Part shown: positions 1 to 64,000 of the stretch, one piece after another
Layout: every line of letters begins with the position of its first letter
How positions within the stretch are numbered: the first letter of the stretch is position 1
Assembly: GCF_002113885.1 (NCBI RefSeq)
Contig: NW_018408372.1
Coordinates: 384,874-448,873 of the forward strand
DNA: 64,000 nucleotides
Direction: 5' to 3'
DNA from: Mizuhopecten yessoensis
Lineage: Eukaryota
Notes under the pieces: generated by a model
Databases searched by the model: none
What the model saw: the letters and a program-made list of their open reading frames with translations, nothing else
What the model was told of the DNA's origin: nothing
Translations under genes and position numbers: made by a program

Positions 1-146
1 TCCATCTATGAAGAGTGTTTGATTCTACCATATCTGGGTCTTTGAGAAGAAGATTTTTGAAATTTCAGTCAATTCAACCCTTTTTGGCCCCACCCATCTG
101 CCCCGGGGGATCAGTCAGGGCTGATATGTCTCAGGTGACCTAAAAA
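1..146 (-). mobile_element. Fragment of a Helentron-associated non-autonomous element (HINE-like), same family as 59239-60235
   Basis: 1-125 closely matches the internal repeat at 59642-59765 (tccatctatgaagagt...gattctaccatatctggg). It is joined directly to the terminal motif tctcaggtgacctaaaaa, which matches tctcaggtgacttaa at about 60221. Confidence 0.75.
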
Positions 147-371
147 TCTCCTGGGAAAAGGTAAACAAACACTTATGATTTGAATCATTTGATTACGTTA
201 TCATGCATACGCCACATTATAGTTGGATAGCTAGCCGTAAACTGGTCAGTTTGTAAACGTTACATTTCTGGTAATTTATTGAGTAAAGGGAGATAAATCT
301 CATACTCGTCAATGAACACTAATCAAATTAAATACATTTGTAAATAAAATTGTTTATGATATTTTTATAAA

Positions 372-1451
372 GTGGTTACATTTGATTTTTCCTCAGCAAA
401 TCCAAGGGCCCTTTTCAACACGATATACATAAACAACACACTACACCTCGGTATGCGTTCAAGGGAGGAGCATGCACATCTGAGATGGGGCGATGTTGAG
501 ATGAAAGCAAGTTCGACTGGAGAGGGATTTCTTGAATTCACAGAGAGAGCGACGAAGACCAAGAATGGTGTGAATGGTGGTTCTAGACCGTATCTGCCCA
601 AAAGGTATGAAGACAATGGTACGTATGGATAGTAAAAATGTAATTATTTATTTTTTTACATTATAACGTTAAATTTACTATAATTCTTGGTTAAGTAAGT
701 TCTTTTCTGTAATTTTTTGTAAATTATATTTTACTTTTAAACAGTTAATATGGATGCATAGAAAAATAATACATTTATTCTATTGTCAACAGGAAATCCG
801 AGGTGTCCCGTCATGATATATCAAGAGTATGCAGCCAGACGGGCAGTCAGCATGAAGAGGGACGAGGATCCATTCTATTTGGGGGTACATAAGAAGTGCA
901 ATGAAAACAGCGAATACAGGTATGTGTTGCAACCAATGGACAAAAATACCCTGGGGTGTATTGTGAAAACAATGTGCGAGAGTCAGGGATCCTAGGCCGA
1001 AAGGTCAACCATAGGGCTCGGAAAACCGCGATTAGCACGTTGCCGCCGACACTGGTACAACAACACTCAGGACACAAACACATGGCCTCCATTAACAATT
1101 ACAGAACAGCATCAATCCAGCAGCAAAAACATATGTCTTCTATATTGTGTAGCTACTCCAGCTCGAAATCGACAATGGCGGCCTCCGTACCTAGTAATCC
1201 AGATGACATGCCGGATCGATCATTTCAGGAATTGGTAGAGTCAATTGTAAAATGTATATGAACACTTTGAGGATATTGCTCCTATAACCGCCCAAAAAGA
1301 ATGAAAAGAAGTGATGTCTAACATTCCCCAGCCAACAGGATTCCCCAGTATGTTTTCTGGCGCGACCATTAATGGTGATGTGGTGTTTAACTATGGTAAT
1401 AAGAATACAATAAAACGCATTCGCGTTATTTATGATTCTGATTCTGATTAA
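372..1451 (+). pseudogene. Degenerate Crypton-type tyrosine recombinase (DUF3504 / KCTD1-ZMYM-like), with an intron and frameshifts
   Basis: 372-618 (LGMRSREEHAHLRWGD...FTERATKTKNG) splices in frame through a phase-1 GT-AG intron (619-792) to GNPRCPVMIYQEY...PFYL...QPMDKNTLG. After a frameshift near 990 it continues KVNHRARKTAISTL...QHSGHKHMASINNY and ends FSGATING...KRIRVIYDSDSD* at 1451. The R-HxxR-H-Y catalytic set is recognisable. Confidence 0.85.
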
Positions 1452-2114
1452 ATTAATTTGTCAAATGAGCATCAGACCATAAGTCAATCTGATCAGATGG
1501 ACATGTGATAGAGTCATCAAATAGACATAGGCCATATTATCGGACACCAAGATTAACGTAAACAGACAGGTTTTCATATTTCTATTGTTGCAATTGTGTG
1601 TTTATTTCATTAAAATGTGTTGATCACCAAAATAACAATTTGTATTGTAATGTTTCTGTGCGATTTCCGAACCGACACACTAAAATTGGCATTTGTTCCA
1701 CTTTTATTCAAATATACATTTTCTATCGATGATCTTTGGTGAAAAAATGCTTGAAATTGAAGTTCGTAATTGATAATTGAAAAAAAATAGATCGCCCAAA
1801 ATATATGTTCAAGTATATGATAAACAGAATAAAACATGGTAAAATCCATGTAATATTCTCTTTTTATTATGAAAGGTGATGGAAAACTATCTTTATAATC
1901 TTAATTACTTTTGCACTAAGATTATTATTATGAGCGTCATTTTATTGAAAAATAAATAAAGTATTACATTATAAATGCATGTCGCCAATGTATAAACATT
2001 TTCTTCCATGTACAGAAGGTACCCCAAGGTACAGAACGAGATAAAACAAGACGGAAGTGTCATTTCAAATACTATCATAGCAAGCTATAGGAAAGGTTAA
2101 CTATCCGTCTATAC

Positions 2115-2140
2115 TATATATATATATATATATATATATA
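2115..2140. repeat. (TA)n microsatellite
   Basis: About 13 TA units read directly. Confidence 0.9.
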
Positions 2141-2344
2141 CAACATCATATTTAAAGGATACATCTTCCATAACCTTTTTTTTATCTCATAAGCTACATA
2201 CAAGGGTATTCAACTATATTTCGATTGAAAACTTACCAAATCACGTACACTCCCCTTTATCTCCTACTCAAACATTATGTTTATTGTATATTTATATTCA
2301 TGCAGTTTTTTTAATATCAATGTAGTTCATCTTATCAGTCCGAA

Positions 2345-2910
2345 ACCGTTCATCTTGATCTTTTAATGTCGTCTCAAGCTGTCCTAAGCCGATATCCCCC
2401 GTTATCTGAAGGTCGTCTCAAGCTGTCCTAAACCGTACCTCTTGATCTCTGAAGGTCGTCTCAAGCTGTCCTCAGCCGTTCTTCTTGATCTCTGAAGGTC
2501 GTTTCAAGCTATCCTTAACCGTTCTTCTTGATCTCTGAAGGTCGTCTCAAGCTGTCCTTAACCGTTCTTCTTGATCTGTGAAGGTCGTCTCAAGCTGTCC
2601 TCAACCGTTCTTCTTTATCTCTGAAGGTCGTCTCAAGCTGTCCTTAACCGTTCTTCTTGATCTGTGAAGGTCGTCTCAAGCTGTCCTTAACCGTTCTTCT
2701 TTATCTCTGAAGGTCGTCTCAAGCTGTCCTTAACCGTTCTTCTTGATCTCTGAAGGTCGTCTCAAGCTGTCCTTAACCGTTCTTCTTGATCTCTGAAGGT
2801 CGTCTCAAGCTGTCCTTAACCGTTCTTCTTGATCTCTGAAGGTCGTCTCAAGCTGTCCTTTACCGTTCTCCCCGTTCACTGAAGGTCGTCTCAAGCTGTC
2901 CTCAGCAGTT
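2345..2910. repeat. 43-bp minisatellite, about 13 copies
   Basis: Unit gaaggtcgtctcaagctgtccttaaccgttcttcttgatctct starts at 2408, 2451, 2494 ... 2881 (exact 43-bp period), with a degenerate copy upstream. Confidence 0.95.
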
Positions 2911-3698
2911 CTTACCTGTTCTTTGTCGTTAAACACGTACGTCGTTCAGATTTGCGTCTCTTATTTACAGCAAATGGCTCTTAATTTAACATGTACACGT
3001 ATACAGTTTACCGATATCATTATATCTATTTTAGCTTCGTCCTCTCGTCCCTTCCTATATGTTAGTGTAAATAAACTGCAATTGCACGTATGCTTGTAAA
3101 TACATCTATTGCCCCTACGCTTCATGTATATTTAGATATCCGATGCATTATCAAGATCTGTGCGAAATATGCCAACCGAAATTAACATCATTTTATGTAT
3201 ATCGGTCATATTACGTTCTCTTCAATAAGTAAATAATTCCCGAAGACATAGATGGTTTATCATCTCCTAACAATAGATTAACTTTTCCAGGACCCCATTC
3301 AGATCGTAGCCTCCCGTTAACACATTCTAGCTATATACAATTTCTGGAAGAGCGTATGTTGTTACACTTGATCTGTCACCCTGATTTCACCAGTAAATAC
3401 CTTCTTTACTTTGTTGTTTATTCTCTTTTTCGGATAAGTTGTTACTAAGACGCTTAACAATGCATGCTAATAAACAACAAAACATAAATATAAGACTATT
3501 GAGTGGTTTTTTAGTCCAACAATCTGATAACATTGTGTGTTTAGTACATTTAGTACCAAAAGATAGACATTAAAAATTGTATAATATCAACACAATCTTT
3601 AATAGAAAAACAACATTTTTGCTTTATAGGTACCATGACTTATTGAAATAGACACTCCAAAGTGTATGTCTTTGTGCAACATGTTTAAAGAGATTGTA

Positions 3699-6600
3699 TT
3701 AGCCAACGAGAGGCCCCGCCGCCCCTGAAACCATTTTTACTGACGTCATCGAATCTGTCGTAGTCATTTCAGCTTGCTTTGTTGTCGTATCCTTCGGTGT
3801 TGATGCAGACATTGCCTGGCCCATCGTCGACATTATATCAGTAGATGACGTCATGGCGTCAGTTGAAGTAGAATCCGCAGTTTTTGTAGCGGTGGTCAAG
3901 GAGGGAGTTGTAGCGGCGACTTGGCAGGTGCTGTCGCTGGCCATAAGAGAGAAACCAATTTTACACTTCGTGCATTTTCCGCGAGAATCACAGGTATCAC
4001 AATTCGTGTCCTTGCAAGCTGTCAGAAATAACGAAAATGGCGCGCATTAATCCATTCAAACCAAATATTAACTTTTAACCAATTTGAAACATGATAAATA
4101 AATTAAGTGCATCATTATAACAATAATAATTTCAGGTTCTTATGTACCGCTTAATCACAACCTAGGTTGTCTTAAAACGGTTCACAAATTACCATGCCAT
4201 GTCAAACATATTCAACAGACCAGAACCAAGGAACGTAACATAACGACGAAGTATCCTAAGAGTAACAGATAGTTGTTGATTTGACAAAGTTAGATTTAAC
4301 TAACAGTTTGTATTAACTCATATATCTCAAGTAAACCACACAAACTATCACGCTGTAATTGTCTCCCTTGCTAAACTGTTTTTAAATAATTATGCATACT
4401 ATTTGTGTTTACAATAAACAAAGTTAATTTTGCAGATCTGTTTTTTCAATACAGGCAATCTAAAATTAAACTATCTGGGTATTTTGTATTAAAAAAAATG
4501 TAATACATCAATATCTCATGAAAAACGGGTTTTCATAAAGTATAGAATAAGAGTATTGCCGTATTATCCTTAACCGAAACATATTAATCAACCTACGTTC
4601 CCGAATAAAACCCACGACATTACAAGTTTTTTTATAAGGTGTGTGTATATTTTCCCCTCTATGTTATGTATCAATTTTAATATATGTATTTTAGTGGTAG
4701 GATTATCCATTGTATAATCCATTATCTATATAAAGTATATTATCTACATCATATTGTATATTGTTATGTAAACTCTTCGCAAATATATCCTTTTTGTAAT
4801 GCTTGCGTTGGTATATTGTGATTATACAGCCAAAACTGTATATTACATACCACACGGATTTCTACGATAACCATCAGAAACGTAAACTTATTTTTTTAAA
4901 TATTAATAATTCGAGGTCTCCTTTAACGCTTCATCAGAACATAGTTCGTAGGTCATTCTCAACGCGGTTTAAAAAGTATTATCCGTGATTTTAGGGCCTT
5001 TGCAACAAACCAATATCTGTCTCAACTCCCTGGGGAGCATACAGCCAGTGCTGCCATTTCGGCGCTCATAGCTAGCATTCTACAAATCTAGCACTGCCAA
5101 ACCACGTACTCATTTACAGCTGAGTAGACTGGAACAAGCGGAGCAAAGCATCTTGTTGAAAAATACAAAACAGTGCCGGGTTGTGACTCGAACCCGCAAC
5201 GCTGCGTCCTACCACTTGACTGCCGTGCTTTCTGATAATTATAGATTACCACACTGTATTTTCAGTGTTTGTCGTGAGAACATTTTTTTTCATCGCGAGC
5301 ATGTGGATAAAATCGAGCATACGAGGTGAACTGTTTCAACACTTTAAGAGCGTTAGTGTTCGTATTCATTGCGGATTTACCGTGAAAGCACTAATTGTTG
5401 CGGGATTTCCAAATCCACTTATGTATTGGTCCATGAAGTAACTACAAGTTTGATATAAAGAAATTCTTTGTTTGAGTCAGTACTCGTAATCCACAAATGC
5501 ATGTACTCGCGAAATGATGTTATGTCTGAAAACTAAGAAATGTGGGCTCCAGGAAAATATCTGATTTCACAGTAGTAGCTCTAAAATTCCTGCAGACTAT
5601 TTGTAACTGAGAATGTTTATTAGAAATACAACCACCTAGCATACGTGTAACAGCACTTCCTAAAAAAGGACTGAACATAACACGCTCTGCCTCGAAAATG
5701 AAACATGAATTTTACCTAAAGCATTGTCAGTTGTGTTCGATAACCTAATCAGTAAGGTGGCTGGGAGTGACCTCATCTACACTTGTCAGCAATGTAACTT
5801 GTCTACGGTCTTTTCCCGCTGTACCGACATTTTCGTTAGTATTTCTGCAGTGTTTACATATGTATGCACTAGCTGTGCACTATTGGTGGTCAACACACAA
5901 TGAATTGTGTGTTTACTTCTCAGATCTGTATTTTGACTATTGTTCTTCGCCATGTAAAGCAAAAGCCGATTGCCATTTGGCTTACTTGGTAACCAAATGT
6001 AATCATCACACTCAATGTTGGCCATAGGCTACCGAGGTAAATGGGCAGTGGTAGTGCAGCTGACATATATCGAGGCACATTTGCCCTCTGAAATGACAGT
6101 TATGCTGTCAGACTCAGGTGATGAGTGCAGCGATACAAGGTGTTTAGGACTATACTTGTACATGTACTGGTATCTAATACGGTTGTCACAGTGTCTTTAG
6201 GTTCGTGTCGTCGTCGTCATATCCAAATCACTGCCATTGTGCACGTAACCGAGAACCAATAGCCAGCAACAACGGTTAAGGATATACTTACTTTTAAGGT
6301 GGCAGAAAAGAAATCCGACCAAAAATATTTTTTCAATTTGTTAATTTATTATTTTTGTTTTAATTCCTTTTGTTTGTTTCGTTTTGTATCAAAGGCTGCG
6401 TAATATATAAAATAACGCTAATATATACAACACTTACATAATGATATGGTATACATTATCGTTTGTCATAAAAACATTTCATTGTAAGTATGTTATTTAT
6501 ATATATTTATTGCATAGTTAATATCTATAGATATATTGTAATGTTTATTCATACGAACATTGATAAAATATCTATCGTCTTCTATATACAGGTGTTGATA

Positions 6601-9600
6601 ACACTTTTGAATTGTAGAGCCATTATATGTTTTTAGACTTGTTCATTAACTGTCAGGAGGCACGGTAGTTTAGTGGTAGGACGCCGGGCTCGTGACCGAA
6701 GGGCTGTGAGTTCGAGTCACGGCACGGCACTGTGTTGTATCTTTGAGCAAGACACTTTACTCCGCTTGTTCCAGTCTACTCAGCTGTAATTGAGTACGTG
6801 GTTGTGCAGTGCTAGGATTGTTGCATGCTAGCTGTGAGCGTCGAAATGGCAGCTCCAGCTGTATGCTCCCAATGGAGTTGAAAAATATATTGGCTGGTTG
6901 CAGAGGCCCACGGATAATAATTTGTGAACCGCTTTGAGACGACCTACGAACTAGGTTGTGAAAAAGCAGTATATAAGAACTTCGAATTATTATTATTATT
7001 AAAACAGAAATTCAGATAAACGTCTACATACATGCTTAATAACCATGGCGTAAAATTTTAAGTCAAATATTAATTGTTGTTAACATGCTAAAAAGTCGTG
7101 ATATGGATGAAGATAAAAGCTAATCACCTAATTCAATCTATTGATCGTATGATACTTAGATGATAGTAAGATGTAGATTATTGCTTACCTCTGCAGATTG
7201 AAAACCGGAATTGTTCGCAATAGAAACCTGATGGACAGGATGCCAAACAGATTCCTAAACTGAAAAAGACCAGCACTTGAATGATACATTGAATTATCAT
7301 ACAGTACTACATACTGTATACCATGACATGTTCGTGTGTATTTTTTTTTCTTGATTTGGAGTTTTCAGTTTATTTCTTGGGTATAAACGTTCATTGTTAG
7401 CTCGCAAACGAGATGTAAATGTGAGTTGTTTTCCCTGATCTGACCATCGGCATATACACTAGAATAAGACCACGTTTCGTCGTAGTTGTTACAATGTTCA
7501 TAGTTATACACGTACAATGTATATACATTAATAATATATTTGTTTCATTTTCGTTGGTTGTATTCTTTCGAATTGCAGAAAGATTCGTTTATTTATATCC
7601 GTGGTTACATAGCAACCACGAAAACAACACAAGTCTATACACAATGAACATTCCATGGTATAGAGTATGTAAAGAAAGACATATAGTGCGTTGAGATGTT
7701 TACAAAAGAAAAAAGAAAAATATCTCGCATACTTTAAAAACTAATAATAAATTTGATACCCTACTATATTGTTGACAGGTTTGATGAGCGTTTAATTTCA
7801 AAGCTTTCTCTGATAGACTGAACCGCATATATTTCAACAGTTTTATACATACTGACCTGTACGAACGTTTGTGGATGTGAAAAAATGGAATAACATAAAT
7901 ACATCTTAAATAAAAAAGGAATGAACAGAGGTAAACTTAAGCTCACGATATACAGCACAAACCCCCTCAAGTGCTTGTGTTTGACTTATGCTTATTTAAC
8001 CTTGAAAAAGACCGACAACTGTAACCAGGGAATTAAAATGATATCGCCAAATTATAGTTATAACTTATGACTAGAGAAAGACTAACATGGACACCCTAGT
8101 GCAAGGAAAATAAGACCAGGAGTTGCGGAAGGATAATTGTTGTCTGAAGAATCGACAACATCTTCCATTTAAATGTAGGTCAAATCCGGGTAAACACAAA
8201 TTGTTAAAATTAGAACAACAGTAGTGGCGACGAAACAACAAGGCCAAAACATGACCATAACCAAAACCACCGACCACCACATCACAGGAAGGAGCAAAGG
8301 GCTTTACGTACATGAATTTATCCCATGATCGGCCTGCTATCAAGTGAATTCGCCAATGTAATATTTTTACATATGTCACTAGTGTAGTATACCCAGGAGT
8401 GTTTTTCATTGGCTTTGCCAGGCAGAAATCGAAATTGAAAAGAAAACTCATGTAAAATCCTATATATATATTTAAATGGTCACCTATTGTATTATGTCTT
8501 ACATAGGGGCCTCCCATGTACCTTTCAACTGTAGACTGCACGGATTTATCGTTCTATGGATACAGTTAAGGTCATATAAGGACGTGACTCAATGTGTGTT
8601 GTATATGTACATGTGTGCTGGAGGCGGTATCTCGGTATATTTGGCTCACTGAAATACAATGACAAGGGTAACCAGAACAGCCTACAATCTTCTCACATTG
8701 TCCCGAGAGCGGGTAGACAAGTTGTTGGAAAACCAAAAAAGGCTTAACTTTATACTCGATGACTAGTCCAATAGACCTATTTCATCAGAGACAATTTACC
8801 AGAGAATCAAAAATGTGTACACAAAATTGTAAATATAAACGAGGTGTTAATATAAGATTTAAGTCGATTAATAGTCAACCTTCATCACATAGAGGACAAG
8901 TGTAGTTTATGGAGAAAAAGGTAAAACAAAAAGGTACGAATGTGGTATATAATACTGAAGTAAATTCGGCAAGACAATAATCGTATGCGCTTTAATTAGT
9001 TTATATATGTTTACATCAAACCAGCCATTACTTACGTTGAGGTTCCGTTCCGTTGGTAGTGTAGACAGAAACCGTTTTCGCAGAGAGAACATCCCACCTG
9101 TGCGACACAAGGCTTTATTTTACAATGGACAGGGCACGCTACAAACAAAGGTTAAAAATAAGTCTCTCATGGCATTGAATTACCAGCCCCAACGATTAGA
9201 ATAGGTACCTGTGGGATATCTTTGTTTGATTATTGTCGTAGTACTACATTTTAAATGTGTTCAGTAGAAAAATAATATTAATTTAGGCGACCATAACTCT
9301 AGCCCATCTAATTGAGTATTTTTCCCGCCCTTGTTTATCAAATCTATCGTTATTTCTGAAAATTAATACAAACAAACAAACGGTCTAATCGAACTCAAAT
9401 TATAACTGAAACCTTACCCCGCTTTAACGAAACTAAACAGTAAATTAACTTAAGGTCGAAAATGTTTGTTTTTCTAAAACTAAACTATGTCACATTTTAC
9501 AATGACGAATTTCGACATTTAGACTATTGTATTATGAATTTAGTTTTAGCTTGAAAAGAGCTTTTTAAAAGATAATGTTTCGATGATTAATTTCACTATA

Positions 9601-11804
9601 AAAGCATAAAGATCGTATGAACAGTAATTATATAAACTTAGACAATAGTAAATACTTTTCCAGCTTTAAAAGAAAGGATGCATATTCAAAATAGTGCATT
9701 TCATTTTATGCCTGGCAGAACAAAATACCAATATGAACTTCACCCACTATTTACGATATATTATATCCGATTTGTTGACATTCTGATGTTCATGTCATAC
9801 TTACAGCCAGACCCGGCGTTTGTTTCAGTTATCACTGTCTCGTTAGCTGATGCTAAGAATCCTCTTGAAGTGTGGAGCAAGGAAATTCCAAAAATAACCA
9901 ATAGTAGCGATGTACAAGCCTGGAATCAAGTGTTACAATAACGCAGTTATGTTGATTTGGTATCTTTTGCATATTAGTATTAACCTTCAATCACATTATT
10001 TTCAGAAGTGACTGAAGTGTTATCCTCTGCTTATATATGGTTTTCTATATCTTTACCAGACATACAAAAGATCAAAATGGTTATAATTTACTGATTACGA
10101 ACATTATAAAACACATTTTAGGAGCCACCATAGACCCGAATTGATTTTTGGTTTGGTTTGGTTTTATTTTGTTTAACGTCCAATTAAAATCTAAGGTCGT
10201 TTGAGGACGTGCCTCCATCTGTGTTGGCTAAGCGTGCAAGTGTGTATGTGTGCTGGAGACAGGATATGTTGGTGTACTTGTCTCCTTGTGATAGCGCAGA
10301 TCTGACGCCGACTTACTCGAATTGATTAGTGTCTTCTGTATTTAATTTCCAGTTACTATTTGATAGTCGGGCTTCTTTTCATTCGTTTATCTGTATGTTG
10401 GGTGGTTCACTTTGTAAGTCATTTGTTAATATCTTGTCAAATTTTTATTTTTAATAAAAAAAGTACACCCTAAAGCCTTAGACATCTAAAATTCTCGAGC
10501 ACACCTTTTTACGAATATCACCACCTTGCCTATATGATGTTTTAGACTAGATATTACAAACTTGACTGTATAGTTTTGCTAACATGACTTCGACATGATG
10601 TGATAAGTGCGATAATATTATATTGATATACATATATTGACTCGATATCTTTATTTTTATTTTTACGCAGAAACAAATATATACTGCAAACGTTTACAAA
10701 AGAAAATCGCTTTGACGTTTAAATATAGCCTGCATCGCTATGAGATGAGTACAGCAGTATGGCATTTGTCGTCCATATTCATCACTTGCATGGTAGTTGA
10801 TGACACATAGGAGTGTCTATATTTAGGTATTGTCCGGTCCGGATTGCCGACCAACCAATTCCTTTGTTGGTACGAGTCATTGACATTTTCTTATACACAG
10901 CTCTGTAAAACATGCACGTAGACCGGACGCATCATCTGACAAGGACATACAGATTACTACGACGGTGGAATGAATACAATAGAATCTGTGATACCGAAAC
11001 ATTCATCTCTACTTCTATGTATTACTTCTGTATAATAAAACACTGATTTGTTGTTCCACAGTGATTAACGGTAAATAACAATTCTGTGCGTTCCTGTTAA
11101 GGTCTAGTTCACCGAAAAGGTAAACAAACGAAGGGGCCTCGTAAAAGTCATCCAAAATGTCTGTATCTACAATGTCACAGTACTATGACACTCAGTCCAG
11201 CTACATCATATTGTCAAAAGGCTAACCGGAACAACCACCTCTCATTTCTCCAAGAAGTTGCCATCGAAAGAAAAAAGTTTTGGCGAATCTTGCGATGGAA
11301 TCGGTAGATTAAATTATTTTTCAAATGTCTCCTTAATTGATAACAATACTATGAAGTTATACCACATAAGTTGTCTCATGCAGTCACGAATAGGGCTGCA
11401 GCAAATAGGGGCAATTGCTTTTGTTTTAAAAATACGAATTCGAAAAAAAACCATGGAATGTTGGATTGTGGAAAAGGTAAAGCCAAATATTATTGTGCTA
11501 ATAATTTGAAATCGTGAATATTATAATTACATACATAGATATTAACGAGGTCAATAACGTGAGGGAAATAAAATATATTTTAATACCGAATTCAAAACAG
11601 AATAGCTAGTCGTCAAAATGATAAATCGAATTCAACTCACAAAACTGTTGAATCCAAAACTCATTCTTTCATATCAATTATAAATGTCAAAATATTGAGC
11701 AATAAATCCACTCAAATTCCTTCAATCTCCCCCATTATAACCTCGTTAAGGATATTTAAAAAGAAAACGCAATAATCAAATAACCAAAATACAATACTTA
11801 CCAT
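3699..11804 (-). CDS. Secreted 251-aa protein: signal peptide, Cys-rich domain, furin-like (R-spondin-like) Cys repeats, Thr/Ser/Met-rich tail
   Basis: Five exons: 11804-11802 (ATG|gtaagt), 9919-9805, 8333-8087, 7259-7189, 4018-3699. All introns are GT-AG with consistent phases 0,1,2,1. Protein: MACTSLLLVIFGISLLHTSRGFLASANET...GCRSWDKF...HYCCSNFNNLCLPGFDLHLNGRCCRFF...LGICLASCPSGFYCEQFRFSICRACKDTNCDTCDSRGKCTKCKIGFSL...TTPSLTTATKT...GPLVG*. Confidence 0.8.
4900..5229 (-). mobile_element. tRNA-derived SINE with CORE-like body, copy 1
   Basis: Reverse complement of 6657-7001, with B-box gggttcgagtcac, body agctgtaaatgagtacgtgg and an (att)n tail. Confidence 0.8.
6657..7001 (+). mobile_element. 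tRNA-derived SINE with CORE-like body, copy 2
   Basis: A-box-like tagtttagtgg, B-box gagttcgagtc, body tctttgagcaagacactttac and a (tta)n tail. Three copies occur in the window. Confidence 0.85.
10148..10316 (-). mobile_element. 3' fragment of the SINE family seen complete at 56650-57169
   Basis: ggtttggtttg...tttaacgtcc...aaggtcgtttgaggacg...tgtctccttgtgatagcgc...tgacgccgactt matches 56650-56810. Further fragments lie at about 17690-17850, 30430-30590 and 30720-30845 on the + strand. Confidence 0.7.
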
Positions 11805-11870
11805 TGTTAGGCGATCTATAGGCTAATCAAAACGACCTAGCTTCAACTGATCTTATCTTTACGACGTGGG

Positions 11871-11876
11871 TTTATA
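11871..11876 (-). promoter_or_regulatory. TATA box of the furin-repeat gene
   Basis: TATAAA on the minus strand about 70 bp upstream of the ATG at 11804. Confidence 0.5.
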
Positions 11877-13239
11877 ATGTCCACATTTATAGATAATGCC
11901 TGACGTATCATACATTTGACGTCGATAGTCAGACCATAGTAATTTTTATTTATAAACATGTTTTTGTATAACCTACGTTCGAGACAGTTCTAGATCTTGT
12001 TGTGTTTTGTGGTACGTGTTTATCAATTGAATAAATATCACTTGCCTGACACGCTACTTTATAAAACAGCATGCAATCCCAACCAAAACTTGCAGTCCAT
12101 ACGTCCGCCGAAATATTTCATGTCACATAAAGAACAATAATGCATCGAGTCATGTTACGATGTATTTGACATGCAGCTTACAAAAGGATGAGAGGCATCA
12201 AAATGGATTAGGATTTACTAAATTGCCAACATGCAGGGTCGAACGGATGACGTATGTCAATAAATTCATTCTTTGTGAGATGTTTGAAAGCATTATACAT
12301 GTACTTGCAAGGAAATTGGGGCTTTCGACTTTATTCATGTAAATGACCTTGTCAAATATTCAAGTTCAGAGGGATCAACTGCGCATATGCAAAATACATT
12401 TCTTATGAACTTTCAAATCCTAGTAGAAGCCGTGGCTGATGTAATACCTGACGAAATCAGATTGGCACAGTAATAGGGATATCGTTATATACGCGTATTA
12501 CTAATACGTATCGATCCTATTTTACGGCAAAAGTTGGTCAAGTTTACCGAACACTGAATCATATACAGTTCTATACACAAGGGAATACACATTTGTAAAA
12601 GATAGGTGGGAACAAACACGTGTTTAGTCTACAGATACACATAGTACGAGGTCGTGTAATATAGAGTGATCGTTTGTCGAAGTTTTCAAGATGGTATTCT
12701 AATACTGTATAAGTACTAGTTTTAGCGAGTTTTTATTTCAGCGGACTATATAAACTATACAACGTATTATAAATTAATATGCGCATTGGTGGATTGGCAT
12801 ACACTCAATATTGAAAATAAAACACTACATACAAGAATTTCAATTCCTACAATCATAATGTAACACAAAATGCACGGCTTTAAAAAAGTTAATGTTAGTA
12901 TTTCGTTATTTGTCTGCTGGATAACCGAAATACTCGGTAATAAAGCGGACGTAACACCTATCAATCAATCAAATAATCAATCAATAGTTCGTGCAAGTTG
13001 TGTGACAGGAATAAGTTTCCTGGTAGCCAATCGAGGGGGAGGCTTTTGGTCAGTGATCTTATAATGATACCAAAAAAGGATACTGACACGTTTATGTCAA
13101 TGATGTGGTGGTTTGAAAATATGTTAATTGTACAAAATACATTGCATGCTCATGAAATGGTTTTTATTACATACTTACTAATAAATACGGGTTTTTTGTA
13201 TATACGATACGACAAATTTGCTCTAACCCATTTCAGCCC

Positions 13240-13490
13240 TCGCCGTATCACACCCCAAAACCCTTATCAGCCCCCGCCGTATCACAACCCAAAACCCATA
13301 TCACACCCCTTTTGGATTTTTTTTCCGTTTTTCAATTTTTCAAAAAGAAAAATAGATCATAAGATAGTAGTTTTTATCAGTTTGTATTCGACCAATATCA
13401 GCCCTCGGGCCTTCTGGCCTTGGGCTGATATTGCAGTCTCTGGTTAAAACTGGGTGTGATGTGGAAAAAGACATGTATTATTCTCTATGT
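13240..13490. mobile_element. Palindromic non-autonomous DNA element (possibly Crypton-associated)
   Basis: Perfect 12-bp stem caatatcagccc (13393-13404) / gggctgatattg (13422-13433) with an inner ggcc-ttct-ggcc hairpin. Flanking atcacaccc / gggtgtgat inverted motifs. Confidence 0.5.
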
Positions 13491-16000
13491 AATGCCTGTT
13501 CTTTTTTTTTGTTCTGATGTTTATATCTTGGAAACGTGGACACGAAAAGTTTAAACAAACTCAAATATTGATATATATTCATATCCCATTGCATCATATT
13601 AAACCCAGATTGCAACATGTTCTACCTTGATGTCTTTATTACTTTCTGGCATTTTCTTTGTTTGATGAAGTCTATACAGAAATCTATGGTTAGCCCTTAA
13701 GCGTTGACAATGTGATAAGAATATTGTGTCAAAGAAACCATGCGTTAATGTGGGGAGATTTGTTTGTGTCCATTATGAGAGGACATGCAAGCAGCAAACA
13801 AAACAAACCTTTTCATATTCCACGAGGTCGACCCCTTAAGTTATGAATAACCTCCTGTTGATTCAACCAACAGTTTACTATATAACAGCATATTCGATAG
13901 GTCAATGTGAGTGATTTATCGACTGTTATCACAGGAACATGAAGTAGTTGTATCTGATTTAACCCCTTCAGGAAGTGTCATGTCACTGTGTATGCGATAT
14001 TTATCCATCATATCGCAAACAAAGTCTATAAAAAAAATATGATTCATATATCATCTCCTCCTGTTTACTAAATGTGTTCAAATGCCGATGAACATAGTCC
14101 TCTATAGCTAACTCTGGGGTATTGAATCTCAATGTGTATTTGCTCCCTGCGGGCTCTGAATCGTTAGAAAATAAATCTACGTCCGATTGGATGAGCATAC
14201 AATAAAATTCAACATCTTTGTGACCCCATCAGACCCGATGGTTGACTGCTTTGCTCTCTTGTAGGAACAGGGCGGGACAAAAAACTATTCTGCAACCCTA
14301 TTTTAACACGTTTAACGTTCTCTGGTCTATTTATAGCCTTATCATTTCCATCGATTTGTTATTTTTGTTATCATTATAAGATGCAAATGATCAATATTTA
14401 AATCACCTCCTATGAATATATTTGAATTCTGGCCTACCAGTACACGTCCGAAAAGGGCTGTTTAAGATTATCAAACAGATAAGAAATTACGAGAAATTAT
14501 CGGGTTATTTCCCTTTATATATTACCTTCCTGGTTAGGTATTTTTATATCTGAATCTGTTGTTATGGGTGTGCAGGCAGAAATGTTTGCATTTTAATCCA
14601 CTCTGAACAATCTGTGTTTCTGTTAAATTTCCACAATGTCTCTGTTTCTGGTAGATTAAAGTATGTGTTTACTACATCACACGATTCAACGATATAAAAG
14701 GAAATTCGTTTCAACACAGACATTTAAAACATGTCAATAGCTGAACAAAGTAGGTATGTGTTGACTGTGCTTTAGATTATAAACAACTAACATTCCTCTA
14801 TCTCTTTTTAGTTTGATTGGAGACGACATGTAACATGTGGGCATATATGGGCAAATGGCTCTGGAAATGACCGTATTGAGCAGTTTATCAGCATTTCCTT
14901 ACAATTCCTAAGTATTTTTTCAGTGATTGAATACGTATGTAACACATACAGGCATAAATCTTAATCAGCTATACTTTATATACATTAATACAGTACGGTC
15001 GCTGCTTTACCGTGAGGAATTTTGTTCACTATGTATGTAATAAATACCAATATCACTTACCCTGTAAATTGCTGTAAAGCAAACAACGAACACTTAACCT
15101 GCCTTAGGTAAGTTCTAGACATGACTTTGTTGGAATGCACTCCATAGTAATGAAAGAACGGAGAAGCAACGCTAGAAGTAGATAAGGTGTATTTGGGCGA
15201 TTTTTTTTTTTTTGAATTCTTCTTATTTATTTAAGGTTTCCGTTTTGCTTCTTTTCTCACACATATTTTAACCGATTTTTGTACAAAAATGCGTTTGACG
15301 CACGAAATGAAATGCAGGTCCCTACATCAAACATAACTCTCTCGATGCAGAATACTTTCTAGATATACTTTTTACCTTTGTTTCATTTTCTTTCTTTTAA
15401 CTTGGCCTCGTTTACGAGGAGCTATATGCGATTGTGTCTTCAAAATATTACAGAAGTGTATAAAGTCTGTGAGGTCTAGCAAGGACTTTTATATTTATGC
15501 TGCCATTATTGTTTTTGTTTTGATTAACAGGTGTTTAACAGCTACAACCCCGTCCATCATTATTATCGTTTTATTATGACATTAGTTTAATGATAAAGAA
15601 GCACTCAAAACAAAAAATAGACGTTCACTGCCTTTATTAATACTGATTTCTTAACATTGACATCAACTTATTACCTATTAACAATGAGCAAAATCAGTAT
15701 ACATATTTATGCATTGAATCACAAATAGGTAAAATAATGAACATGTTAATATTTGAAGTTACGATTTCACATATGTACGTAAAGCCCGGAAGAGTGAGTA
15801 ATCTAAAAGCAAGAAAATAAATTACTGTTAACGGGTCAATGTCAGATTTATAATGATAAACCATAGGTAATACCTGTGCAGTTAGGTAACACACCGTACG
15901 TCTGGGAACCCGTCACCCAGGACCAGCAATATAATGATGAACCTTTAACCCAGGAGTGTATACGGAATCATATAAACGGCATACCTCGAACCTATTTCAC

Positions 16001-16008
16001 TATATAAA
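16001..16008 (+). promoter_or_regulatory. TATA box of the Ig-domain gene
   Basis: TATATAAA about 60 bp upstream of a Kozak-like caccATGG at 16063. Confidence 0.6.
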
Positions 16009-16062
16009 AAGCATTTTAGATTGTATTGAAGAGTAACACAGCATGTTTTAGAGCACATCACC

Positions 16063-19000
16063 ATGGGATGGTTTGGACTATATGTAACCCTCGCCGGCAT
16101 TCTCTCTCAAGCTACAGGTAAAGTACAAATAATGTATATGTCAAAGTTTTATCTTATCTCTGTTGATATGACATAAAACTTGTTCTGTACAATTAATTAT
16201 ATAATGAATCTGTATGGATTTGGGATCCAGAAAGTGTCAGCAGGTATAAGTATACCGAGTGTATAGTTGTAGTAATTTTAGTTAATCCAAGGATTAAGCT
16301 GTTCATTCATTTATCTTCTGCACACCCTTGAGATATATCATGACAATATTTTAGTTAAAAGCCATATGCATTAGCGAATGCACGAAAACCAATAATAACG
16401 ACAATATCATATTAGTTTCTAATAGAATAATAATCATATCAATTACCATTATCATTAATGATAATCACGAATAATATAAGTGTACAAGTGATTACCCTTA
16501 CGAAGGCTCTATTTCGTCTCTGCAATTTCGAACGAATCCAGATGTTCAAGTATAATGTGTTAGAAGCGGTCATTGCACGGTGGTCAGAGACGTAGATGTG
16601 ATGACATGTATGTGAATCGAGAGCGAAACACCTGGATCACGATGTTGCTGTCGTTATACTGTATATCGGGAAATTTTGGCCAAGTGAAACTTTCGCCTTT
16701 CTCCAATGAATTATTTTTTCGCCCAATGTGAATTTCGCCCTTCACGTGAAATTGTAATGTTTATTATGTTGTCTGTCTATATTCTGTGTAATTCTTACTT
16801 CGATCTCGTTACGGAGGGCATCCAAGACTTGATCTAAATGCCACAAAAAGGTCTCGGTATGCAATATATCCATGCTTGACCTAAGCATTATTAAACTAAT
16901 GTTCAACAGGTTAAAAGCCTTCTGTATTATCTAATGCAAAAAAACAACGTAAAGCAATATCATATTACTTTTTAAGTGAGTTATGGCCATTTCATTAACC
17001 ATTATCATAGTTGATTATCACGAGTAATATAAGTGTACATAGGATTATCCTAACGAAGATTGTATTTTATCTCTAACTTTTGGAACGAAAACAGAAGTAT
17101 AATGTGTTAAAAGCGGTCATTGTACGGCAGTGAGAGACGTAACTTTGCTGACCTTTATCGTGTGAAGTTCATATGTCGGTGTTATTCAGTGACCGGATTT
17201 TTGGACTTGTTGTTGAGATCGGTAGTCACTATGTAGGTCGTTAGTAGTGCGGGCTTGTGTTTGTCTACAAGCTTATCGCAATAGACAGGCGCGTTTTATA
17301 CCTAGAATACCTCCGTCTTATCTTGTTCTATCTATCTTAAGATGGTGTCTAAAAGGTCTATATTTAAGTGACGTGTTTACTTAAAGATTTTGTATTGATA
17401 TTTTATTACATTTTAAATGGTGAATAGCTTTAAAGAAATCATATATTAACGACGAAGTTTTTTCTAATATTCGTTATAAACGAAGATGTGATGAGCCTTC
17501 TCACAAACTGATTGAAAATTTCATGCATAGCTATACCTTTTTCGTTTTGATAAAAAAATGACGCTTACAGTTTGATGAGATTAAGAGAAAATCAGGAGAT
17601 TCTGTAGAAAAATGGAGTGTTGTAGTATGTAAATTTGTCGATTAAGAAGACATATCACTTTATTTTCCATTTTAATTGTGATATCACTATTAAGTCGGCA
17701 TCAGATCCACGCTAAAGAGGCAGTTACGCCAACATACCTTGCCTCCAGCACACGTTCAAATACTGTATACACACAAGTGTTAGACACATGGAGCCACGTT
17801 CTGTAATGACCTTAGCTGTCGATAGGACGGTAAACCAAATTATACAAAAACAACAACACAACATTTCAATAATAAAACACTTTCGGATAACAGACTTAAC
17901 TATTTTACTGTATTCAGATTATAATTTTATGATTTTACACTGTCTTTTGTAGGTTATCTATGTTTATCCGAAATATTACCTTAAGGCATTGGTGATCACA
18001 TGTATTTACGAATACCTGCTTCTATACTTCCTTAAACAATAAGAACCCTGTTGTGTAAGAAGAAATGGTAAACCGACGGTCCCAGGAACGTATACAATAG
18101 TAACTCTCAGACGACAATGCTATAAATACACTAACACATATAACATATTTGTAATAATCAGTGATTGTTACAAAGTATAAAGTATAGATTGATTTTACTC
18201 CTGAGTATATTCTTCGAGCTTCAGCGAGTAGATCTTAAACCTCACGAGCTCAGCAAAAAACACAGACCGTCTTTTCAACATTACAGATAATCAAGAACAC
18301 ACTACATAATATTTTCCAAATGCAGATTAGCAGCAGCAAAAATAAATCCAATACATTACAAACGGTTGCCAACGCGATTACACTTTAGCAAACACAACAC
18401 AGTAAAACGACCATGCATCAAAGGGGCTCGCTACTCCTGCTACTCCTCAGTGCAATGAACATTAGCATGGAATACAACATGCAACCAGTATATTTCAGAC
18501 GTCCAACATATGACAAATTGATATAAAAAAGAACACAAACCAACACATGTAACACTTACATACTCCAATAGGCAACTCGTTGAGGAACTCGTCAGGTAGC
18601 TGGCCATGTTGGAACACAATGTGCGAACATTTTTTTCATTTACGTAGAACACTAATAAACGCATTGTGTATGGATGCAATAATGAGTGGAATGTTGTTGA
18701 TGATTATTATGATGATGATGACATGTCAGAAAAAAGAGACAGGTGTGCATGGTCGTATTTATGAAATTTAACAAAATAAAATGATTATAAATTGAGTGAA
18801 AGTACATTATGTATGGCGAACGAAAACCCTCTTTCGTTGAGGGCATTCGTTGTTCGGGTATTGAACCAGGGCCCTTTAACCCTGTCAGTCCCTTCTCAAA
18901 CTATTGCTGAAGAATTTAAAAAAAAACAACTCACGAGCTTACCTAGAAAATCATTTTATTGGATATATAATTAGTCAGATATTCGGTTCATCAAGCAACT

Positions 19001-22000
19001 TAAATGCTAATGAGACCTTAATTACTTCGGCGGTCTCAACGTGACGTCTTTATTATCTTGATGTTATGTCGATTCATGCAACTTTACACTACATTTGCCA
19101 AAAGAAAAAATATAAATATCGTTTGATCAACATTATTTTGCAGTATTTTTTCCGCCTCGAAGTACAAAAAATAACCATTAGGAGCAATCATTTTGGTGGC
19201 GAAAAGTTCCTCCAAAATCATCATTTGTACTGATGACACAGACACTTCAGTATCTAAAAGATAAAGACATACGATATATATTTAGATAGATCAATGATAG
19301 TTCATAAGTTCAGAATACACACTTTAAATATATGAATTGAACAGTGTTTTAATACAGACATGCAATTTGAAAAACAGCCGTTTAATCGTTTTATGATTTT
19401 TTGAATAGACAGTTGTTTAATAGAGTTAAATTATATGCGATAGATGAGGTTAGTGACGGTATTACACCTTTTTGTTGAACTTTCTAGGAATTGTCCTAAC
19501 GATTGAGCCGCACAAGATACAGTACACGGGCAATGATGACGTCACGATCCGCTGTGAACTTGGAGAATCGGACTTAGCAACAATTGGATGGATGCAAATA
19601 TCAAAACAGAATCTTTTAATGAACAAGACACCGTTCCTGGTTCTGCGAATAAGTGATGGCACGGGGCCAGAATGGGGATCCGAAATTGATGATGCGAAAA
19701 TGGACGAAAAGACCACTGTGAGATATTCGCTGGAACCATTGGATGAAACTTATTTAGAAGTTACGCTGCATCAGATTGAATGTGGAGATGATGGTGTATA
19801 TTCCTGTGAAGTTTTCGGATTGAATCAGAACGAGGAAACGGTAAAGGAAACAATTCGGGAAGAGCTAATTGTTTACTGTAAGTATATAAACTGTCTTTCA
19901 ATTATTTTAAACACATACGTTTTGAATGTTTAATTCATGCCGGACACAGTTTACCTGTGTATCCGTGTTTTACCTCAAATGCTTTGTACTTGTATAATAA
20001 AATATAATATGTCGTGCATATCATAAAAGATCTGGTAAAATGCAAATCAATAAGCAACCTAAATTAGGATTGAAGCCACATGTGAGCGCACGATAATGAC
20101 ATGAATAAAACTAAGTAATACTTTTAAGTACTATTTCGTAGGTAGTCCGAATTAATATATTTCATTCATATACAATATGCAGCATCCCACCACTAATATG
20201 TTTCAATCTAGTCTACTAAAAAAATGCGGTCTTTCTGAAAGCAGCGACGATTAGCATGGTGAGGAAAATAGCCTTTTGTCAATTTAGATTATCGTAGTGT
20301 GCTGACTGCAATGTTTCTGTCATGGCTTGCATTTACACATATTTACATTGCGGGTGTCGACGATAAAGTAAAATATGCTTGTATTTTTATCTAGGATACA
20401 TTTGCATTTGTTTATAGTTTGCACTACCTTTCCCGATTTGATGTTCAAATTCCGATTTTGTTATTTGCATTAAAAGTCACCTCTGGCATTAAGATGGCAA
20501 TCTTTCCATGAGAACTGTCCTTCGGTTAACCAGCATGTGCCAAGTTGGCTAATGAGAAATTGTATAACTACCTCTAACATTAGATCCGATTAATTTTAAC
20601 CAAAATTGTAATTGCAATAAGCGGTGGTCAGAAGTGGTCAAGTGGACAAAGGTTAGTCTGTAATAAGCAAGTGTTGTCAGTAGTGGTCCAAAGTTGGCCA
20701 GAAGCGGTTAAGTAAAGGTTAGCTGTATGTAGTCAGGTCGTGATCAGAACTGGTCAACTGTGGGTCAGTAGTTGTCAAATGTTGGTCAGTTGTGGTCAGG
20801 TAGTCATAATTGGTACCATACAGGGTATGTTAATTACTCGTCGGCCAAGAGAGCGGATCACCGAAGAAATATATTTGATATGCTTTGCCTTTTGAACAAA
20901 CGTGACGATATTTTCACAATATGCTTCTGTGTGGTCTGCAGTGTCGTTTCTGTTTATATCAATTATAAATCTATCATTGTCACCACTATCCTACATTCGA
21001 ATCTTTTCAAAAAAAACCAGTTAGAAAAAAATGTTGAGTGATAGAGCACCTGAATAAAAAAAAAAAATAAAAAAACATATTTTAATCTTCATAGTTTAAC
21101 ATTGTTTTTGTTTATTATTAAAGCCTTTGGACAGAGACCAGTCATAACTTATTTCTCCACAACAATCCCAGAAAAGAAGTTAACGGTAACCCGTGGTAGT
21201 GAGGTAACACTTCTTTGTAATGGCATGGTCGGTAAACCACATTTGCCTATTACATGGTACCAGTTCATCGACAAAGCTGGCGCTTTTGTGAGCTTAAAGG
21301 AGCATGTTAGTGAAGGTATGTCACTACTTTTATTATCATTCCGTTTCGTATATGCTTATCTGCAAAAGAAAGTATGCTTCGTTACTAATGAACCATAATC
21401 AAGCAAGAAGTTCCATGCATATATTTACATTCTGTATTCATTGACGCAAATGATTTGCTTGCGGAACTTGGGTTATCTCATCGTTTTGCGTGTTGATACA
21501 ACAGCGGGCTTCATTAGGTAAATCAGACGTCATTTGTTTACCATCCACAGAAATGCTGTCCTAAGAGCATTGTTATGATGCTAACCGAAATGAACATAAA
21601 CATCATTGCATTCCTGTTAAAGATAAGATACCAACGCGATTCATGTAATATGCATATGCATAGAGACCAAATTTTGCTATGACTTCATAAATACTAATTC
21701 CTCAAGTAACAAAGATTAGTGAGAAATGAAATAATGAATAAACGCACAAAATGAAACAAATAGAGACGAAGAAGTGTAAAGAGAAATAAAAAACATAAAA
21801 TAACAAGACCTACTTTTTTCGACACATCTAATTTATCCAAAATTTCGTAAATCACCATGTTTTCGCGTGCTCTTTATTTCGTAATCATTGCGGCTGAAGC
21901 ACATTTTCGACAACTTTGGATGATATTATTATAATAATGACAATCATTATATCGGAAACGATATGCGCAAAAGATGAAATTTGCGTTTTAGTCTCCTCAT

Positions 22001-25000
22001 ACGTTTTTTCCGATATTTTTTTTAATTTCTAAAGAAACGCTGATGGTGGAAACGGACAACATGTGCTCGTACAACGGGAGCAGCTACTTAACGTTAACTG
22101 CGCCCCTCGATGAAAATGAAATTACAGTCAGATGTGGAATTGGTCCTTTGAACGACACAATCACAGTAGTGACAGGAGATACAGCGGAGAAAAGTTGTAA
22201 GTATATCATGAGTTTTATTTCTAAGTACTGTAGAGACATCTTACATTTGTACTAACGGAAATCGTTTACAGGATAAACAGCAAGGTAAAGTTTTGAGTAT
22301 ACCATGATTTATATTTCAGTACTCTTGAGATATCTTACTTACGCAAAAGGGGGTTACAACAATGTACCTCACACAAACATAAGGTTAACATAACACAAAT
22401 GACATTTTTAAAACGATCTTACCCAAAATCATAATATCATTACCAACTGCTAGGACAGAAGATACTGTCGGCTTACTACTAAGCGGTATGATTGGCGTGA
22501 CGGTTAATGTGGTTATTAATTGGTCTTTCGTTGCACTTAATATTAAAGCTAAAAAGCTGTACATACATGAACATATTCTACTATCTAAACTATCAAGTTG
22601 TTTAACATGAAACAACATCATTTGTTTTCGTTTCAACTGATTATTTATATTTTTATTTTAATGTATTTTATTTCTACCTAGTTAATACGATCTTCAACAG
22701 ACGCAGTGATATTCTCCACACAGAGGCAAACGAAGAAGAACAAGAAACAGAAAATGGTTTGTTGCTAGTTGTCAACCTTTAGCAGTTGTTAACTTGGGGA
22801 ACGCATCGTTTCGTTTCGCTGCAAGAAACACGACTGGAATATGAAATATGTTTCTAACGGTATTGATGTTATATAATAATGATAAGCCTAATGAAAAACG
22901 TTACTGCAATCTTTTTTAATTATTTAATTTACCTCTAATCATTTTTCTTTCGTTCTTAGTTACGGTAGAACAGGGCAATTAGCTAAGATTTGCCGACTTT
23001 TATTTCATAAAAACGGTACAAATACTTAATAATCTAATCATATTATTTCAATCAACCTATTTTCGTTGCGTAATTTACATTAACGTTATTTCTATGAACA
23101 CAAATAGTATTCGTAGCTGTTTCATTTCCTGTTACCATAACTTACAATTGCAAATAGTAATTATCTAATAAATCTGCAGGTGAAAAGGGGATATAAAATA
23201 GTCCTACATTACAAATATTTTTCTGTCTTTAAAGGACTATTACTAAGCATAAATCCATCAAAAGTTCAGTACCAAGGTTATTTCGACGTCACCATTAAAT
23301 GTGATGTCGGAAACCTTGCTGAGAACCTAACAAGAATCGGATTTATTCAACTCCAAAAGGAAAGCCTTGTTTCATGGAAACGACCGTATTTAACACTTCA
23401 AGCTACGAACGGAACCGATCCGGAATGGGGGACAGGAATCGATGGTCAGAAATTAGAAAGTAAAAGTACGGTGACGTACCGGCGACACCCTCTAAACGAG
23501 GCTTTCATTCAGGTGGTACTCCATAGGATAGAATGTGATGACGAAGGGATATATACATGTCTTCTCTTTGGAGTTGACAATGAGAACAACATGATAGAGA
23601 CAACAGTCAGGGAGGAACTATCCATATACAGTGAGTAACTATTTTAGACGATAATCAATTAAAATGATTAATATTGGTGTAATGCGCGTGCGCGTGCGCG
23701 GAGCATTTAGTTTTGTTATATTCGTAGTCATCAAAGGAAGCGTGGAATCAATTAACTTTATCCTGCCATGAGTTGCTATAACAGTAACATTTCCATTTTC
23801 ATTTAACTTATCTAAAGACGGGGTTTATCTATACGGAAGTAGCCGGTGACCGCAAAAAGTTCAAAAGTGTTGAGCAAAATGTAATTCCTGGGAACAGTTA
23901 TGATCTTGACAGCAGTGAAATATGTTCATGCTGGTAAAGTAACGTTTCAATATTAACAACCGAGAAAGAAAGAATGTTGGTCAATATTGAATTAAGATAT
24001 TGAAACCCATAAAATTAGAATGAGTTCCGATAAAACTATGAAAAGCATGTAAATATATAAATATATCTTCTTTAACAGAAATTGATGTCATTAACAGAAA
24101 CAATTATTTCTTGTTACAAAGCGTATGCCGGTGAACCAGTGATTACTATTAATGATCAGAGATACCCAACGAAAGAGGCGCATGCTCCTCCAGGAGCTAA
24201 TATCACTTTGACGTGTACTGGACCTGTGGGAAAACCACAAGCGCCTATCCAATGGTACAAATATGACATGTTTGCTGGAGCGTACGTCTACACTACAGAA
24301 GGGATTCAACCAGGTTTGTCTTTAAAATCAGGATACAATATTCGTTCTTCGGGCTGAGGTCAGATCAGGCCGCAAGGAGAAGCTTGTCAGGGGTCTTCAC
24401 TTCACCATATTATCACGAACCGGACTAATTAGTTTTATAAAGTTCATCCTGTTCCAAACGATAAAAAAGAATTAATCGGTTCTATTCAATTGCAAGATCG
24501 ACTGATATAAGATTCTTGCTACAACCATAATCTGTTACATATTTGTTGTAAAAATCGAATTCAGATCTTAATTTTTGTCACTTTTCCTAAATTATATGCG
24601 TTTATAAGGCATACTTGGACAACGCAGTATACAACGCAGTATATACGAGGAAAAGGATTGCAATGACGCATTATATTCATATTGGCCTCTCTCTCGTACC
24701 TCATACCAGATAGCAGAAGGAAAAACTAGCCCAAGGTGGCCAGCATTGTTCTCCTTTAACGATCATAGTGTAATATTGCTAGACTGTCATGGGTAGAATC
24801 CACTTACTGTTACACGAACTCGAGAGTAATCGAAGATGTTTTTGTTTTAGAAAACATCGATCTCCCGATAGACCACCTTTGCAGATATACTGGTACGTCC
24901 ACACTGACATTTTTCACGACGGTTTTAGAACATGAAGTTACATACGAGTGTAAGATCGGGGCTTTTGCTGACAGCATTACTGTTATCATTGACGGAAGAT

Positions 25001-26563
25001 CGAGTGGTAAGTACACTGAAATGTTCACAATTTTAGGCGTTTAACATAAAAAGAAAAAGGGTGTTCAAGGACTCACACACTTATTTCATTTACTGTGTGT
25101 TGTCACTTAACTGTGGAGAAATATCTTTAATATTGTATTTTATTATAGCACAGGTGTACTGCACAACAATGTACAAAATCACAGTATGTATTAATTGCAC
25201 AGAATTAAATGAAATCACAATGCATTGCACACCAATGTATAAAAGCATGGCACTTGTACATTACACACAAATCTATGACAGGACGGGTGCATTATACACA
25301 TGTGTATGACATCACAACGCAGGAACATTGTACACAAATTGTTTTATATCACAGCACTGGTTCATATGTATAATATCGCAATACGAGTATATAATAAGCA
25401 AAAGTGTTTAAAGGGATACGTAATAGATTAATGAATACATGGGTAACAAGTTATTGTTTGTAATACGGCTACAGTGTATGAAGTCTCAGCCGAATGTTAA
25501 AGACGAGTCCTAGACCTGATTTAATCAAAGTCTATAGGATCGTGACCACAATTTATTATTCTTAATGAAATCAAGTTTAAAATCCATACGTTAATGTACA
25601 TATGTGTATGTTTTCAATTTATATTTTTTACCAAGTCAAGGCCGATTTGCATTCAAAATATTTGTTGACAAAAGAAAGTTTTCTATCAACTGTTTTCACT
25701 CTGATCTGTAATAATTTCCTCTTTAATACAGACATATCCCCCTCATTCAGCCGTGAGACACAACCAATTGAAACTGAAGGTAAGGCCTACATCCTAATTA
25801 TGCTATTTGTGTCTGAACAGAATTTGAAATAACTGTTAATTCTAGTCCCATTGTGTATGTATACATGTCTATATGAATACTCCTTCAACACGGCTCCTGC
25901 TCTGGATTGTCAATGACTGGGTAAGCACACAGTGGTGGTGTGTGTGGACATTTTAGTGCTGCCCAGTTATAATTGTTATTTAGAGTAGGTAAGGCCTTAG
26001 TACTACATATACTGAAGTTTTACTTAGACACTTTCAGTCAGGTTAACTTGAGATTATTGGAAACAAAATGTCGGAGGCATCCGTAATCGTAAGATTGTTA
26101 TTACCATGTAGTTAGAACGTATATCTAAATTTCTTACTGTGGAGGGTAAATCTAGTAAAGCACGATGACTCTCATGATCAACACTGTTATCGAAGAAATA
26201 CTTTATCATTTTCATTACAGATATAAATTTACATCATGTAAGATGATATAATTTTGAATATCTTGTATATACATATGTTCTGATAATGTTCTCGAAAGAG
26301 AGAAACAATAAATTTTGGATAACTTTCCTCGATACTGGTCATTCAATTTGATTACAAAAGAAATATATATATTTGTATATATTACAATGGAATGTAAGAA
26401 ATTGCAAGATTATAAAACTTATATTGATATCGCTTTATTCGTCAAGTTAGTGTTCAAAGTTTTCTTTTTTACAGGGATCAACTCCGCCTATTGCCAAAAC
26501 GGTGCTGGTGTGCTGTGCGCCGTATTAGCAATACTCGTTTGGCTTAACATCAAATTAGAATAA
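16063..26563 (+). CDS. Ig-superfamily cell-surface protein, 584 aa: SP-IgV-IgC2-linker-IgV-IgC2-linker-probable GPI signal
   Basis: Ten exons, all introns phase 1 GT-AG: 16063-16117, 19488-19877, 21124-21315, 22035-22196, 22682-22756, 23235-23630, 24122-24313, 24851-25006, 25732-25779, 26475-26563 (1755 nt). Signal peptide MGWFGLYVTLAGILSQATG. V-set motifs VTIRC...W...DDGVYSC and VTIKC...DEGIYTC. C2 motifs VTLLC.G.VGKP..PITWY and ITLTC.GPVGKP..PIQWY. Hydrophobic end GINSA...VLCAVLAILVWLNIKLE*. Confidence 0.88.
16445..17145. repeat. About 150-bp imperfect direct duplication in intron 1 of the Ig gene
   Basis: 16445-16595 and 16998-17142 share accattatcat...taatataagtgtaca...aagtataatgtgtta.aagcggtcattg.acgg...agagacgta. 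Confidence 0.75.
20620..20812. repeat. Degenerate short-unit tandem repeat (gtggtca core)
   Basis: Recurrent gtggtca/ttggtca/tggtcc motifs about every 10-20 bp. Confidence 0.55.
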
Positions 26564-27249
26564 GTCTTGCTTATACTTCCTGGCTGTTCATACACTTTTA
26601 GCATTCGTTAAGTTTTGTTTGTTTACACGTAATTTTGTTTTTATTGATGTTTCCTTACTGCAGCGATAAAGAAACAAAAGCATGACCTTATTGCATACTT
26701 TGATATAGAGAACTTGTTAATGGAACCTTGTTAACTATTGACATCGTACTGAAACACATTGTTAGAATGTCATATACTTCAATACATACCCTTCTGTATA
26801 TTTCGTCGCCGTAAATGAACTTTCGAACTTCTTGCTCTCCATAATGAGAGTGAATTCAGCTTCACAGCAAATATAACTGCATGACATCTGAAAGGTGATA
26901 TCAGTGTTGAGCAAATAAGAATTTTACCTATGAAGGACGAAAGATGAACATCGAAAAGTGTTCCTGGTATATAGTCAGTTCCTATCATGGTGTCATGTAT
27001 AATATGTAATTAAGTTAATTCGACAATGTTTTAACTATTCATTCATTCATTTTCATAACGTTGTTAACAGGTATTTGCTTATGTGGTCACTTCATATTGA
27101 ATTTTCTGATAGATCGTATCCCAGAAACCACGAAATAAGCATAACTAGCAGCATTACCCTGTTTACATTATACAATGCCCAATTAATATATATAATGATA
27201 CACGTAGATGAACAGTTACATGTAGTTGAACATATCTGATTTATATATA

Positions 27250-27620
27250 GGATCTTGCATGAGTTTCCATTTCATATGAGATTTATGAAACGAGTCTAAG
27301 ATTTTTTTAGTTAAGCGAGCCTCTGGCGAGCTAAAATGAAAAATTCGTTACGAGTTTCATGAACTTCAAATGAAATGAAAACGAATGAAAGATCGTTTTT
27401 ATTACATAATGAAGATGTGTGGTATTTATTCGTGTATATCCAGTGCGTAAGTCTGTGACGTCATGTACTTGTCCTAGAGTGACGTCACAATTGAAACAAT
27501 TGAAACTTTCAACCAATCACAGGTCATATTACATGGGTTAATACGCCAAAAAAGTATGACATGTGTATTTTCACTGGATAATACAGTGCATTATGTGATA
27601 AAATACAGTATGAATAAATA
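27250..27620. mobile_element. Non-autonomous element with internal inverted repeat
   Basis: ccatttcatatgagatttatgaaacgag (about 27267-27294) is inverted relative to cgagtttcatgaacttcaaatgaaatg (about 27351-27377), around a central cgagcctctggcgag. Confidence 0.5.
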
Positions 27621-30600
27621 TGATTTTAGATTATGATATTTGTTTTACTTATTGTATTGTTTGTTTAAATACAGTATCATTCTCGTAGAAAGGTCTTTTT
27701 TATTTTTTTGCAATAATATGTTCACAAGGATGATAAAGAATAATGTAGTAACACATATTGGATTTGAACAATGATAATGCACATAAACCACATCGCAGGG
27801 GCTTTATGGTTGAAATCAATCGCTAAAAGAGTGAAAATGTTTTCTGAACGTACTATAAAAGTAGTTAATTATTTGAAACAAACTTTTGAGATATTCGGGA
27901 ATAACAGTTCGCCCTTGAGTATTAATATGAACACAAACATGTTGTGGTTGAACAAATCAATAAACAAAAAAAACCGATGATAACTAGGTATTAATAAATG
28001 GAAACGGTATACCTCCTTGTGCAATTTTTTATTTTGATGGTCGGTTGGAGCAGAGGATAGCGCCCTCACCTATCACCAAGACAACAGGGTCTTAACCTTC
28101 TATTCGGATGTGAAAGGATTTTTGGTCTCTCACCCTACTATGAAGACGTTTGTTGAATACTCATATATAGACCCCATTCACCCAGCAAGCCGTGCCAACA
28201 AGATCGTTTAATATAAGTTGACATATCTTGTTTCGTTATAGTCGTAAAATAGAGATAGTTTGATTTAAAAATATTTTTTTAGATTATGTACCTTTAGTGT
28301 CAAGGTTCGGTAAATATGGCAAATCCCCTATAAAAAGGCCATATACTTCATGATCTTGCTATTTGCGAAATATTGATTCCATAATTCCATAAGTAACATT
28401 ATCAATTAAAATTTCGGGCGCACTTACTTAACGAAACATATAGTGTGTGGTCGAACATTTGTTGTAAGTTGAGATTTTGTTGCGTGCGAGACTAAACTTA
28501 TCTGCATTGTATGGATATTGTCGCAATTAATGCATTTAATTCAGATATCGCTTAATTCTTCATGATCATTTGTCGTCGAATACATTTTATGAGTCCATCT
28601 ATGATCGACAAAATAGTGTACACACGTGTACACATATAATGATATGAGTGTACTTAAAAGAAAGTAAATTCATTTTACGTGATTATACAATTTAGTAGTT
28701 TTCTAGAAGCTACACACGACAATGATTCAGCTCTGTGGTAAAATCGTTGAATAATGTGTACAAACATAAAATAATTTTCTAGTGACCACAATGCATATTT
28801 CATACGACCTCAGAGCCAACTGAAGAGTTAATCGAAATTTTGTCTCATAGATTTTACGATGAATTAAACATCAAATGTGCTTAAGTTAAAGCTTAAACGC
28901 AAGTGATACCAAGGTCTGATGAAAACAGTTGATGCTTTTATTGAAGGTGACTTAGTATCTAACAAAATGTTACCTATTTAATATTTGGGATGCTTTAAAT
29001 AACTGAATTCACATATTAAGTACTGTTGCCTGTTATGGTATATAATGTGTATAAGGATGTCACCACTGAGTCTAATAGAAAGACCTCAAGTTATTCTCAG
29101 AAACAAAGCTCTTCTGATAACAAATGACTCGGTTGTGCTGTGTTTCGACATGTTCAGGTTCTTTCAATCCTCTTTGCATTCCACAAATGCCTTCAACAAG
29201 TAATTTTATGTCATCACTCTGTATTCCTTGTCGCCGATTTGAACTTGATATGACCACAGTCTCCATGTCATCACCATACATGACATCGGCATGTTTATAT
29301 TTCCCTTTCATAGATGTGTAAAATGAGTAGTAACTAAAAGTTTGTTTTACCGACAACTTACGTTTGAGGCAATCAAATAATGGAAGGGGTTCATTTAACC
29401 ACGTGTACTTGGCCATAACACAGACTAATACCAACTGATTAAAAGATGTGTTAGATACCGCTTAATTATCCCTAGTTGCCATTTAATATATTATTTCGGT
29501 CAGTAGAATAAATCTGTGGCTGATTTCATATACCTGTACAGAGGATGTTTTTTTTTTATTTATCTCAACGTTTTAAATAGTTGATATCTTTTTCCCACTT
29601 AATTTGCCGGAAATGCTATATTTAATATTCCGTTGAAGCAATCTATAACTAGGCGTAAGCTAGGTGATTAAATATCCCTGTTATTTCTATGTATACATGA
29701 GCAAACTGATGAAATATTACTTCCTTAAACAAATGATGAGTTAACATTTACATAAACATAAAAGTCCTAGTACGTCTTCGGGCTTGACTTTACAACTAAA
29801 CACAACACGTTAACATTCACGTAATTGATAAACTTCTTTCTGTATATATTTATAGGGAAACAACAAATAATGTAGATAACAGTAAAGGTTTGTAGTGTAA
29901 ATTAACCCATAATTTGTTACAATAATATATAATTACAGCATACCTTTGGTGTTAATACATGTATAAAAATAACCCAATAAGCTTCCGTAAAGCTTATTTA
30001 TAATTTATAATATGTAAAGTTGTTTTCCTGTCCGGGGGGGGGGGGGGGGGNGATGATATTACGCAGAACGTCAATGATGATTGGGAAGTACGTTAGCTCT
30101 TTCTTAATAAGACTACAGCTTGTCAATGTTGGCACATCTACTGTCTAAACATGGTCTAAGGTATGATTTCACGGAGTTGATAAGAGTTTAAGGCGTATAT
30201 AATGGCTTTTAGACTAATACCACTGTCATATCCCAGCACAACACTGACACATGTATGTTATTGGCGAATCCTTAGTAAAAGTTGCTTTAGACAGTCTTTT
30301 ATACAGCTCTAAACAGCTTTATTGTCAATATGTCAAATATGTTTATTTCAGATGCAAAAGTAACTACAAAAAAAAATCGCAGAGATGTATGATAATTTGA
30401 AAACAAATGTACAGTACAATATTCAGTTAGATAGCGCTATAAAGCCGGCATCAGATCCGCGCCATCACAATGAGTCTAAGGCATCAACAAAACCAGTCTC
30501 CAGCACACGTACAGATAAGCAGGCATATATTATACACAATGAGCCACGTTCTTACTTAATTTACATTAGCTGTAAGTAACGTTAGAAAAATTAAAACTCA

Positions 30601-31869
30601 CTAAATTAAAATATGATATTGTACGGAACATTTCTTTTTTAAAATAGGACACATCCCTGCGGATTTTTGTATTGATACTACTGCTTCTGACATAAGCGTA
30701 TCGCAAGGAGATCAATATACCAACCTAACCTGTCTCCCGCAAAAACACACGTAGGCAAGCATACACAATACATATGGAGGCACGTCCTTAAATGACCGTA
30801 GCTGTTGATAGGACGTTAAACAAAACAAAATAAAACCAAACTAAAATAAATCAAGATCAATTATCTAAATAAAACAGATTGACCTTGGTTTCATGGCCTG
30901 AAAGAGTAAATAATAGTATCTACATCAATAGTATTACGTCTGCCAGGTAAAGGGCAATCAATCTCCCGAAATCACAAACGGTTAGCAGTTAGTGCGACAT
31001 TTCATGTTTTAAATAAGATAAAGGGCAGAAAGTGTCATTTGTAGAATAATTTAGATGCATTATGTACAATCAACAAAACGCAAAGGACAAGTTTTCAAGT
31101 GAGAGAATAAGTCTGTCACCTGGATCAACATATAACTTGACAAGTAAATTAACGACAGCATGGGGCATATTTATCTTAAAAGATAAGGACATTTGTAACT
31201 GACAGTGCACAAATATAATGTGAACAACGCAGTACGGAAAACGGACATTAACACATAAACAATTTCAATTCTATATCAAAAGGTAACACGATGCATAAAT
31301 AAAGTTCAGTTCAAAAAATACCCGTGGATTTAATACAAACATTATTAATATCACATTTCATGAATTTAATGAACTTGATTCAATAAGATGTTCAATGTAG
31401 GAGCCCAGGCCTAAACGTAAAACTTATATATGTTAAACGATATTAATTCAAGTTGACCTTAACCACTACTAAAACAAATGTTAATGTGCGTAAAAATATA
31501 AACTTCATTAGCATTTTTTAACTGATGCTGTTCCTGAATATCATTTAACCAGGTATGTGTAGAATCTGTCCAGGAAACAAATCGTTAAAGTCATATACAC
31601 TTACGATCAGGGCATTTTCAATACACTTAGATGGGGACAAAAGACACTAATCCTTCCAGATACCATAGTCGGATTAACCTTGTAATTTGTCCATCGTTGA
31701 TATGTAAAACACCCCTTTTTCATAAATTGTCCCAGTTTTATCTTTTCTTAGTTCCGTTTGATTTTGTGTTTATACTTAGGGTTTCCTGTTGCTTTTGCTA
31801 GTAAACAATCTTATTGTTATGACTTAAGAGACAACGTTATAACCTTATACAAAAGTTTCATGTGCAACT

Positions 31870-33582
31870 TACTTTTTTAATAACTTAGTCCTCTTCGTCC
31901 CGTATTGGGCATAAGACATTAAAAATGCGTCTCCATTTGTGTCTGTCGTTGGCAGCGTGTTGTGCCACGCCCCATGAAAACCCCTTTTCTTTCAACTCCA
32001 GTGTTATGATGCGTCTCCATGTTGTCTTTGGACGTCCATGCTTCCTTTTCCCGGGTGGTGTCCATTTCAGTGCCATTTTGGGGGGTCAAATTCTGAGGGA
32101 CGAGGCCTAGCCGTCTCATTCGGTGCTGCTTGATTTCAATGGTGGCGTCCTGGCTGTTGGTTCGTCTGTATATCTCATCATTGGAGATCTTCATTGGCAA
32201 GAAGATGCGTCAGACTCACCTAAGGCAAACATTGTGGAAGACACTGATATTCTTGGTTACTCTCCAGCACTCTGGGCCATACAGCCACACTGGCTTCACA
32301 AAGCTGGATACAAGTCTGAGCTTTGTTGAGGTGCTGTATTGGCTTGTTTGTCCTTTTGTGCTGCATTGTCACTGGCCTGTTTGAGAGGGGCATCGTTTAA
32401 AGAGATGGAGGTTTCTGCCGTACTGTTGGCGCTTAAGACTTAAGCCTTTTGTCTTGGATGAGCTGATGGTAAGGCCAACCTTGTTGGCAAAGTTGCTCAA
32501 CCTATCGTCTTTCTGCTGAATGTGAGTTGGCTTGGTGGACAGCACAACAGGGCCAACAGCGAAGTCGATGTCTTCAATCTGGTAGAATGGGGTTCACTGG
32601 ATGCCTCTAGGCCTGTCGCAGGTGTTCTTCATCACCCAGTCGATGGCAACCAGGAAGCAAATTGGGAAGATGATACATCCCTGTTGCACGCCAGACCTCA
32701 CAAGAAACCATTCCGACAATTGTCTCTCGACTATGACACTGCATTTAAATTTCTGGTAGAAGAGTCATTGATACCGTTGTTGTCTAGGATATTCCATAGG
32801 GACTCTCGATGCACATTATCGAATGCTTTCTGGAAGTCGATAAAGTTGATGTACAAAGGGGTGTTCCACTCTATGCATTGGACTATGATGTTCATCAATG
32901 TGAAGACGTGGTCAATGCACGCTCTACCTTTTTCTGAAGCCAACCTGTTCCTGCCTTAGTGTGCTGTCTATGGCTTTTTTTAATTCTCTGCAAAAGACTT
33001 TGGAACTGAGAGGAGCGTTATGCCTCGCCAGTTGTCGCAGTTCTGAAAGTCACCTTTCTTGGGCAGATTGATAATCAGTACTTTTGTCTAAATCATCAGG
33101 GACAATTTTCTCTTCCCAGATGTCCTTGAAGAGGTCATACAGCACTTTACTTGAAGTGTCAACGTCTGTCTTCAGCATGTCTGCGTGGATGGAGTCGTGA
33201 CCTGCTGCTTTCCCGTAAGCCCTCATTTTGATGGCAGCTCTGACTTCAGCCTCGGTTGGCGGGCATGTATCGATTTCAATTAGTTCGGTGGCAGTTGGTG
33301 AATCAGGTGGGTCAGTTTTGTCCGTTCGGTTCAATACCTCCTGGAAGTGCTTGTCTTTGACTCGCATGGATCGGTTTGATGATGTACCAGTTAATCTTGT
33401 ACACCACCCTCATTTCTCCTCTTTGTGCTGCCTGCTCCGGCTCGCTTGTCATTCCTGGCACTTTTCTTGACCTCCTTGTCCTTAGCTTTGTATGCTTCCT
33501 TGGTTCTCGTGCGAAGTCTTTGGGACTTGGTGTCCAGCATATTACCTTTCAGGACCTTTCGCTCTTCTATCTCCGCCATTTA
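31870..33582 (-). mobile_element. 5'-truncated, degenerate RTE-clade non-LTR retrotransposon (reverse transcriptase pseudogene)
   Basis: Frameshifted fragments: HFQEVLNR...PPTEAEVRAAIKM..GKAAGHDSIHADMLK; GRACIDHVFTL..IIVQCIEWNTPLYINFIDFQKAFDNVHRESLW; GVQQG. RTE-type C-terminus ALKWTPPGKRKHGRPKTTWRR...LCPIRDEED* followed by a short taag-type tail. Confidence 0.92.
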
Positions 33583-34576
33583 CAGATATTATTCACCCTT
33601 TTTCTGGGTGTTTTCCTGTACCACTTACATGTACAACTTAAGAAACTAACATTGTTAACCGATAAATGTTGTCTGAAGTTTAGCTGTCGCTTATTTTCGT
33701 AATGAGGTCCAATTTATAATACAGCAAACATTTTTAAACAATATCATATGCAAAGATATTAAATGCTTAAGACGAATTGAATATTAGGCGAACATATATT
33801 TTACCGTCCAAAATTTGACTGGGCGAAATATTCCCGGATACAGTAATTTTTAATGACCTTTACCTGCAATTTTATTATGTCTGCTCTTCAATGGTAACAC
33901 ATGGGTGCGTGAACAGAGTTGCTTCCCCTTGCTACACGTTGCCTTTATTTTTTTCGTCCGGAAGTAGACGTCCAGTGGGGAAACCGGAAGAGTATCCTTG
34001 AAGCAAAGACATTTGTGTTTCAACCGTACATGAACATCTTCATATAGTGAAAACAATCTTCATGTTTTATAATATCTTAATTATTTTAGATAAAACCTAA
34101 TATAAATTCAGAGTGAAAAAGTCTATCACATAAAATGTGATACTAACAGGCATGCAACTTCGTTCAGAGATTATCATACTATGACCTCATAAACACGTCA
34201 CATTCCATCGGCGTTCATCGGTTATTTCCGGAAGGATGAAAAACGACATCTAAAATTTCATCAGCTTTTAATTTTAATTTGTCGTGAATATGAACGAAAT
34301 TATAAACATTTGTGAAAGTCTGGTTACCACTCAGTAAAAAAACAATGGATAATGCATTTATGTCAAATCAACAATAATTTTCCAGACAAACAACCCGAGT
34401 TCAAAACCCTTTTTAGCAACGTATTCCTTTTTTCACAACGCATGCCGATTTATAACTAGTAACAGGAAGAAAATGTTTAATTTCATTTTGAGACTTCATG
34501 TCGAAAAAACGACAATCTCAGCTACATCAAAGTATTACAATGTTTTCTTTTAATTTAATAAAAAAAAATAACTAAC

Positions 34577-34889
34577 GACGCCGGGCTCGTGACCGAAGGC
34601 TGTGGGTTAGAGTCACGGCAGGACACTGTGTTATATCTTTAAGCAAGATACTTTACTCCGCTTGTTCCAATCAACTCAGCTGTAAATGAGTACGTGGTTG
34701 GGCCCTGCTAGAATTGTTGAATGGCAGCTCCGACTGTATGCTCCCCAGGGAGTTGAGAAAAATATTGGCTGGTTGCAAAGGCGCCTATAACCACGGATAG
34801 TAATTTGTGAACCGCTTTGAGACGACCCACTAACTAGGTTGTGATAAAGCGTAATAGCAGAACCTCGAATTATTGTTATTATTATTATT
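34577..34889 (+). mobile_element. tRNA-derived SINE with CORE-like body, copy 3
   Basis: Co-linear with 6680-7001 (gacgccgggctcgtgaccgaagg...aagatactttactccgcttgttcc...(att)n). Confidence 0.85.
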
Positions 34890-35232
34890 GTACATTTACT
34901 AATCGTCAAATATGATATAAGCACTTTTTCTATAGCAATGACCAATAAGGTTGTTTTTCCTAACTGATCTCAATCATTCTTTTTGTGTCCTGACGGAAGC
35001 ACGCAGTGGATTTATTATCAGGAGAAAACCCGCGTTTCTGGAAGGTGACCGGGAATGAATCCGGCCAACTTGGTGAAGACGAGCGCACTATCCACCCGAC
35101 CCATCATAAACGTTACGCACAAAAACAAATATCTACTTTAGCCTTGACTAGTAGAAAATGGCGTCGTTGATGCAAACAGATATATTGTGAATACATTTTT
35201 ATCAATCATCAATGATAAAAAAAATCTACATA

Positions 35233-35376
35233 CGGGAGACCGGGGCAAGTTCGGCCACCCCCGATATTTTTGTTTTTGAGCTTATATTTACAACGTCAAG
35301 GATCGTAGCACTTTAGTTGGCCGGGCATTCACACAAAAAAAATAACGAGGAAAACTCGTATGTATCCGGTCTCCCC
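35233..35376. mobile_element. 144-bp MITE of the Tc1/mariner-pogo type
   Basis: Terminal inverted repeats gggagaccgg (35234-35243) / ccggtctccc (35366-35375), with TA flanking the element on both sides. Confidence 0.65.
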
Positions 35377-36684
35377 TATTGTTATGTCGGTCTTAATCTC
35401 ATTAGAGTTAGTGTTTTATTGTTATTCCTCGACTTGCCGACTTTAAATAAAGTTAATCTTATCTGAAAATCTCATTCTGAAAGCAATATTCTGAATCAGT
35501 AAATATCAGAGACCAACAAAAGCTTCGCTCTGTTAAGGCTTTCCTTTTTCATATTATATGTTATGTCTAATTTATGAAAACGTCAGTGGTAACGATGCAT
35601 AAGATACTTCCTGTCTAAATCATGTTATCAGTTACATCACAATAAACAAACATCCTGTATTCTTTGTGACACCTTAAAGGTGATACATGTTTTATATATA
35701 AATCGAACTTTGTACATTTAAACTGAAATGATGGTGTCTCATCAGATAGTTTGATCAAATTATTATTTCAACATAATAATAAGCTGATGAGTGGATACTA
35801 TTTACACAGTGTCTTCTATTATAAGAAACATATAATCAATGTCTTTGTTCAACATGCGTTAATACCATCACACACACGTGTTTAATGTATATATCAATAG
35901 GCGGGGCACTAAATCGTATTATGACAAGTCTGATATCTTTATTACACATGTATGACGCGTGTGTTAGATCGTAAATAATTTCCTTTGTTTTAAAATATTG
36001 GCGTCATTTGTTAAAGTATAATTAATTAATTAATTACAATTTGAACGGATATTCATATTAATAACGTATAGTAAACATCGCGAATGTGGCTGACGGTATA
36101 CAGGAACGAATTCACTTCGGGGAACAAGTTATAATACGAAACGTCTGTTTTTGAATGAATACGTCAAAATGCATATTTTCTTTTCTCTCAAAATTTCAAT
36201 CTTTCAAAGCCATTCAAATATAAGATAATAATATCATTCAAATGCCTTCGTTCAGTTGCCTATTGACATTTTAAACACCTTAATCGGCAATACCGATATC
36301 ATAAAAAAAATTGAGACGACGCGAATGAAGAAAATTACAGAACGCATACGAGTTTAAAAAAGGAGAAATATGTCTAAATAGAAAATTGACTTACTCAAAC
36401 AAATGTGTGAAAAGTTGACAGGATTTCCGTATTTTCCATTAAAAGAATAGTAAAATCGTAATCAAAATAAATCTGTAGGTATCGTTTAGATAAACGTTCA
36501 GAAGTAAGAACGTCATCGTAATGGAACACCTTTCTTTTCCCCGAATCCATATTTACGCCAACCTTGCTAATATACATTAAAGCATCGACTTAACCAGTTT
36601 GAAATAAAGCAAGAAAGTAGAATGGATTGAATTCACCCATTAAAAAACGAAAGTCTTGTGTCTAACGTACTAATTACTAAAAAC

Positions 36685-37168
36685 ATGGCTTCAATGCTTT
36701 TCTCAACTCATTACTGTTGTCTGGCAGTAATATTTTGGTCAGAGTTAAAAGAAACGACAATTATGATTGTTTTAAACTATTTTCAACATGTATATGTATG
36801 AAGGAATTCGGGTTATAACTATTTACATAAAATCCGGATCCCACGTTTCAACGTTCAAATTCAGAAATCATGTTTATCGACTTTCACCGTTCTGGAATGA
36901 AGATTTGAATTGATGTCTTAAATACTAATTGAAGTACATTACAGTACCAGAAGGGAGAAAAATGTCATGGTAATATGCGGGGTTTATGTTTCGTTTATTT
37001 TTCAGCCAGGATGAAGCAAAAATGAAAACCAAGTGTAAGCGCTGTAGATATTCACCGAGAAGTATATTCCCTGTATATACCTACTTGAGAGACATTGTTA
37101 ACAGTTGCCACCAGACTTGTATACGGTGGTATGCAGACGTGATACAGTGCATAGACCGTGAAGTGTGA
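36685..37168 (+). CDS. Candidate small Cys-rich peptide or pseudogene (71 aa)
   Basis: 36685-36737 (MASMLFSTHYCCLAVIF, weak donor gtcaga) joins in phase 2 to a good acceptor at 37006: CQDEAKMKTKCKRCRYSPRS...NSCHQTCIRWYADVIQCIDREV*. Cys-rich coding-like sequence continues in another frame. Confidence 0.3.
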
Positions 37169-39299
37169 AGTGTTCGCTAACGAGATGTGCCTATTTCGTG
37201 TTCTGCTGTCATGTCCTGCTCCTATAACGACTCCTGTGGTAACACACCGTGTGCCTGGTATATTGAGGTCAAGTGTTATTTATGCTAATTCGGTACTGAA
37301 ATAAGTGCAACCGACCGTGACACGTGAGACTGACCACAACACACGATCGCAATATTGTTATCAATCTATTTACATGATATATTTATAGACTGCTGAAGAT
37401 CGCAAAATCTGTATAAATATTTCTAATGAATACTTCTGAATACTGGTTTATTTTCATTTTCATTTCATTTATTTCATTTATTTCACACCAGAACAAAGTG
37501 AATTCACATCAGACACTATGTTTTACCTAGGGTCGCCCTCAAATGAACAAAATCGTTAGAATTATTTTAAGACACTGTTGAAAATCAGAACAAGTTTCTC
37601 CAGGCAGACAATCTATAACCCGGCCTAACGAACATGCATGGGTACAATGGTATAATGCAGAAATATATAGATGTCAAGGCTGACCGGAGCAAGAATGTTT
37701 TCATTGTAAATAGTATATGCAGGTACTTCTAAATCATGTTAAAATATAAACTAAAATTTGAATTAAGGAGCAAGGTATGCCAATTGTAGGAATAATAAAT
37801 TAGGTGGCGTATAGCTCAAATTGTCTTGGTGGCTATGTGTACAAAGCTACAAGTAATATTGTGGTTTTTTTTCTAAGGTTTAAATTGGATTTTGTTCTCA
37901 CAGCATCTTTCAAGAGGGATGCCGTGGTGGGTGTGCCCCGGGTGCATCCCTCTTACATCATCTAACCTCACACAGGTGGCCTCTTTCCCTTCATTCACTT
38001 TTCTCTTTCATTTCTTCTCTCAAACTACCAATCATTCACTCTTTCATTCTTATTCATTCCAATAATAATAATAATAATATTTGATTTGATCAAAATGGGA
38101 TATTAAATTACAGAAATCATCCCTTCTATTCATATTCAACTATTAACGTACATTCATATTTACAAATTCATGTATGTGTTAGAAATCATGTTTGATTGAT
38201 TTGGGATTGCTACATTTCCCTCAAGTCTTGACCTGAAAAACCGAATGCATTTTACTGAAAGTAATAGTGTTATTGCTTTACTATAATAGTGTCAATGTAA
38301 GAATGATTTATTTCACACAGCTAAGTATCCTTTCTCCAAGGTCGTTAAGCGACGAAAAACCATTCGTTAGGCGGTGACATTCACACTTGCCCAGGACAAT
38401 GTACTATCCGAAACGTCTATTTAATATCCGTACCGGTCAAGTGTTACGCCTAAGTGATCGTAGACGACATACAACATATGAATTACTCTGAAGTAACTGA
38501 GTCAGCATGTATTATTATGATGCAAACTGTATTACAATGTGATACGAGACCTGAACCCTGTATAATCCCAATATGTATCTCTTTACATCTATCAACACCA
38601 CATGCTTTTGTTAACTCAGGTACAATGACACTACAAATTGAAATTGCAGTATCTGTATCATACTTTGTCCTTTGATTCATTCAAAGATTTTTTTTAACAA
38701 ATGAACAAATGTTTTTCTCTAAATCAACGCATGTAAGGTCGTAACAACATATAAATACTTAATATTTTGCTGGTCCGGTCGTCAATGCACCGCTTCCCAT
38801 TAACTGATACTAATTGGTATTTGGTTTATGGGGTCTAATCACACAAATATTACAAAAATACCGTAAATGAGGCTTCAAGTGGGAAAACTTATCTTAATGA
38901 AGCGTTTATAACCCGCAGGTTTTACAGTGATATACGCTCAACACGCCTATTTAATGAAACGGATTTTTCCTCAAACTCCAGACTCGTTTAAAAAATACAA
39001 TAGCAAACAAAAGCAAAATATTTTTATAGAAGTTCTAAAATCGAACTTATGTAAGACAACTGGTTCATACTACCGCTTTCATATCGTCTATGTGGAGTCG
39101 TCACATGGCTGTATAAATCATAATAGTGTAGGGTATATCAATGAAATATAAAGTAAAGATATCAAGTTTTATTTCAGTTGAAAGATTCGAGTACTAACAT
39201 TGTTGGCTATCCAGATACTTACAAGTGACAACTACATGAACCTGACGTTGGTAATTAACCTTGTACTCATTGCGTATAATAGTTTTGTATGCCGCAGGC

Positions 39300-39580
39300 A
39301 CTGAAGGGGCAGAACTATTATTAAATCAAGGTACATACATAAAGAAGGCAAGGATCTCACTTAGGGGGCAGAACTATTATTAAATCAAGGTACAGACATA
39401 AAGAAGGCAATGATCTCACTGAGGTGGCAGAACTATTATTAGATCAAGGTCCAGACATAAAGAAGGCAATGATCTCACTGAGGGGGCAGAACTATAATTA
39501 GATCAAGGTACAGACATAAAGAAGGCAATCATCTCACTGAGGGGGCAGAACTATTATTAAATCAAGGTACAGACATAAAG
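39300..39580. repeat. 59-bp minisatellite, about 4.7 copies
   Basis: ctgagggggcagaactattattaaatcaaggtacagacataaagaaggcaatgatctca at 39301, 39360, 39419, 39478 and 39537. Confidence 0.95.
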
Positions 39581-40829
39581 GAATAGACAGGGACCTACTA
39601 GAAAAGGGCATGAGCATGTTTAAAAAGGAAGAAAAGGCTTCTCAGAGTTAATGACATGCTTAAAGGGCGGAGGGAAATTGTTTGTATGCGACAGTGTTGG
39701 AAGAGGAGAAGGTACAATTTGAAATAAGATTTTTGGAGCTTCACCTTTCTATGTTGTCATTTTGCATTGTCCAAGCTATGAATGTTTGTTGAAATTGTAC
39801 TTCAAAGTTGCCCTTGATTTGCCCCATCGTCTGTAGATATCGTCTTCACTGAAAGTTAGCGTTTGCGGAAACTCAAGGCAGTCAGGCAATAAACAAGTAA
39901 ATATTTTCTTACAAAAGCTGGCTTTGGTGTAATTTTTCTGACAAGTTAAATGCTGAGGTTGAAAATGAATTGTGAGATTTGTCAAAGATTTCAGCGAATG
40001 CATCACATTGAGTAAAATTAATGTGTCTAGCAACATCACGATATGCTTCAAGCCCACAGAAACAAGTTAGTCTGTTAAGAGCCTGCGGGTTTCCGCTTTA
40101 ATTTAAAAAAAAAAACATTGTTTATATTTCTCTGCGTCAGAATGTTTCAGAACACTAACCTCACTATATTTCTTTCCCCACATTCATCTGAACGTCAACC
40201 GAATTATGTAACATTACTTCTGGGTAAAACAATAATACAGCCTGAGGTATCCAACAATCCACGTATGAAATTACATTTATAAAAAAACGCTGCTTCTTCA
40301 ATGCTATTTTCCCCGTCATTCCCTTTTTTTTCAATTTAACATAACACAACAAGTCGCAGCTATTAACGTTTTAGAGGATTAATTGATCGCTTCCATTCAC
40401 CAATTACCTTGACGTGTTTATTTTCCAAGCAAATAGAGGCAAAAACAGCAGTTTCTTAGTTATAAATATTGTTTGAGGCTACCTCATTCTATGTCACGAA
40501 CTGCAATTTCAGTATTGATTTTGTGACTGAAGATATCTTTTAAGTTTCTTGTAATTAACCTGTGCAGGCGATTTTTTTTTGGGGGGAAAACACTCCTAAC
40601 ATTTCGCATAAATACACATTTACCACAGGTGCATATTACTAATGGGTAAGATCTATCTTACTAATGCTACAATAAACACAGCATTACTTCATACTTGACC
40701 GAGGTCGCATGCTATTTCCTGTCGTATATATTTCACCGTGTGTATTATACGGTCATGGTACGTACGTGACTATTCTCTCATTCTTCGTCTGTCCGTCTGC
40801 GACCAAGCACTGACCATCCGCTCTCAGCC

Positions 40830-43800
40830 ATGTACAAATTGTCCGGACTAGTTTTCTGTGGCTGTCTTGCGCTGGGATGTAAGTAAAGTATTAATTTGTT
40901 CAATTTTAATAATGATGTTCAACCTTCATATATTGTGTTTTGGTTGTAATTATCATCGCAGCGTAAGGACACATTGCCAATAAGATCCGATTAATTATTA
41001 TATTAATTTAAAGCTTTTTTGATAGCATTGTTTTTTGTGTTTAAATTATAACATTGCTTCCTTATAACCAATATTTGGAAATGTAACTAGCAGTGACATT
41101 GTTTTATGTAGGTATACCATTTACTTATATTCAATAATTGTTAATGAATTAGTAAAATATTTAAGTTTAGTTAATCTCATTAAATGTAATTTAACTGTTG
41201 AATACTCGATGGGTTTTTTTTTTGGTTTTTTTTAAAATCTATTTTTGGGTTGCCTTAAATGATAAATAGTGTTTACCTTTTAGTCATGTTTTTTTTTTTT
41301 TTTTTTAAATTATTAAAGTACATAATACGATCCGTAGAAAACCCATTAAGGTAGATGCATTACATATAGGATAACCACATTCCACTCGTTTTCTTATTGC
41401 GTCAGTTTTCTCGCAGACATTACAAACACTGTTTGCATCAAATAAAAGCCAAACATTTGTAGAAATTTTATTATTATTCAACATTTTGTTGAGGACAATG
41501 TAAAGAAAATTGACATCCTATAGATATTTCAAAAGTGTGCTGAAATGGTTTAAATCGTTACAAATCGTTGAAAGATATGTTACCTATTAAGATGTGGCAA
41601 CTATTTGACGACGTGCATTGAAGCCATTGCTTGTCATAGCCTTGCTAAATTAGTAGACAGTCTCTTTGACAGTACGCATGCATATTGCCTACTAAATCTC
41701 GATAAAAATAACCCTTACAAGGGCTAGAATCTATAAATAACTATTGATACGTATATGTCTATACAACAAATCCAACCATAAACAATCATGTTTGTCTACG
41801 TTGTCAATTTTCTGTCAGTAAAACAGTTTTACGACAGTAATAGCACTTCGAGCTTCATAAAACTGCCAGAGAAAGAAAGTGGTGTATATATGGTCTTAGA
41901 ATATGTGTATTGGCTTTGTATGCTTGCAGTCAATGAATTGTATGCTTAGTCCCTCATGGTATTGTGGCCACTGACACAGAATAAATGTCGTTGAAATAAA
42001 GGTTAAGCGATATATCGGAGAAGACGTATATGTCAATTGTTAAGGAAAAAAGGAAAAGAGACTTGGGTCGTTGAAGAACAGAACTACTGTTAGTTAGCAC
42101 CCAAAGTCAAATCGAATCTCATATGAAACGTGACAAATTGCAAGAAGCGCGGTAGTACTTCAATTGTAATGTTCCGTTTGCACTTGTATTGACTATGAAA
42201 GCTAATTGAAAACTGATCATTATTTATATTAACCAGTTTATGTTAGAAAACTAAACTTCTTCTGTCTTCAGTTTTCTCACTGAAGTTGTGTAATATGTGG
42301 TTGACTAATGACTGATTGAATGTTTACATCCTATACTTTTGACCAATAGGTTTTTACGAAAACACTTCGTTCAAAGTTGATGCTTACCAGTCTACTTTTT
42401 GCCGGCAATCACCATTTCATTAGAGCATTTGGCTTAAAGCGAGGTGGATAATGGATCGATAGAGATTTTATCGAAGTGTTACTATAACATGAATATTAAA
42501 TATAAATAGAGAGGGAACACCAACTAATTTTGTCATTAAAAAGACAACTTTACAAATTACGGATACATAACATACCGTTCCTTTCATCACCTTTATTTTG
42601 TAATGTAAACCAAGCCAAAAGAAATTCCAGTGATACAACATTACGACCAACATAGGGGACTGATAATCAGAAGATTTAGCCACGTTCTTACGTAAAATAA
42701 TAACTATTGATACGAATAAGGCTGTAAATCTTTGGTATATTGAAAACCTGTCTCTGTTGCATTCGAAAGATAATGTTAAACTTTTCGTAATTAATTAAAT
42801 TAAACATCACACAATGAGAAAACTTGATAAAAATCAATGCGCAATTTTATTTTATTTTTAAATGGCCATCGAAATAACACCGTTTTATACAGTTTTGTAT
42901 CGAATTTTAACAACGCTTAGCTGCTTAATGATTGCGACCTACTAGATTTATTTATTTTCAAAATCACCGTTTTTAAAATCTTTGTTTATGTAAATGCCGT
43001 TTTCCTACATTTCGCAGATGGGTTTTTCTTTGGAGGAGCCCAGAACAGTCTGCTTGGAATGAGCAGAGGTTCTGGTATGGCGGGGATGGGCGGCGCAGCA
43101 GACATGTTCGCAGGTTTATTCGGTACGGGTGGAGGTGCTGGTATGGGCGGGGATGCTGGTATGGGCGGAGGAGGTGCTGGTATGGGCCGAGGTGCTGGTA
43201 TGGGCGGAGGAGGTGCTGGCATGGGCGGAGATGCTGGTATGGGCGAAGGAGGTGCTGGTATGGGCCGAGGTGCTGGTATGGGCAGAGGAGGTGCTGGTAT
43301 GGGCCGAGGTGCTGGTATGGGCGGAGGAGGTGCTGGTATGGGCCTAGGTGCTGGTATGGGTGGTATGGGAGCTGGTGGAAATTCCATTGCTTCCATGATG
43401 AACTCCCTAAGTAGGATGTCTCTCTGTGGTGAGACTCCTTCCCGGATCAGATACAAGACAAGGGGCAGCTGTAGCCCATACGAGTGCAACAGGATGAGTA
43501 CCGGATATGACGTAGCCTGTTTAGGTCACTCTTGTTGTTGTAAAACATTCCAATGTACAGTTTTGTTAGGTAAGTACAGAGTATAGTTTGATATTATTGT
43601 CGTAATTCTACTGTTAAAGAAAGCATATGTAAAAACTATTTTGATGTTTAGTGTGTTTTCCATTATAATTCTTACTGGATATTGCATCATATGACCAACT
43701 GGGGTTGATGACGTATTCAGGATTTCTCTTGTTCTCACGATTCTTGTTTTTCATGTCAACTTTGAGTTTAGATTTTCATCTTGCGCATTGACGCTGCAAT

Positions 43801-44695
43801 ATATTGATATTTACTCATGATTATAATATTCCGTCTGGATGAATTTTGAATTCTAACGAGACAAAATATCATTTGAATGTTTTTTATGGGTAAATGTGAA
43901 AGAAATAAAACAATAACATTAAATAATAAGATATTTCTTTTACTTTTGATCATATTTTTTTTCATCATTCGAGTAACTTTACCTAGTCAAGGCAAATAAG
44001 AGAACAAATTTTAATATAAAATATACAGAAACCAAAAGCTTCTCATGATAATTACCTTATACTATATTAAAGAACTTAAATTTAATAAATATACTTAAAG
44101 TACCATATTATGAAAAGTGTGTAACCCTGAAATAGCTTTGTCGATAACTTATAATGTCACCAACCTTTTTGTCAGCTATGCCTTGGTGAAACTGTCAAAC
44201 TTATGTCTCCTAATGAAGTGAATTTCGCATGCATGTCAGTCTTAATTGTTTTTTTACTTGCTTGTCTATTTGTAAAATTATAAAATAAAATCATATTACA
44301 AATTCACATCAAACAAGTATACAAGTTATATATAATAATTATATCTACTGCAGTTAACTTTCTGTATAGATAGGGTGTTAAATAGTTGACTACATATTAT
44401 ATTGCGTTTCAAATACCTACCTAGATACGGTAAGAAGTTACAGTTAACTAGCAAAATCGATTATATTTTTTTATTTATATGTTATCTATCTGATTATTTT
44501 TTTTATTCTATTTTTATTTTCTAACATATAATTAAGGAGATATAACAATGTGTTATGATTATCTATGTACCCTATTATCACACACATATATACTTTAGTA
44601 CAGTATTGTGTAATAATGTAGTCAAATATCATTGTTAGGGTTTATTTTTTGACTGATGATCAGCATTTTTTTGTATTTCAGATGCAAGGAAATGA
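40830..44695 (+). CDS. Secreted Gly/Met/Ala-repeat protein with C-terminal Cys module (family member A, about 204 aa)
   Basis: Exons 40830-40878 (MYKLSGLVFCGCLALG|gtaagt), 43018-43569 and 44682-44695, with phase-1 introns. Twelve AGMG units are followed by LCGETPSRIRYKTRGSCSPYECNRMSTGYDVACLGHSCCCKTFQCTVLLDARK*. AATAAA at 45001. Confidence 0.85.
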
Positions 44696-47212
44696 TCTAA
44701 GGAAAATTTTAATTTTGAGATAGAAATGGCTGTGAACGAAGGTATTGACCATCGCTTGCTTAGCATTCGGACAATTGTGAAAGCATCAGATGTGGATGAA
44801 AGCGGCATCAGCAATTTACAATTATATCCGTCGGTGTAAAATAGTTAGCATATGACATAATTATGGAAATGAATTGCACATACAAAATTGCAAAGCCATT
44901 ACATTATTATCTGTCCAGCGATCGATTAAACGTTGTGGAAGGAATCAGACTATTGGCAACTTAAACCACATTCATAATGCAACACAATACAAATATGTAC
45001 AATAAAAAATGATTATTTCAATACGAACTGACAGGTGTTGATTATATTTTATAAGTTTTTCTTAAATGTTCACATGTATATGTCTATGTTATATTAAATA
45101 CCATTACATAAAATAAATACTTATTTTTTATGTCTTTTTGTGTATATTTTTCCTGACAACTCATTTTGAATAGTCGGTGATGCCTGAATAAATTCTAAAA
45201 ATCGAGGAAAGACAAGCCTGCTGTAAATCACTGCATAGTTAGATGACTGGTAGAGGAATGATATTAATTTTATTATTGGTGTCAGTTCCTTCGTTTTTCG
45301 GACAATTAGAACCTCGATGTTTCTTTTTCCAGTCATGCCTGCTCTTTTGTATTGACATTTTTTGCATGATTAGTTATCAATATCGTTTCAAGGTTATGCT
45401 ATTTCAGTTGGATTGCATTTTTAAACATTTCACGAGGAACCAAATGTGTCAATACAACTGCAATATTAAAACAAAATCGATAAAACAATGACAAAATATG
45501 TAGAAAACAAATAAAATCAGCAATGTATGTTTTCGCCAATATTGCTAAATTCGTCAGTTATATTTACATTTTGATAGAGTAGTTATTCTCTATTGAGTTA
45601 TTTCGAACAGTTCTTTGAACAGCAAATTAAGTGTTGGCAACAATGACATTTTGTTTACACCACAACAGAGATTGATGACGTTACAATAGCAAATGTTGTT
45701 TAAATATCACAACAACATTTGTCTTCTCAAATTATGGCAATTGAAGGATGCAGAGAAAATGTGAATATATATTTATAAAACCGTTCACACGCTCAAATTC
45801 ACATTATGTGCTCAATTTTTCGTGTTGTTGACAAATAAAGAAAATTTAACATTTTGCCAATGAGTCGAAAGAATTTAGGAGAAAATTAAAACTGAATAAT
45901 TTTCAACGTTTATTCAAAGACTATTTTGTAATGTCACATGATTAAAATGAATAACAAGAAAGTTGGTCTGAGTTCAAAGTACATACTTGATCATGAAAAC
46001 GGTTTCACTAATGCTCTGAGGTTTATTAAATTAACCCCATCATCTCTCTTAACATGACCTTGGATTTTACGAAGACGCACTATAGTTATGTCTAGCAATC
46101 ATTATGTCTTGGTTTTCAATATTCATGTATAAGTGTCTATATTGATAAACGGTCTGTACGCGGTGTTTTGGTGACCCACAAACTTGTTTCACTCCATTTT
46201 ACGAGAGACATTATAGAGGATATCACATATGATGTATGCAATATTCACTGTTCATGGACAAATTGTTTCGTCATTGTAGCTGGTATTAAGTGTATGTGTA
46301 TGGCGGATTGTACAAACGCAAAAAATAAATCACAAAAAACATAATGTAGAACTGAGACCAGTAGAGCAAGCCATTGAGAACGGCATTTTAATTTGAAAAT
46401 GTATAATCAAAGGATGCTTATTTTTTGACAAATGAATATTAACAATAGACCACCAATCACTACAATTTCATTCATGTCTTGATTTGATTACTCAAAAAGC
46501 AGTTTTATTGAATTTGAAGCAATGTTTAAGCATATTTGCGTCACTGCCAAAAAGTGAACCTATGAATAGGAAACTGTTTTACCTGCATGACATTAGCTTA
46601 AGGAAACACTTTCTAAAGCAACACAAATCAGCAAACGTGTCCTTGGAGTAAAACCGCAATACAGAACGAAAGGGACTTGAACCTTTAACCTTTGACGGTC
46701 GCTATAATCAGATCAGCTGCCTGATCAGCGATAGATACAAATCCCCTACAGTTATATCCAAAAATGAAGTTGAGGGAAGGTAACTGTTTATATGCAAATC
46801 TACAATTGAACTATATAGTGTTTTGCCTGCAGTTAAAACACATTTAACAGTTTATAATGTGGTCAATCTTTACACCAAGAATAAGTATTAAGCGTAAACA
46901 GCGCTGCAGTAACAATACCTTAATATAAAAAGATCCCATTTTTGCGAGTACAAGTTATGAACGGAAATGGAAATCTATTAAATGTGTTTCCCGGAAATAT
47001 TTGTCAAGATATCTACAATTCCTGTATATATTTAAGAACCTTTACGCTATTGAAAACGTCTTCATAGCATCAAAACTATTTTTTAAACTATAATTGCTTA
47101 GTAATAACATCCCTTTGTATTGTATTGAGGTTCGTCATGTAAACGTCAGCACAATTCAGTGAAGCGAAGCGTTGTGCTCGATTTACGTTTTGGTGTCCAA
47201 GCCAAAACAGTC

Positions 47213-47880
47213 ATGCTACGGCTTGATGATGCTAGTCGTGAAAAGGCCATTGGCTAAGGTCACCTGACGGTTACAAGAATTACAGCCACGCGTTCGACGG
47301 CCGATCGTCTGCTATCGGGAATGCCGCACATTATATCATGTACACAGGACTATTAAATCTGCACTCGTCATCTGCGCAATTGGAAAGGCAAGGCGGCAAG
47401 TTCTGCTTCCAACATCCCAAATCACCGTCTCAATAGTCCGTCGGTTAGCCGAGGTATGTCTATGTTCTTGACAACCGTATCGTGTGACCCGCCGTCATAT
47501 CAAAAGTCGCTTAGCGTGGTCACGACACAATTTACGATACTCTCTACAGCAACAAGTTTTATTAACGGTTGAGTACTGATAGTTACTTTATCGCTAAATA
47601 GAAGAATGCGAGAGTGTCGTAGGCGTGTTGCATATTGTCAGGACGCCTGCACGTTACGTCATGGTCGTTTTGGCGGTGGAAGATCGTGGTGTGAGGTTGG
47701 GTATCGGGATATATGTCTTGGTATCGTCGATAGTAGCCTGAACGCTGAACGAAAGAGGGAGCAGGTCTTTGTATCACTTATGGTTCCATCCATGGTGACA
47801 AATGAAATACTATCAATACAATAATATAACGTTTCTCATTCGGGCCAGTGTAAAACCAAAGATGTTTACCAAACCATGCA
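47213..47880 (+). pseudogene. Heavily decayed Tc1/mariner transposase
   Basis: Scattered fragments: MLRL...REKAIG, RHLRN, RLAW, VLLTVE (cf. VLFTDES), GRFGGG, IVDSSLNAER.REQV...VP. Many stops and frameshifts. Confidence 0.7.
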
Positions 47881-49081
47881 ATTATTGATATTAATAAGTA
47901 CATCTGAATAAATCAGGGTCCTGTCATTCACGGAAATAATATGAATGTTATATTTAATTCTCATATTATCTACGTCGTTGCATTAATTACATAAATGACG
48001 TCCGTTAATAGCATTTATAATACGGAAAAACATATGTTGGTCCACTCTTTGTCTCTTAATTGATTGATTACTTGAATATGCGTCATTCATATCCGGGCAT
48101 GCATGTTTTATTTTGGGCATGTTACAACCCCACAAGACAAACTGTATCACACAAAACATTAACAATGAAGAGAAAATGCTACGATTAATCTAATAATAAG
48201 TATTTGTTGACATGACACGCATGTTCGTCTATAGTGTATACCTATATAGACATGAGCGATGTATTATGTCTTATAATAAGGAGCGTATGCCTTGTTACAT
48301 ATAAAGTAAGAGTTACAGTGTTGCAAATCCTAAGTATGTTGTCACCTGCGTTACCGTATTTAATGTATTAATTATCTGTAACTTGTATTATTTTTATTAT
48401 AATCATAAACCTATTCTGTGACGTATGAGGTATTTATCTTATGGATTATTTTGCATTTCATATGCACTATATGAATAATGACCAAAAGGAGGTCAGACGA
48501 AATAGGGCATCAGCGTTAAATCTTAAACATAAGCGAAATTGTTTAGTTTAGGTAGTATATGAAATGACAACTGCCAATATGAAATACAAACGTATTAGTA
48601 ATACTTGATCAAAAAGCTATACAACTCATGATTATAAATCGTATATGTTATTGAGTGTAACACTGGGAATGGTGAAACAGATGTATCCGCAGACACATTA
48701 CAATGAGAGTATGATTGATGAAAAGACAAACAGTCTTTGCATGTCTTCTTCGCGTGATTCGCATAATTACAATTAAGTACAATAACTTTGTAAAATATTT
48801 TTGAGGAAATGAAAATGATAAACGACACTGCAGAAATTGGAGAATCATCTTTTAGATTGAGGCAAAACCAAACGTGATCAGTATACAGTGCAAATATTCT
48901 ACTGCAGCTGGCATAAATGAAACATATCATTTTTATTTTATTTATAGCATTTCCGTGGAGTATTTTTTTGTATTTCAGTCACGACAAATTACTCATATAT
49001 AATGATTTTATATCATTATGTATTTATAATAACAAAAGAGTAAAAGATGAGTGCTGTGTACGATGATAGTTGTGTCTCCAA

Positions 49082-51694
49082 TCATTGCCTCATTCGGAAG
49101 CGTTGTGAACGTCGCCTCTCCATAAATTTAAGCATCTTGTCTGCAAAGTAAAGAAAAGGTAATTTTTAAACACAAAACAGGGTGTTGAAAGTGTTGTACA
49201 TCATAGTTATCTAGTCCTCAGATTCAAATTTCAACAGCTGCGTTATATGAGACATAATATTGAAGAATTTATATCAAACTTCAATTTGTTTAATTTACAA
49301 AATATTTTGATAATTAGCATTTGTCATCTTATATGTAAATTAACATGAGATTGGTCATGGAAACGCTTTCGTAACAGAAATGTTTCAATGTAAAGGTAGC
49401 AGTTCGTATTTGGGGGAAAAAAGTATCAGTAAATTTAGAATACTAGGCTGGAGACCACAACAAAGTACTCACCAAGCATTTCCGCATGATCATTACTTGT
49501 TGCGCAGCATTTTCCTGAGTAGCATTCCATTTTACGCTGACAATCCGTATTGTCTACACACATCTTCCTTAACCTAATAGGCGTCTTGGAACACAGTGTG
49601 CGTTGCCTGTATATATCCATTTGGCTTAGCATTAGAAAAGTAGCATTCGATTGACCTCTGTTAGCATTGAGCAATCGTTGCATTGCGAAATTAAGTTGAA
49701 CCGGTATAGATTGTATTGAAAAGTGACGTCGCCTGGACACTTGCTGCATCGTTGGATCAATAAATGAACCTTCATTACCTCTGACAACAGTTTCGGGTCT
49801 TATGCGTTGAACAATTGCATGACTTGAACCCAAAATGCCTGCAAGATAAGGGAGAACCCGAGCTAAAGAGGATACAATAGTCACTGGACCTTGCCTTGCT
49901 AATTTGGTTATTGTTTTCTGTGTTGGTTGCCTCAAAGTGGGAGACAGTACTGAATCACCTGCTGGAGTCTTTTCAACATATTCCGTTTGTGAAGTCTTAG
50001 CAATGTTCGCCATAAAAAAGGGCAGTGTTTTCGACGTTGATGATGTGATATTTCTTGCAAACGTGTTGGTGACTATGACAGCGCTAGCGTCAGTTGTTCC
50101 GATTTTACTATTACTTATCATTTTTTGCGGTTGGTTTGATGCTGTTGTTTTTGTAATTGTATGTTTAATTTTGTTATCGATATTGGTTGTTGAACTTTCT
50201 TTGTGCAATTCCTTTGTGACACTACTTCGATGTGACTCTCCAACACCTTTAGGCGAATTAAACATTTCAAGTGATATGAAATCACTCCGGGCATCGCCTT
50301 TGACCACAATCCTTGTTTCGTTCTGGTAAGGTGTTAGAGATGAAGTGTCAGTTTCAGTTTCTGTTTTCGCGGTCGAAATTGTCGTTTTTCCGCTTTTTCC
50401 CCTTGCTGTTTCAAAAAATGTATGTTCTGTTCGTTTAGATGTAGCTGACTCCATCGTCTGTTTTGGAGTTTCAGGCGATTTATTGGTTTCTTGTTCTGAC
50501 GGTTTCGTAATTTTGCTATATTTGCTTGTAGCTCTTCTTCTTGATTTAAGTCCAGATATCTTGGTTGACCTTAGCGGTGAACTTGTGGTTACTTTGACCG
50601 CGGTTTCTGAGGTTTTAAGCCGTTTGCTACTGGCGGTTTGAGTGACCGTGTGTCGTTCTGTTTTAGACCGATGTGACGTTTGCTTCGTAGCACGTGTCGA
50701 CTCTGATGTTTTAGTGGATGGTTTTGTCCTCTTCCTTCTTCTTGCTGATCTCCTTGATGATCTTCTTTTTGAGCGCCTAGCTGATCTTCTAGTAGAACTG
50801 TTGATTACTTTGGTCATAGTGGGCGGCGTTGTGTTGCTTGTACTTCTTGATAACTCCGCGGTTTTGCCTCTGTCTTCTTTATTAAGTGCTGTATTCGGAA
50901 CATCAGAGGAGGAACTTGCTAACGATAGTGCTTCGTTCTCTAAAACTTGGTTCCCATTTGCATTCGTAATTTCTATGGCTGGTGATTGAGTTGATATAGC
51001 TTTAATAAGAAAACGTGCATGGATTAAAAACAAATATACATAAATGTAATGCTGTTGTATTCATAATATCTTTTCATTCAAATCGAAATGATATGGCTTT
51101 GATTTTTTCTAATTGTGTGTTTGTTTGCTTACTTGTTTGTTATACTCCTCTGCCTCGAGAAAAATAAAGAAGCACATAATTACGTTTTGCATACACATCA
51201 CCAAACAAATTTTCAGTTCTGTTCTTGCATATGGTTAAGTTTATCAAAACACTTCTTGTATAACAAAAAGGTGTCACCATATTAAAATCACAGAATACTT
51301 CCTAGTTGGTCTGCAATATTCTATTTATGACCTCGTGTCTTTATACAATTTAAAATTAGCTTACTCGTGTTAGATAATCATGATAGCCAGCCCTCATTCT
51401 TTTGGGAACCTCTATGTTTTATTGTCATTCTCTTGAATAGTTTATTGAAAGCGAACAACATATTGAATAACTTAATTCAGAAATAAACACTGATATATAG
51501 ATGGTAATGTAAAAGTAAATCGAATAATCAAATATGTCAGAACTATTTTCCTTCATATGTTCACCTGGAAAAATTGTATTGCATTCCATTAATATCTTTT
51601 TGAAGCAGTTTCGAATAAATAAATTCTTACCTGAAATAAATACTGACAAAAGAAAAGACCAAAATAATGTCAAATCCATTTCCAAATTGATCAT
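49082..51694 (-). CDS. Secreted Ser/Thr/Lys/Arg-rich mucin-like protein with C-terminal Cys module (family member B, about 544-549 aa)
   Basis: Exons 51694 (or 51679)-51631 (MDLTLFWSFLLSVFIS|gtaaga), 50999-49473 and 49140-49082, with phase-1 introns. Ends LCSKTPIRLRKMCVDNTDCQRKMECYSGKCCATSNDHAEMLDKMLKFMERRRSQRFRMRQ*. Confidence 0.88.
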
Positions 51695-51737
51695 TCCAAG
51701 AATTGATATATCCTTTTCGTTATGAGATATGTTGTCC

Positions 51738-51744
51738 TTTTATA
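51738..51744 (-). promoter_or_regulatory. TATA box of member B
   Basis: TATAAAA on the minus strand about 45 bp upstream of the first ATG. Confidence 0.55.
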
Positions 51745-53365
51745 TTGATAAAGACCTTTTTTCATTGGTCCGAAATAGTTCCGCTTGGATTTGATCCAGT
51801 TCCCCTTAACACTGTCGTTAAAGTAGTGTAAGTTCACAATACCATTAATACATTATAAACACAATTCATAAAGACTTTTTCCTCCACAATCTGACACCAA
51901 CATTTATGTATTTCGAGGCAGCAGTAGCCGCTTAATATAATGGTGATTAAATGTCATGTATTTTTTACATCGATTTAATCCAATAATATTTCGTATGAGT
52001 TTTGGTTTTTCAATGGCATCAAATGGATTTAAATTACACACATGTCTTTTACACATTTTTTTATGAATGTTCAATCAACCTAACAAAGCTTTAAAATGGT
52101 CGATGAGCATTAGTAAATATTTTTTTAAGTTGTAACATAATTAATTATCTAGTGTAATGTCCTCATGTTTACATCAAATACCAATTAGTGTATATAAGTA
52201 TTGTGTGACTTTGGAGTACTTATTTATGTAACACCGTATCGTCTACAAGAAAAAAAAGCGTTCAAATGCATGTCAATATCGACCTTTCCAAGAATTGATA
52301 TATAACATACGCTACGTAAAATGATGTCCTATTACATTGATAAAGACCTGTGCGTTCAAAAGTAAGTCATGTTTACAATAGATCGTTAACAACTATGAGA
52401 GCAGATTGAACTACACTTCTGAAAATCACTTGCAAAAACATAAGTGCTACTTCAGTGTTAGTATCTCTTAAGGTTAGTTTTCTCATAATCTGTTGATTTT
52501 GTGTTTTGATCTTCATATTTTGTCTTATGCAATACATTTTGGTCCTGTATATGACACAACATTCTTGACAAAGCTTTTTATATAAAAACTAATCAGAATG
52601 TCCACACATTTTAACGTTTTATCAAAAACAAATCTACTTGGTTTTGTAAAATTTGTAACGGTAAACATGTTTGTGATGATTATTTATAAGTATTGCTTTA
52701 ATGCTTAATAAAATTGAATAGAAAACAAATACATTTGTTGTAAATGTCCGTGTATTGAGGTATGAGGAAACCTGTCATCAGTAAGAGAGGACAGCTATGA
52801 GCCTAATTTGTATATATGTTAATCCTAGTAGTTTATTGCTTTTAATTGTGACATTAAATAGATAACGTCCTCCGCTAGGAATAAGGCACAACCAGGTACC
52901 TCCAAACACCTAAACACATATTTGTTTATAACAAGAACACACAATTAATGTGTCCTATGGCAAGTCACCTATGATTAAAAGTTAAGTGACATTTTATTCC
53001 TTACGCTTAAGTGGTATTGACAGCGACGATCTGCCACAGTTTTCTTTTCTTTTAATCATCTCTCATGATCTTAACCTCGAAAGGAATATTTCTTCACGAC
53101 ATATATCTATTAGTCGTTTTCACGGCATTATTACGTGACAAGTAATTACCAATTTGCGGAATATTTAATTACTACTGATGACGTAACAAGACAGGCGAGA
53201 TCATTATGGTGTAGACGTGGAGCATTATGTCTATGAATATGATAGTAATAGAAGCGTATCAGGTTTTAAATATTCATCAGATCATATTCTAGTTTAAAGA
53301 CGTTTCGACAGCTGGCGGAGACGTCGCGATTTTAAATGAGATATTGTTTTGAGCTTTGCACGTAC

Positions 53366-53372
53366 TATAAAA
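53366..53372 (+). promoter_or_regulatory. TATA box of member C
   Basis: TATAAAA about 140 bp upstream of the ATG at 53510. Confidence 0.55.
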
Positions 53373-53509
53373 AGTCCCACTATCTTCCGGAATACCATAC
53401 AAGGTCTGACTGTGGTGGTTGTTGGCTCATTCGGGGAGAGCGTCAGAATAGCACGTTCCTGAAGTAGGAGTTCTTTTGTTTGAAGTTCTACGGAACAGGA
53501 AATAGTAGC

Positions 53510-56153
53510 ATGGATACGCCAACAATGTTTTTATGCACATTCCTTCTGATGATGATTGTTTCAAGTAAGTTTCTAAACAAATAGGGCTATTTCGTTTATG
53601 ATTTACTTTTGATGATTTAATATACTTCATTGACGCAAAGTAAGGTTGCAATATCAACGAGGCGACATATATTAGACGTTTGTAAATAATATCTGTAGCC
53701 TACCTTATTGACTCGTAGTATTTTATTGACAACCATTAAGGCGACATAAAGCAATGATTTACAGAAAGATAGCATACACCATTGACTCATAGTAAAGTTG
53801 TTTATTTCATAAACACACAGTAATGTAGATGCATTATCGTCTCACAGTAAGACATATTTGTAACGTATTTCGTCGAATTGTAGTATTTTATCGACACTCA
53901 TTACGGCAACAAATATTATTTATTCATAGTAAAGTAGTATGCTTATCTAATTGACTCACATTATTGTAGTATCATCGACTCAGGAAAGCTAGCTTATATC
54001 ATTGACAGGTATAAATACGTCGAGCATATCCCGTTGATTCGTAATATTTGAATATTTCTCACAAATCATTGACTCACTGTATGGTAGCAAACATCCTTGA
54101 CTTACAGTAAGGCATCAAATATAAATGACTCATCGTAAAGTAGCAAAACAAGAAACAAGTTATTTCAAAGGATGTTAATTGAACATTCCGATATAATTTG
54201 AAATATTTTGTATAAGGTATATGCCTTGCTGGGTTACATTGATAACTCTACATAGCAAAAATATGCTTCCCTACATTAAGCATATCTAATTCAAACTTGT
54301 TTCCAATTTGCATTCGTAATTTCTATGGCTGGTGATTGCGTTGATATAACTTTGATAAGAGAACGTGCATGGACTGAAAAAACTTAGACACAAATGTAAT
54401 GTTGTTGTATTCATAATATCTTTTGATTCACAGAAATTTACAGCAATCATTTAAAATGCTGTTCTTTACTAGATACAAAAATGCATCGTTTGTTTAAGGT
54501 ATAGTTGCTTTATAATGATGTTCTAGAAAATGTAGTTTTTTAATTATTATATTTATTGTACATTTATGAAGAAAATATAAACTGGTGTGTAATATTTGCT
54601 GATTAAATAATAACTTTATTAAACGCAATGTTTTGAGGGCCGCAATGGCTGATTGGTTCAGTCGTCTGACCTTCTACAATTACTAGCCCATAACCCCTAG
54701 GGGCTTTAAAGCACAAACGAACGAAAACACTATTTTTGAATATGTAAGGCTGCAGTGTTAATAATACAAACATGTATGTTTAAAGGTGTCACGGCGTTAT
54801 CCCCGATGGCGCAGAGCATGAATGCAGAAATCATGTCAGACTACATGGACCTACAAAGAAAGGTTATGAGATATAGGATGTTTCAGTCTTCAATGGGAGG
54901 ACCGAATGGTGGGAATACTGTTCTTCCTGCTGGAATACAAAATCTCCTCGCCTCTTTTGGAGGAATGGTTCCATCAGAGATGTCATCTGTCCAAACATCG
55001 GTAAATAGTGGGTCACAGACAGGTAACTTTATGCCAGAAGTAGCACCAACACTTCAAAACATTGGACTAAAAAATCCACAACCTGCAACAAAAACAGCAA
55101 ACGCAAAGACATCATCAAAAAAGAGCAGTTTAAAATCAAAAAGTGGTAAAGTTACACATCCCAGCAATGCAGCTCAGACACCAAAGCAGTCATCAAGTAA
55201 ACAAACCCCAGTGACAGATATGGTGAGTAATGTACCAACGGCTATAGGCTCTACTCTGGAACAAAATCCAATGATTGGGCTCGAAATGGCCGCTTTGATG
55301 AATGCAGGATCGATGATGAATACTGCAGGAGGATCAATGTTTGACCAAGGACAGACATCAAATCCAAGTAATCCTACCCTAAAGGGAGTTCCGCAGATGG
55401 CATCATCAGGAATGAACAATGGTCAAGCTGGTATGTCGTTGCCACAAGCAAATCTTGGACAGATGTTAATACAACACAACTTATGCTCCGAGACGCCGTC
55501 CAAGTTGAGACAGATGTGTATGACGAATAAGGACTGCTCTCACAAAATGCAATGTTTTACTGGGAGATGCTGCGCTAAAAACCTCGACCATGCAGAAATT
55601 CTTGGTAAATATTACTTTCACTACTTTCCTAAGTTTGATTTAATGTATGTTTTGTATAAAAAGACAAATTATGATGTAGTAAGCCGTAAACGATAAATTT
55701 TGGTTACTTGTATAGATTCAATGTTGCGACGGTAAGGAATATTTGAATCCTGTTAAACCAGGTCCATTGAAGAGCTGTGGAGATCACACGTACCATATAC
55801 ATAACGTTAAGAACAGAGTTTTGACATCAATTACTGCTAGAAAATATCATTTCAGAACCTTACCTACATCCCTGGGCAAAATAGCCTACACCCCATTGGC
55901 TCCTCTATAGACTCTCACTGCAGTTCGAAGTTGTGTGTTATGAGATGGTTTAAGATAATTCATTTAAGGATCCAACAGCGAACTACCAAAATAAAGCATT
56001 TCAATATAAAATATGTACAGCATTTAAACAAAGAAAACACAACTAACATTGTGCTGATGTGTCCGTACCGCTAAATTTATATTTTGACTTTCAGACAACA
56101 TGGTTGAACATTTGGAGAGACAACGTGCCCGTCAAGCGTGGATGAGACTATGA
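53510..56153 (+). CDS. Secreted Met/Ser/Gln-rich protein with C-terminal Cys module (family member C, 310 aa)
   Basis: Exons 53510-53564 (MDTPTMFLCTFLLMMIVS|gtaagt), 54786-55604 and 56095-56153, with phase-1 introns. Ends LCSETPSKLRQMCMTNKDCSHKMQCFTGRCCAKNLDHAEILDNMVEHLERQRARQAWMRL*. The last coding exon is 59 nt, the same as in member B. Confidence 0.88.
53700..54150. repeat. Degenerate tandem repeat (about 33-bp unit) containing four perfect TGACTCA sites
   Basis: Recurrent attgactca.agtaaagtagca-like unit. TGACTCA at 53783, 53952, 54070 and 54126. Confidence 0.6.
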
Positions 56154-56649
56154 CACCGTGGCAGATGAATCAGCGACTGTGTCATGGTGACATTTGATAA
56201 ATTATTCCATTCCTAATTTATTCATTATGTGGGATATTTTGTATACACAATGCCTAATGCTTAAACAGTAATATAGATAGTGTACCTGCTGTAGTTTGCT
56301 TAACTTAACTGCTTGTGTAACTATGGATAATTTTGTATCTAAAATATTTCCTCTGAGAGTGGACCCACAAAAAAGACGTTCACTTTCTGTCGTACAGTGC
56401 CAAGATGCCATATGTTTGAATAAGTACGTCAACTATTGATACAATTCAAAGTTTTATAATGATTTTAATTAAAATGTTACAATTTATAATCTTCTTGTAT
56501 TATTTCCTGTTGGATCAAATGTAGGGGCAGTGGTGGCCAAGTGGTTAAGGCGACTGACAATTTGCTAACACTAGCCATAGGTCATAATTAGAAGATAGAC
56601 CAATGAAGTAACGCCCGGTGTGTTACCCAGTCAAGGGTTAGGAAACGGT

Positions 56650-57169
56650 TTGGTTTAGTATAGTTTAACGTCTTATCGACAGCTATAGTCATTTAAGGAC
56701 GACCTCCCCTGTGTGCAAGATGCATGCGTGTAGTGTATGCCTGTGTTTTGGGAGGATGATATATGTTCGTGCTTGTCTCCTTATGATAGCACGGAACTGA
56801 TGCCGACTTTATAGTGCAAACTCAATGAAACTGCCGAAGACACCCAGCAGGACACCCCACCCGGTCACATTATACTGACATCGGGCGAACCTGTCGTGTC
56901 ACTCCTAAATTGCTGAGCGTTAAGCAGGAGTAGAAACTACCATTTTTACGGACTCTGGTATGTCTCGGCCAGGGGACAGAACTCAAAGCCTTCCTCACAG
57001 GGGCGAACGCTCAACTAAAGGCCAAAAGTGAGGCATTGTCAAGGGAGACATTAGAAAGAGGAAAGTTGTTTAGAAAGAAGAGAAAAGATAATATCATAAA
57101 TTTAGTCGCCTCTTACGATCATGCAATGGGGGCAGCAGGTACAATTATTACGCCCTACCTGCAGGGACT
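56650..57169 (-). mobile_element. Complete SINE-like retroelement (Meta/RUDI-like body) with 13-bp target-site duplication
   Basis: gttaggaaacggt is present at 56637-56649 and 57170-57182. The minus strand reads: 5' leader, decayed tRNA-like head, ...gtcagtataatgtgaccgggtgggg... body, aaacc-type tail. Confidence 0.85.
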
Positions 57170-58695
57170 GTTAGGAAACGGTGTCAAGGCACATCAGCCA
57201 TTTTAGTTGGCTTGGATCGATTCTGATTTTGATTTCACATACATGCTGTCGTGTTCCATCTGAAGCTCACTTCAGTAGCATGTGTCAAGGACTCGTGAAA
57301 TAGATGCAGTCAAAGTGATAACATCACGTGGAAAGGGGCGGCATGGATTCAAGACTACAACAGCATTACTCAAATATCTATCAGTTTGCAGAAACGACAA
57401 ATATGTTTAATATCGAGTGTTAAATATAAGAAGCTGGATTTGAGACGTCTCTAATACATTGGTATCTTTATACTTCAAAAATATAGTTAGCATGATAAAA
57501 ATGCGAGTAGCTATTGTAACGAGAAATTTTGCATACAATAGAATTGAACAGTTTACAAAATATGACAAAGTAGTTTGAAACGAGTATTAAAATCTTTGTT
57601 GGTAACACTAATTGTTTTTTGCAAAAACGTTACACATCCTCCTACAATACAATCAAACAATTGCTGCTATAATAAAGATAAAACATATTTTTGTATTAAA
57701 TCAAAACATTTTTGGACAACCATTTGTTTCATTCTGGTGCTTTCTGGAAAATGTTTAATGAAGAAATTATAGAAAAACAAATAAAGACTCTGTATCTCGA
57801 AAAGAAGTTATAGTAATTAGAATGATACCGATACATTTCTTTTTAAGTAATCATCGTAATTAGATAACACATCGTTCAATATTCAAACGTGTACATTACA
57901 TACATAATATTACAAAGGGATTAAATAACCAATGCCGGCAATGTAAACAACTTTAACACCCATGCAATTTATCAGAAATATCGTCTGTTACAATGCACTG
58001 ATCAACAGGAGTTCGTTACAAATGTCTGAAATACACATATTCTGTAGACCTACTGACACATATGTTACAGACCTACTGATATGAGTCACAGCACACATAA
58101 ACATTTCGGATATTTGTAGCGAAATTGTGCTCCGTCGCAAGAGCACTCACTTCAAACTCTATCAGTATCACGCGTCTCGCAGCCACAGTTTCCTCAGCTT
58201 TTGACGACATGTCAAATAACGAGGCTTTTGTAGAATCTACCGACTGTAGTCTGATTCCCATACAATCAACAAATACATTCACGCCTGGATTCTTCACAAA
58301 ACTTTTCTCTCTGCTCATTTAACTTCCAAAAATAATTCCCTCGTGGAGGTCAAGGTCGGATTCACGGTGTTCACTGTATTTATCCATGGGCGAAATTTGT
58401 TCCGGGGAAAAAACGAAACAATTTCAAATCTAACTATCAGCTCAGATTTATATTGATAAACTTAAATCACCCTATAAACATTTCATACGCAATTGCATTG
58501 ATACTGAATTGTGGAATAAATTGAAGTGTTGGTTAAAACTTCAAAGTCCGACTTTGTTTGTCAATCAGCAAGCGGCAACACGCTGTTCCGACTATTTAAC
58601 GAATTTATGTGGACTGTCGATAAGGCGGGATTTTTTTATTTTAAATATAAATTGTAATTTAAAAAAGAACATAATAGGCAGAGAAAACTTAAATA

Positions 58696-58857
58696 TAAGT
58701 ATTGAACTGTTTTTGTTTGGTATTTATGACTTATTTGAATGGCACCGCTTTGCTAGCAAACAAATCATAATGCGCTAGCGTGCATTATGTTGTTTGGTTG
58801 CAAAGTTGTGTCATTTAAATAGATCATAAATACCATACAAGAACAGTTCAATGCTTA
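58696..58857. repeat. 162-bp imperfect palindrome (foldback / MITE-like)
   Basis: Left arm taagtattgaactgtttttgtttggtatttatga...cataatgcgc pairs with right arm gtgcattatg...tcataaataccatacaagaacagttcaatgctta, with almost no loop. Confidence 0.85.
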
Positions 58858-59238
58858 AACATTTTCAAACATACACTATATCAAGTCATATGCTTTTACA
58901 TTTCTATGCTGTACATAAGTGTTAATAAGCATTTAAATCCTTAAGTTCTCTTTCTGTTTTGATGGCGAGAAATTTGCATACACATGTTAAACAGTGCCTA
59001 TTATATTTAACAGGTGCGATCGACTTTAAAATTGCCTTGTAATGTCACAGCAATTTACAGGAACGTTAGCCACGCTGTGATTAAACTTAAAAAAATAGAT
59101 ACAATATTCGAAAACTGATTTACCTTACATCATACAACTTTTGCACCCCTCTAGACTCGTTAGCGGAGTTAAGTCTAAAAACTGGAAATTCAACAAATCC
59201 AACCCACAGTTACAGTAAAAACAGAAGGGAAGATGAAT

Positions 59239-60235
59239 AAACAAGAGGCCCAGGGGCCTTAACGGTCACCCGTGTTCTGATATATTTATACAGAGAGTTG
59301 ATTTTTGTTTTTAAAACAAGAACAGAAGTTTTATTCAAAGCGACCTAAAACAACCTTATTCAATATCTAGCATACAGATTAAAGACTGATAAGTATTAGA
59401 ATTTAGCACCTCTGTTTCTAAACAAGGAAAATGAAAACAAAAAATAGCACACTGTTCAAAATGAAAATGTTCAAAGTATCAAACTGTCAACTCAGGGTTA
59501 TAATTACAATCAAGTTATCAACATGCAATATTCATTATCATTTGCCATAATAAATTTTACCCCCCCCCCCTCTCCCCAGGGGAAAACGTGAGACCCTAGG
59601 GTCATAAAATTCACAATTGTGGTAGAGCACCTTAAAACCCTTCCATCTATGAAGAGTATTTGATTCTACCATATCTGGGTCTTGAGAAGAAGATTTTGAA
59701 ATTTCAGTCAATTCAACCCTTTTCGGCCCCACCCATCAGCCCTTTGGGGTCAGTCAGGGCTAACATGTGCATACCATCAAACTGCTTTTCAATACTGATA
59801 ATGCTAACCAAAATTGAATTACTCCCAATGGAAATTAAACAAATGTTAGTCCAAAATGTGATTTCCCTATATAAAATATAGTAAAGTTTACCCACTCGCC
59901 AGGGGAAAACTTCAGACCCCAGGTTCAAGAAATTCACAATTTTGGTAAAGCACTTTTAGACCCTTCCATCTATGAAGAGTATTTGATTCTACCATATCTG
60001 GGTTTTGAGAAGAAGATTTTGAAATTTTAGTCAATTTGATCATTTTTTGCCCCGCCACTCAGGCCCCTGGAGGCTGAGGACCAAATCTTTGACCATGGAA
60101 GGTTTCTGCATAATTTCATTGAAATTGGTTCAGGGGTTTTGGAGCAGAAGTCGAAAATGTAAATCGGACGACGGACGACGACGGATAAAAGGTGATCACA
60201 ATAAGTCACTTGAGACTTTGTCTCAGGTGACTTAA
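59239..60235 (-). mobile_element. Helentron-associated interspersed element (HINE-like), apparently complete
   Basis: Minus strand 5' ttaagtcacctgagacaaagtctcaagtgactta (subTIR plus inverted repeat), then a (tccgtcg)n microsatellite, two internal repeats about 323 bp apart (59641 and 59964), and a 3' ggtgaccgttaaggcccctgggcctcttgtt (subTIR plus hairpin). Flanked by T runs. Confidence 0.85.
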
Positions 60236-62000
60236 CAACTCTTTTATACAAATCAAATACTTTGAAAAGTACTTGTTAATGTATGTATGGAATAAACCAT
60301 TACTCAGGAAAGATTACTGTGGCTATATACGACGAACCTTAGGTACTATGAAATCCATCGGCAAAGTCTACCAACTTGCATCCTGAAAGACGAACGTTAC
60401 ACACACTACTCTTGATTGCGCAATTTGGCAACACATAATGTGCGCCTAAAGTGAATAACAAGGCGCCCTAGAGCTGATTCGTCGTTCAAAGAATCATCGA
60501 TGACATTAATAACAAACAAATCTCAGCTTGGTAGTACATACATTAAGCAATTGCGTTGCGTGTAGAGCGGTTTCATTTTTTCCATTGAACACATTTCAAA
60601 AGTTGAATTTTGTGTGAATGACACTTATCAATAAATGTAATATTAACAGGCCCAAATATAAGGACATTACATGAAACTTTAATTACATCAAGAACTTTCA
60701 GCCATCCGATTTTACTATTATTTACAAATTAAGTATACAATTATTCCTTTTCTGATGATTTACCAATGAGTTACCAATACAACTTTTTATTTTTATTTTG
60801 GTGACTATTTCTTAAAAAAACAAGTTTAACACTATTTCGCTTTTATCCAACGAACTTTTTTTATTCACAATGAAGTCAATTCGGAAAACGGCCTTTTTCA
60901 TTGATTACTGTCTTAACTACAGTTTTATAATTATTACCTTTAAATAATCATGCTTTTGGAACATATATTGGTTAATATAACGCTATTTTTATTTGTTTAA
61001 CAAATTAATCATAATTATCAAAAAAGACCAAGTGTACCTTTTGAAGAAGACCCGATAGGCCTAGGTTCATTCTATCTGAGACGTAGTAGAGTGCAACAAA
61101 GTGTTCGAAAATAAATGGCATGAACTTATTCACAATTAAAGTTGAATAGGCCTATTTGTTGAAGCACTATAACAATATCTTCTTTAGAATTGAAAAGCCT
61201 AGAGTCGTGATAGTTTGCTTGCTGCTTCATCTCAACTGAATTATATTTGTTTCGTCATATTTTCACATAAGGATACGACCTTCTTATCGATATGAGTAAC
61301 AAACTTTGATTGTATGAACGCATTTTTGTGTTATCTGCGTAACGTTATCTTCTGCCGTTTAATGCGGAAGTGGATTCCATAGAACAAAAATATCGAATTT
61401 TAAAAGAAAAAGGGGAAATCATAAATACATGTATCGACATAGATACATACATAATACAATATTAGATGTATATTCTTATCAGCGGAAGATATACTTGTTT
61501 GTCACCTTTGGACAACTGACACCTCTGGCCAATTAGTTAAATCCCCTCTTCTTATTCATTTGAAGGCTACACAATAACATTTCGTATTATAAATTCAATT
61601 TATATTAAATGGTGCCGTTTGTCATATGCCGCATCAAAATTTGATAAAATACTGCTGTTGATATCCCTTCTTTTTCATTAAAAGCATATTTCGATTTGAA
61701 CTCTCCAAGCGTATTTAATATTAAATATCACATTATTCATAAAGGGAATTTTAAATACAAAATGTCAGTAAAATGTATATAATTAACCTATAATATTTCA
61801 AAAAAACGGCAATAAATAATGGAAACCCTTCAGTCAAAAGGTTAAATTTCAACTGCTTCATGTTTCCAATTTGCAATTATTAAACGGAAGTATTCCCATA
61901 ACTTAGATGATACTACCAGCTCTGCCGGAATGTAACTGATACTGGCTTGTCTCTGTTTCGGGGTCTGGGATACTAGCATTCCCGAAACCTGTTCACAAAT

Positions 62001-62376
62001 TGTAACTGTGGGACGAGCGACGCAGCCTTACTCGGCAATGACAACACAATAGTACACTCTATACAGTATATACATATTTATTTACACTATTTATAAATAT
62101 AATGTACAACACAGATTAATATAATACATACTCACTCACACTCACAACACACAAATAAAAACAGTCTAAAGGAAATGTTCTGTCAAATCCAGATCCTCTT
62201 CTGTAAACTATCCTAAACTCCTCTGGAACTAGAACAAAGTCTACCTCACACCAGCCATGAGTTAGGGTTGGCTATCCCACTGGACAGCGTCAAAACATGC
62301 AAGTGTTTACACACGTCCACCATCTAGAAAGGTGGCACAATCTACTGGCACTGTAGACAAATTGGGTGGTCTTACA
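62001..62376 (-). mobile_element. Possible solo LTR
   Basis: Begins tgtaa and ends ttaca (TG...CA with a 5-bp inverted repeat). AATAAA on the minus strand near 62078. The flanks aaat / caat are only a 3/4 TSD match. Confidence 0.45.
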
Positions 62377-64000
62377 CAATAGACCATCGACTTCAGTGGA
62401 AGTTCTCCTCTATGCAAAGAAACCGCTGGCTATCTTAGGATATGTCGTACCGCCGCTGTATCAAACCCAAATGACCATATCATGGTCAGATGTGTCTCGT
62501 GTGTCGGCTGGTCTGTTCAACAGATGATCCGCCAGATAATCCCAGGGTAGAAAGCTGGCAAAAGATGGAAAATATGACAGAAGATGACGAAAATCCATAT
62601 AAATTCCCGTAATTTGAATGTCACTTCACATATTTTAACTTCACATTTATTTCACCCACGCGCTTCCATACTTTTATAATTCTCACAAACCGACATTTCG
62701 AATACCTAAAAGGATATTGATATTTAGAATAATTACGTAACTAAGATCACAAAGAATACACTAAATGCTGATAACATAGTAAGCGAAATGTTAGCAAACT
62801 AGCAATTAAGAATTCGTGCGGGTCCACAGCATGCAATCACCTAACATGTCACCTATGGGGCTCCGTACCTACATATAATGCATACGCACACATAATGTAA
62901 TGTACAATAACATCTAAGTTTCTGATAATTTACACACAAGTAACACACAATTATCTTCTTCATACAGCCAATATATACCGATTATTACAATTATAACACG
63001 TGTAAAATGGTTTATAGACGAAATGCACACATAAACAACTCAGTCACGCATGAGTGGACCGCACCACCTAAGAATGCTTGACCGGTCTCCATCAGGTAAA
63101 TTACACAATTCAAGCGGACCGAATACACGGGACATCAACAAACATGGGTTAAACACTTACCACAGTCAGCTTTCTGTGCTTTGTTCATGGAGCGGCATAT
63201 GAAAGTATATAATATTGTCTGTTCTCCATGTGAACATGCAATACCGCCATGTTTCAAAGTTTCTTCCCCCGGTACCTCTCGCGTGTTTTCGAACATACTT
63301 ATCTTACCGCTTTCTAGGTAGCGTTCCACCAAATAACACACGTACACAAACATTACATACAAAACATCACAAAATACCTACCACCTGTATATATACATAT
63401 GCGAGCGTGACACACATATACTTTTTTTCTATATCTCAAATCTCTCCCCCGAATATTATTCTGAAGACAATAGATTTTTAAATCTCTTTATATTACTACT
63501 GTTTCTTTGGGGGAAAAAAACATACCATATGCACACGTGATTTTGAAAGTACTAGTTCACTTGTATATTGGCATGGTATGACTAGCTCTATGAACCTGTC
63601 ATCGCGACTACATGCTGTAGAATGTAGAATAGAAATACTTTCTTCAAGAAAGATGTTCGTCTTTGAAAGTATAAGGTTTTAATATGATCACCCAATTACA
63701 GACTTATTTCTTTACGAGACAACACGGTTGTAATATAACACTAACAGTGTTAAGGATAACATAAATATCTAGATAGTTGATCAGATGATACAATGTACCT
63801 TGTTATCACAACACTGGTAACATGGAGGTTCATATTAATGTAACTATATCATAATAATAAAGGGTTTGCACGTACCTCTAATTCTGTTTCGACAAGTGGT
63901 ATTTCACATTATAATTACAATTCATTATAGTTCATATATATTACACATGCATATTAAATATAAGATAAAATACAGATTTTCACATTGTTGGTATGTAACA

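What the first reader, a model, noticed from the sequence alone, without database searches (positions are those of the whole stretch)
40830..56153. Three-gene family: conserved secretion exon and Cys cap around completely different low-complexity bodies
Seen: genes A, B and C share one architecture. Each has a signal-peptide exon, a phase-1 intron, one large exon ending in LCxxTPxx(L/I)R...C..C..C..CC...L, another phase-1 intron starting an Asp codon, and a short basic last exon. B and C align closely over about 60 C-terminal residues (LCSKTPIRLRKMCVDNTDCQRKMECYSGKCCATSNDHAEMLDKM vs LCSETPSKLRQMCMTNKDCSHKMQCFTGRCCAKNLDHAEILDNM). A is an 8-Cys variant. The bodies are unrelated: Gly/Met repeats (A), about 450 aa of Ser/Thr/Lys/Arg (B), Met/Ser/Gln (C). 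Known: signal peptide plus repetitive low-complexity domain plus small Cys domain is typical of molluscan shell, ligament and byssal proteins, and the 6-Cys spacing resembles Lustrin/WR1-type modules. Inference: a modular materials toolkit in which a shared disulphide cap assembles or cross-links chains with different mechanical properties.
Basis: partly seen in the sequence, partly recalled or inferred. Interest (0 to 1): 0.85.

Follow-up and report, generated by a model that had tools for sequence, protein, structure and literature searches.

The report
Scallop secreted-protein family sharing a cysteine cap
Three neighbouring scallop genes encode secreted, mostly unstructured proteins that share only a small, conserved cysteine-rich end module; the family is real, scallop-specific and undescribed, but its proposed role as building material is untested.

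Summary
Genes A (+), B (-) and C (+) each have a signal-peptide exon, a phase-1 intron, one large low-complexity exon ending in LCx(E/K)TPxx(L/I)R plus 6 or 8 Cys, a second phase-1 intron splitting an Asp codon, and a short basic last exon (A: only D-A-R-K).

- **Homology:** the B and C caps match at E 6e-19. A is a distant member, linked by the motif, the intron position and the conserved gene order.
- **Conservation:** the same A(+) B(-) C(+) order, followed by a fourth paralog D, occurs in Pecten maximus, Ylistrum balloti and Argopecten irradians. The caps are under purifying selection.
- **Distribution:** a profile of the three caps against 1.84 billion proteins found only scallop proteins, all auto-named or uncharacterised.
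- **Known families:** there is no Pfam, PDB-sequence or fold match, so the Lustrin/WR1 resemblance is not supported.
- **RNA:** contigs from three studies show C's first intron spliced exactly as predicted and C well expressed. B showed no junction and only background depth in those runs. A was not tested.
- **Bodies:** D shares one block with C and another with B, so the bodies are not wholly unrelated.
- **Function:** the tissue is unknown, so the materials-toolkit idea stays an inference.

Another note on this window (s1-517197) already covers A's repeat.

The parts
40830..40878 (+). Gene A exon 1: signal peptide MYKLSGLVFCGCLALG plus the first base of a split Tyr codon; donor gt at 40879
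   Evidence: Sequence. tblastn of the Ylistrum and A. irradians orthologs P0001/P0002 residues 1-16 hits 40830-40877. P. maximus has a near-identical exon.
43018..43569 (+). Gene A exon 2: Gly/Met/Ala body (134 aa) plus the 8-Cys cap (from LC at 43422); donor g|gtaagt at 43569/43570
   Evidence: ORF; composition and Cys count; 86% cap identity to scallop orthologs.
43131..43360 (+). 39-nt tandem repeat, 5.9 copies, 92% matches: the 13-aa unit GAGMGGGGAGMGR inside A's body
   Evidence: Tandem Repeats Finder.
44682..44695 (+). Gene A exon 3 coding part: completes Asp, then A-R-K-stop; acceptor tttcag at 44676-44681
   Evidence: DNA alignment with the last exon and 3' UTR of P. maximus (cag|acgcatga = D-A-stop) and Ylistrum. 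No RNA evidence.
51631..51694 (-). Gene B exon 1: signal peptide (MINLE)MDLTLFWSFLLSVFIS plus g of a split Ala codon; donor gtaaga. TATA-like tataaaagg at 51744-51736
   Evidence: Sequence. A 16-codon MDL/MEV...(V/I)S+G|gt exon sits at the equivalent place upstream of B in P. maximus, A. irradians and Ylistrum. No RNA junction seen.
49473..50999 (-). Gene B exon 2: 467-aa Ser/Thr/Arg/Lys body (net charge +43) plus the 6-Cys cap (49596-49474)
   Evidence: Intact 508-codon frame. tblastn to P0007/P0008/P0005/P0006 at E 1e-23 to 6e-28.
49082..49140 (-). Gene B exon 3: completes Asp, then KMLKFMERRRSQRFRMRQ-stop
   Evidence: Sequence. Same length as C's tail and alignable with it and with the RefSeq orthologs' tails.
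53510..53564 (+). Gene C exon 1: signal peptide MDTPTMFLCTFLLMMIVS plus a of a split Ser codon. TATA box tataaaaag at 53366-53374
   Evidence: Junction 53564->54786 (GT..AG) in contigs of three runs from three studies. One spliced contig starts at 53400.
54786..55604 (+). Gene C exon 2: 231-aa Ser/Gly/Met/Asn/Gln body with the N-terminal PMxQSMNAxIM block, plus the 6-Cys cap (55481-55603)
   Evidence: Depth 525/196/18 against 36/14/0 in the intron. 819-nt contigs in two runs start at 54786, the same length as the predicted exon. 40% identity to P. maximus P0004 over the full length.
56095..56153 (+). Gene C exon 3: completes Asp, then NMVEHLERQRARQAWMRL-stop
   Evidence: Sequence; matches the P0004 tail DNMLEQPGMRL. 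The junction lies outside the stretch laid with reads.

Best explanation
A, B and C are three members of a four-member tandem family (A, B, C, D) found so far only in scallops. Each protein enters the secretory pathway through a signal peptide. It then carries a long, Cys-free, probably disordered body whose composition differs between paralogs:
- A: an elastomer-like xAGMG repeat body.
- B: a polycationic Ser/Thr-rich, mucin-like body.
- C: a Met/Ser/Gln/Asn-rich body.

Each protein ends in the only folded part. This is a module of about 55-65 residues made of an amphipathic helix, LCxETPxR, a disulphide-stabilised core with a beta hairpin, and a second helix that runs into a short basic tail.

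The most likely role is as components of an extracellular matrix or secreted material. The cap would serve as the folded handle that lets different polymers be secreted, docked or assembled in the same way.

Shown here: the gene structures, the homology, the conserved cluster, purifying selection on the cap, and splicing and expression of C.

Inferred only: secretion, disorder, the structural role, and any assembly or cross-linking by the cap.
For: Architecture and homology:
-.

The family is recovered as a unit:
- A profile of the three caps against 1.84 billion representative proteins gave six clear hits, all Pectinidae RefSeq models.

Conserved order and orientation:
- A(+) B(-) C(+), with D(+) following where the fetched DNA reaches it (P. 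maximus, Ylistrum): P. maximus, Ylistrum balloti and Argopecten irradians.
- The donor G|GT sits at the same codon position after the cap in every member.

Selection on the caps:
- Non-synonymous difference (pN) is 0.05-0.13 for A and 0.13-0.32 for B and C.
- Synonymous difference (pS) is 0.5-0.85.
- dN/dS is at most 0.07 for A and about 0.2 for B and C.

Bodies:
- A's body varies in length and sequence but keeps a Gly/Ala/Met/Pro 'AGMG' theme in P. maximus (GAPAGMG repeats), Ylistrum and A. irradians.
- Such repetitive, rapidly changing bodies are typical of structural polymers (general knowledge).

Expression:
- C is spliced as predicted and lies far above intron depth in three studies.

Fold:
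- AlphaFold2 gives a moderately confident compact module: pLDDT 75.7 with blocks up to 87 for the B/C/D type, and 67.1 for the A type.
Against: - No tissue, proteome or localisation evidence was obtainable, because the run labels are coded.
- B was not expressed above background in the three runs where C is abundant. The paralogs therefore need not act in one material.
- The 6 or 8 Cys can all pair within the module, so nothing points to intermolecular disulphides.
- The fold models rest on only 12 sequences.
- A's relation to B, C and D rests on 18 aligned columns plus gene structure and position.
- 'Scallop-only' may partly reflect poor annotation. The RefSeq B models lack the signal exon, and no model came from other annotated scallops.
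Confidence: 0.55

Rival explanations
1. The cap is the product and the bodies are pro-regions. The precursors would be cut just before the cap to release a disulphide-rich peptide of about 60 residues, such as a hormone, an antimicrobial peptide or a protease inhibitor.
For: - B-type proteins carry R-K-R directly before A-L-C in P. maximus, A. irradians and Ylistrum.
- A's cap is 78-90% identical across four scallops while its body changes in length and composition.
- The weak best fold matches are cystine-dense peptides: squash knottins at E 0.6 and probability 0.66, and scorpion-toxin or defensin-like peptides for A.
- The cap ends in C-x4-CC, as beta-defensins and big defensins do (general knowledge).
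Against: - There is no conserved basic cleavage site in C (IQHN-LC), D (YMQD/YMQR-ELC) or A (LSRM-S/T-LC).
- The window's own B has only R-Q-R.
- The helix before the first Cys is conserved and is modelled as part of the module.
- The bodies keep conserved blocks of their own.
- There is no Pfam hit to defensin, WAP or toxin families.
- A 467-residue pro-region would be unusual.
Confidence: 0.2
2. These are mucus or gel glycoproteins rather than shell, ligament or byssus proteins. They would be lubricating or protective secretions of mantle, gill or gut epithelia, or an egg coat, with the cap acting like the C-terminal dimerisation knot of gel-forming mucins.
For: - B and D bodies are Ser/Thr/Lys/Arg-rich. 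NCBI's pipeline auto-named them 'mucin-5AC-like', 'proteoglycan 4-like' and 'serine-rich adhesin for platelets-like'.
- C is expressed without B in three runs, which suggests different cell types.
- The gene next to D in Ylistrum carries discoidin (F5/8 type C) and chitin-binding (CBM_14) domains, as in peritrophic or mucus matrices.
Against: - The auto-names reflect composition only; no mucin or cystine-knot domain was found.
- The cap has 6 Cys, against 11 in the mucin CTCK (general knowledge).
- A's AGMG repeats resemble elastomers rather than mucins.
- Met-rich composition is a known hallmark of bivalve ligament and insoluble shell proteins (PMC7591529).
Confidence: 0.2
3. The similarity is chance among low-complexity ORFs, or the genes are decaying pseudogenes.
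For: - A versus B pairwise is only E 0.014.
- B has no RNA support.
Against: - B versus C is E 6e-19.
- All frames are intact.
- The cluster is syntenic in four species.
- dN/dS is well below 1.
- C is spliced and expressed.
Confidence: 0.03

Closest known systems
Abductin (scallop hinge-ligament rubber; Cao, Wang & Bayley 1997, as summarised in PMC9999432)
   Same: Secreted, small, from scallops. Gene A's body is 46% Gly and 15% Met in short tandem repeats, the same unusual Gly/Met chemistry.
   Different: [quoted passage not shown]
- A has GAGMGGGGAGMGR units and an 8-Cys cap.
- No abductin was retrieved at E up to 0.01 with A as query.
- Earlier notes place the abductin genes elsewhere in this genome (unchecked).
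Spider silk spidroins (conserved non-repetitive terminal domains around divergent repetitive cores)
   Same: Paralogs keep a small folded terminal domain while the repetitive cores differ and give different materials. This is the closest analogue to the 'shared cap, different bodies' logic (general knowledge).
   Different: There is no sequence or fold relation. The spidroin C-terminal domain is a helical bundle of about 100 residues that forms a dimer, and its function is demonstrated. Here assembly by the cap is only inferred.
Gel-forming mucins and von Willebrand factor: C-terminal cystine-knot (CTCK) dimerisation domain
   Same: Signal peptide, a long Ser/Thr-rich disordered body and a C-terminal Cys module, as in B and D.
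   Different: No Pfam Cys_knot hit. The cap has 6 Cys in about 30 residues, against 11 Cys in about 85 residues. No odd Cys is left free for an interchain bond.
Met-rich insoluble ligament and shell proteins of Pinctada fucata (LMP, NU-5; PMC7591529)
   Same: Bivalve extracellular proteins with Met-rich low-complexity regions. The ligament matrix there needed a disulphide reductant to be opened (PMC7591529).
   Different: No detectable homology: the cap profile found no pearl-oyster protein. They come from different lineages and their domain content is not shared.
Lustrin A Cys-rich repeats and the WAP four-disulphide core
   Same: Small Cys-dense modules in molluscan matrix proteins. WAP also has a central CC.
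   Different: No Pfam match to either family. The spacing C-x10-C-x5-C-x5-C-x4-CC (B, C) or C-x14-C-x4-C-x10-C-x4-CCC-x4-C (A) fits neither pattern.

Membership tests
Abductin | Tandem GGFGGMGGGX decapeptides making up most of a mature protein of about 116 residues | tested here: not met
   A's repeat is a 13-aa unit GAGMGGGGAGMGR, 5.9 copies, with no Phe in the unit. The composition is similar: G 46%, M 15%.
Abductin | Ala-rich N-terminus with two Cys and two Tyr, and no C-terminal Cys domain | tested here: not met
   A has a 49-residue C-terminal module with 8 Cys and no Cys in the body. The description of abductin is from PMC9999432.
Abductin | Detectable sequence homology to A. irradians abductin | tested here: inconclusive
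   The search with A exon 2 returned only cap-bearing orthologs at E up to 0.01. Low-complexity filtering may hide a repeat-level relation, and no abductin sequence was held for a direct comparison.
Abductin | Located in the resilium | not testable with these tools
   Run labels are coded and no ligament proteome was found.
Lustrin A Cys-rich domain (Pfam Lustrin_cystein) | Match to the Pfam profile | tested here: not met
   No hit at E up to 10 for the three window exons, nor at E up to 1 for eight orthologs and paralogs.
WAP four-disulphide core | 8 Cys with C-x5-C-x5-CC-x3-5-C-x3-4-C and a match to the Pfam profile | tested here: not met
   No Pfam hit. B, C and D have only 6 Cys, and A's spacing differs.
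Mucin/VWF C-terminal cystine knot | Match to the Pfam Cys_knot profile; an 11-Cys pattern | tested here: not met
   No Pfam hit; 6 or 8 Cys.
Knottin / inhibitor cystine knot | Three-disulphide knotted fold | tested here: inconclusive
   The best Foldseek rows are squash trypsin inhibitors at E 0.64, probability 0.66, 26 columns. VIA-align wide gave Z of at most 3.8, with no cystine-knot entry among the 50 rows shown.
Beta-defensin / big defensin | Match to the Pfam defensin profiles; C-x6-C-x3-4-C-x9-14-C-x4-6-CC | tested here: not met
   No Pfam hit. Only the terminal C-x4-CC is shared.
New scallop cap family (defined here) | Signal exon; phase 1-1 body exon ending in LCx(E/K)TPxx(L/I/F)R plus 6-8 Cys; G|GT donor splitting Asp or Glu; short basic tail | tested here: met
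   Met by A, B and C in the window and by 8 RefSeq proteins, plus unannotated exons, in three other scallops.

The most novel reading that the evidence does not exclude
The cap is a previously undescribed, scallop-specific docking domain. It would couple chemically different disordered polymers (an AGMG elastomer, a polycationic mucin-like chain and Met/Gln-rich chains) into one extracellular composite such as the swimming scallop's resilium. That would supply the assembly or cross-link system that is still unknown for abductin-type rubber.
Probability: 0.15. Interest if true: 0.75.

Novelty: new variant of a known kind. Interest (0 to 1): 0.45.

Why it matters
Scallops swim by clapping their valves against a rubber-like hinge pad. 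How that protein rubber is cross-linked and assembled is still unknown (PMC9999432).

This cluster provides a defined, conserved and unannotated set of secreted proteins with one shared folded module. One member has an elastomer-like Gly/Met/Ala/Pro body.

If the proteins turn out to be in the ligament or shell, the cap would be a compact natural 'handle' for assembling different polymer blocks, which would interest biomaterials design.

If they are not in the ligament or shell, the result still has value:
- It defines a new lineage-restricted domain family.
- It corrects annotation: the RefSeq B-type models lack their signal exon, and the names 'dnaJ homolog', 'mucin-5AC-like' and 'proteoglycan 4-like' are unsupported by any domain match (a Pfam scan gave none).

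Tried and rejected
- **Word-indexed homology search with C's cap region:** no candidates. This says little because of the word and length limits.
- **Pfam on the window exons and on 8 relatives:** only an EB-module hit at E 0.26 and a spurious Utp14 low-complexity hit below its cut-off.
- **PDB sequence profile search:** best E 0.08 to thyroglobulin, then prokineticin and toxins at E above 0.3.
- **Fold searches:**
  - Foldseek on both cap models had no row at E 0.001 or better.
  - VIA-align wide gave Z of at most 3.8, mostly generic helix-loop-helix matches.
- **A's last exon:**
  - A first scan required at least 8 residues and missed it.
  - A scan for AG|AYGCN-stop also failed, because this species has two extra codons.
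  - It was found by aligning the orthologous 3' ends.
- **Paralog D inside the window:** none found by tblastn or by a signal-exon scan. By synteny it should lie beyond 64000.
- **Literature:**
  - No paper holds the RefSeq accessions or the cap motifs.
  - Supplements of the scallop genome, shell-proteome, foot-secretome and toolbox papers were either not held or had no match.
  - A search for 'abductin' alone was swamped by 'abducting'.
- **Exact-product look-ups of exon 2 of A and C in public assemblies:** nothing.
- **Raw-read RNA run X21:** no reads on the stretch, which is no test.
- **Joined models:** the spliced proteins of the window were never assembled. Searches and folds used single exons by reference, and RefSeq orthologs covered the exon 2/3 junction.


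Full report
**1. What is in the window**

The window has about 35% G+C and is eukaryotic, with large introns. Three long open frames stand out between 40.8 and 56.2 kb: 43059-43586 (+), 49435-51033 (-) and 54755-55696 (+). Reading the flanks gives three-exon models for all three genes.

- **Gene A (+):**
  - Exon 1 is 40830-40878, encoding MYKLSGLVFCGCLALG plus one base.
  - Exon 2 is 43018-43569.
  - Exon 3 starts at 44682 and completes Asp, then Ala-Arg-Lys-stop, ending at 44695.
- **Gene B (-):**
  - Exon 1 is 51694-51631.
  - Exon 2 is 50999-49473.
  - Exon 3 is 49140-49082, encoding D-KMLKFMERRRSQRFRMRQ.
- **Gene C (+):**
  - Exon 1 is 53510-53564.
  - Exon 2 is 54786-55604.
  - Exon 3 is 56095-56153, encoding D-NMVEHLERQRARQAWMRL.

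All introns are phase 1, and the second intron always splits g|aY. Each gene has a TATA-like box 50-145 nt upstream of its ATG (read directly; this is weak evidence). All Cys residues lie in the C-terminal module: 8 in A and 6 each in B and C. The bodies have none.

The single N at 30051 was left alone.

Single exons were used by reference, and RefSeq orthologs covered the exon 2/3 junction.

**2. Is it more than chance?**

Yes.
- B and C caps align at 49% identity over 65 residues, E 6e-19.
- A is distant: E 2e-6 to C and E 0.014 to B.
- A profile-profile comparison of four A-type caps against nine B/C/D-type caps gives probability 88% and E 3e-6. It covers only the 18 columns around LCxETPxR(I/L)R.
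- A's membership therefore also rests on three further points: the identical position and phase of the following intron, the same three-exon plan, and its fixed place in the cluster.
- The motif LC.[EK]TP occurs in the six-frame translation of the 64 kb window only at the three caps.

**3. Relatives elsewhere**

*Profile search.* A profile of the three caps was searched against 1.84 billion representative proteins. It found six convincing hits (E 1e-16 to 3e-11). The three further hits (E 7e-5 to 8e-4) look unrelated: two repeat proteins and a multi-Cys protein.

*The clear hits.* All six are RefSeq models from scallops:

| Species | Accessions |
|---|---|
| Pecten maximus | XP_033758444, XP_033758446, XP_033758447 |
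| Ylistrum balloti | XP_060081468, XP_060081437 |
| Argopecten irradians | XP_069118742 |

Two further searches added XP_069115534 (the A. irradians A-type) and a 404-aa A. irradians D-type, P0012.

*Names.* The source names are 'uncharacterized' or composition-driven: mucin-5AC-like, proteoglycan 4-like, serine-rich adhesin-like, and dnaJ homolog for the A-type. None of these proteins has a Pfam domain.

*Other lineages.* No oyster, mussel or other mollusc protein was found. Unannotated genes would escape this search.

*Synteny.* Fetching the loci showed the same order and orientation in three other scallops.
- The order is A(+), B(-), C(+), then a fourth paralog D(+) of 404-426 residues in P. 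maximus and Ylistrum, where the fetched DNA reaches it.
- An Ig-domain gene lies upstream of A in Ylistrum, as it does in the window (V-set exon at 19472-19930).
- D is not in the window. By synteny it should lie just past 64000.

*A's last exon.* A's last exon in the window was found by aligning the orthologous 3' ends. P. maximus and Ylistrum have cag|ac gcN tga (D-A-stop). The window has cag|at gca agg aaa tga.

*B's signal exon.* B's signal exon has no RefSeq support, because the B-type models start inside exon 2. However, a 16-codon exon MDL.../MEV...(V/I)S + G|gt sits upstream of B in all four species. The models are therefore truncated, not the gene.

**4. Constraint**

Between species, synonymous sites in the caps are near saturation (pS 0.5-0.85). 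Non-synonymous differences are far lower:
- pN 0.05-0.13 for A.
- pN 0.13-0.32 for B and 0.30 for C.

Where dS could be estimated, dN/dS is at most 0.07 for A and about 0.2 for B and C.

The bodies evolve much faster. C is 40% identical to its P. maximus ortholog overall.

A's body varies between species:
- Six 13-aa GAGMGGGGAGMGR units in the window.
- GAPAGMG repeats in P. maximus.
- An Ala/Pro/Met stretch in A. irradians.
- A short Gly/Met stretch in Ylistrum.

The bodies are not wholly unrelated, however:
- C and D share an N-terminal block: PMxQxMNA(D/E)IMxDxMxL(R/Q)(R/K)K...LPAAxIxM.
- B and D share a block about 100 residues before the cap: GPxxxxSxLA(R/Q)x(L/Y)P...(L/F)G.

This fits an ancestor resembling D, with B and C each keeping one block and A keeping only the cap.

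**5. RNA evidence**

Twenty runs of the same organism hold part of 49080-56160, but their labels are coded, so no tissue is known. Contigs of three RNA-like runs from three studies, plus one raw RNA run, were laid on 49000-54999.

*Gene C:*
- The junction 53564->54786 (GT..AG) is present in all three contig runs.
- Exon 2 depth is 525/196/18, against 36/14/0 in intron 1.
- One spliced contig starts at 53400, about 30 nt after the TATA box.
- Two runs have an 819-nt contig that starts at 54786. That is the length of the predicted exon 2, as expected if the assembly graph branches at the donor at 55604. This is an inference, because the far end lies outside the laid stretch.

*Gene B:*
- One run has a contig that is continuous from 49000 to 50985. 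It therefore runs through intron 2.
- Its depth is 13, no higher than the intergenic DNA in that run (19-37). The other runs have only scattered depth of 1-6 over B, and no junction was seen.
- B is therefore not detectably expressed where C is abundant.

*Gene A* was not covered, because only one read-laying run of at most 6 kb was allowed.

*Raw RNA run X21* had no reads on the stretch, which is no test.

**6. The cap as a module**

- *Sequence:* no Pfam family matches. This includes the Lustrin, WAP, cystine-knot and defensin models that Pfam holds. A PDB sequence profile search gave nothing better than E 0.08.
- *B/C/D-type model:* built from a 12-sequence alignment with P. maximus C as the first row. 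It has mean pLDDT 75.7, with 82-87 over the core. It shows a helix before the first Cys, a core with a beta hairpin, and a helix over HAE(I/M)L(D/E)N.
- *A-type model:* weaker, at pLDDT 67.1.
- *Fold searches:* only weak, short similarities to cystine-dense peptides (squash knottins at E 0.64; scorpion-toxin or defensin-like peptides for A). VIA-align gave generic helix-loop-helix rows at Z of at most 3.8.
- *Conclusion:* I conclude only that this is a small disulphide-stabilised domain with no recognisable relative. The disulphide pairing could not be read, because model coordinates are not exposed.

**7. How it most likely works**

Shown:
- A conserved four-gene cluster.
- Signal-peptide-like first exons.
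- Cys-free low-complexity bodies.
- A constrained C-terminal Cys module.
- Expression and splicing of C.

Inferred:
- The proteins are secreted.
- The bodies are disordered.
- The cap is the common folded handle.

I favour an extracellular-matrix or material role (confidence 0.55). The reasons are:
- Repetitive bodies that change fast but keep their composition class are typical of structural polymers (general knowledge).
- A's AGMG theme resembles elastomers.
- Met-rich composition marks bivalve ligament and insoluble shell proteins (PMC7591529).
- C is abundant in three independent RNA-like data sets.

Whether the cap cross-links chains is open. An even number of Cys allows fully internal pairing.

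Rivals:
- **Cap as released peptide (0.2).** This is supported by RKR before the cap in B-types and by the very high conservation of A's cap. It is weakened by the lack of a cleavage site in A, C and D.
- **Mucus, gel or egg-coat glycoproteins (0.2).** This is a variant of the matrix idea outside shell and ligament.
- **Chance or pseudogenes (0.03).**

**8. Comparison with known systems and novelty**

- Gene A is abductin-like in chemistry only. It fails abductin's repeat and domain features. Earlier notes from this scan place abductin genes elsewhere in the genome (I did not check them).
- The closest analogy for 'one conserved terminal domain, different cores' is the spidroin family, with no homology implied.
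- The kind of protein (signal peptide, low-complexity body, small Cys domain) is familiar in molluscan matrices.
- The cap family, its cluster and its restriction to scallops are not described in any paper I could find. I therefore rate it a new variant of a known kind, with moderate interest.
- The missing piece is tissue and proteome evidence.

Noticed in passing
window 51600-54800 (runs X1, X5): In RNA-like runs, the DNA between B and C is covered without a break at about the depth of C's intron (19-37 in X1). A spliced contig in X5 extends upstream to 53107, well before the TATA box at 53366. This could be an upstream start for C, antisense or read-through RNA, or DNA carry-over.
   Followed up: partly
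L001:6893-6940 (-), L003:9228-9275 (+), L002:18871-18918 (-): The RefSeq B-type models (XP_033758444, XP_069118742) start inside exon 2 and lack a signal peptide. A conserved 16-codon signal exon with a phase-1 donor lies about 0.8-1.4 kb upstream in each species, so the public models look truncated.
   Followed up: yes
window 19472-24357 (+): Several Ig-like exons lie here; 19472-19930 matches Pfam V-set at E 9e-6. They sit upstream of gene A, as an Ig-domain gene does in Ylistrum (L002:1-438), which extends the synteny beyond the cluster.
   Followed up: partly
window 31900-33700: A G+C-rich island (45% against about 35%) with ORFs on both strands that look like a retroelement fragment. The 105-aa ORF at 33053-33367 (-) had no Pfam hit.
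   Followed up: partly
L004:16304-21924 (-): In Ylistrum, the gene after paralog D encodes a protein with discoidin (F5/8 type C) and chitin-binding (CBM_14, weak) domains. It is a possible extracellular-matrix neighbour of the cluster.
   Followed up: no
window 56520-57170: A repeat with a tRNA-like head (ggggcagtggtggccaagtggttaaggcg...) lies just after gene C. ARAGORN calls no tRNA there. Another note on this window (s1-517282) treats it as a SINE.
   Followed up: partly
window 42986-43489 (-): The 167-aa Pro/Ala/Ile-rich ORF opposite A's repeat is the mirror image of the Gly/Met repeat on the other strand. It is not a separate gene.
   Followed up: no

What the first reader, a model, noticed from the sequence alone, without database searches (positions are those of the whole stretch)
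43128..43365. Abductin-like Gly/Met repeat with strict 7/6 alternation (13-aa higher-order unit x6)
Seen: twelve AGMG cores alternate exactly between 7-residue (GGG/EGG/RGG-AGMG) and 6-residue (GD/RG/LG-AGMG) units, giving a 39-nt super-period with interspersed D/E and R charges. Known: abductin, the scallop hinge-ligament elastomer, is Gly/Met-rich but is built on FGGMG repeats and has no Cys cap. Inference: a distinct Gly/Met elastomeric or coacervating protein whose repeat number could vary between alleles.
Basis: partly seen in the sequence, partly recalled or inferred. Interest (0 to 1): 0.7.

Follow-up and report, generated by a model that had tools for sequence, protein, structure and literature searches.

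The report
Scallop secreted Gly/Met-repeat, Cys-capped protein
The Gly/Met repeat is real and lies in an expressed, spliced gene for a small secreted protein found only in scallops, but the repeat is a young expansion specific to this lineage, the conserved part is the cysteine-rich tail, and the gene is not abductin.

Summary
Observation confirmed. At 43128-43361 (+) twelve AGMG cores alternate 7/6 residues. This is a 39-nt tandem unit, 5.9 copies, 92% matches.

The repeat lies in exon 2 of a three-exon gene:
- Exon 1 holds the signal peptide (ATG at 40830, exon ends 40878).
- Exon 2 is 43018-43569.
- Exon 3 starts at 44682, with the stop codon at 44693-95.

RNA reads show both splice joints, at low depth. 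The tissue of expression is unknown.

Orthologues turned up only in scallops: Pecten maximus, Ylistrum balloti and Argopecten irradians. They share the signal peptide, an N-terminal Gly/Met/Phe block and an 8-Cys C-terminal cap. The cap is 79-85% identical, with dN/dS at or below 0.07 and dS saturated. The middle is hypervariable: P. maximus has about six APAGMG units, and the other two species have no array.

The 13-residue super-period is therefore best read as a by-product of recent slippage or unequal exchange of a 39-nt unit. It is not a conserved structural period.

Canonical abductin genes (FGGMGGG, different signal exon) form a cluster on another contig of the same genome. The cap matches no Pfam family and no solved structure. 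It recurs only in neighbouring mucin-like scallop paralogues.

The elastomer or coacervate reading, and allelic length variation, remain untested.

The parts
40830..40878 (+). Coding part of exon 1: MYKLSGLVFCGCLALG plus the first base of a Tyr codon. This is a signal peptide, and the exon ends in phase 1 at a GTAAGT donor.
   Evidence: Sequence read. RNA reads in run X24 join 40878 to the start of exon 2 (table 5c). Orthologues start MYYFSGLVFFGCLALGYG and MYKVTGLVFFGCLTLGYG.
43018..43569 (+). Exon 2, phase 1 to phase 1, 552 nt. It encodes the whole mature body: N-terminal block, repeat array and Cys cap.
   Evidence: Acceptor ...tttcgcag|AT and donor TTAG|GTAAGT. Translation. RNA joint 43569>44682, GT..AG.
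43020..43127 (+). Conserved N-terminal Gly/Met/Phe block (GFFFGGAQNSLLGMSRGSGMAGMGGAADMFAGLFGT).
   Evidence: Aligned across four scallop species with invariant G, S, GM, D, F and LFG positions.
43128..43361 (+). The finding: 12 AGMG units alternating 21 and 18 nt, which is a 39-nt super-unit in 6 copies. 59.5% Gly, 15% Met, 15% Ala.
   Evidence: Absent or different in the orthologues.
43383..43568 (+). Conserved C-terminal module: a Met-rich helix-like lead-in (SIASMMNSLSRMSL) followed by an 8-Cys cap, C-x14-C-x4-C-x10-C-x4-CCC-x4-C.
   Evidence: 79-85% identity across four scallops with all 8 Cys invariant. dN/dS 0.01-0.07. No Pfam hit. AF2 pLDDT 72 with no PDB match.
44682..44695 (+). Coding part of exon 3: it completes the Asp codon, then Ala-Arg-Lys and TGA at 44693-44695. 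The 3' UTR follows.
   Evidence: Sequence. RNA joint. The orthologues end ...LLDA.
44696..45020 (+). 3' UTR with AATAAA at 45001-45006. RNA depth falls off after about 45000.
   Evidence: depth table. Three SNP-like differences in run X23 at 44747, 44762 and 44781.
49492..51060 (-). Neighbouring paralogue B: a large Ser/Thr/Lys/Arg-rich, mucin-like exon ending in a 6-Cys cap LCSKTPIRLR...CC.
   Evidence: Orthologues are named mucin-5AC-like and serine-rich adhesin-like.
54786..55606 (+). Neighbouring paralogue C: a low-complexity exon ending in a 6-Cys cap LCSETPSKLR...CC, with the same LG|GT exon end.
   Evidence: hhalign of the A-cap against the B/C-cap gives probability 86% over the LCxETPSRLR motif.

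Best explanation
The repeat is part of exon 2 of a three-exon, expressed gene. The gene encodes a small protein of about 205 aa (about 188 aa mature) that is secreted and appears restricted to scallops (Pectinidae).

The protein has four parts:
- a signal peptide;
- a conserved Gly/Met/Phe N-terminal block;
- a hypervariable [x]xAGMG low-complexity segment;
- a strongly conserved, slightly cationic 8-Cys C-terminal cap, probably with four internal disulfides.

Shown: the gene model, the splicing, the restriction to scallops among the databases searched, purifying selection on the cap, and the fact that the 12-unit array is an expansion specific to this lineage.

Inferred:
- The array grew by replication slippage or unequal exchange of a 39-nt unit. 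That unit was itself built from an older 18-nt xxAGMG unit, which is still seen in Pecten maximus. The strict 7/6 alternation is then a by-product of the duplication unit and not a selected structural period.
- The Gly/Met segment acts as a flexible, largely disordered and moderately hydrophobic spacer or self-associating tail.
- The cap is the folded module that binds or anchors the protein in an extracellular matrix or mucus layer. The neighbouring mucin-like paralogues carry a related cap and would do the same.
For: - Signal-peptide exon and exon phases.
- RNA splice joints 40878>43018 and 43569>44682.
- Orthologues only in Ylistrum, Argopecten and Pecten.
- A profile of the cap against 1.84 billion representative proteins returns only pectinid proteins, all with the cap at their C-terminus.
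- The four-species alignment shows conserved flanks and a variable middle.
- TRF gives 39 nt x5.9 at 92% here and 18 nt x5.9 at 77% in P. maximus. It finds no array in the other two.
- Super-units differ by 1-6 of 39 nt and use almost uniform codons (GGT GCT GGT ATG GGC).
- Cap dN/dS is 0.01-0.07 with dS above 1.
- AF2 gives coil at pLDDT about 40 for the repeat.
- The gene order A(+), B(-), C(+) is kept in other scallops.
Against: - No tissue or protein-level data. RNA depth was only about 1x in two runs of unknown tissue, and zero or one read in two others.
- The cap has no recognisable fold or family, so its binding or anchoring role is pure inference.
- Low AF2 confidence with a 4-sequence alignment does not prove disorder.
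- The alternating G-X-G-X pattern within each 13-mer could favour silk-like beta or PPII structure instead.
- Differences between units are 7 non-synonymous to 3 synonymous, concentrated at the first position of each unit. This is compatible with neutrality but also with selection for charge variation.
Confidence: 0.6

Rival explanations
1. It is a second, abductin-like rubber or coacervating protein of the scallop hinge ligament or periostracum. The Gly/Met array would be the elastic block and the Cys cap a cross-linking end.
For: - The array composition (59.5% Gly, 15% Met) is close to that of abductin exons in the same genome (61.5% Gly, 10% Met).
- The protein is secreted, and the exon plan is the same as abductin's: a phase-1 signal exon, then a large exon starting x-Y-G.
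- Met-rich insoluble proteins are typical of bivalve ligament and shell (PMC7591529). Gly/Met segments have been linked to PPII-type conformations (PMC12571646).
Against: - The array is short (79 aa), young, and missing in Ylistrum and Argopecten orthologues.
- The whole mature protein is only 35% Gly.
- There is no sequence similarity to abductin beyond composition, the signal exon differs, and the locus is unlinked to the abductin cluster on contig C5420.
- Very low read counts in the RNA runs sampled.
Confidence: 0.15
2. It is a host-defence peptide with a crustin-like layout: signal peptide, Gly-rich region, then a cationic Cys-rich C-terminal domain. It would be evolving fast, as immune effectors do.
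For: - Architecture: signal peptide, Gly-rich stretch and an 8-Cys cap with a net positive charge of about +4 counted.
- It is restricted to one lineage and sits in a tandem gene cluster.
- Small size.
Against: - No WAP or other antimicrobial-peptide family hit even at E<=10.
- The Cys spacing does not fit WAP.
- The paralogues with the related cap are 300-770-aa mucin-like proteins.
- The cap is under strong purifying selection, not diversifying selection.
Confidence: 0.1
3. It is not a functional protein feature: a minisatellite in non-coding DNA or in a decaying pseudogene.
For: High nucleotide identity between units and minisatellite-like structure. Low RNA depth.
Against: - The frame is open through the whole exon, with consensus splice sites used in RNA.
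- Orthologous intact exons occur in three other scallops, with cap dN/dS at or below 0.07.
- All array length changes keep the frame.
Confidence: 0.03

Closest known systems
Abductin (scallop hinge-ligament rubber; Cao, Wang and Bayley 1997, as summarised in PMC9999432)
   Same: A secreted scallop protein with Gly about 60% and Met 10-15% within the repeat. The gene plan is similar: a short phase-1 signal exon, then a large repeat exon beginning x-Tyr-Gly.
   Different: - Abductin is built on GGFGGMGGGX decapeptides with Phe. [quoted passage not shown]
- In this genome the abductin genes form a tandem cluster on another contig (C5420), with signal exon MNTYICLAVCLVAAVSAA.
- The present array has Ala instead of Phe, a 13-residue period and an 8-Cys cap. 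No sequence match was found.
Uncharacterised pectinid proteins: XP_ records named 'dnaJ homolog subfamily C member 7 homolog' (Ylistrum balloti, P0001) and 'uncharacterized protein' (Argopecten irradians, P0002), plus a 164-aa gene call in Pecten maximus
   Same: These are true orthologues. They share the signal peptide, N-terminal block, 8-Cys cap (79-85% identity), exon structure and gene neighbourhood.
   Different: - They lack the 12-unit array. Ylistrum has a single GAGMGGMG, Argopecten has a Pro/Ala-rich stretch, and P. maximus has about six APAGMG units.
- The 'dnaJ' name is an automatic-annotation artefact of the Gly/Met stretch.
Neighbouring mucin-like paralogues ('mucin-5AC-like', 'proteoglycan 4-like', 'serine-rich adhesin for platelets-like' in P. 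maximus, Y. balloti, A. irradians)
   Same: The C-terminal cap starts with the same LC(G/S)ETPSR(I/L)R motif, the coding exon ends the same way (LG|GT), and the position in the cluster is conserved.
   Different: Their caps have 6 Cys, not 8. Their bodies are Ser/Thr/Lys/Arg-rich and 300-770 aa long. Similarity to the type-A cap is significant only over 18 columns (hhalign probability 86%).
Methionine-rich insoluble matrix proteins of pearl oyster (LMP, NU-5, MRNP34; PMC7591529)
   Same: Secreted bivalve proteins with Met-rich low-complexity regions, proposed to aggregate or cross-link in ligament and shell scaffolds.
   Different: No sequence relation was detected, and the cap profile found nothing outside Pectinidae. 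Those proteins are much larger and were identified by proteomics. No protein-level data exist for this gene.
Type II crustins (Gly-rich region plus Cys-rich/WAP domain). Recalled from general knowledge, not tested against sequences here.
   Same: The order of parts: signal peptide, Gly-rich repeats, cationic Cys-rich C-terminal domain.
   Different: No WAP signature or Pfam hit. The Cys spacing is different, and the paralogues are mucin-like.

Membership tests
Abductin | Tandem GGFGGMGGGX decapeptides (Phe and a central Met) | tested here: not met
   The array has no Phe. Its units are xGGAGMG and xxAGMG with a 13-residue period. The pattern FGGMGGG is found only on other contigs.
Abductin | About 58-60% Gly with unusually high Met over the mature protein | tested here: inconclusive
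   Met within the array (59.5% Gly, 15% Met). Not met for the whole mature protein (34.6% Gly, 11.2% Met).
Abductin | Ala-rich N-terminal domain with 2 Cys and 2 Tyr, and no C-terminal Cys-rich domain (PMC9999432) | tested here: not met
   The N-terminus is a Gly/Met/Phe block and the C-terminus carries 8 Cys. Signal exon MYKLSGLVFCGCLALG, against MNTYICLAVCLVAAVSAA in the genome's abductin genes.
Abductin | Major protein of the resilium (inner hinge ligament) | not testable with these tools
   The tissues of the RNA runs are coded, and there are no proteomic data. Depth was about 1x in two runs.
WAP four-disulfide-core / crustin | WAP domain signature recognisable by Pfam, with 8 Cys at C-xn-C-xn-C-x5-C-x5-CC-x3-5-C-x3-4-C | tested here: not met
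   No Pfam family at E<=10 for the exon or the cap. The spacing here is C-x14-C-x4-C-x10-C-x4-CCC-x4-C.
Pectinid 'LCxETP' C-terminal cap family (unnamed; defined here) | C-terminal LC(G/S)ETPxR(I/L)R motif followed by a Cys-rich stretch with a CC pair, ending the penultimate coding exon | tested here: met
   The profile finds only scallop proteins, always with the cap at the C-terminus.
Silk-like (Gly-X)n beta-sheet formers | Long uninterrupted Gly-X alternation with small X (Ala/Ser), predicted or shown to form beta-sheet | tested here: inconclusive
   Each RG-type 13-mer reads G-G-G-A-G-M-G-R-G-A-G-M-G. That is a 9-residue X-G-X run between GGGG links, and the register flips every 13 residues. 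The GD units break the alternation. AF2 shows no strands there, but at pLDDT about 40.

The most novel reading that the evidence does not exclude
The AGMG array is a functional Gly/Met elastic or phase-separating block that arose independently of abductin. It would be tethered by a scallop-specific disulfide-knotted cap of a new fold. Scallops would then have evolved Gly/Met 'rubber' chemistry at least twice, and this lineage would be caught in the act of expanding a new one. Further AGMG-rich genes on contig C76748 would be part of the same toolkit.
Probability: 0.12. Interest if true: 0.6.

Novelty: new variant of a known kind. Interest (0 to 1): 0.35.

Why it matters
Lineage-restricted secreted proteins with fast-evolving low-complexity bodies are a well-known theme in mollusc matrices, so the general kind is familiar.

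Three things are useful here:
- It is a clean example of how such a body is made. A conserved signal peptide and Cys cap bracket a segment that went from a single GAGMG seed, through an 18-nt array, to a 39-nt higher-order array among related scallops.
- It shows that Gly/Met-rich sequence in scallops is not confined to abductin.
- It defines an orphan Cys-rich cap, shared by a small cluster of mucin-like genes, whose fold and partners are unknown.

If the protein did turn out to sit in the hinge ligament, it would offer a natural Phe-free variant for studying Gly/Met elastomers.

Tried and rejected
- Pfam on the exon and on seven caps gave nothing usable. There was one member each for EB module and DUF7107, at E about 0.01.
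- The ESM Atlas feature search on the cap and on the whole exon gave no usable hit.
- The AF2 cap model (pLDDT 72) gave 0 hits against the PDB with Foldseek. VIA-align wide gave best Z 2.2, which is noise.
- AF2 on the whole exon gave pLDDT 41 and is uninformative beyond 'no confident structure'.
- The word search with the whole exon and with the cap region found only two scallop orthologues.
- A search of the window's genome with the cap found only the locus itself.
- Literature searches for the motif strings and for scallop matrix proteomes gave nothing specific.
- The word search with the non-repetitive part of an AGMG-rich ORF on contig C76748 found nothing.
- The opposite-strand Pro-rich ORF was considered and rejected. 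The splice joints are GT..AG on the + strand, and the orthologues conserve the + frame.
- I did not search or fold the joined three-exon protein.
Full report
**1. Observation**

The stretch 43128-43361 (+) translates to twelve units: GGGAGMG, GDAGMG, GGGAGMG, RGAGMG, GGGAGMG, GDAGMG, EGGAGMG, RGAGMG, RGGAGMG, RGAGMG, GGGAGMG, LGAGMG. The 7/6 alternation is exact.

- Tandem Repeats Finder reports a 39-nt period, 5.9 copies, 92% matches and no indels (score 397). An 18-nt period fits much worse, at 76% matches with 12% indels.
- The 14-nt core occurs 13 times in the 64-kb window, against 0.11 expected.
- The array is 59.5% Gly, 15.2% Met and 15.2% Ala.

**2. Gene model**

The repeat sits in a 552-nt exon (43018-43569). 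It is bounded by a good acceptor (tttcgcag|AT) and a consensus donor (TTAG|GTAAGT), both in phase 1.

- Upstream, ATG at 40830 opens a 49-nt coding exon. It encodes MYKLSGLVFCGCLALG plus one base and ends at T|GTAAGT. This is a typical signal peptide, with a likely cut around ALG|Y.
- Downstream, an acceptor at 44680-81 gives exon 3. It completes Asp and adds Ala-Arg-Lys-stop, with TGA at 44693-95. AATAAA lies at 45001-06.
- Raw RNA reads from two of four transcriptome runs of the same species label show both joints: 40878 to the start of exon 2, and 43569>44682 with GT..AG. Coverage is confined to the three exons and fades after about 45000.
- Depth is very low: 14 and 4 reads in about a quarter of each run, and 0 and 1 read in the other two. 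The tissues are coded and unknown to me.

The predicted product is about 205 aa, about 188 aa after signal cleavage. Each exon was used by reference.

**3. Relatives**

The word search with exon 2, whole and restricted to the last 62 residues, found only two real relatives. One is a 134-aa protein of Ylistrum balloti, auto-named 'dnaJ homolog subfamily C member 7 homolog'. The other is a 151-aa 'uncharacterized protein' of Argopecten irradians.

Fetching their loci, and the Pecten maximus locus next to a paralogue, gave the orthologous exon 2 in all three species.

The four-species alignment shows two conserved parts:
- an N-terminal block (G-FFGG-NSL-G-S-GSGM-GM-GG-DMF--LFG);
- a C-terminal module (…LSRM-LCGETPSRIRYKTRG-C-PYECNRM-TG-DVACLGHSCCCKTF-CT…) with all eight Cys invariant.

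The segment between them is hypervariable:
- 12 units (about 84 aa) here;
- about six APAGMG-type units in P. maximus (18-nt period, 5.9 copies, 77% matches);
- a Pro/Ala-rich stretch without an array in Argopecten;
- a single GAGMGGMG in Ylistrum.

**4. Age and mode of origin of the array**

Cap codons give dN/dS of 0.01-0.07 between species, with dS at or above 1 and often saturated. The species are therefore anciently separated, and the cap is under strong purifying selection.

The six 39-nt super-units, in contrast, differ from each other by only 1-6 nt and use nearly one codon per position (GGT GCT GGT ATG GGC). The array is therefore much younger than the species splits, or is continually homogenised.

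The simplest account has two steps. An ancestral xxAGMG 18-nt unit, shared with Pecten, first produced a 21+18 pair. That 39-nt pair was then amplified by slippage or unequal exchange. On this account the 'strict 7/6 alternation' follows from the size of the duplicated unit and need not reflect a structural requirement. This step is inference.

Differences between units fall mostly on the first codon of each unit, with 7 non-synonymous against 3 synonymous. That does not discriminate neutrality from selection for charge variety.

**5. Not abductin**

A pattern for FGGMGGG finds 31 hits in the window's genome. Most are in a tandem cluster on contig C5420, at about 16, 37, 50, 67, 73, 93 and 134 kb. 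None is on the window's contig C5045.

Those exons read YGGGFGSMGG…(GGFGGMGGGN)n…GGFGGKG and have no Cys cap. Their signal exons read MNTYICLAVCLVAAVSAA. [quoted passage not shown]

The present gene shares only two things with abductin: the composition of its repeat (59.5% against 61.5% Gly, and 15% against 10% Met), and a common exon plan, which many secreted-protein genes have. Membership in abductin is rejected. A resemblance in material properties cannot be excluded.

**6. The cap and its family**

The cap has no Pfam match and no Atlas look-alike. An AF2 model of middling confidence (pLDDT 72: helix, short hairpin, helix) has no PDB match by Foldseek or VIA-align.

Two neighbouring genes in the window end in a related 6-Cys cap, LCS(E/K)TP-(K/R)LR--C-----C-----C----CC, with the same LG|GT exon end:
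- B, on the minus strand at 49492-51060, is Ser/Thr/Lys/Arg-rich.
- C, on the plus strand at 54786-55606.

The order A(+), B(-), C(+) recurs in Argopecten, Ylistrum and Pecten.

A profile of seven caps was searched against 1.84 billion representative proteins. It returned six convincing hits, all pectinid and all with the cap at the extreme C-terminus. They are auto-named mucin-5AC-like, proteoglycan 4-like, serine-rich adhesin-like or uncharacterized. A seventh hit was spurious.

Profile-profile comparison of type-A caps with type-B/C caps gives 86% probability, E 5e-6, but only over the 18 columns around LCxETPSRLR. Common descent of A with B/C is therefore probable but not proven. I can support the cap part. 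The signal peptides of A (MYKLSGLVF…) and of C-type proteins (MSSVILITSF… and MDVPFLFSIL…) are not evidently similar.

**7. How it most likely works**

Shown: it is secreted and expressed at least at a low level, the cap and N-terminal block are conserved, and the Gly/Met middle is variable.

Inferred: the cap is the folded, disulfide-stabilised module. Its eight Cys are an even number, so there is probably no free thiol. It would mediate binding or anchoring in an extracellular layer. The Gly/Met stretch would be a flexible, weakly hydrophobic spacer or self-associating tail whose length is free to drift.

AF2 gives coil at pLDDT about 40 for the whole repeat. That is compatible with disorder but is weak evidence.

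Within each RG-type 13-mer the residues alternate G-X over nine positions between GGGG links. Short beta or PPII segments are therefore conceivable. Gly/Met segments in GroEL tails, and reportedly in abductin, populate PPII (PMC12571646). Because 13 is odd and not a multiple of 3, neither a continuous (GX)n sheet register nor a GXX PPII register is maintained across units.

**8. Rivals**

- Abductin-like elastomer of ligament or periostracum (0.15). For it: composition, secretion, and the literature precedent for Met-rich ligament and shell proteins (PMC7591529). Against it: the shortness and youth of the array, its absence from orthologues, and low RNA counts.
- Crustin-like host-defence peptide (0.10). 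For it: the layout and the cationic cap. Against it: the lack of any WAP or antimicrobial-peptide signature, the mucin-like paralogues, and strong purifying selection.
- Non-functional minisatellite or pseudogene (0.03). Against it: the splicing, the open frame and the conserved orthologues.

**9. Novelty and verdict**

The gene belongs to a familiar kind: a lineage-restricted secreted mollusc protein with a fast-evolving low-complexity body. Its particular combination is not described in anything I could find:
- a Phe-free AGMG array with a 39-nt higher-order unit;
- an orphan 8-Cys cap shared with a pectinid mucin-like cluster.

The automatic names of its orthologues are uninformative or wrong.

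The assembly has 987,588,634 bases in 82,659 contigs. From memory, this fits the published Yesso scallop assembly. That identification is unverified, and nothing here depends on it.

Interest is moderate to low unless tissue or proteomic data place the protein in the hinge.

Noticed in passing
G000:C76748:639000-648000 (loci L025-L030), minus strand: Two further genes with long Gly/Met arrays. They use the same GGGAGMG heptad, as (GGGAGMGMG)n, with different codons, plus (GGGMMT)n and (GGGAM)n blocks. There is no Cys cap. One ORF pair is interrupted by a stop. A word search with the non-repetitive middle found no relatives.
   Followed up: partly
G000:C5420:16000-135000 (loci L014-L018): A tandem cluster of at least six or seven canonical abductin-type exons (GGFGGMGGGN repeats, with a PFGGMGGG variant at about 134 kb). 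Each is preceded by a signal exon MNT(Y/F)ICLA(V/S)CLV(A/V)AVS(A/S)A. One copy lies beside a long run of N. Earlier notes of this scan (s1-507896, s1-507976) describe the same genes.
   Followed up: partly
window 49492-51060 (-) and 54786-55606 (+): Two mucin-like or low-complexity secreted-protein genes ending in a 6-Cys LCSxTP cap. Orthologues in other scallops are auto-named mucin-5AC-like, proteoglycan 4-like and serine-rich adhesin-like. Type C proteins share an N-terminal MNA(D/E)IM-D-M-L(R/Q)RK motif.
   Followed up: partly
P0001 (Ylistrum balloti XP record): The orthologue is named 'dnaJ homolog subfamily C member 7 homolog'. There is no J domain, so the name is evidently an annotation artefact of the Gly/Met stretch.
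   Followed up: yes
window 44747, 44762, 44781: Three base differences (G>T, A>C, A>G) in the 3' UTR, seen in all reads of RNA run X23. They are most simply a different haplotype or strain.
   Followed up: no
window 2344-2913 and 39299-39580: Two other strong tandem arrays: 43 nt x13.2 at 89% matches, and 59 nt x4.8 at 93% matches. Neither was examined.
   Followed up: no
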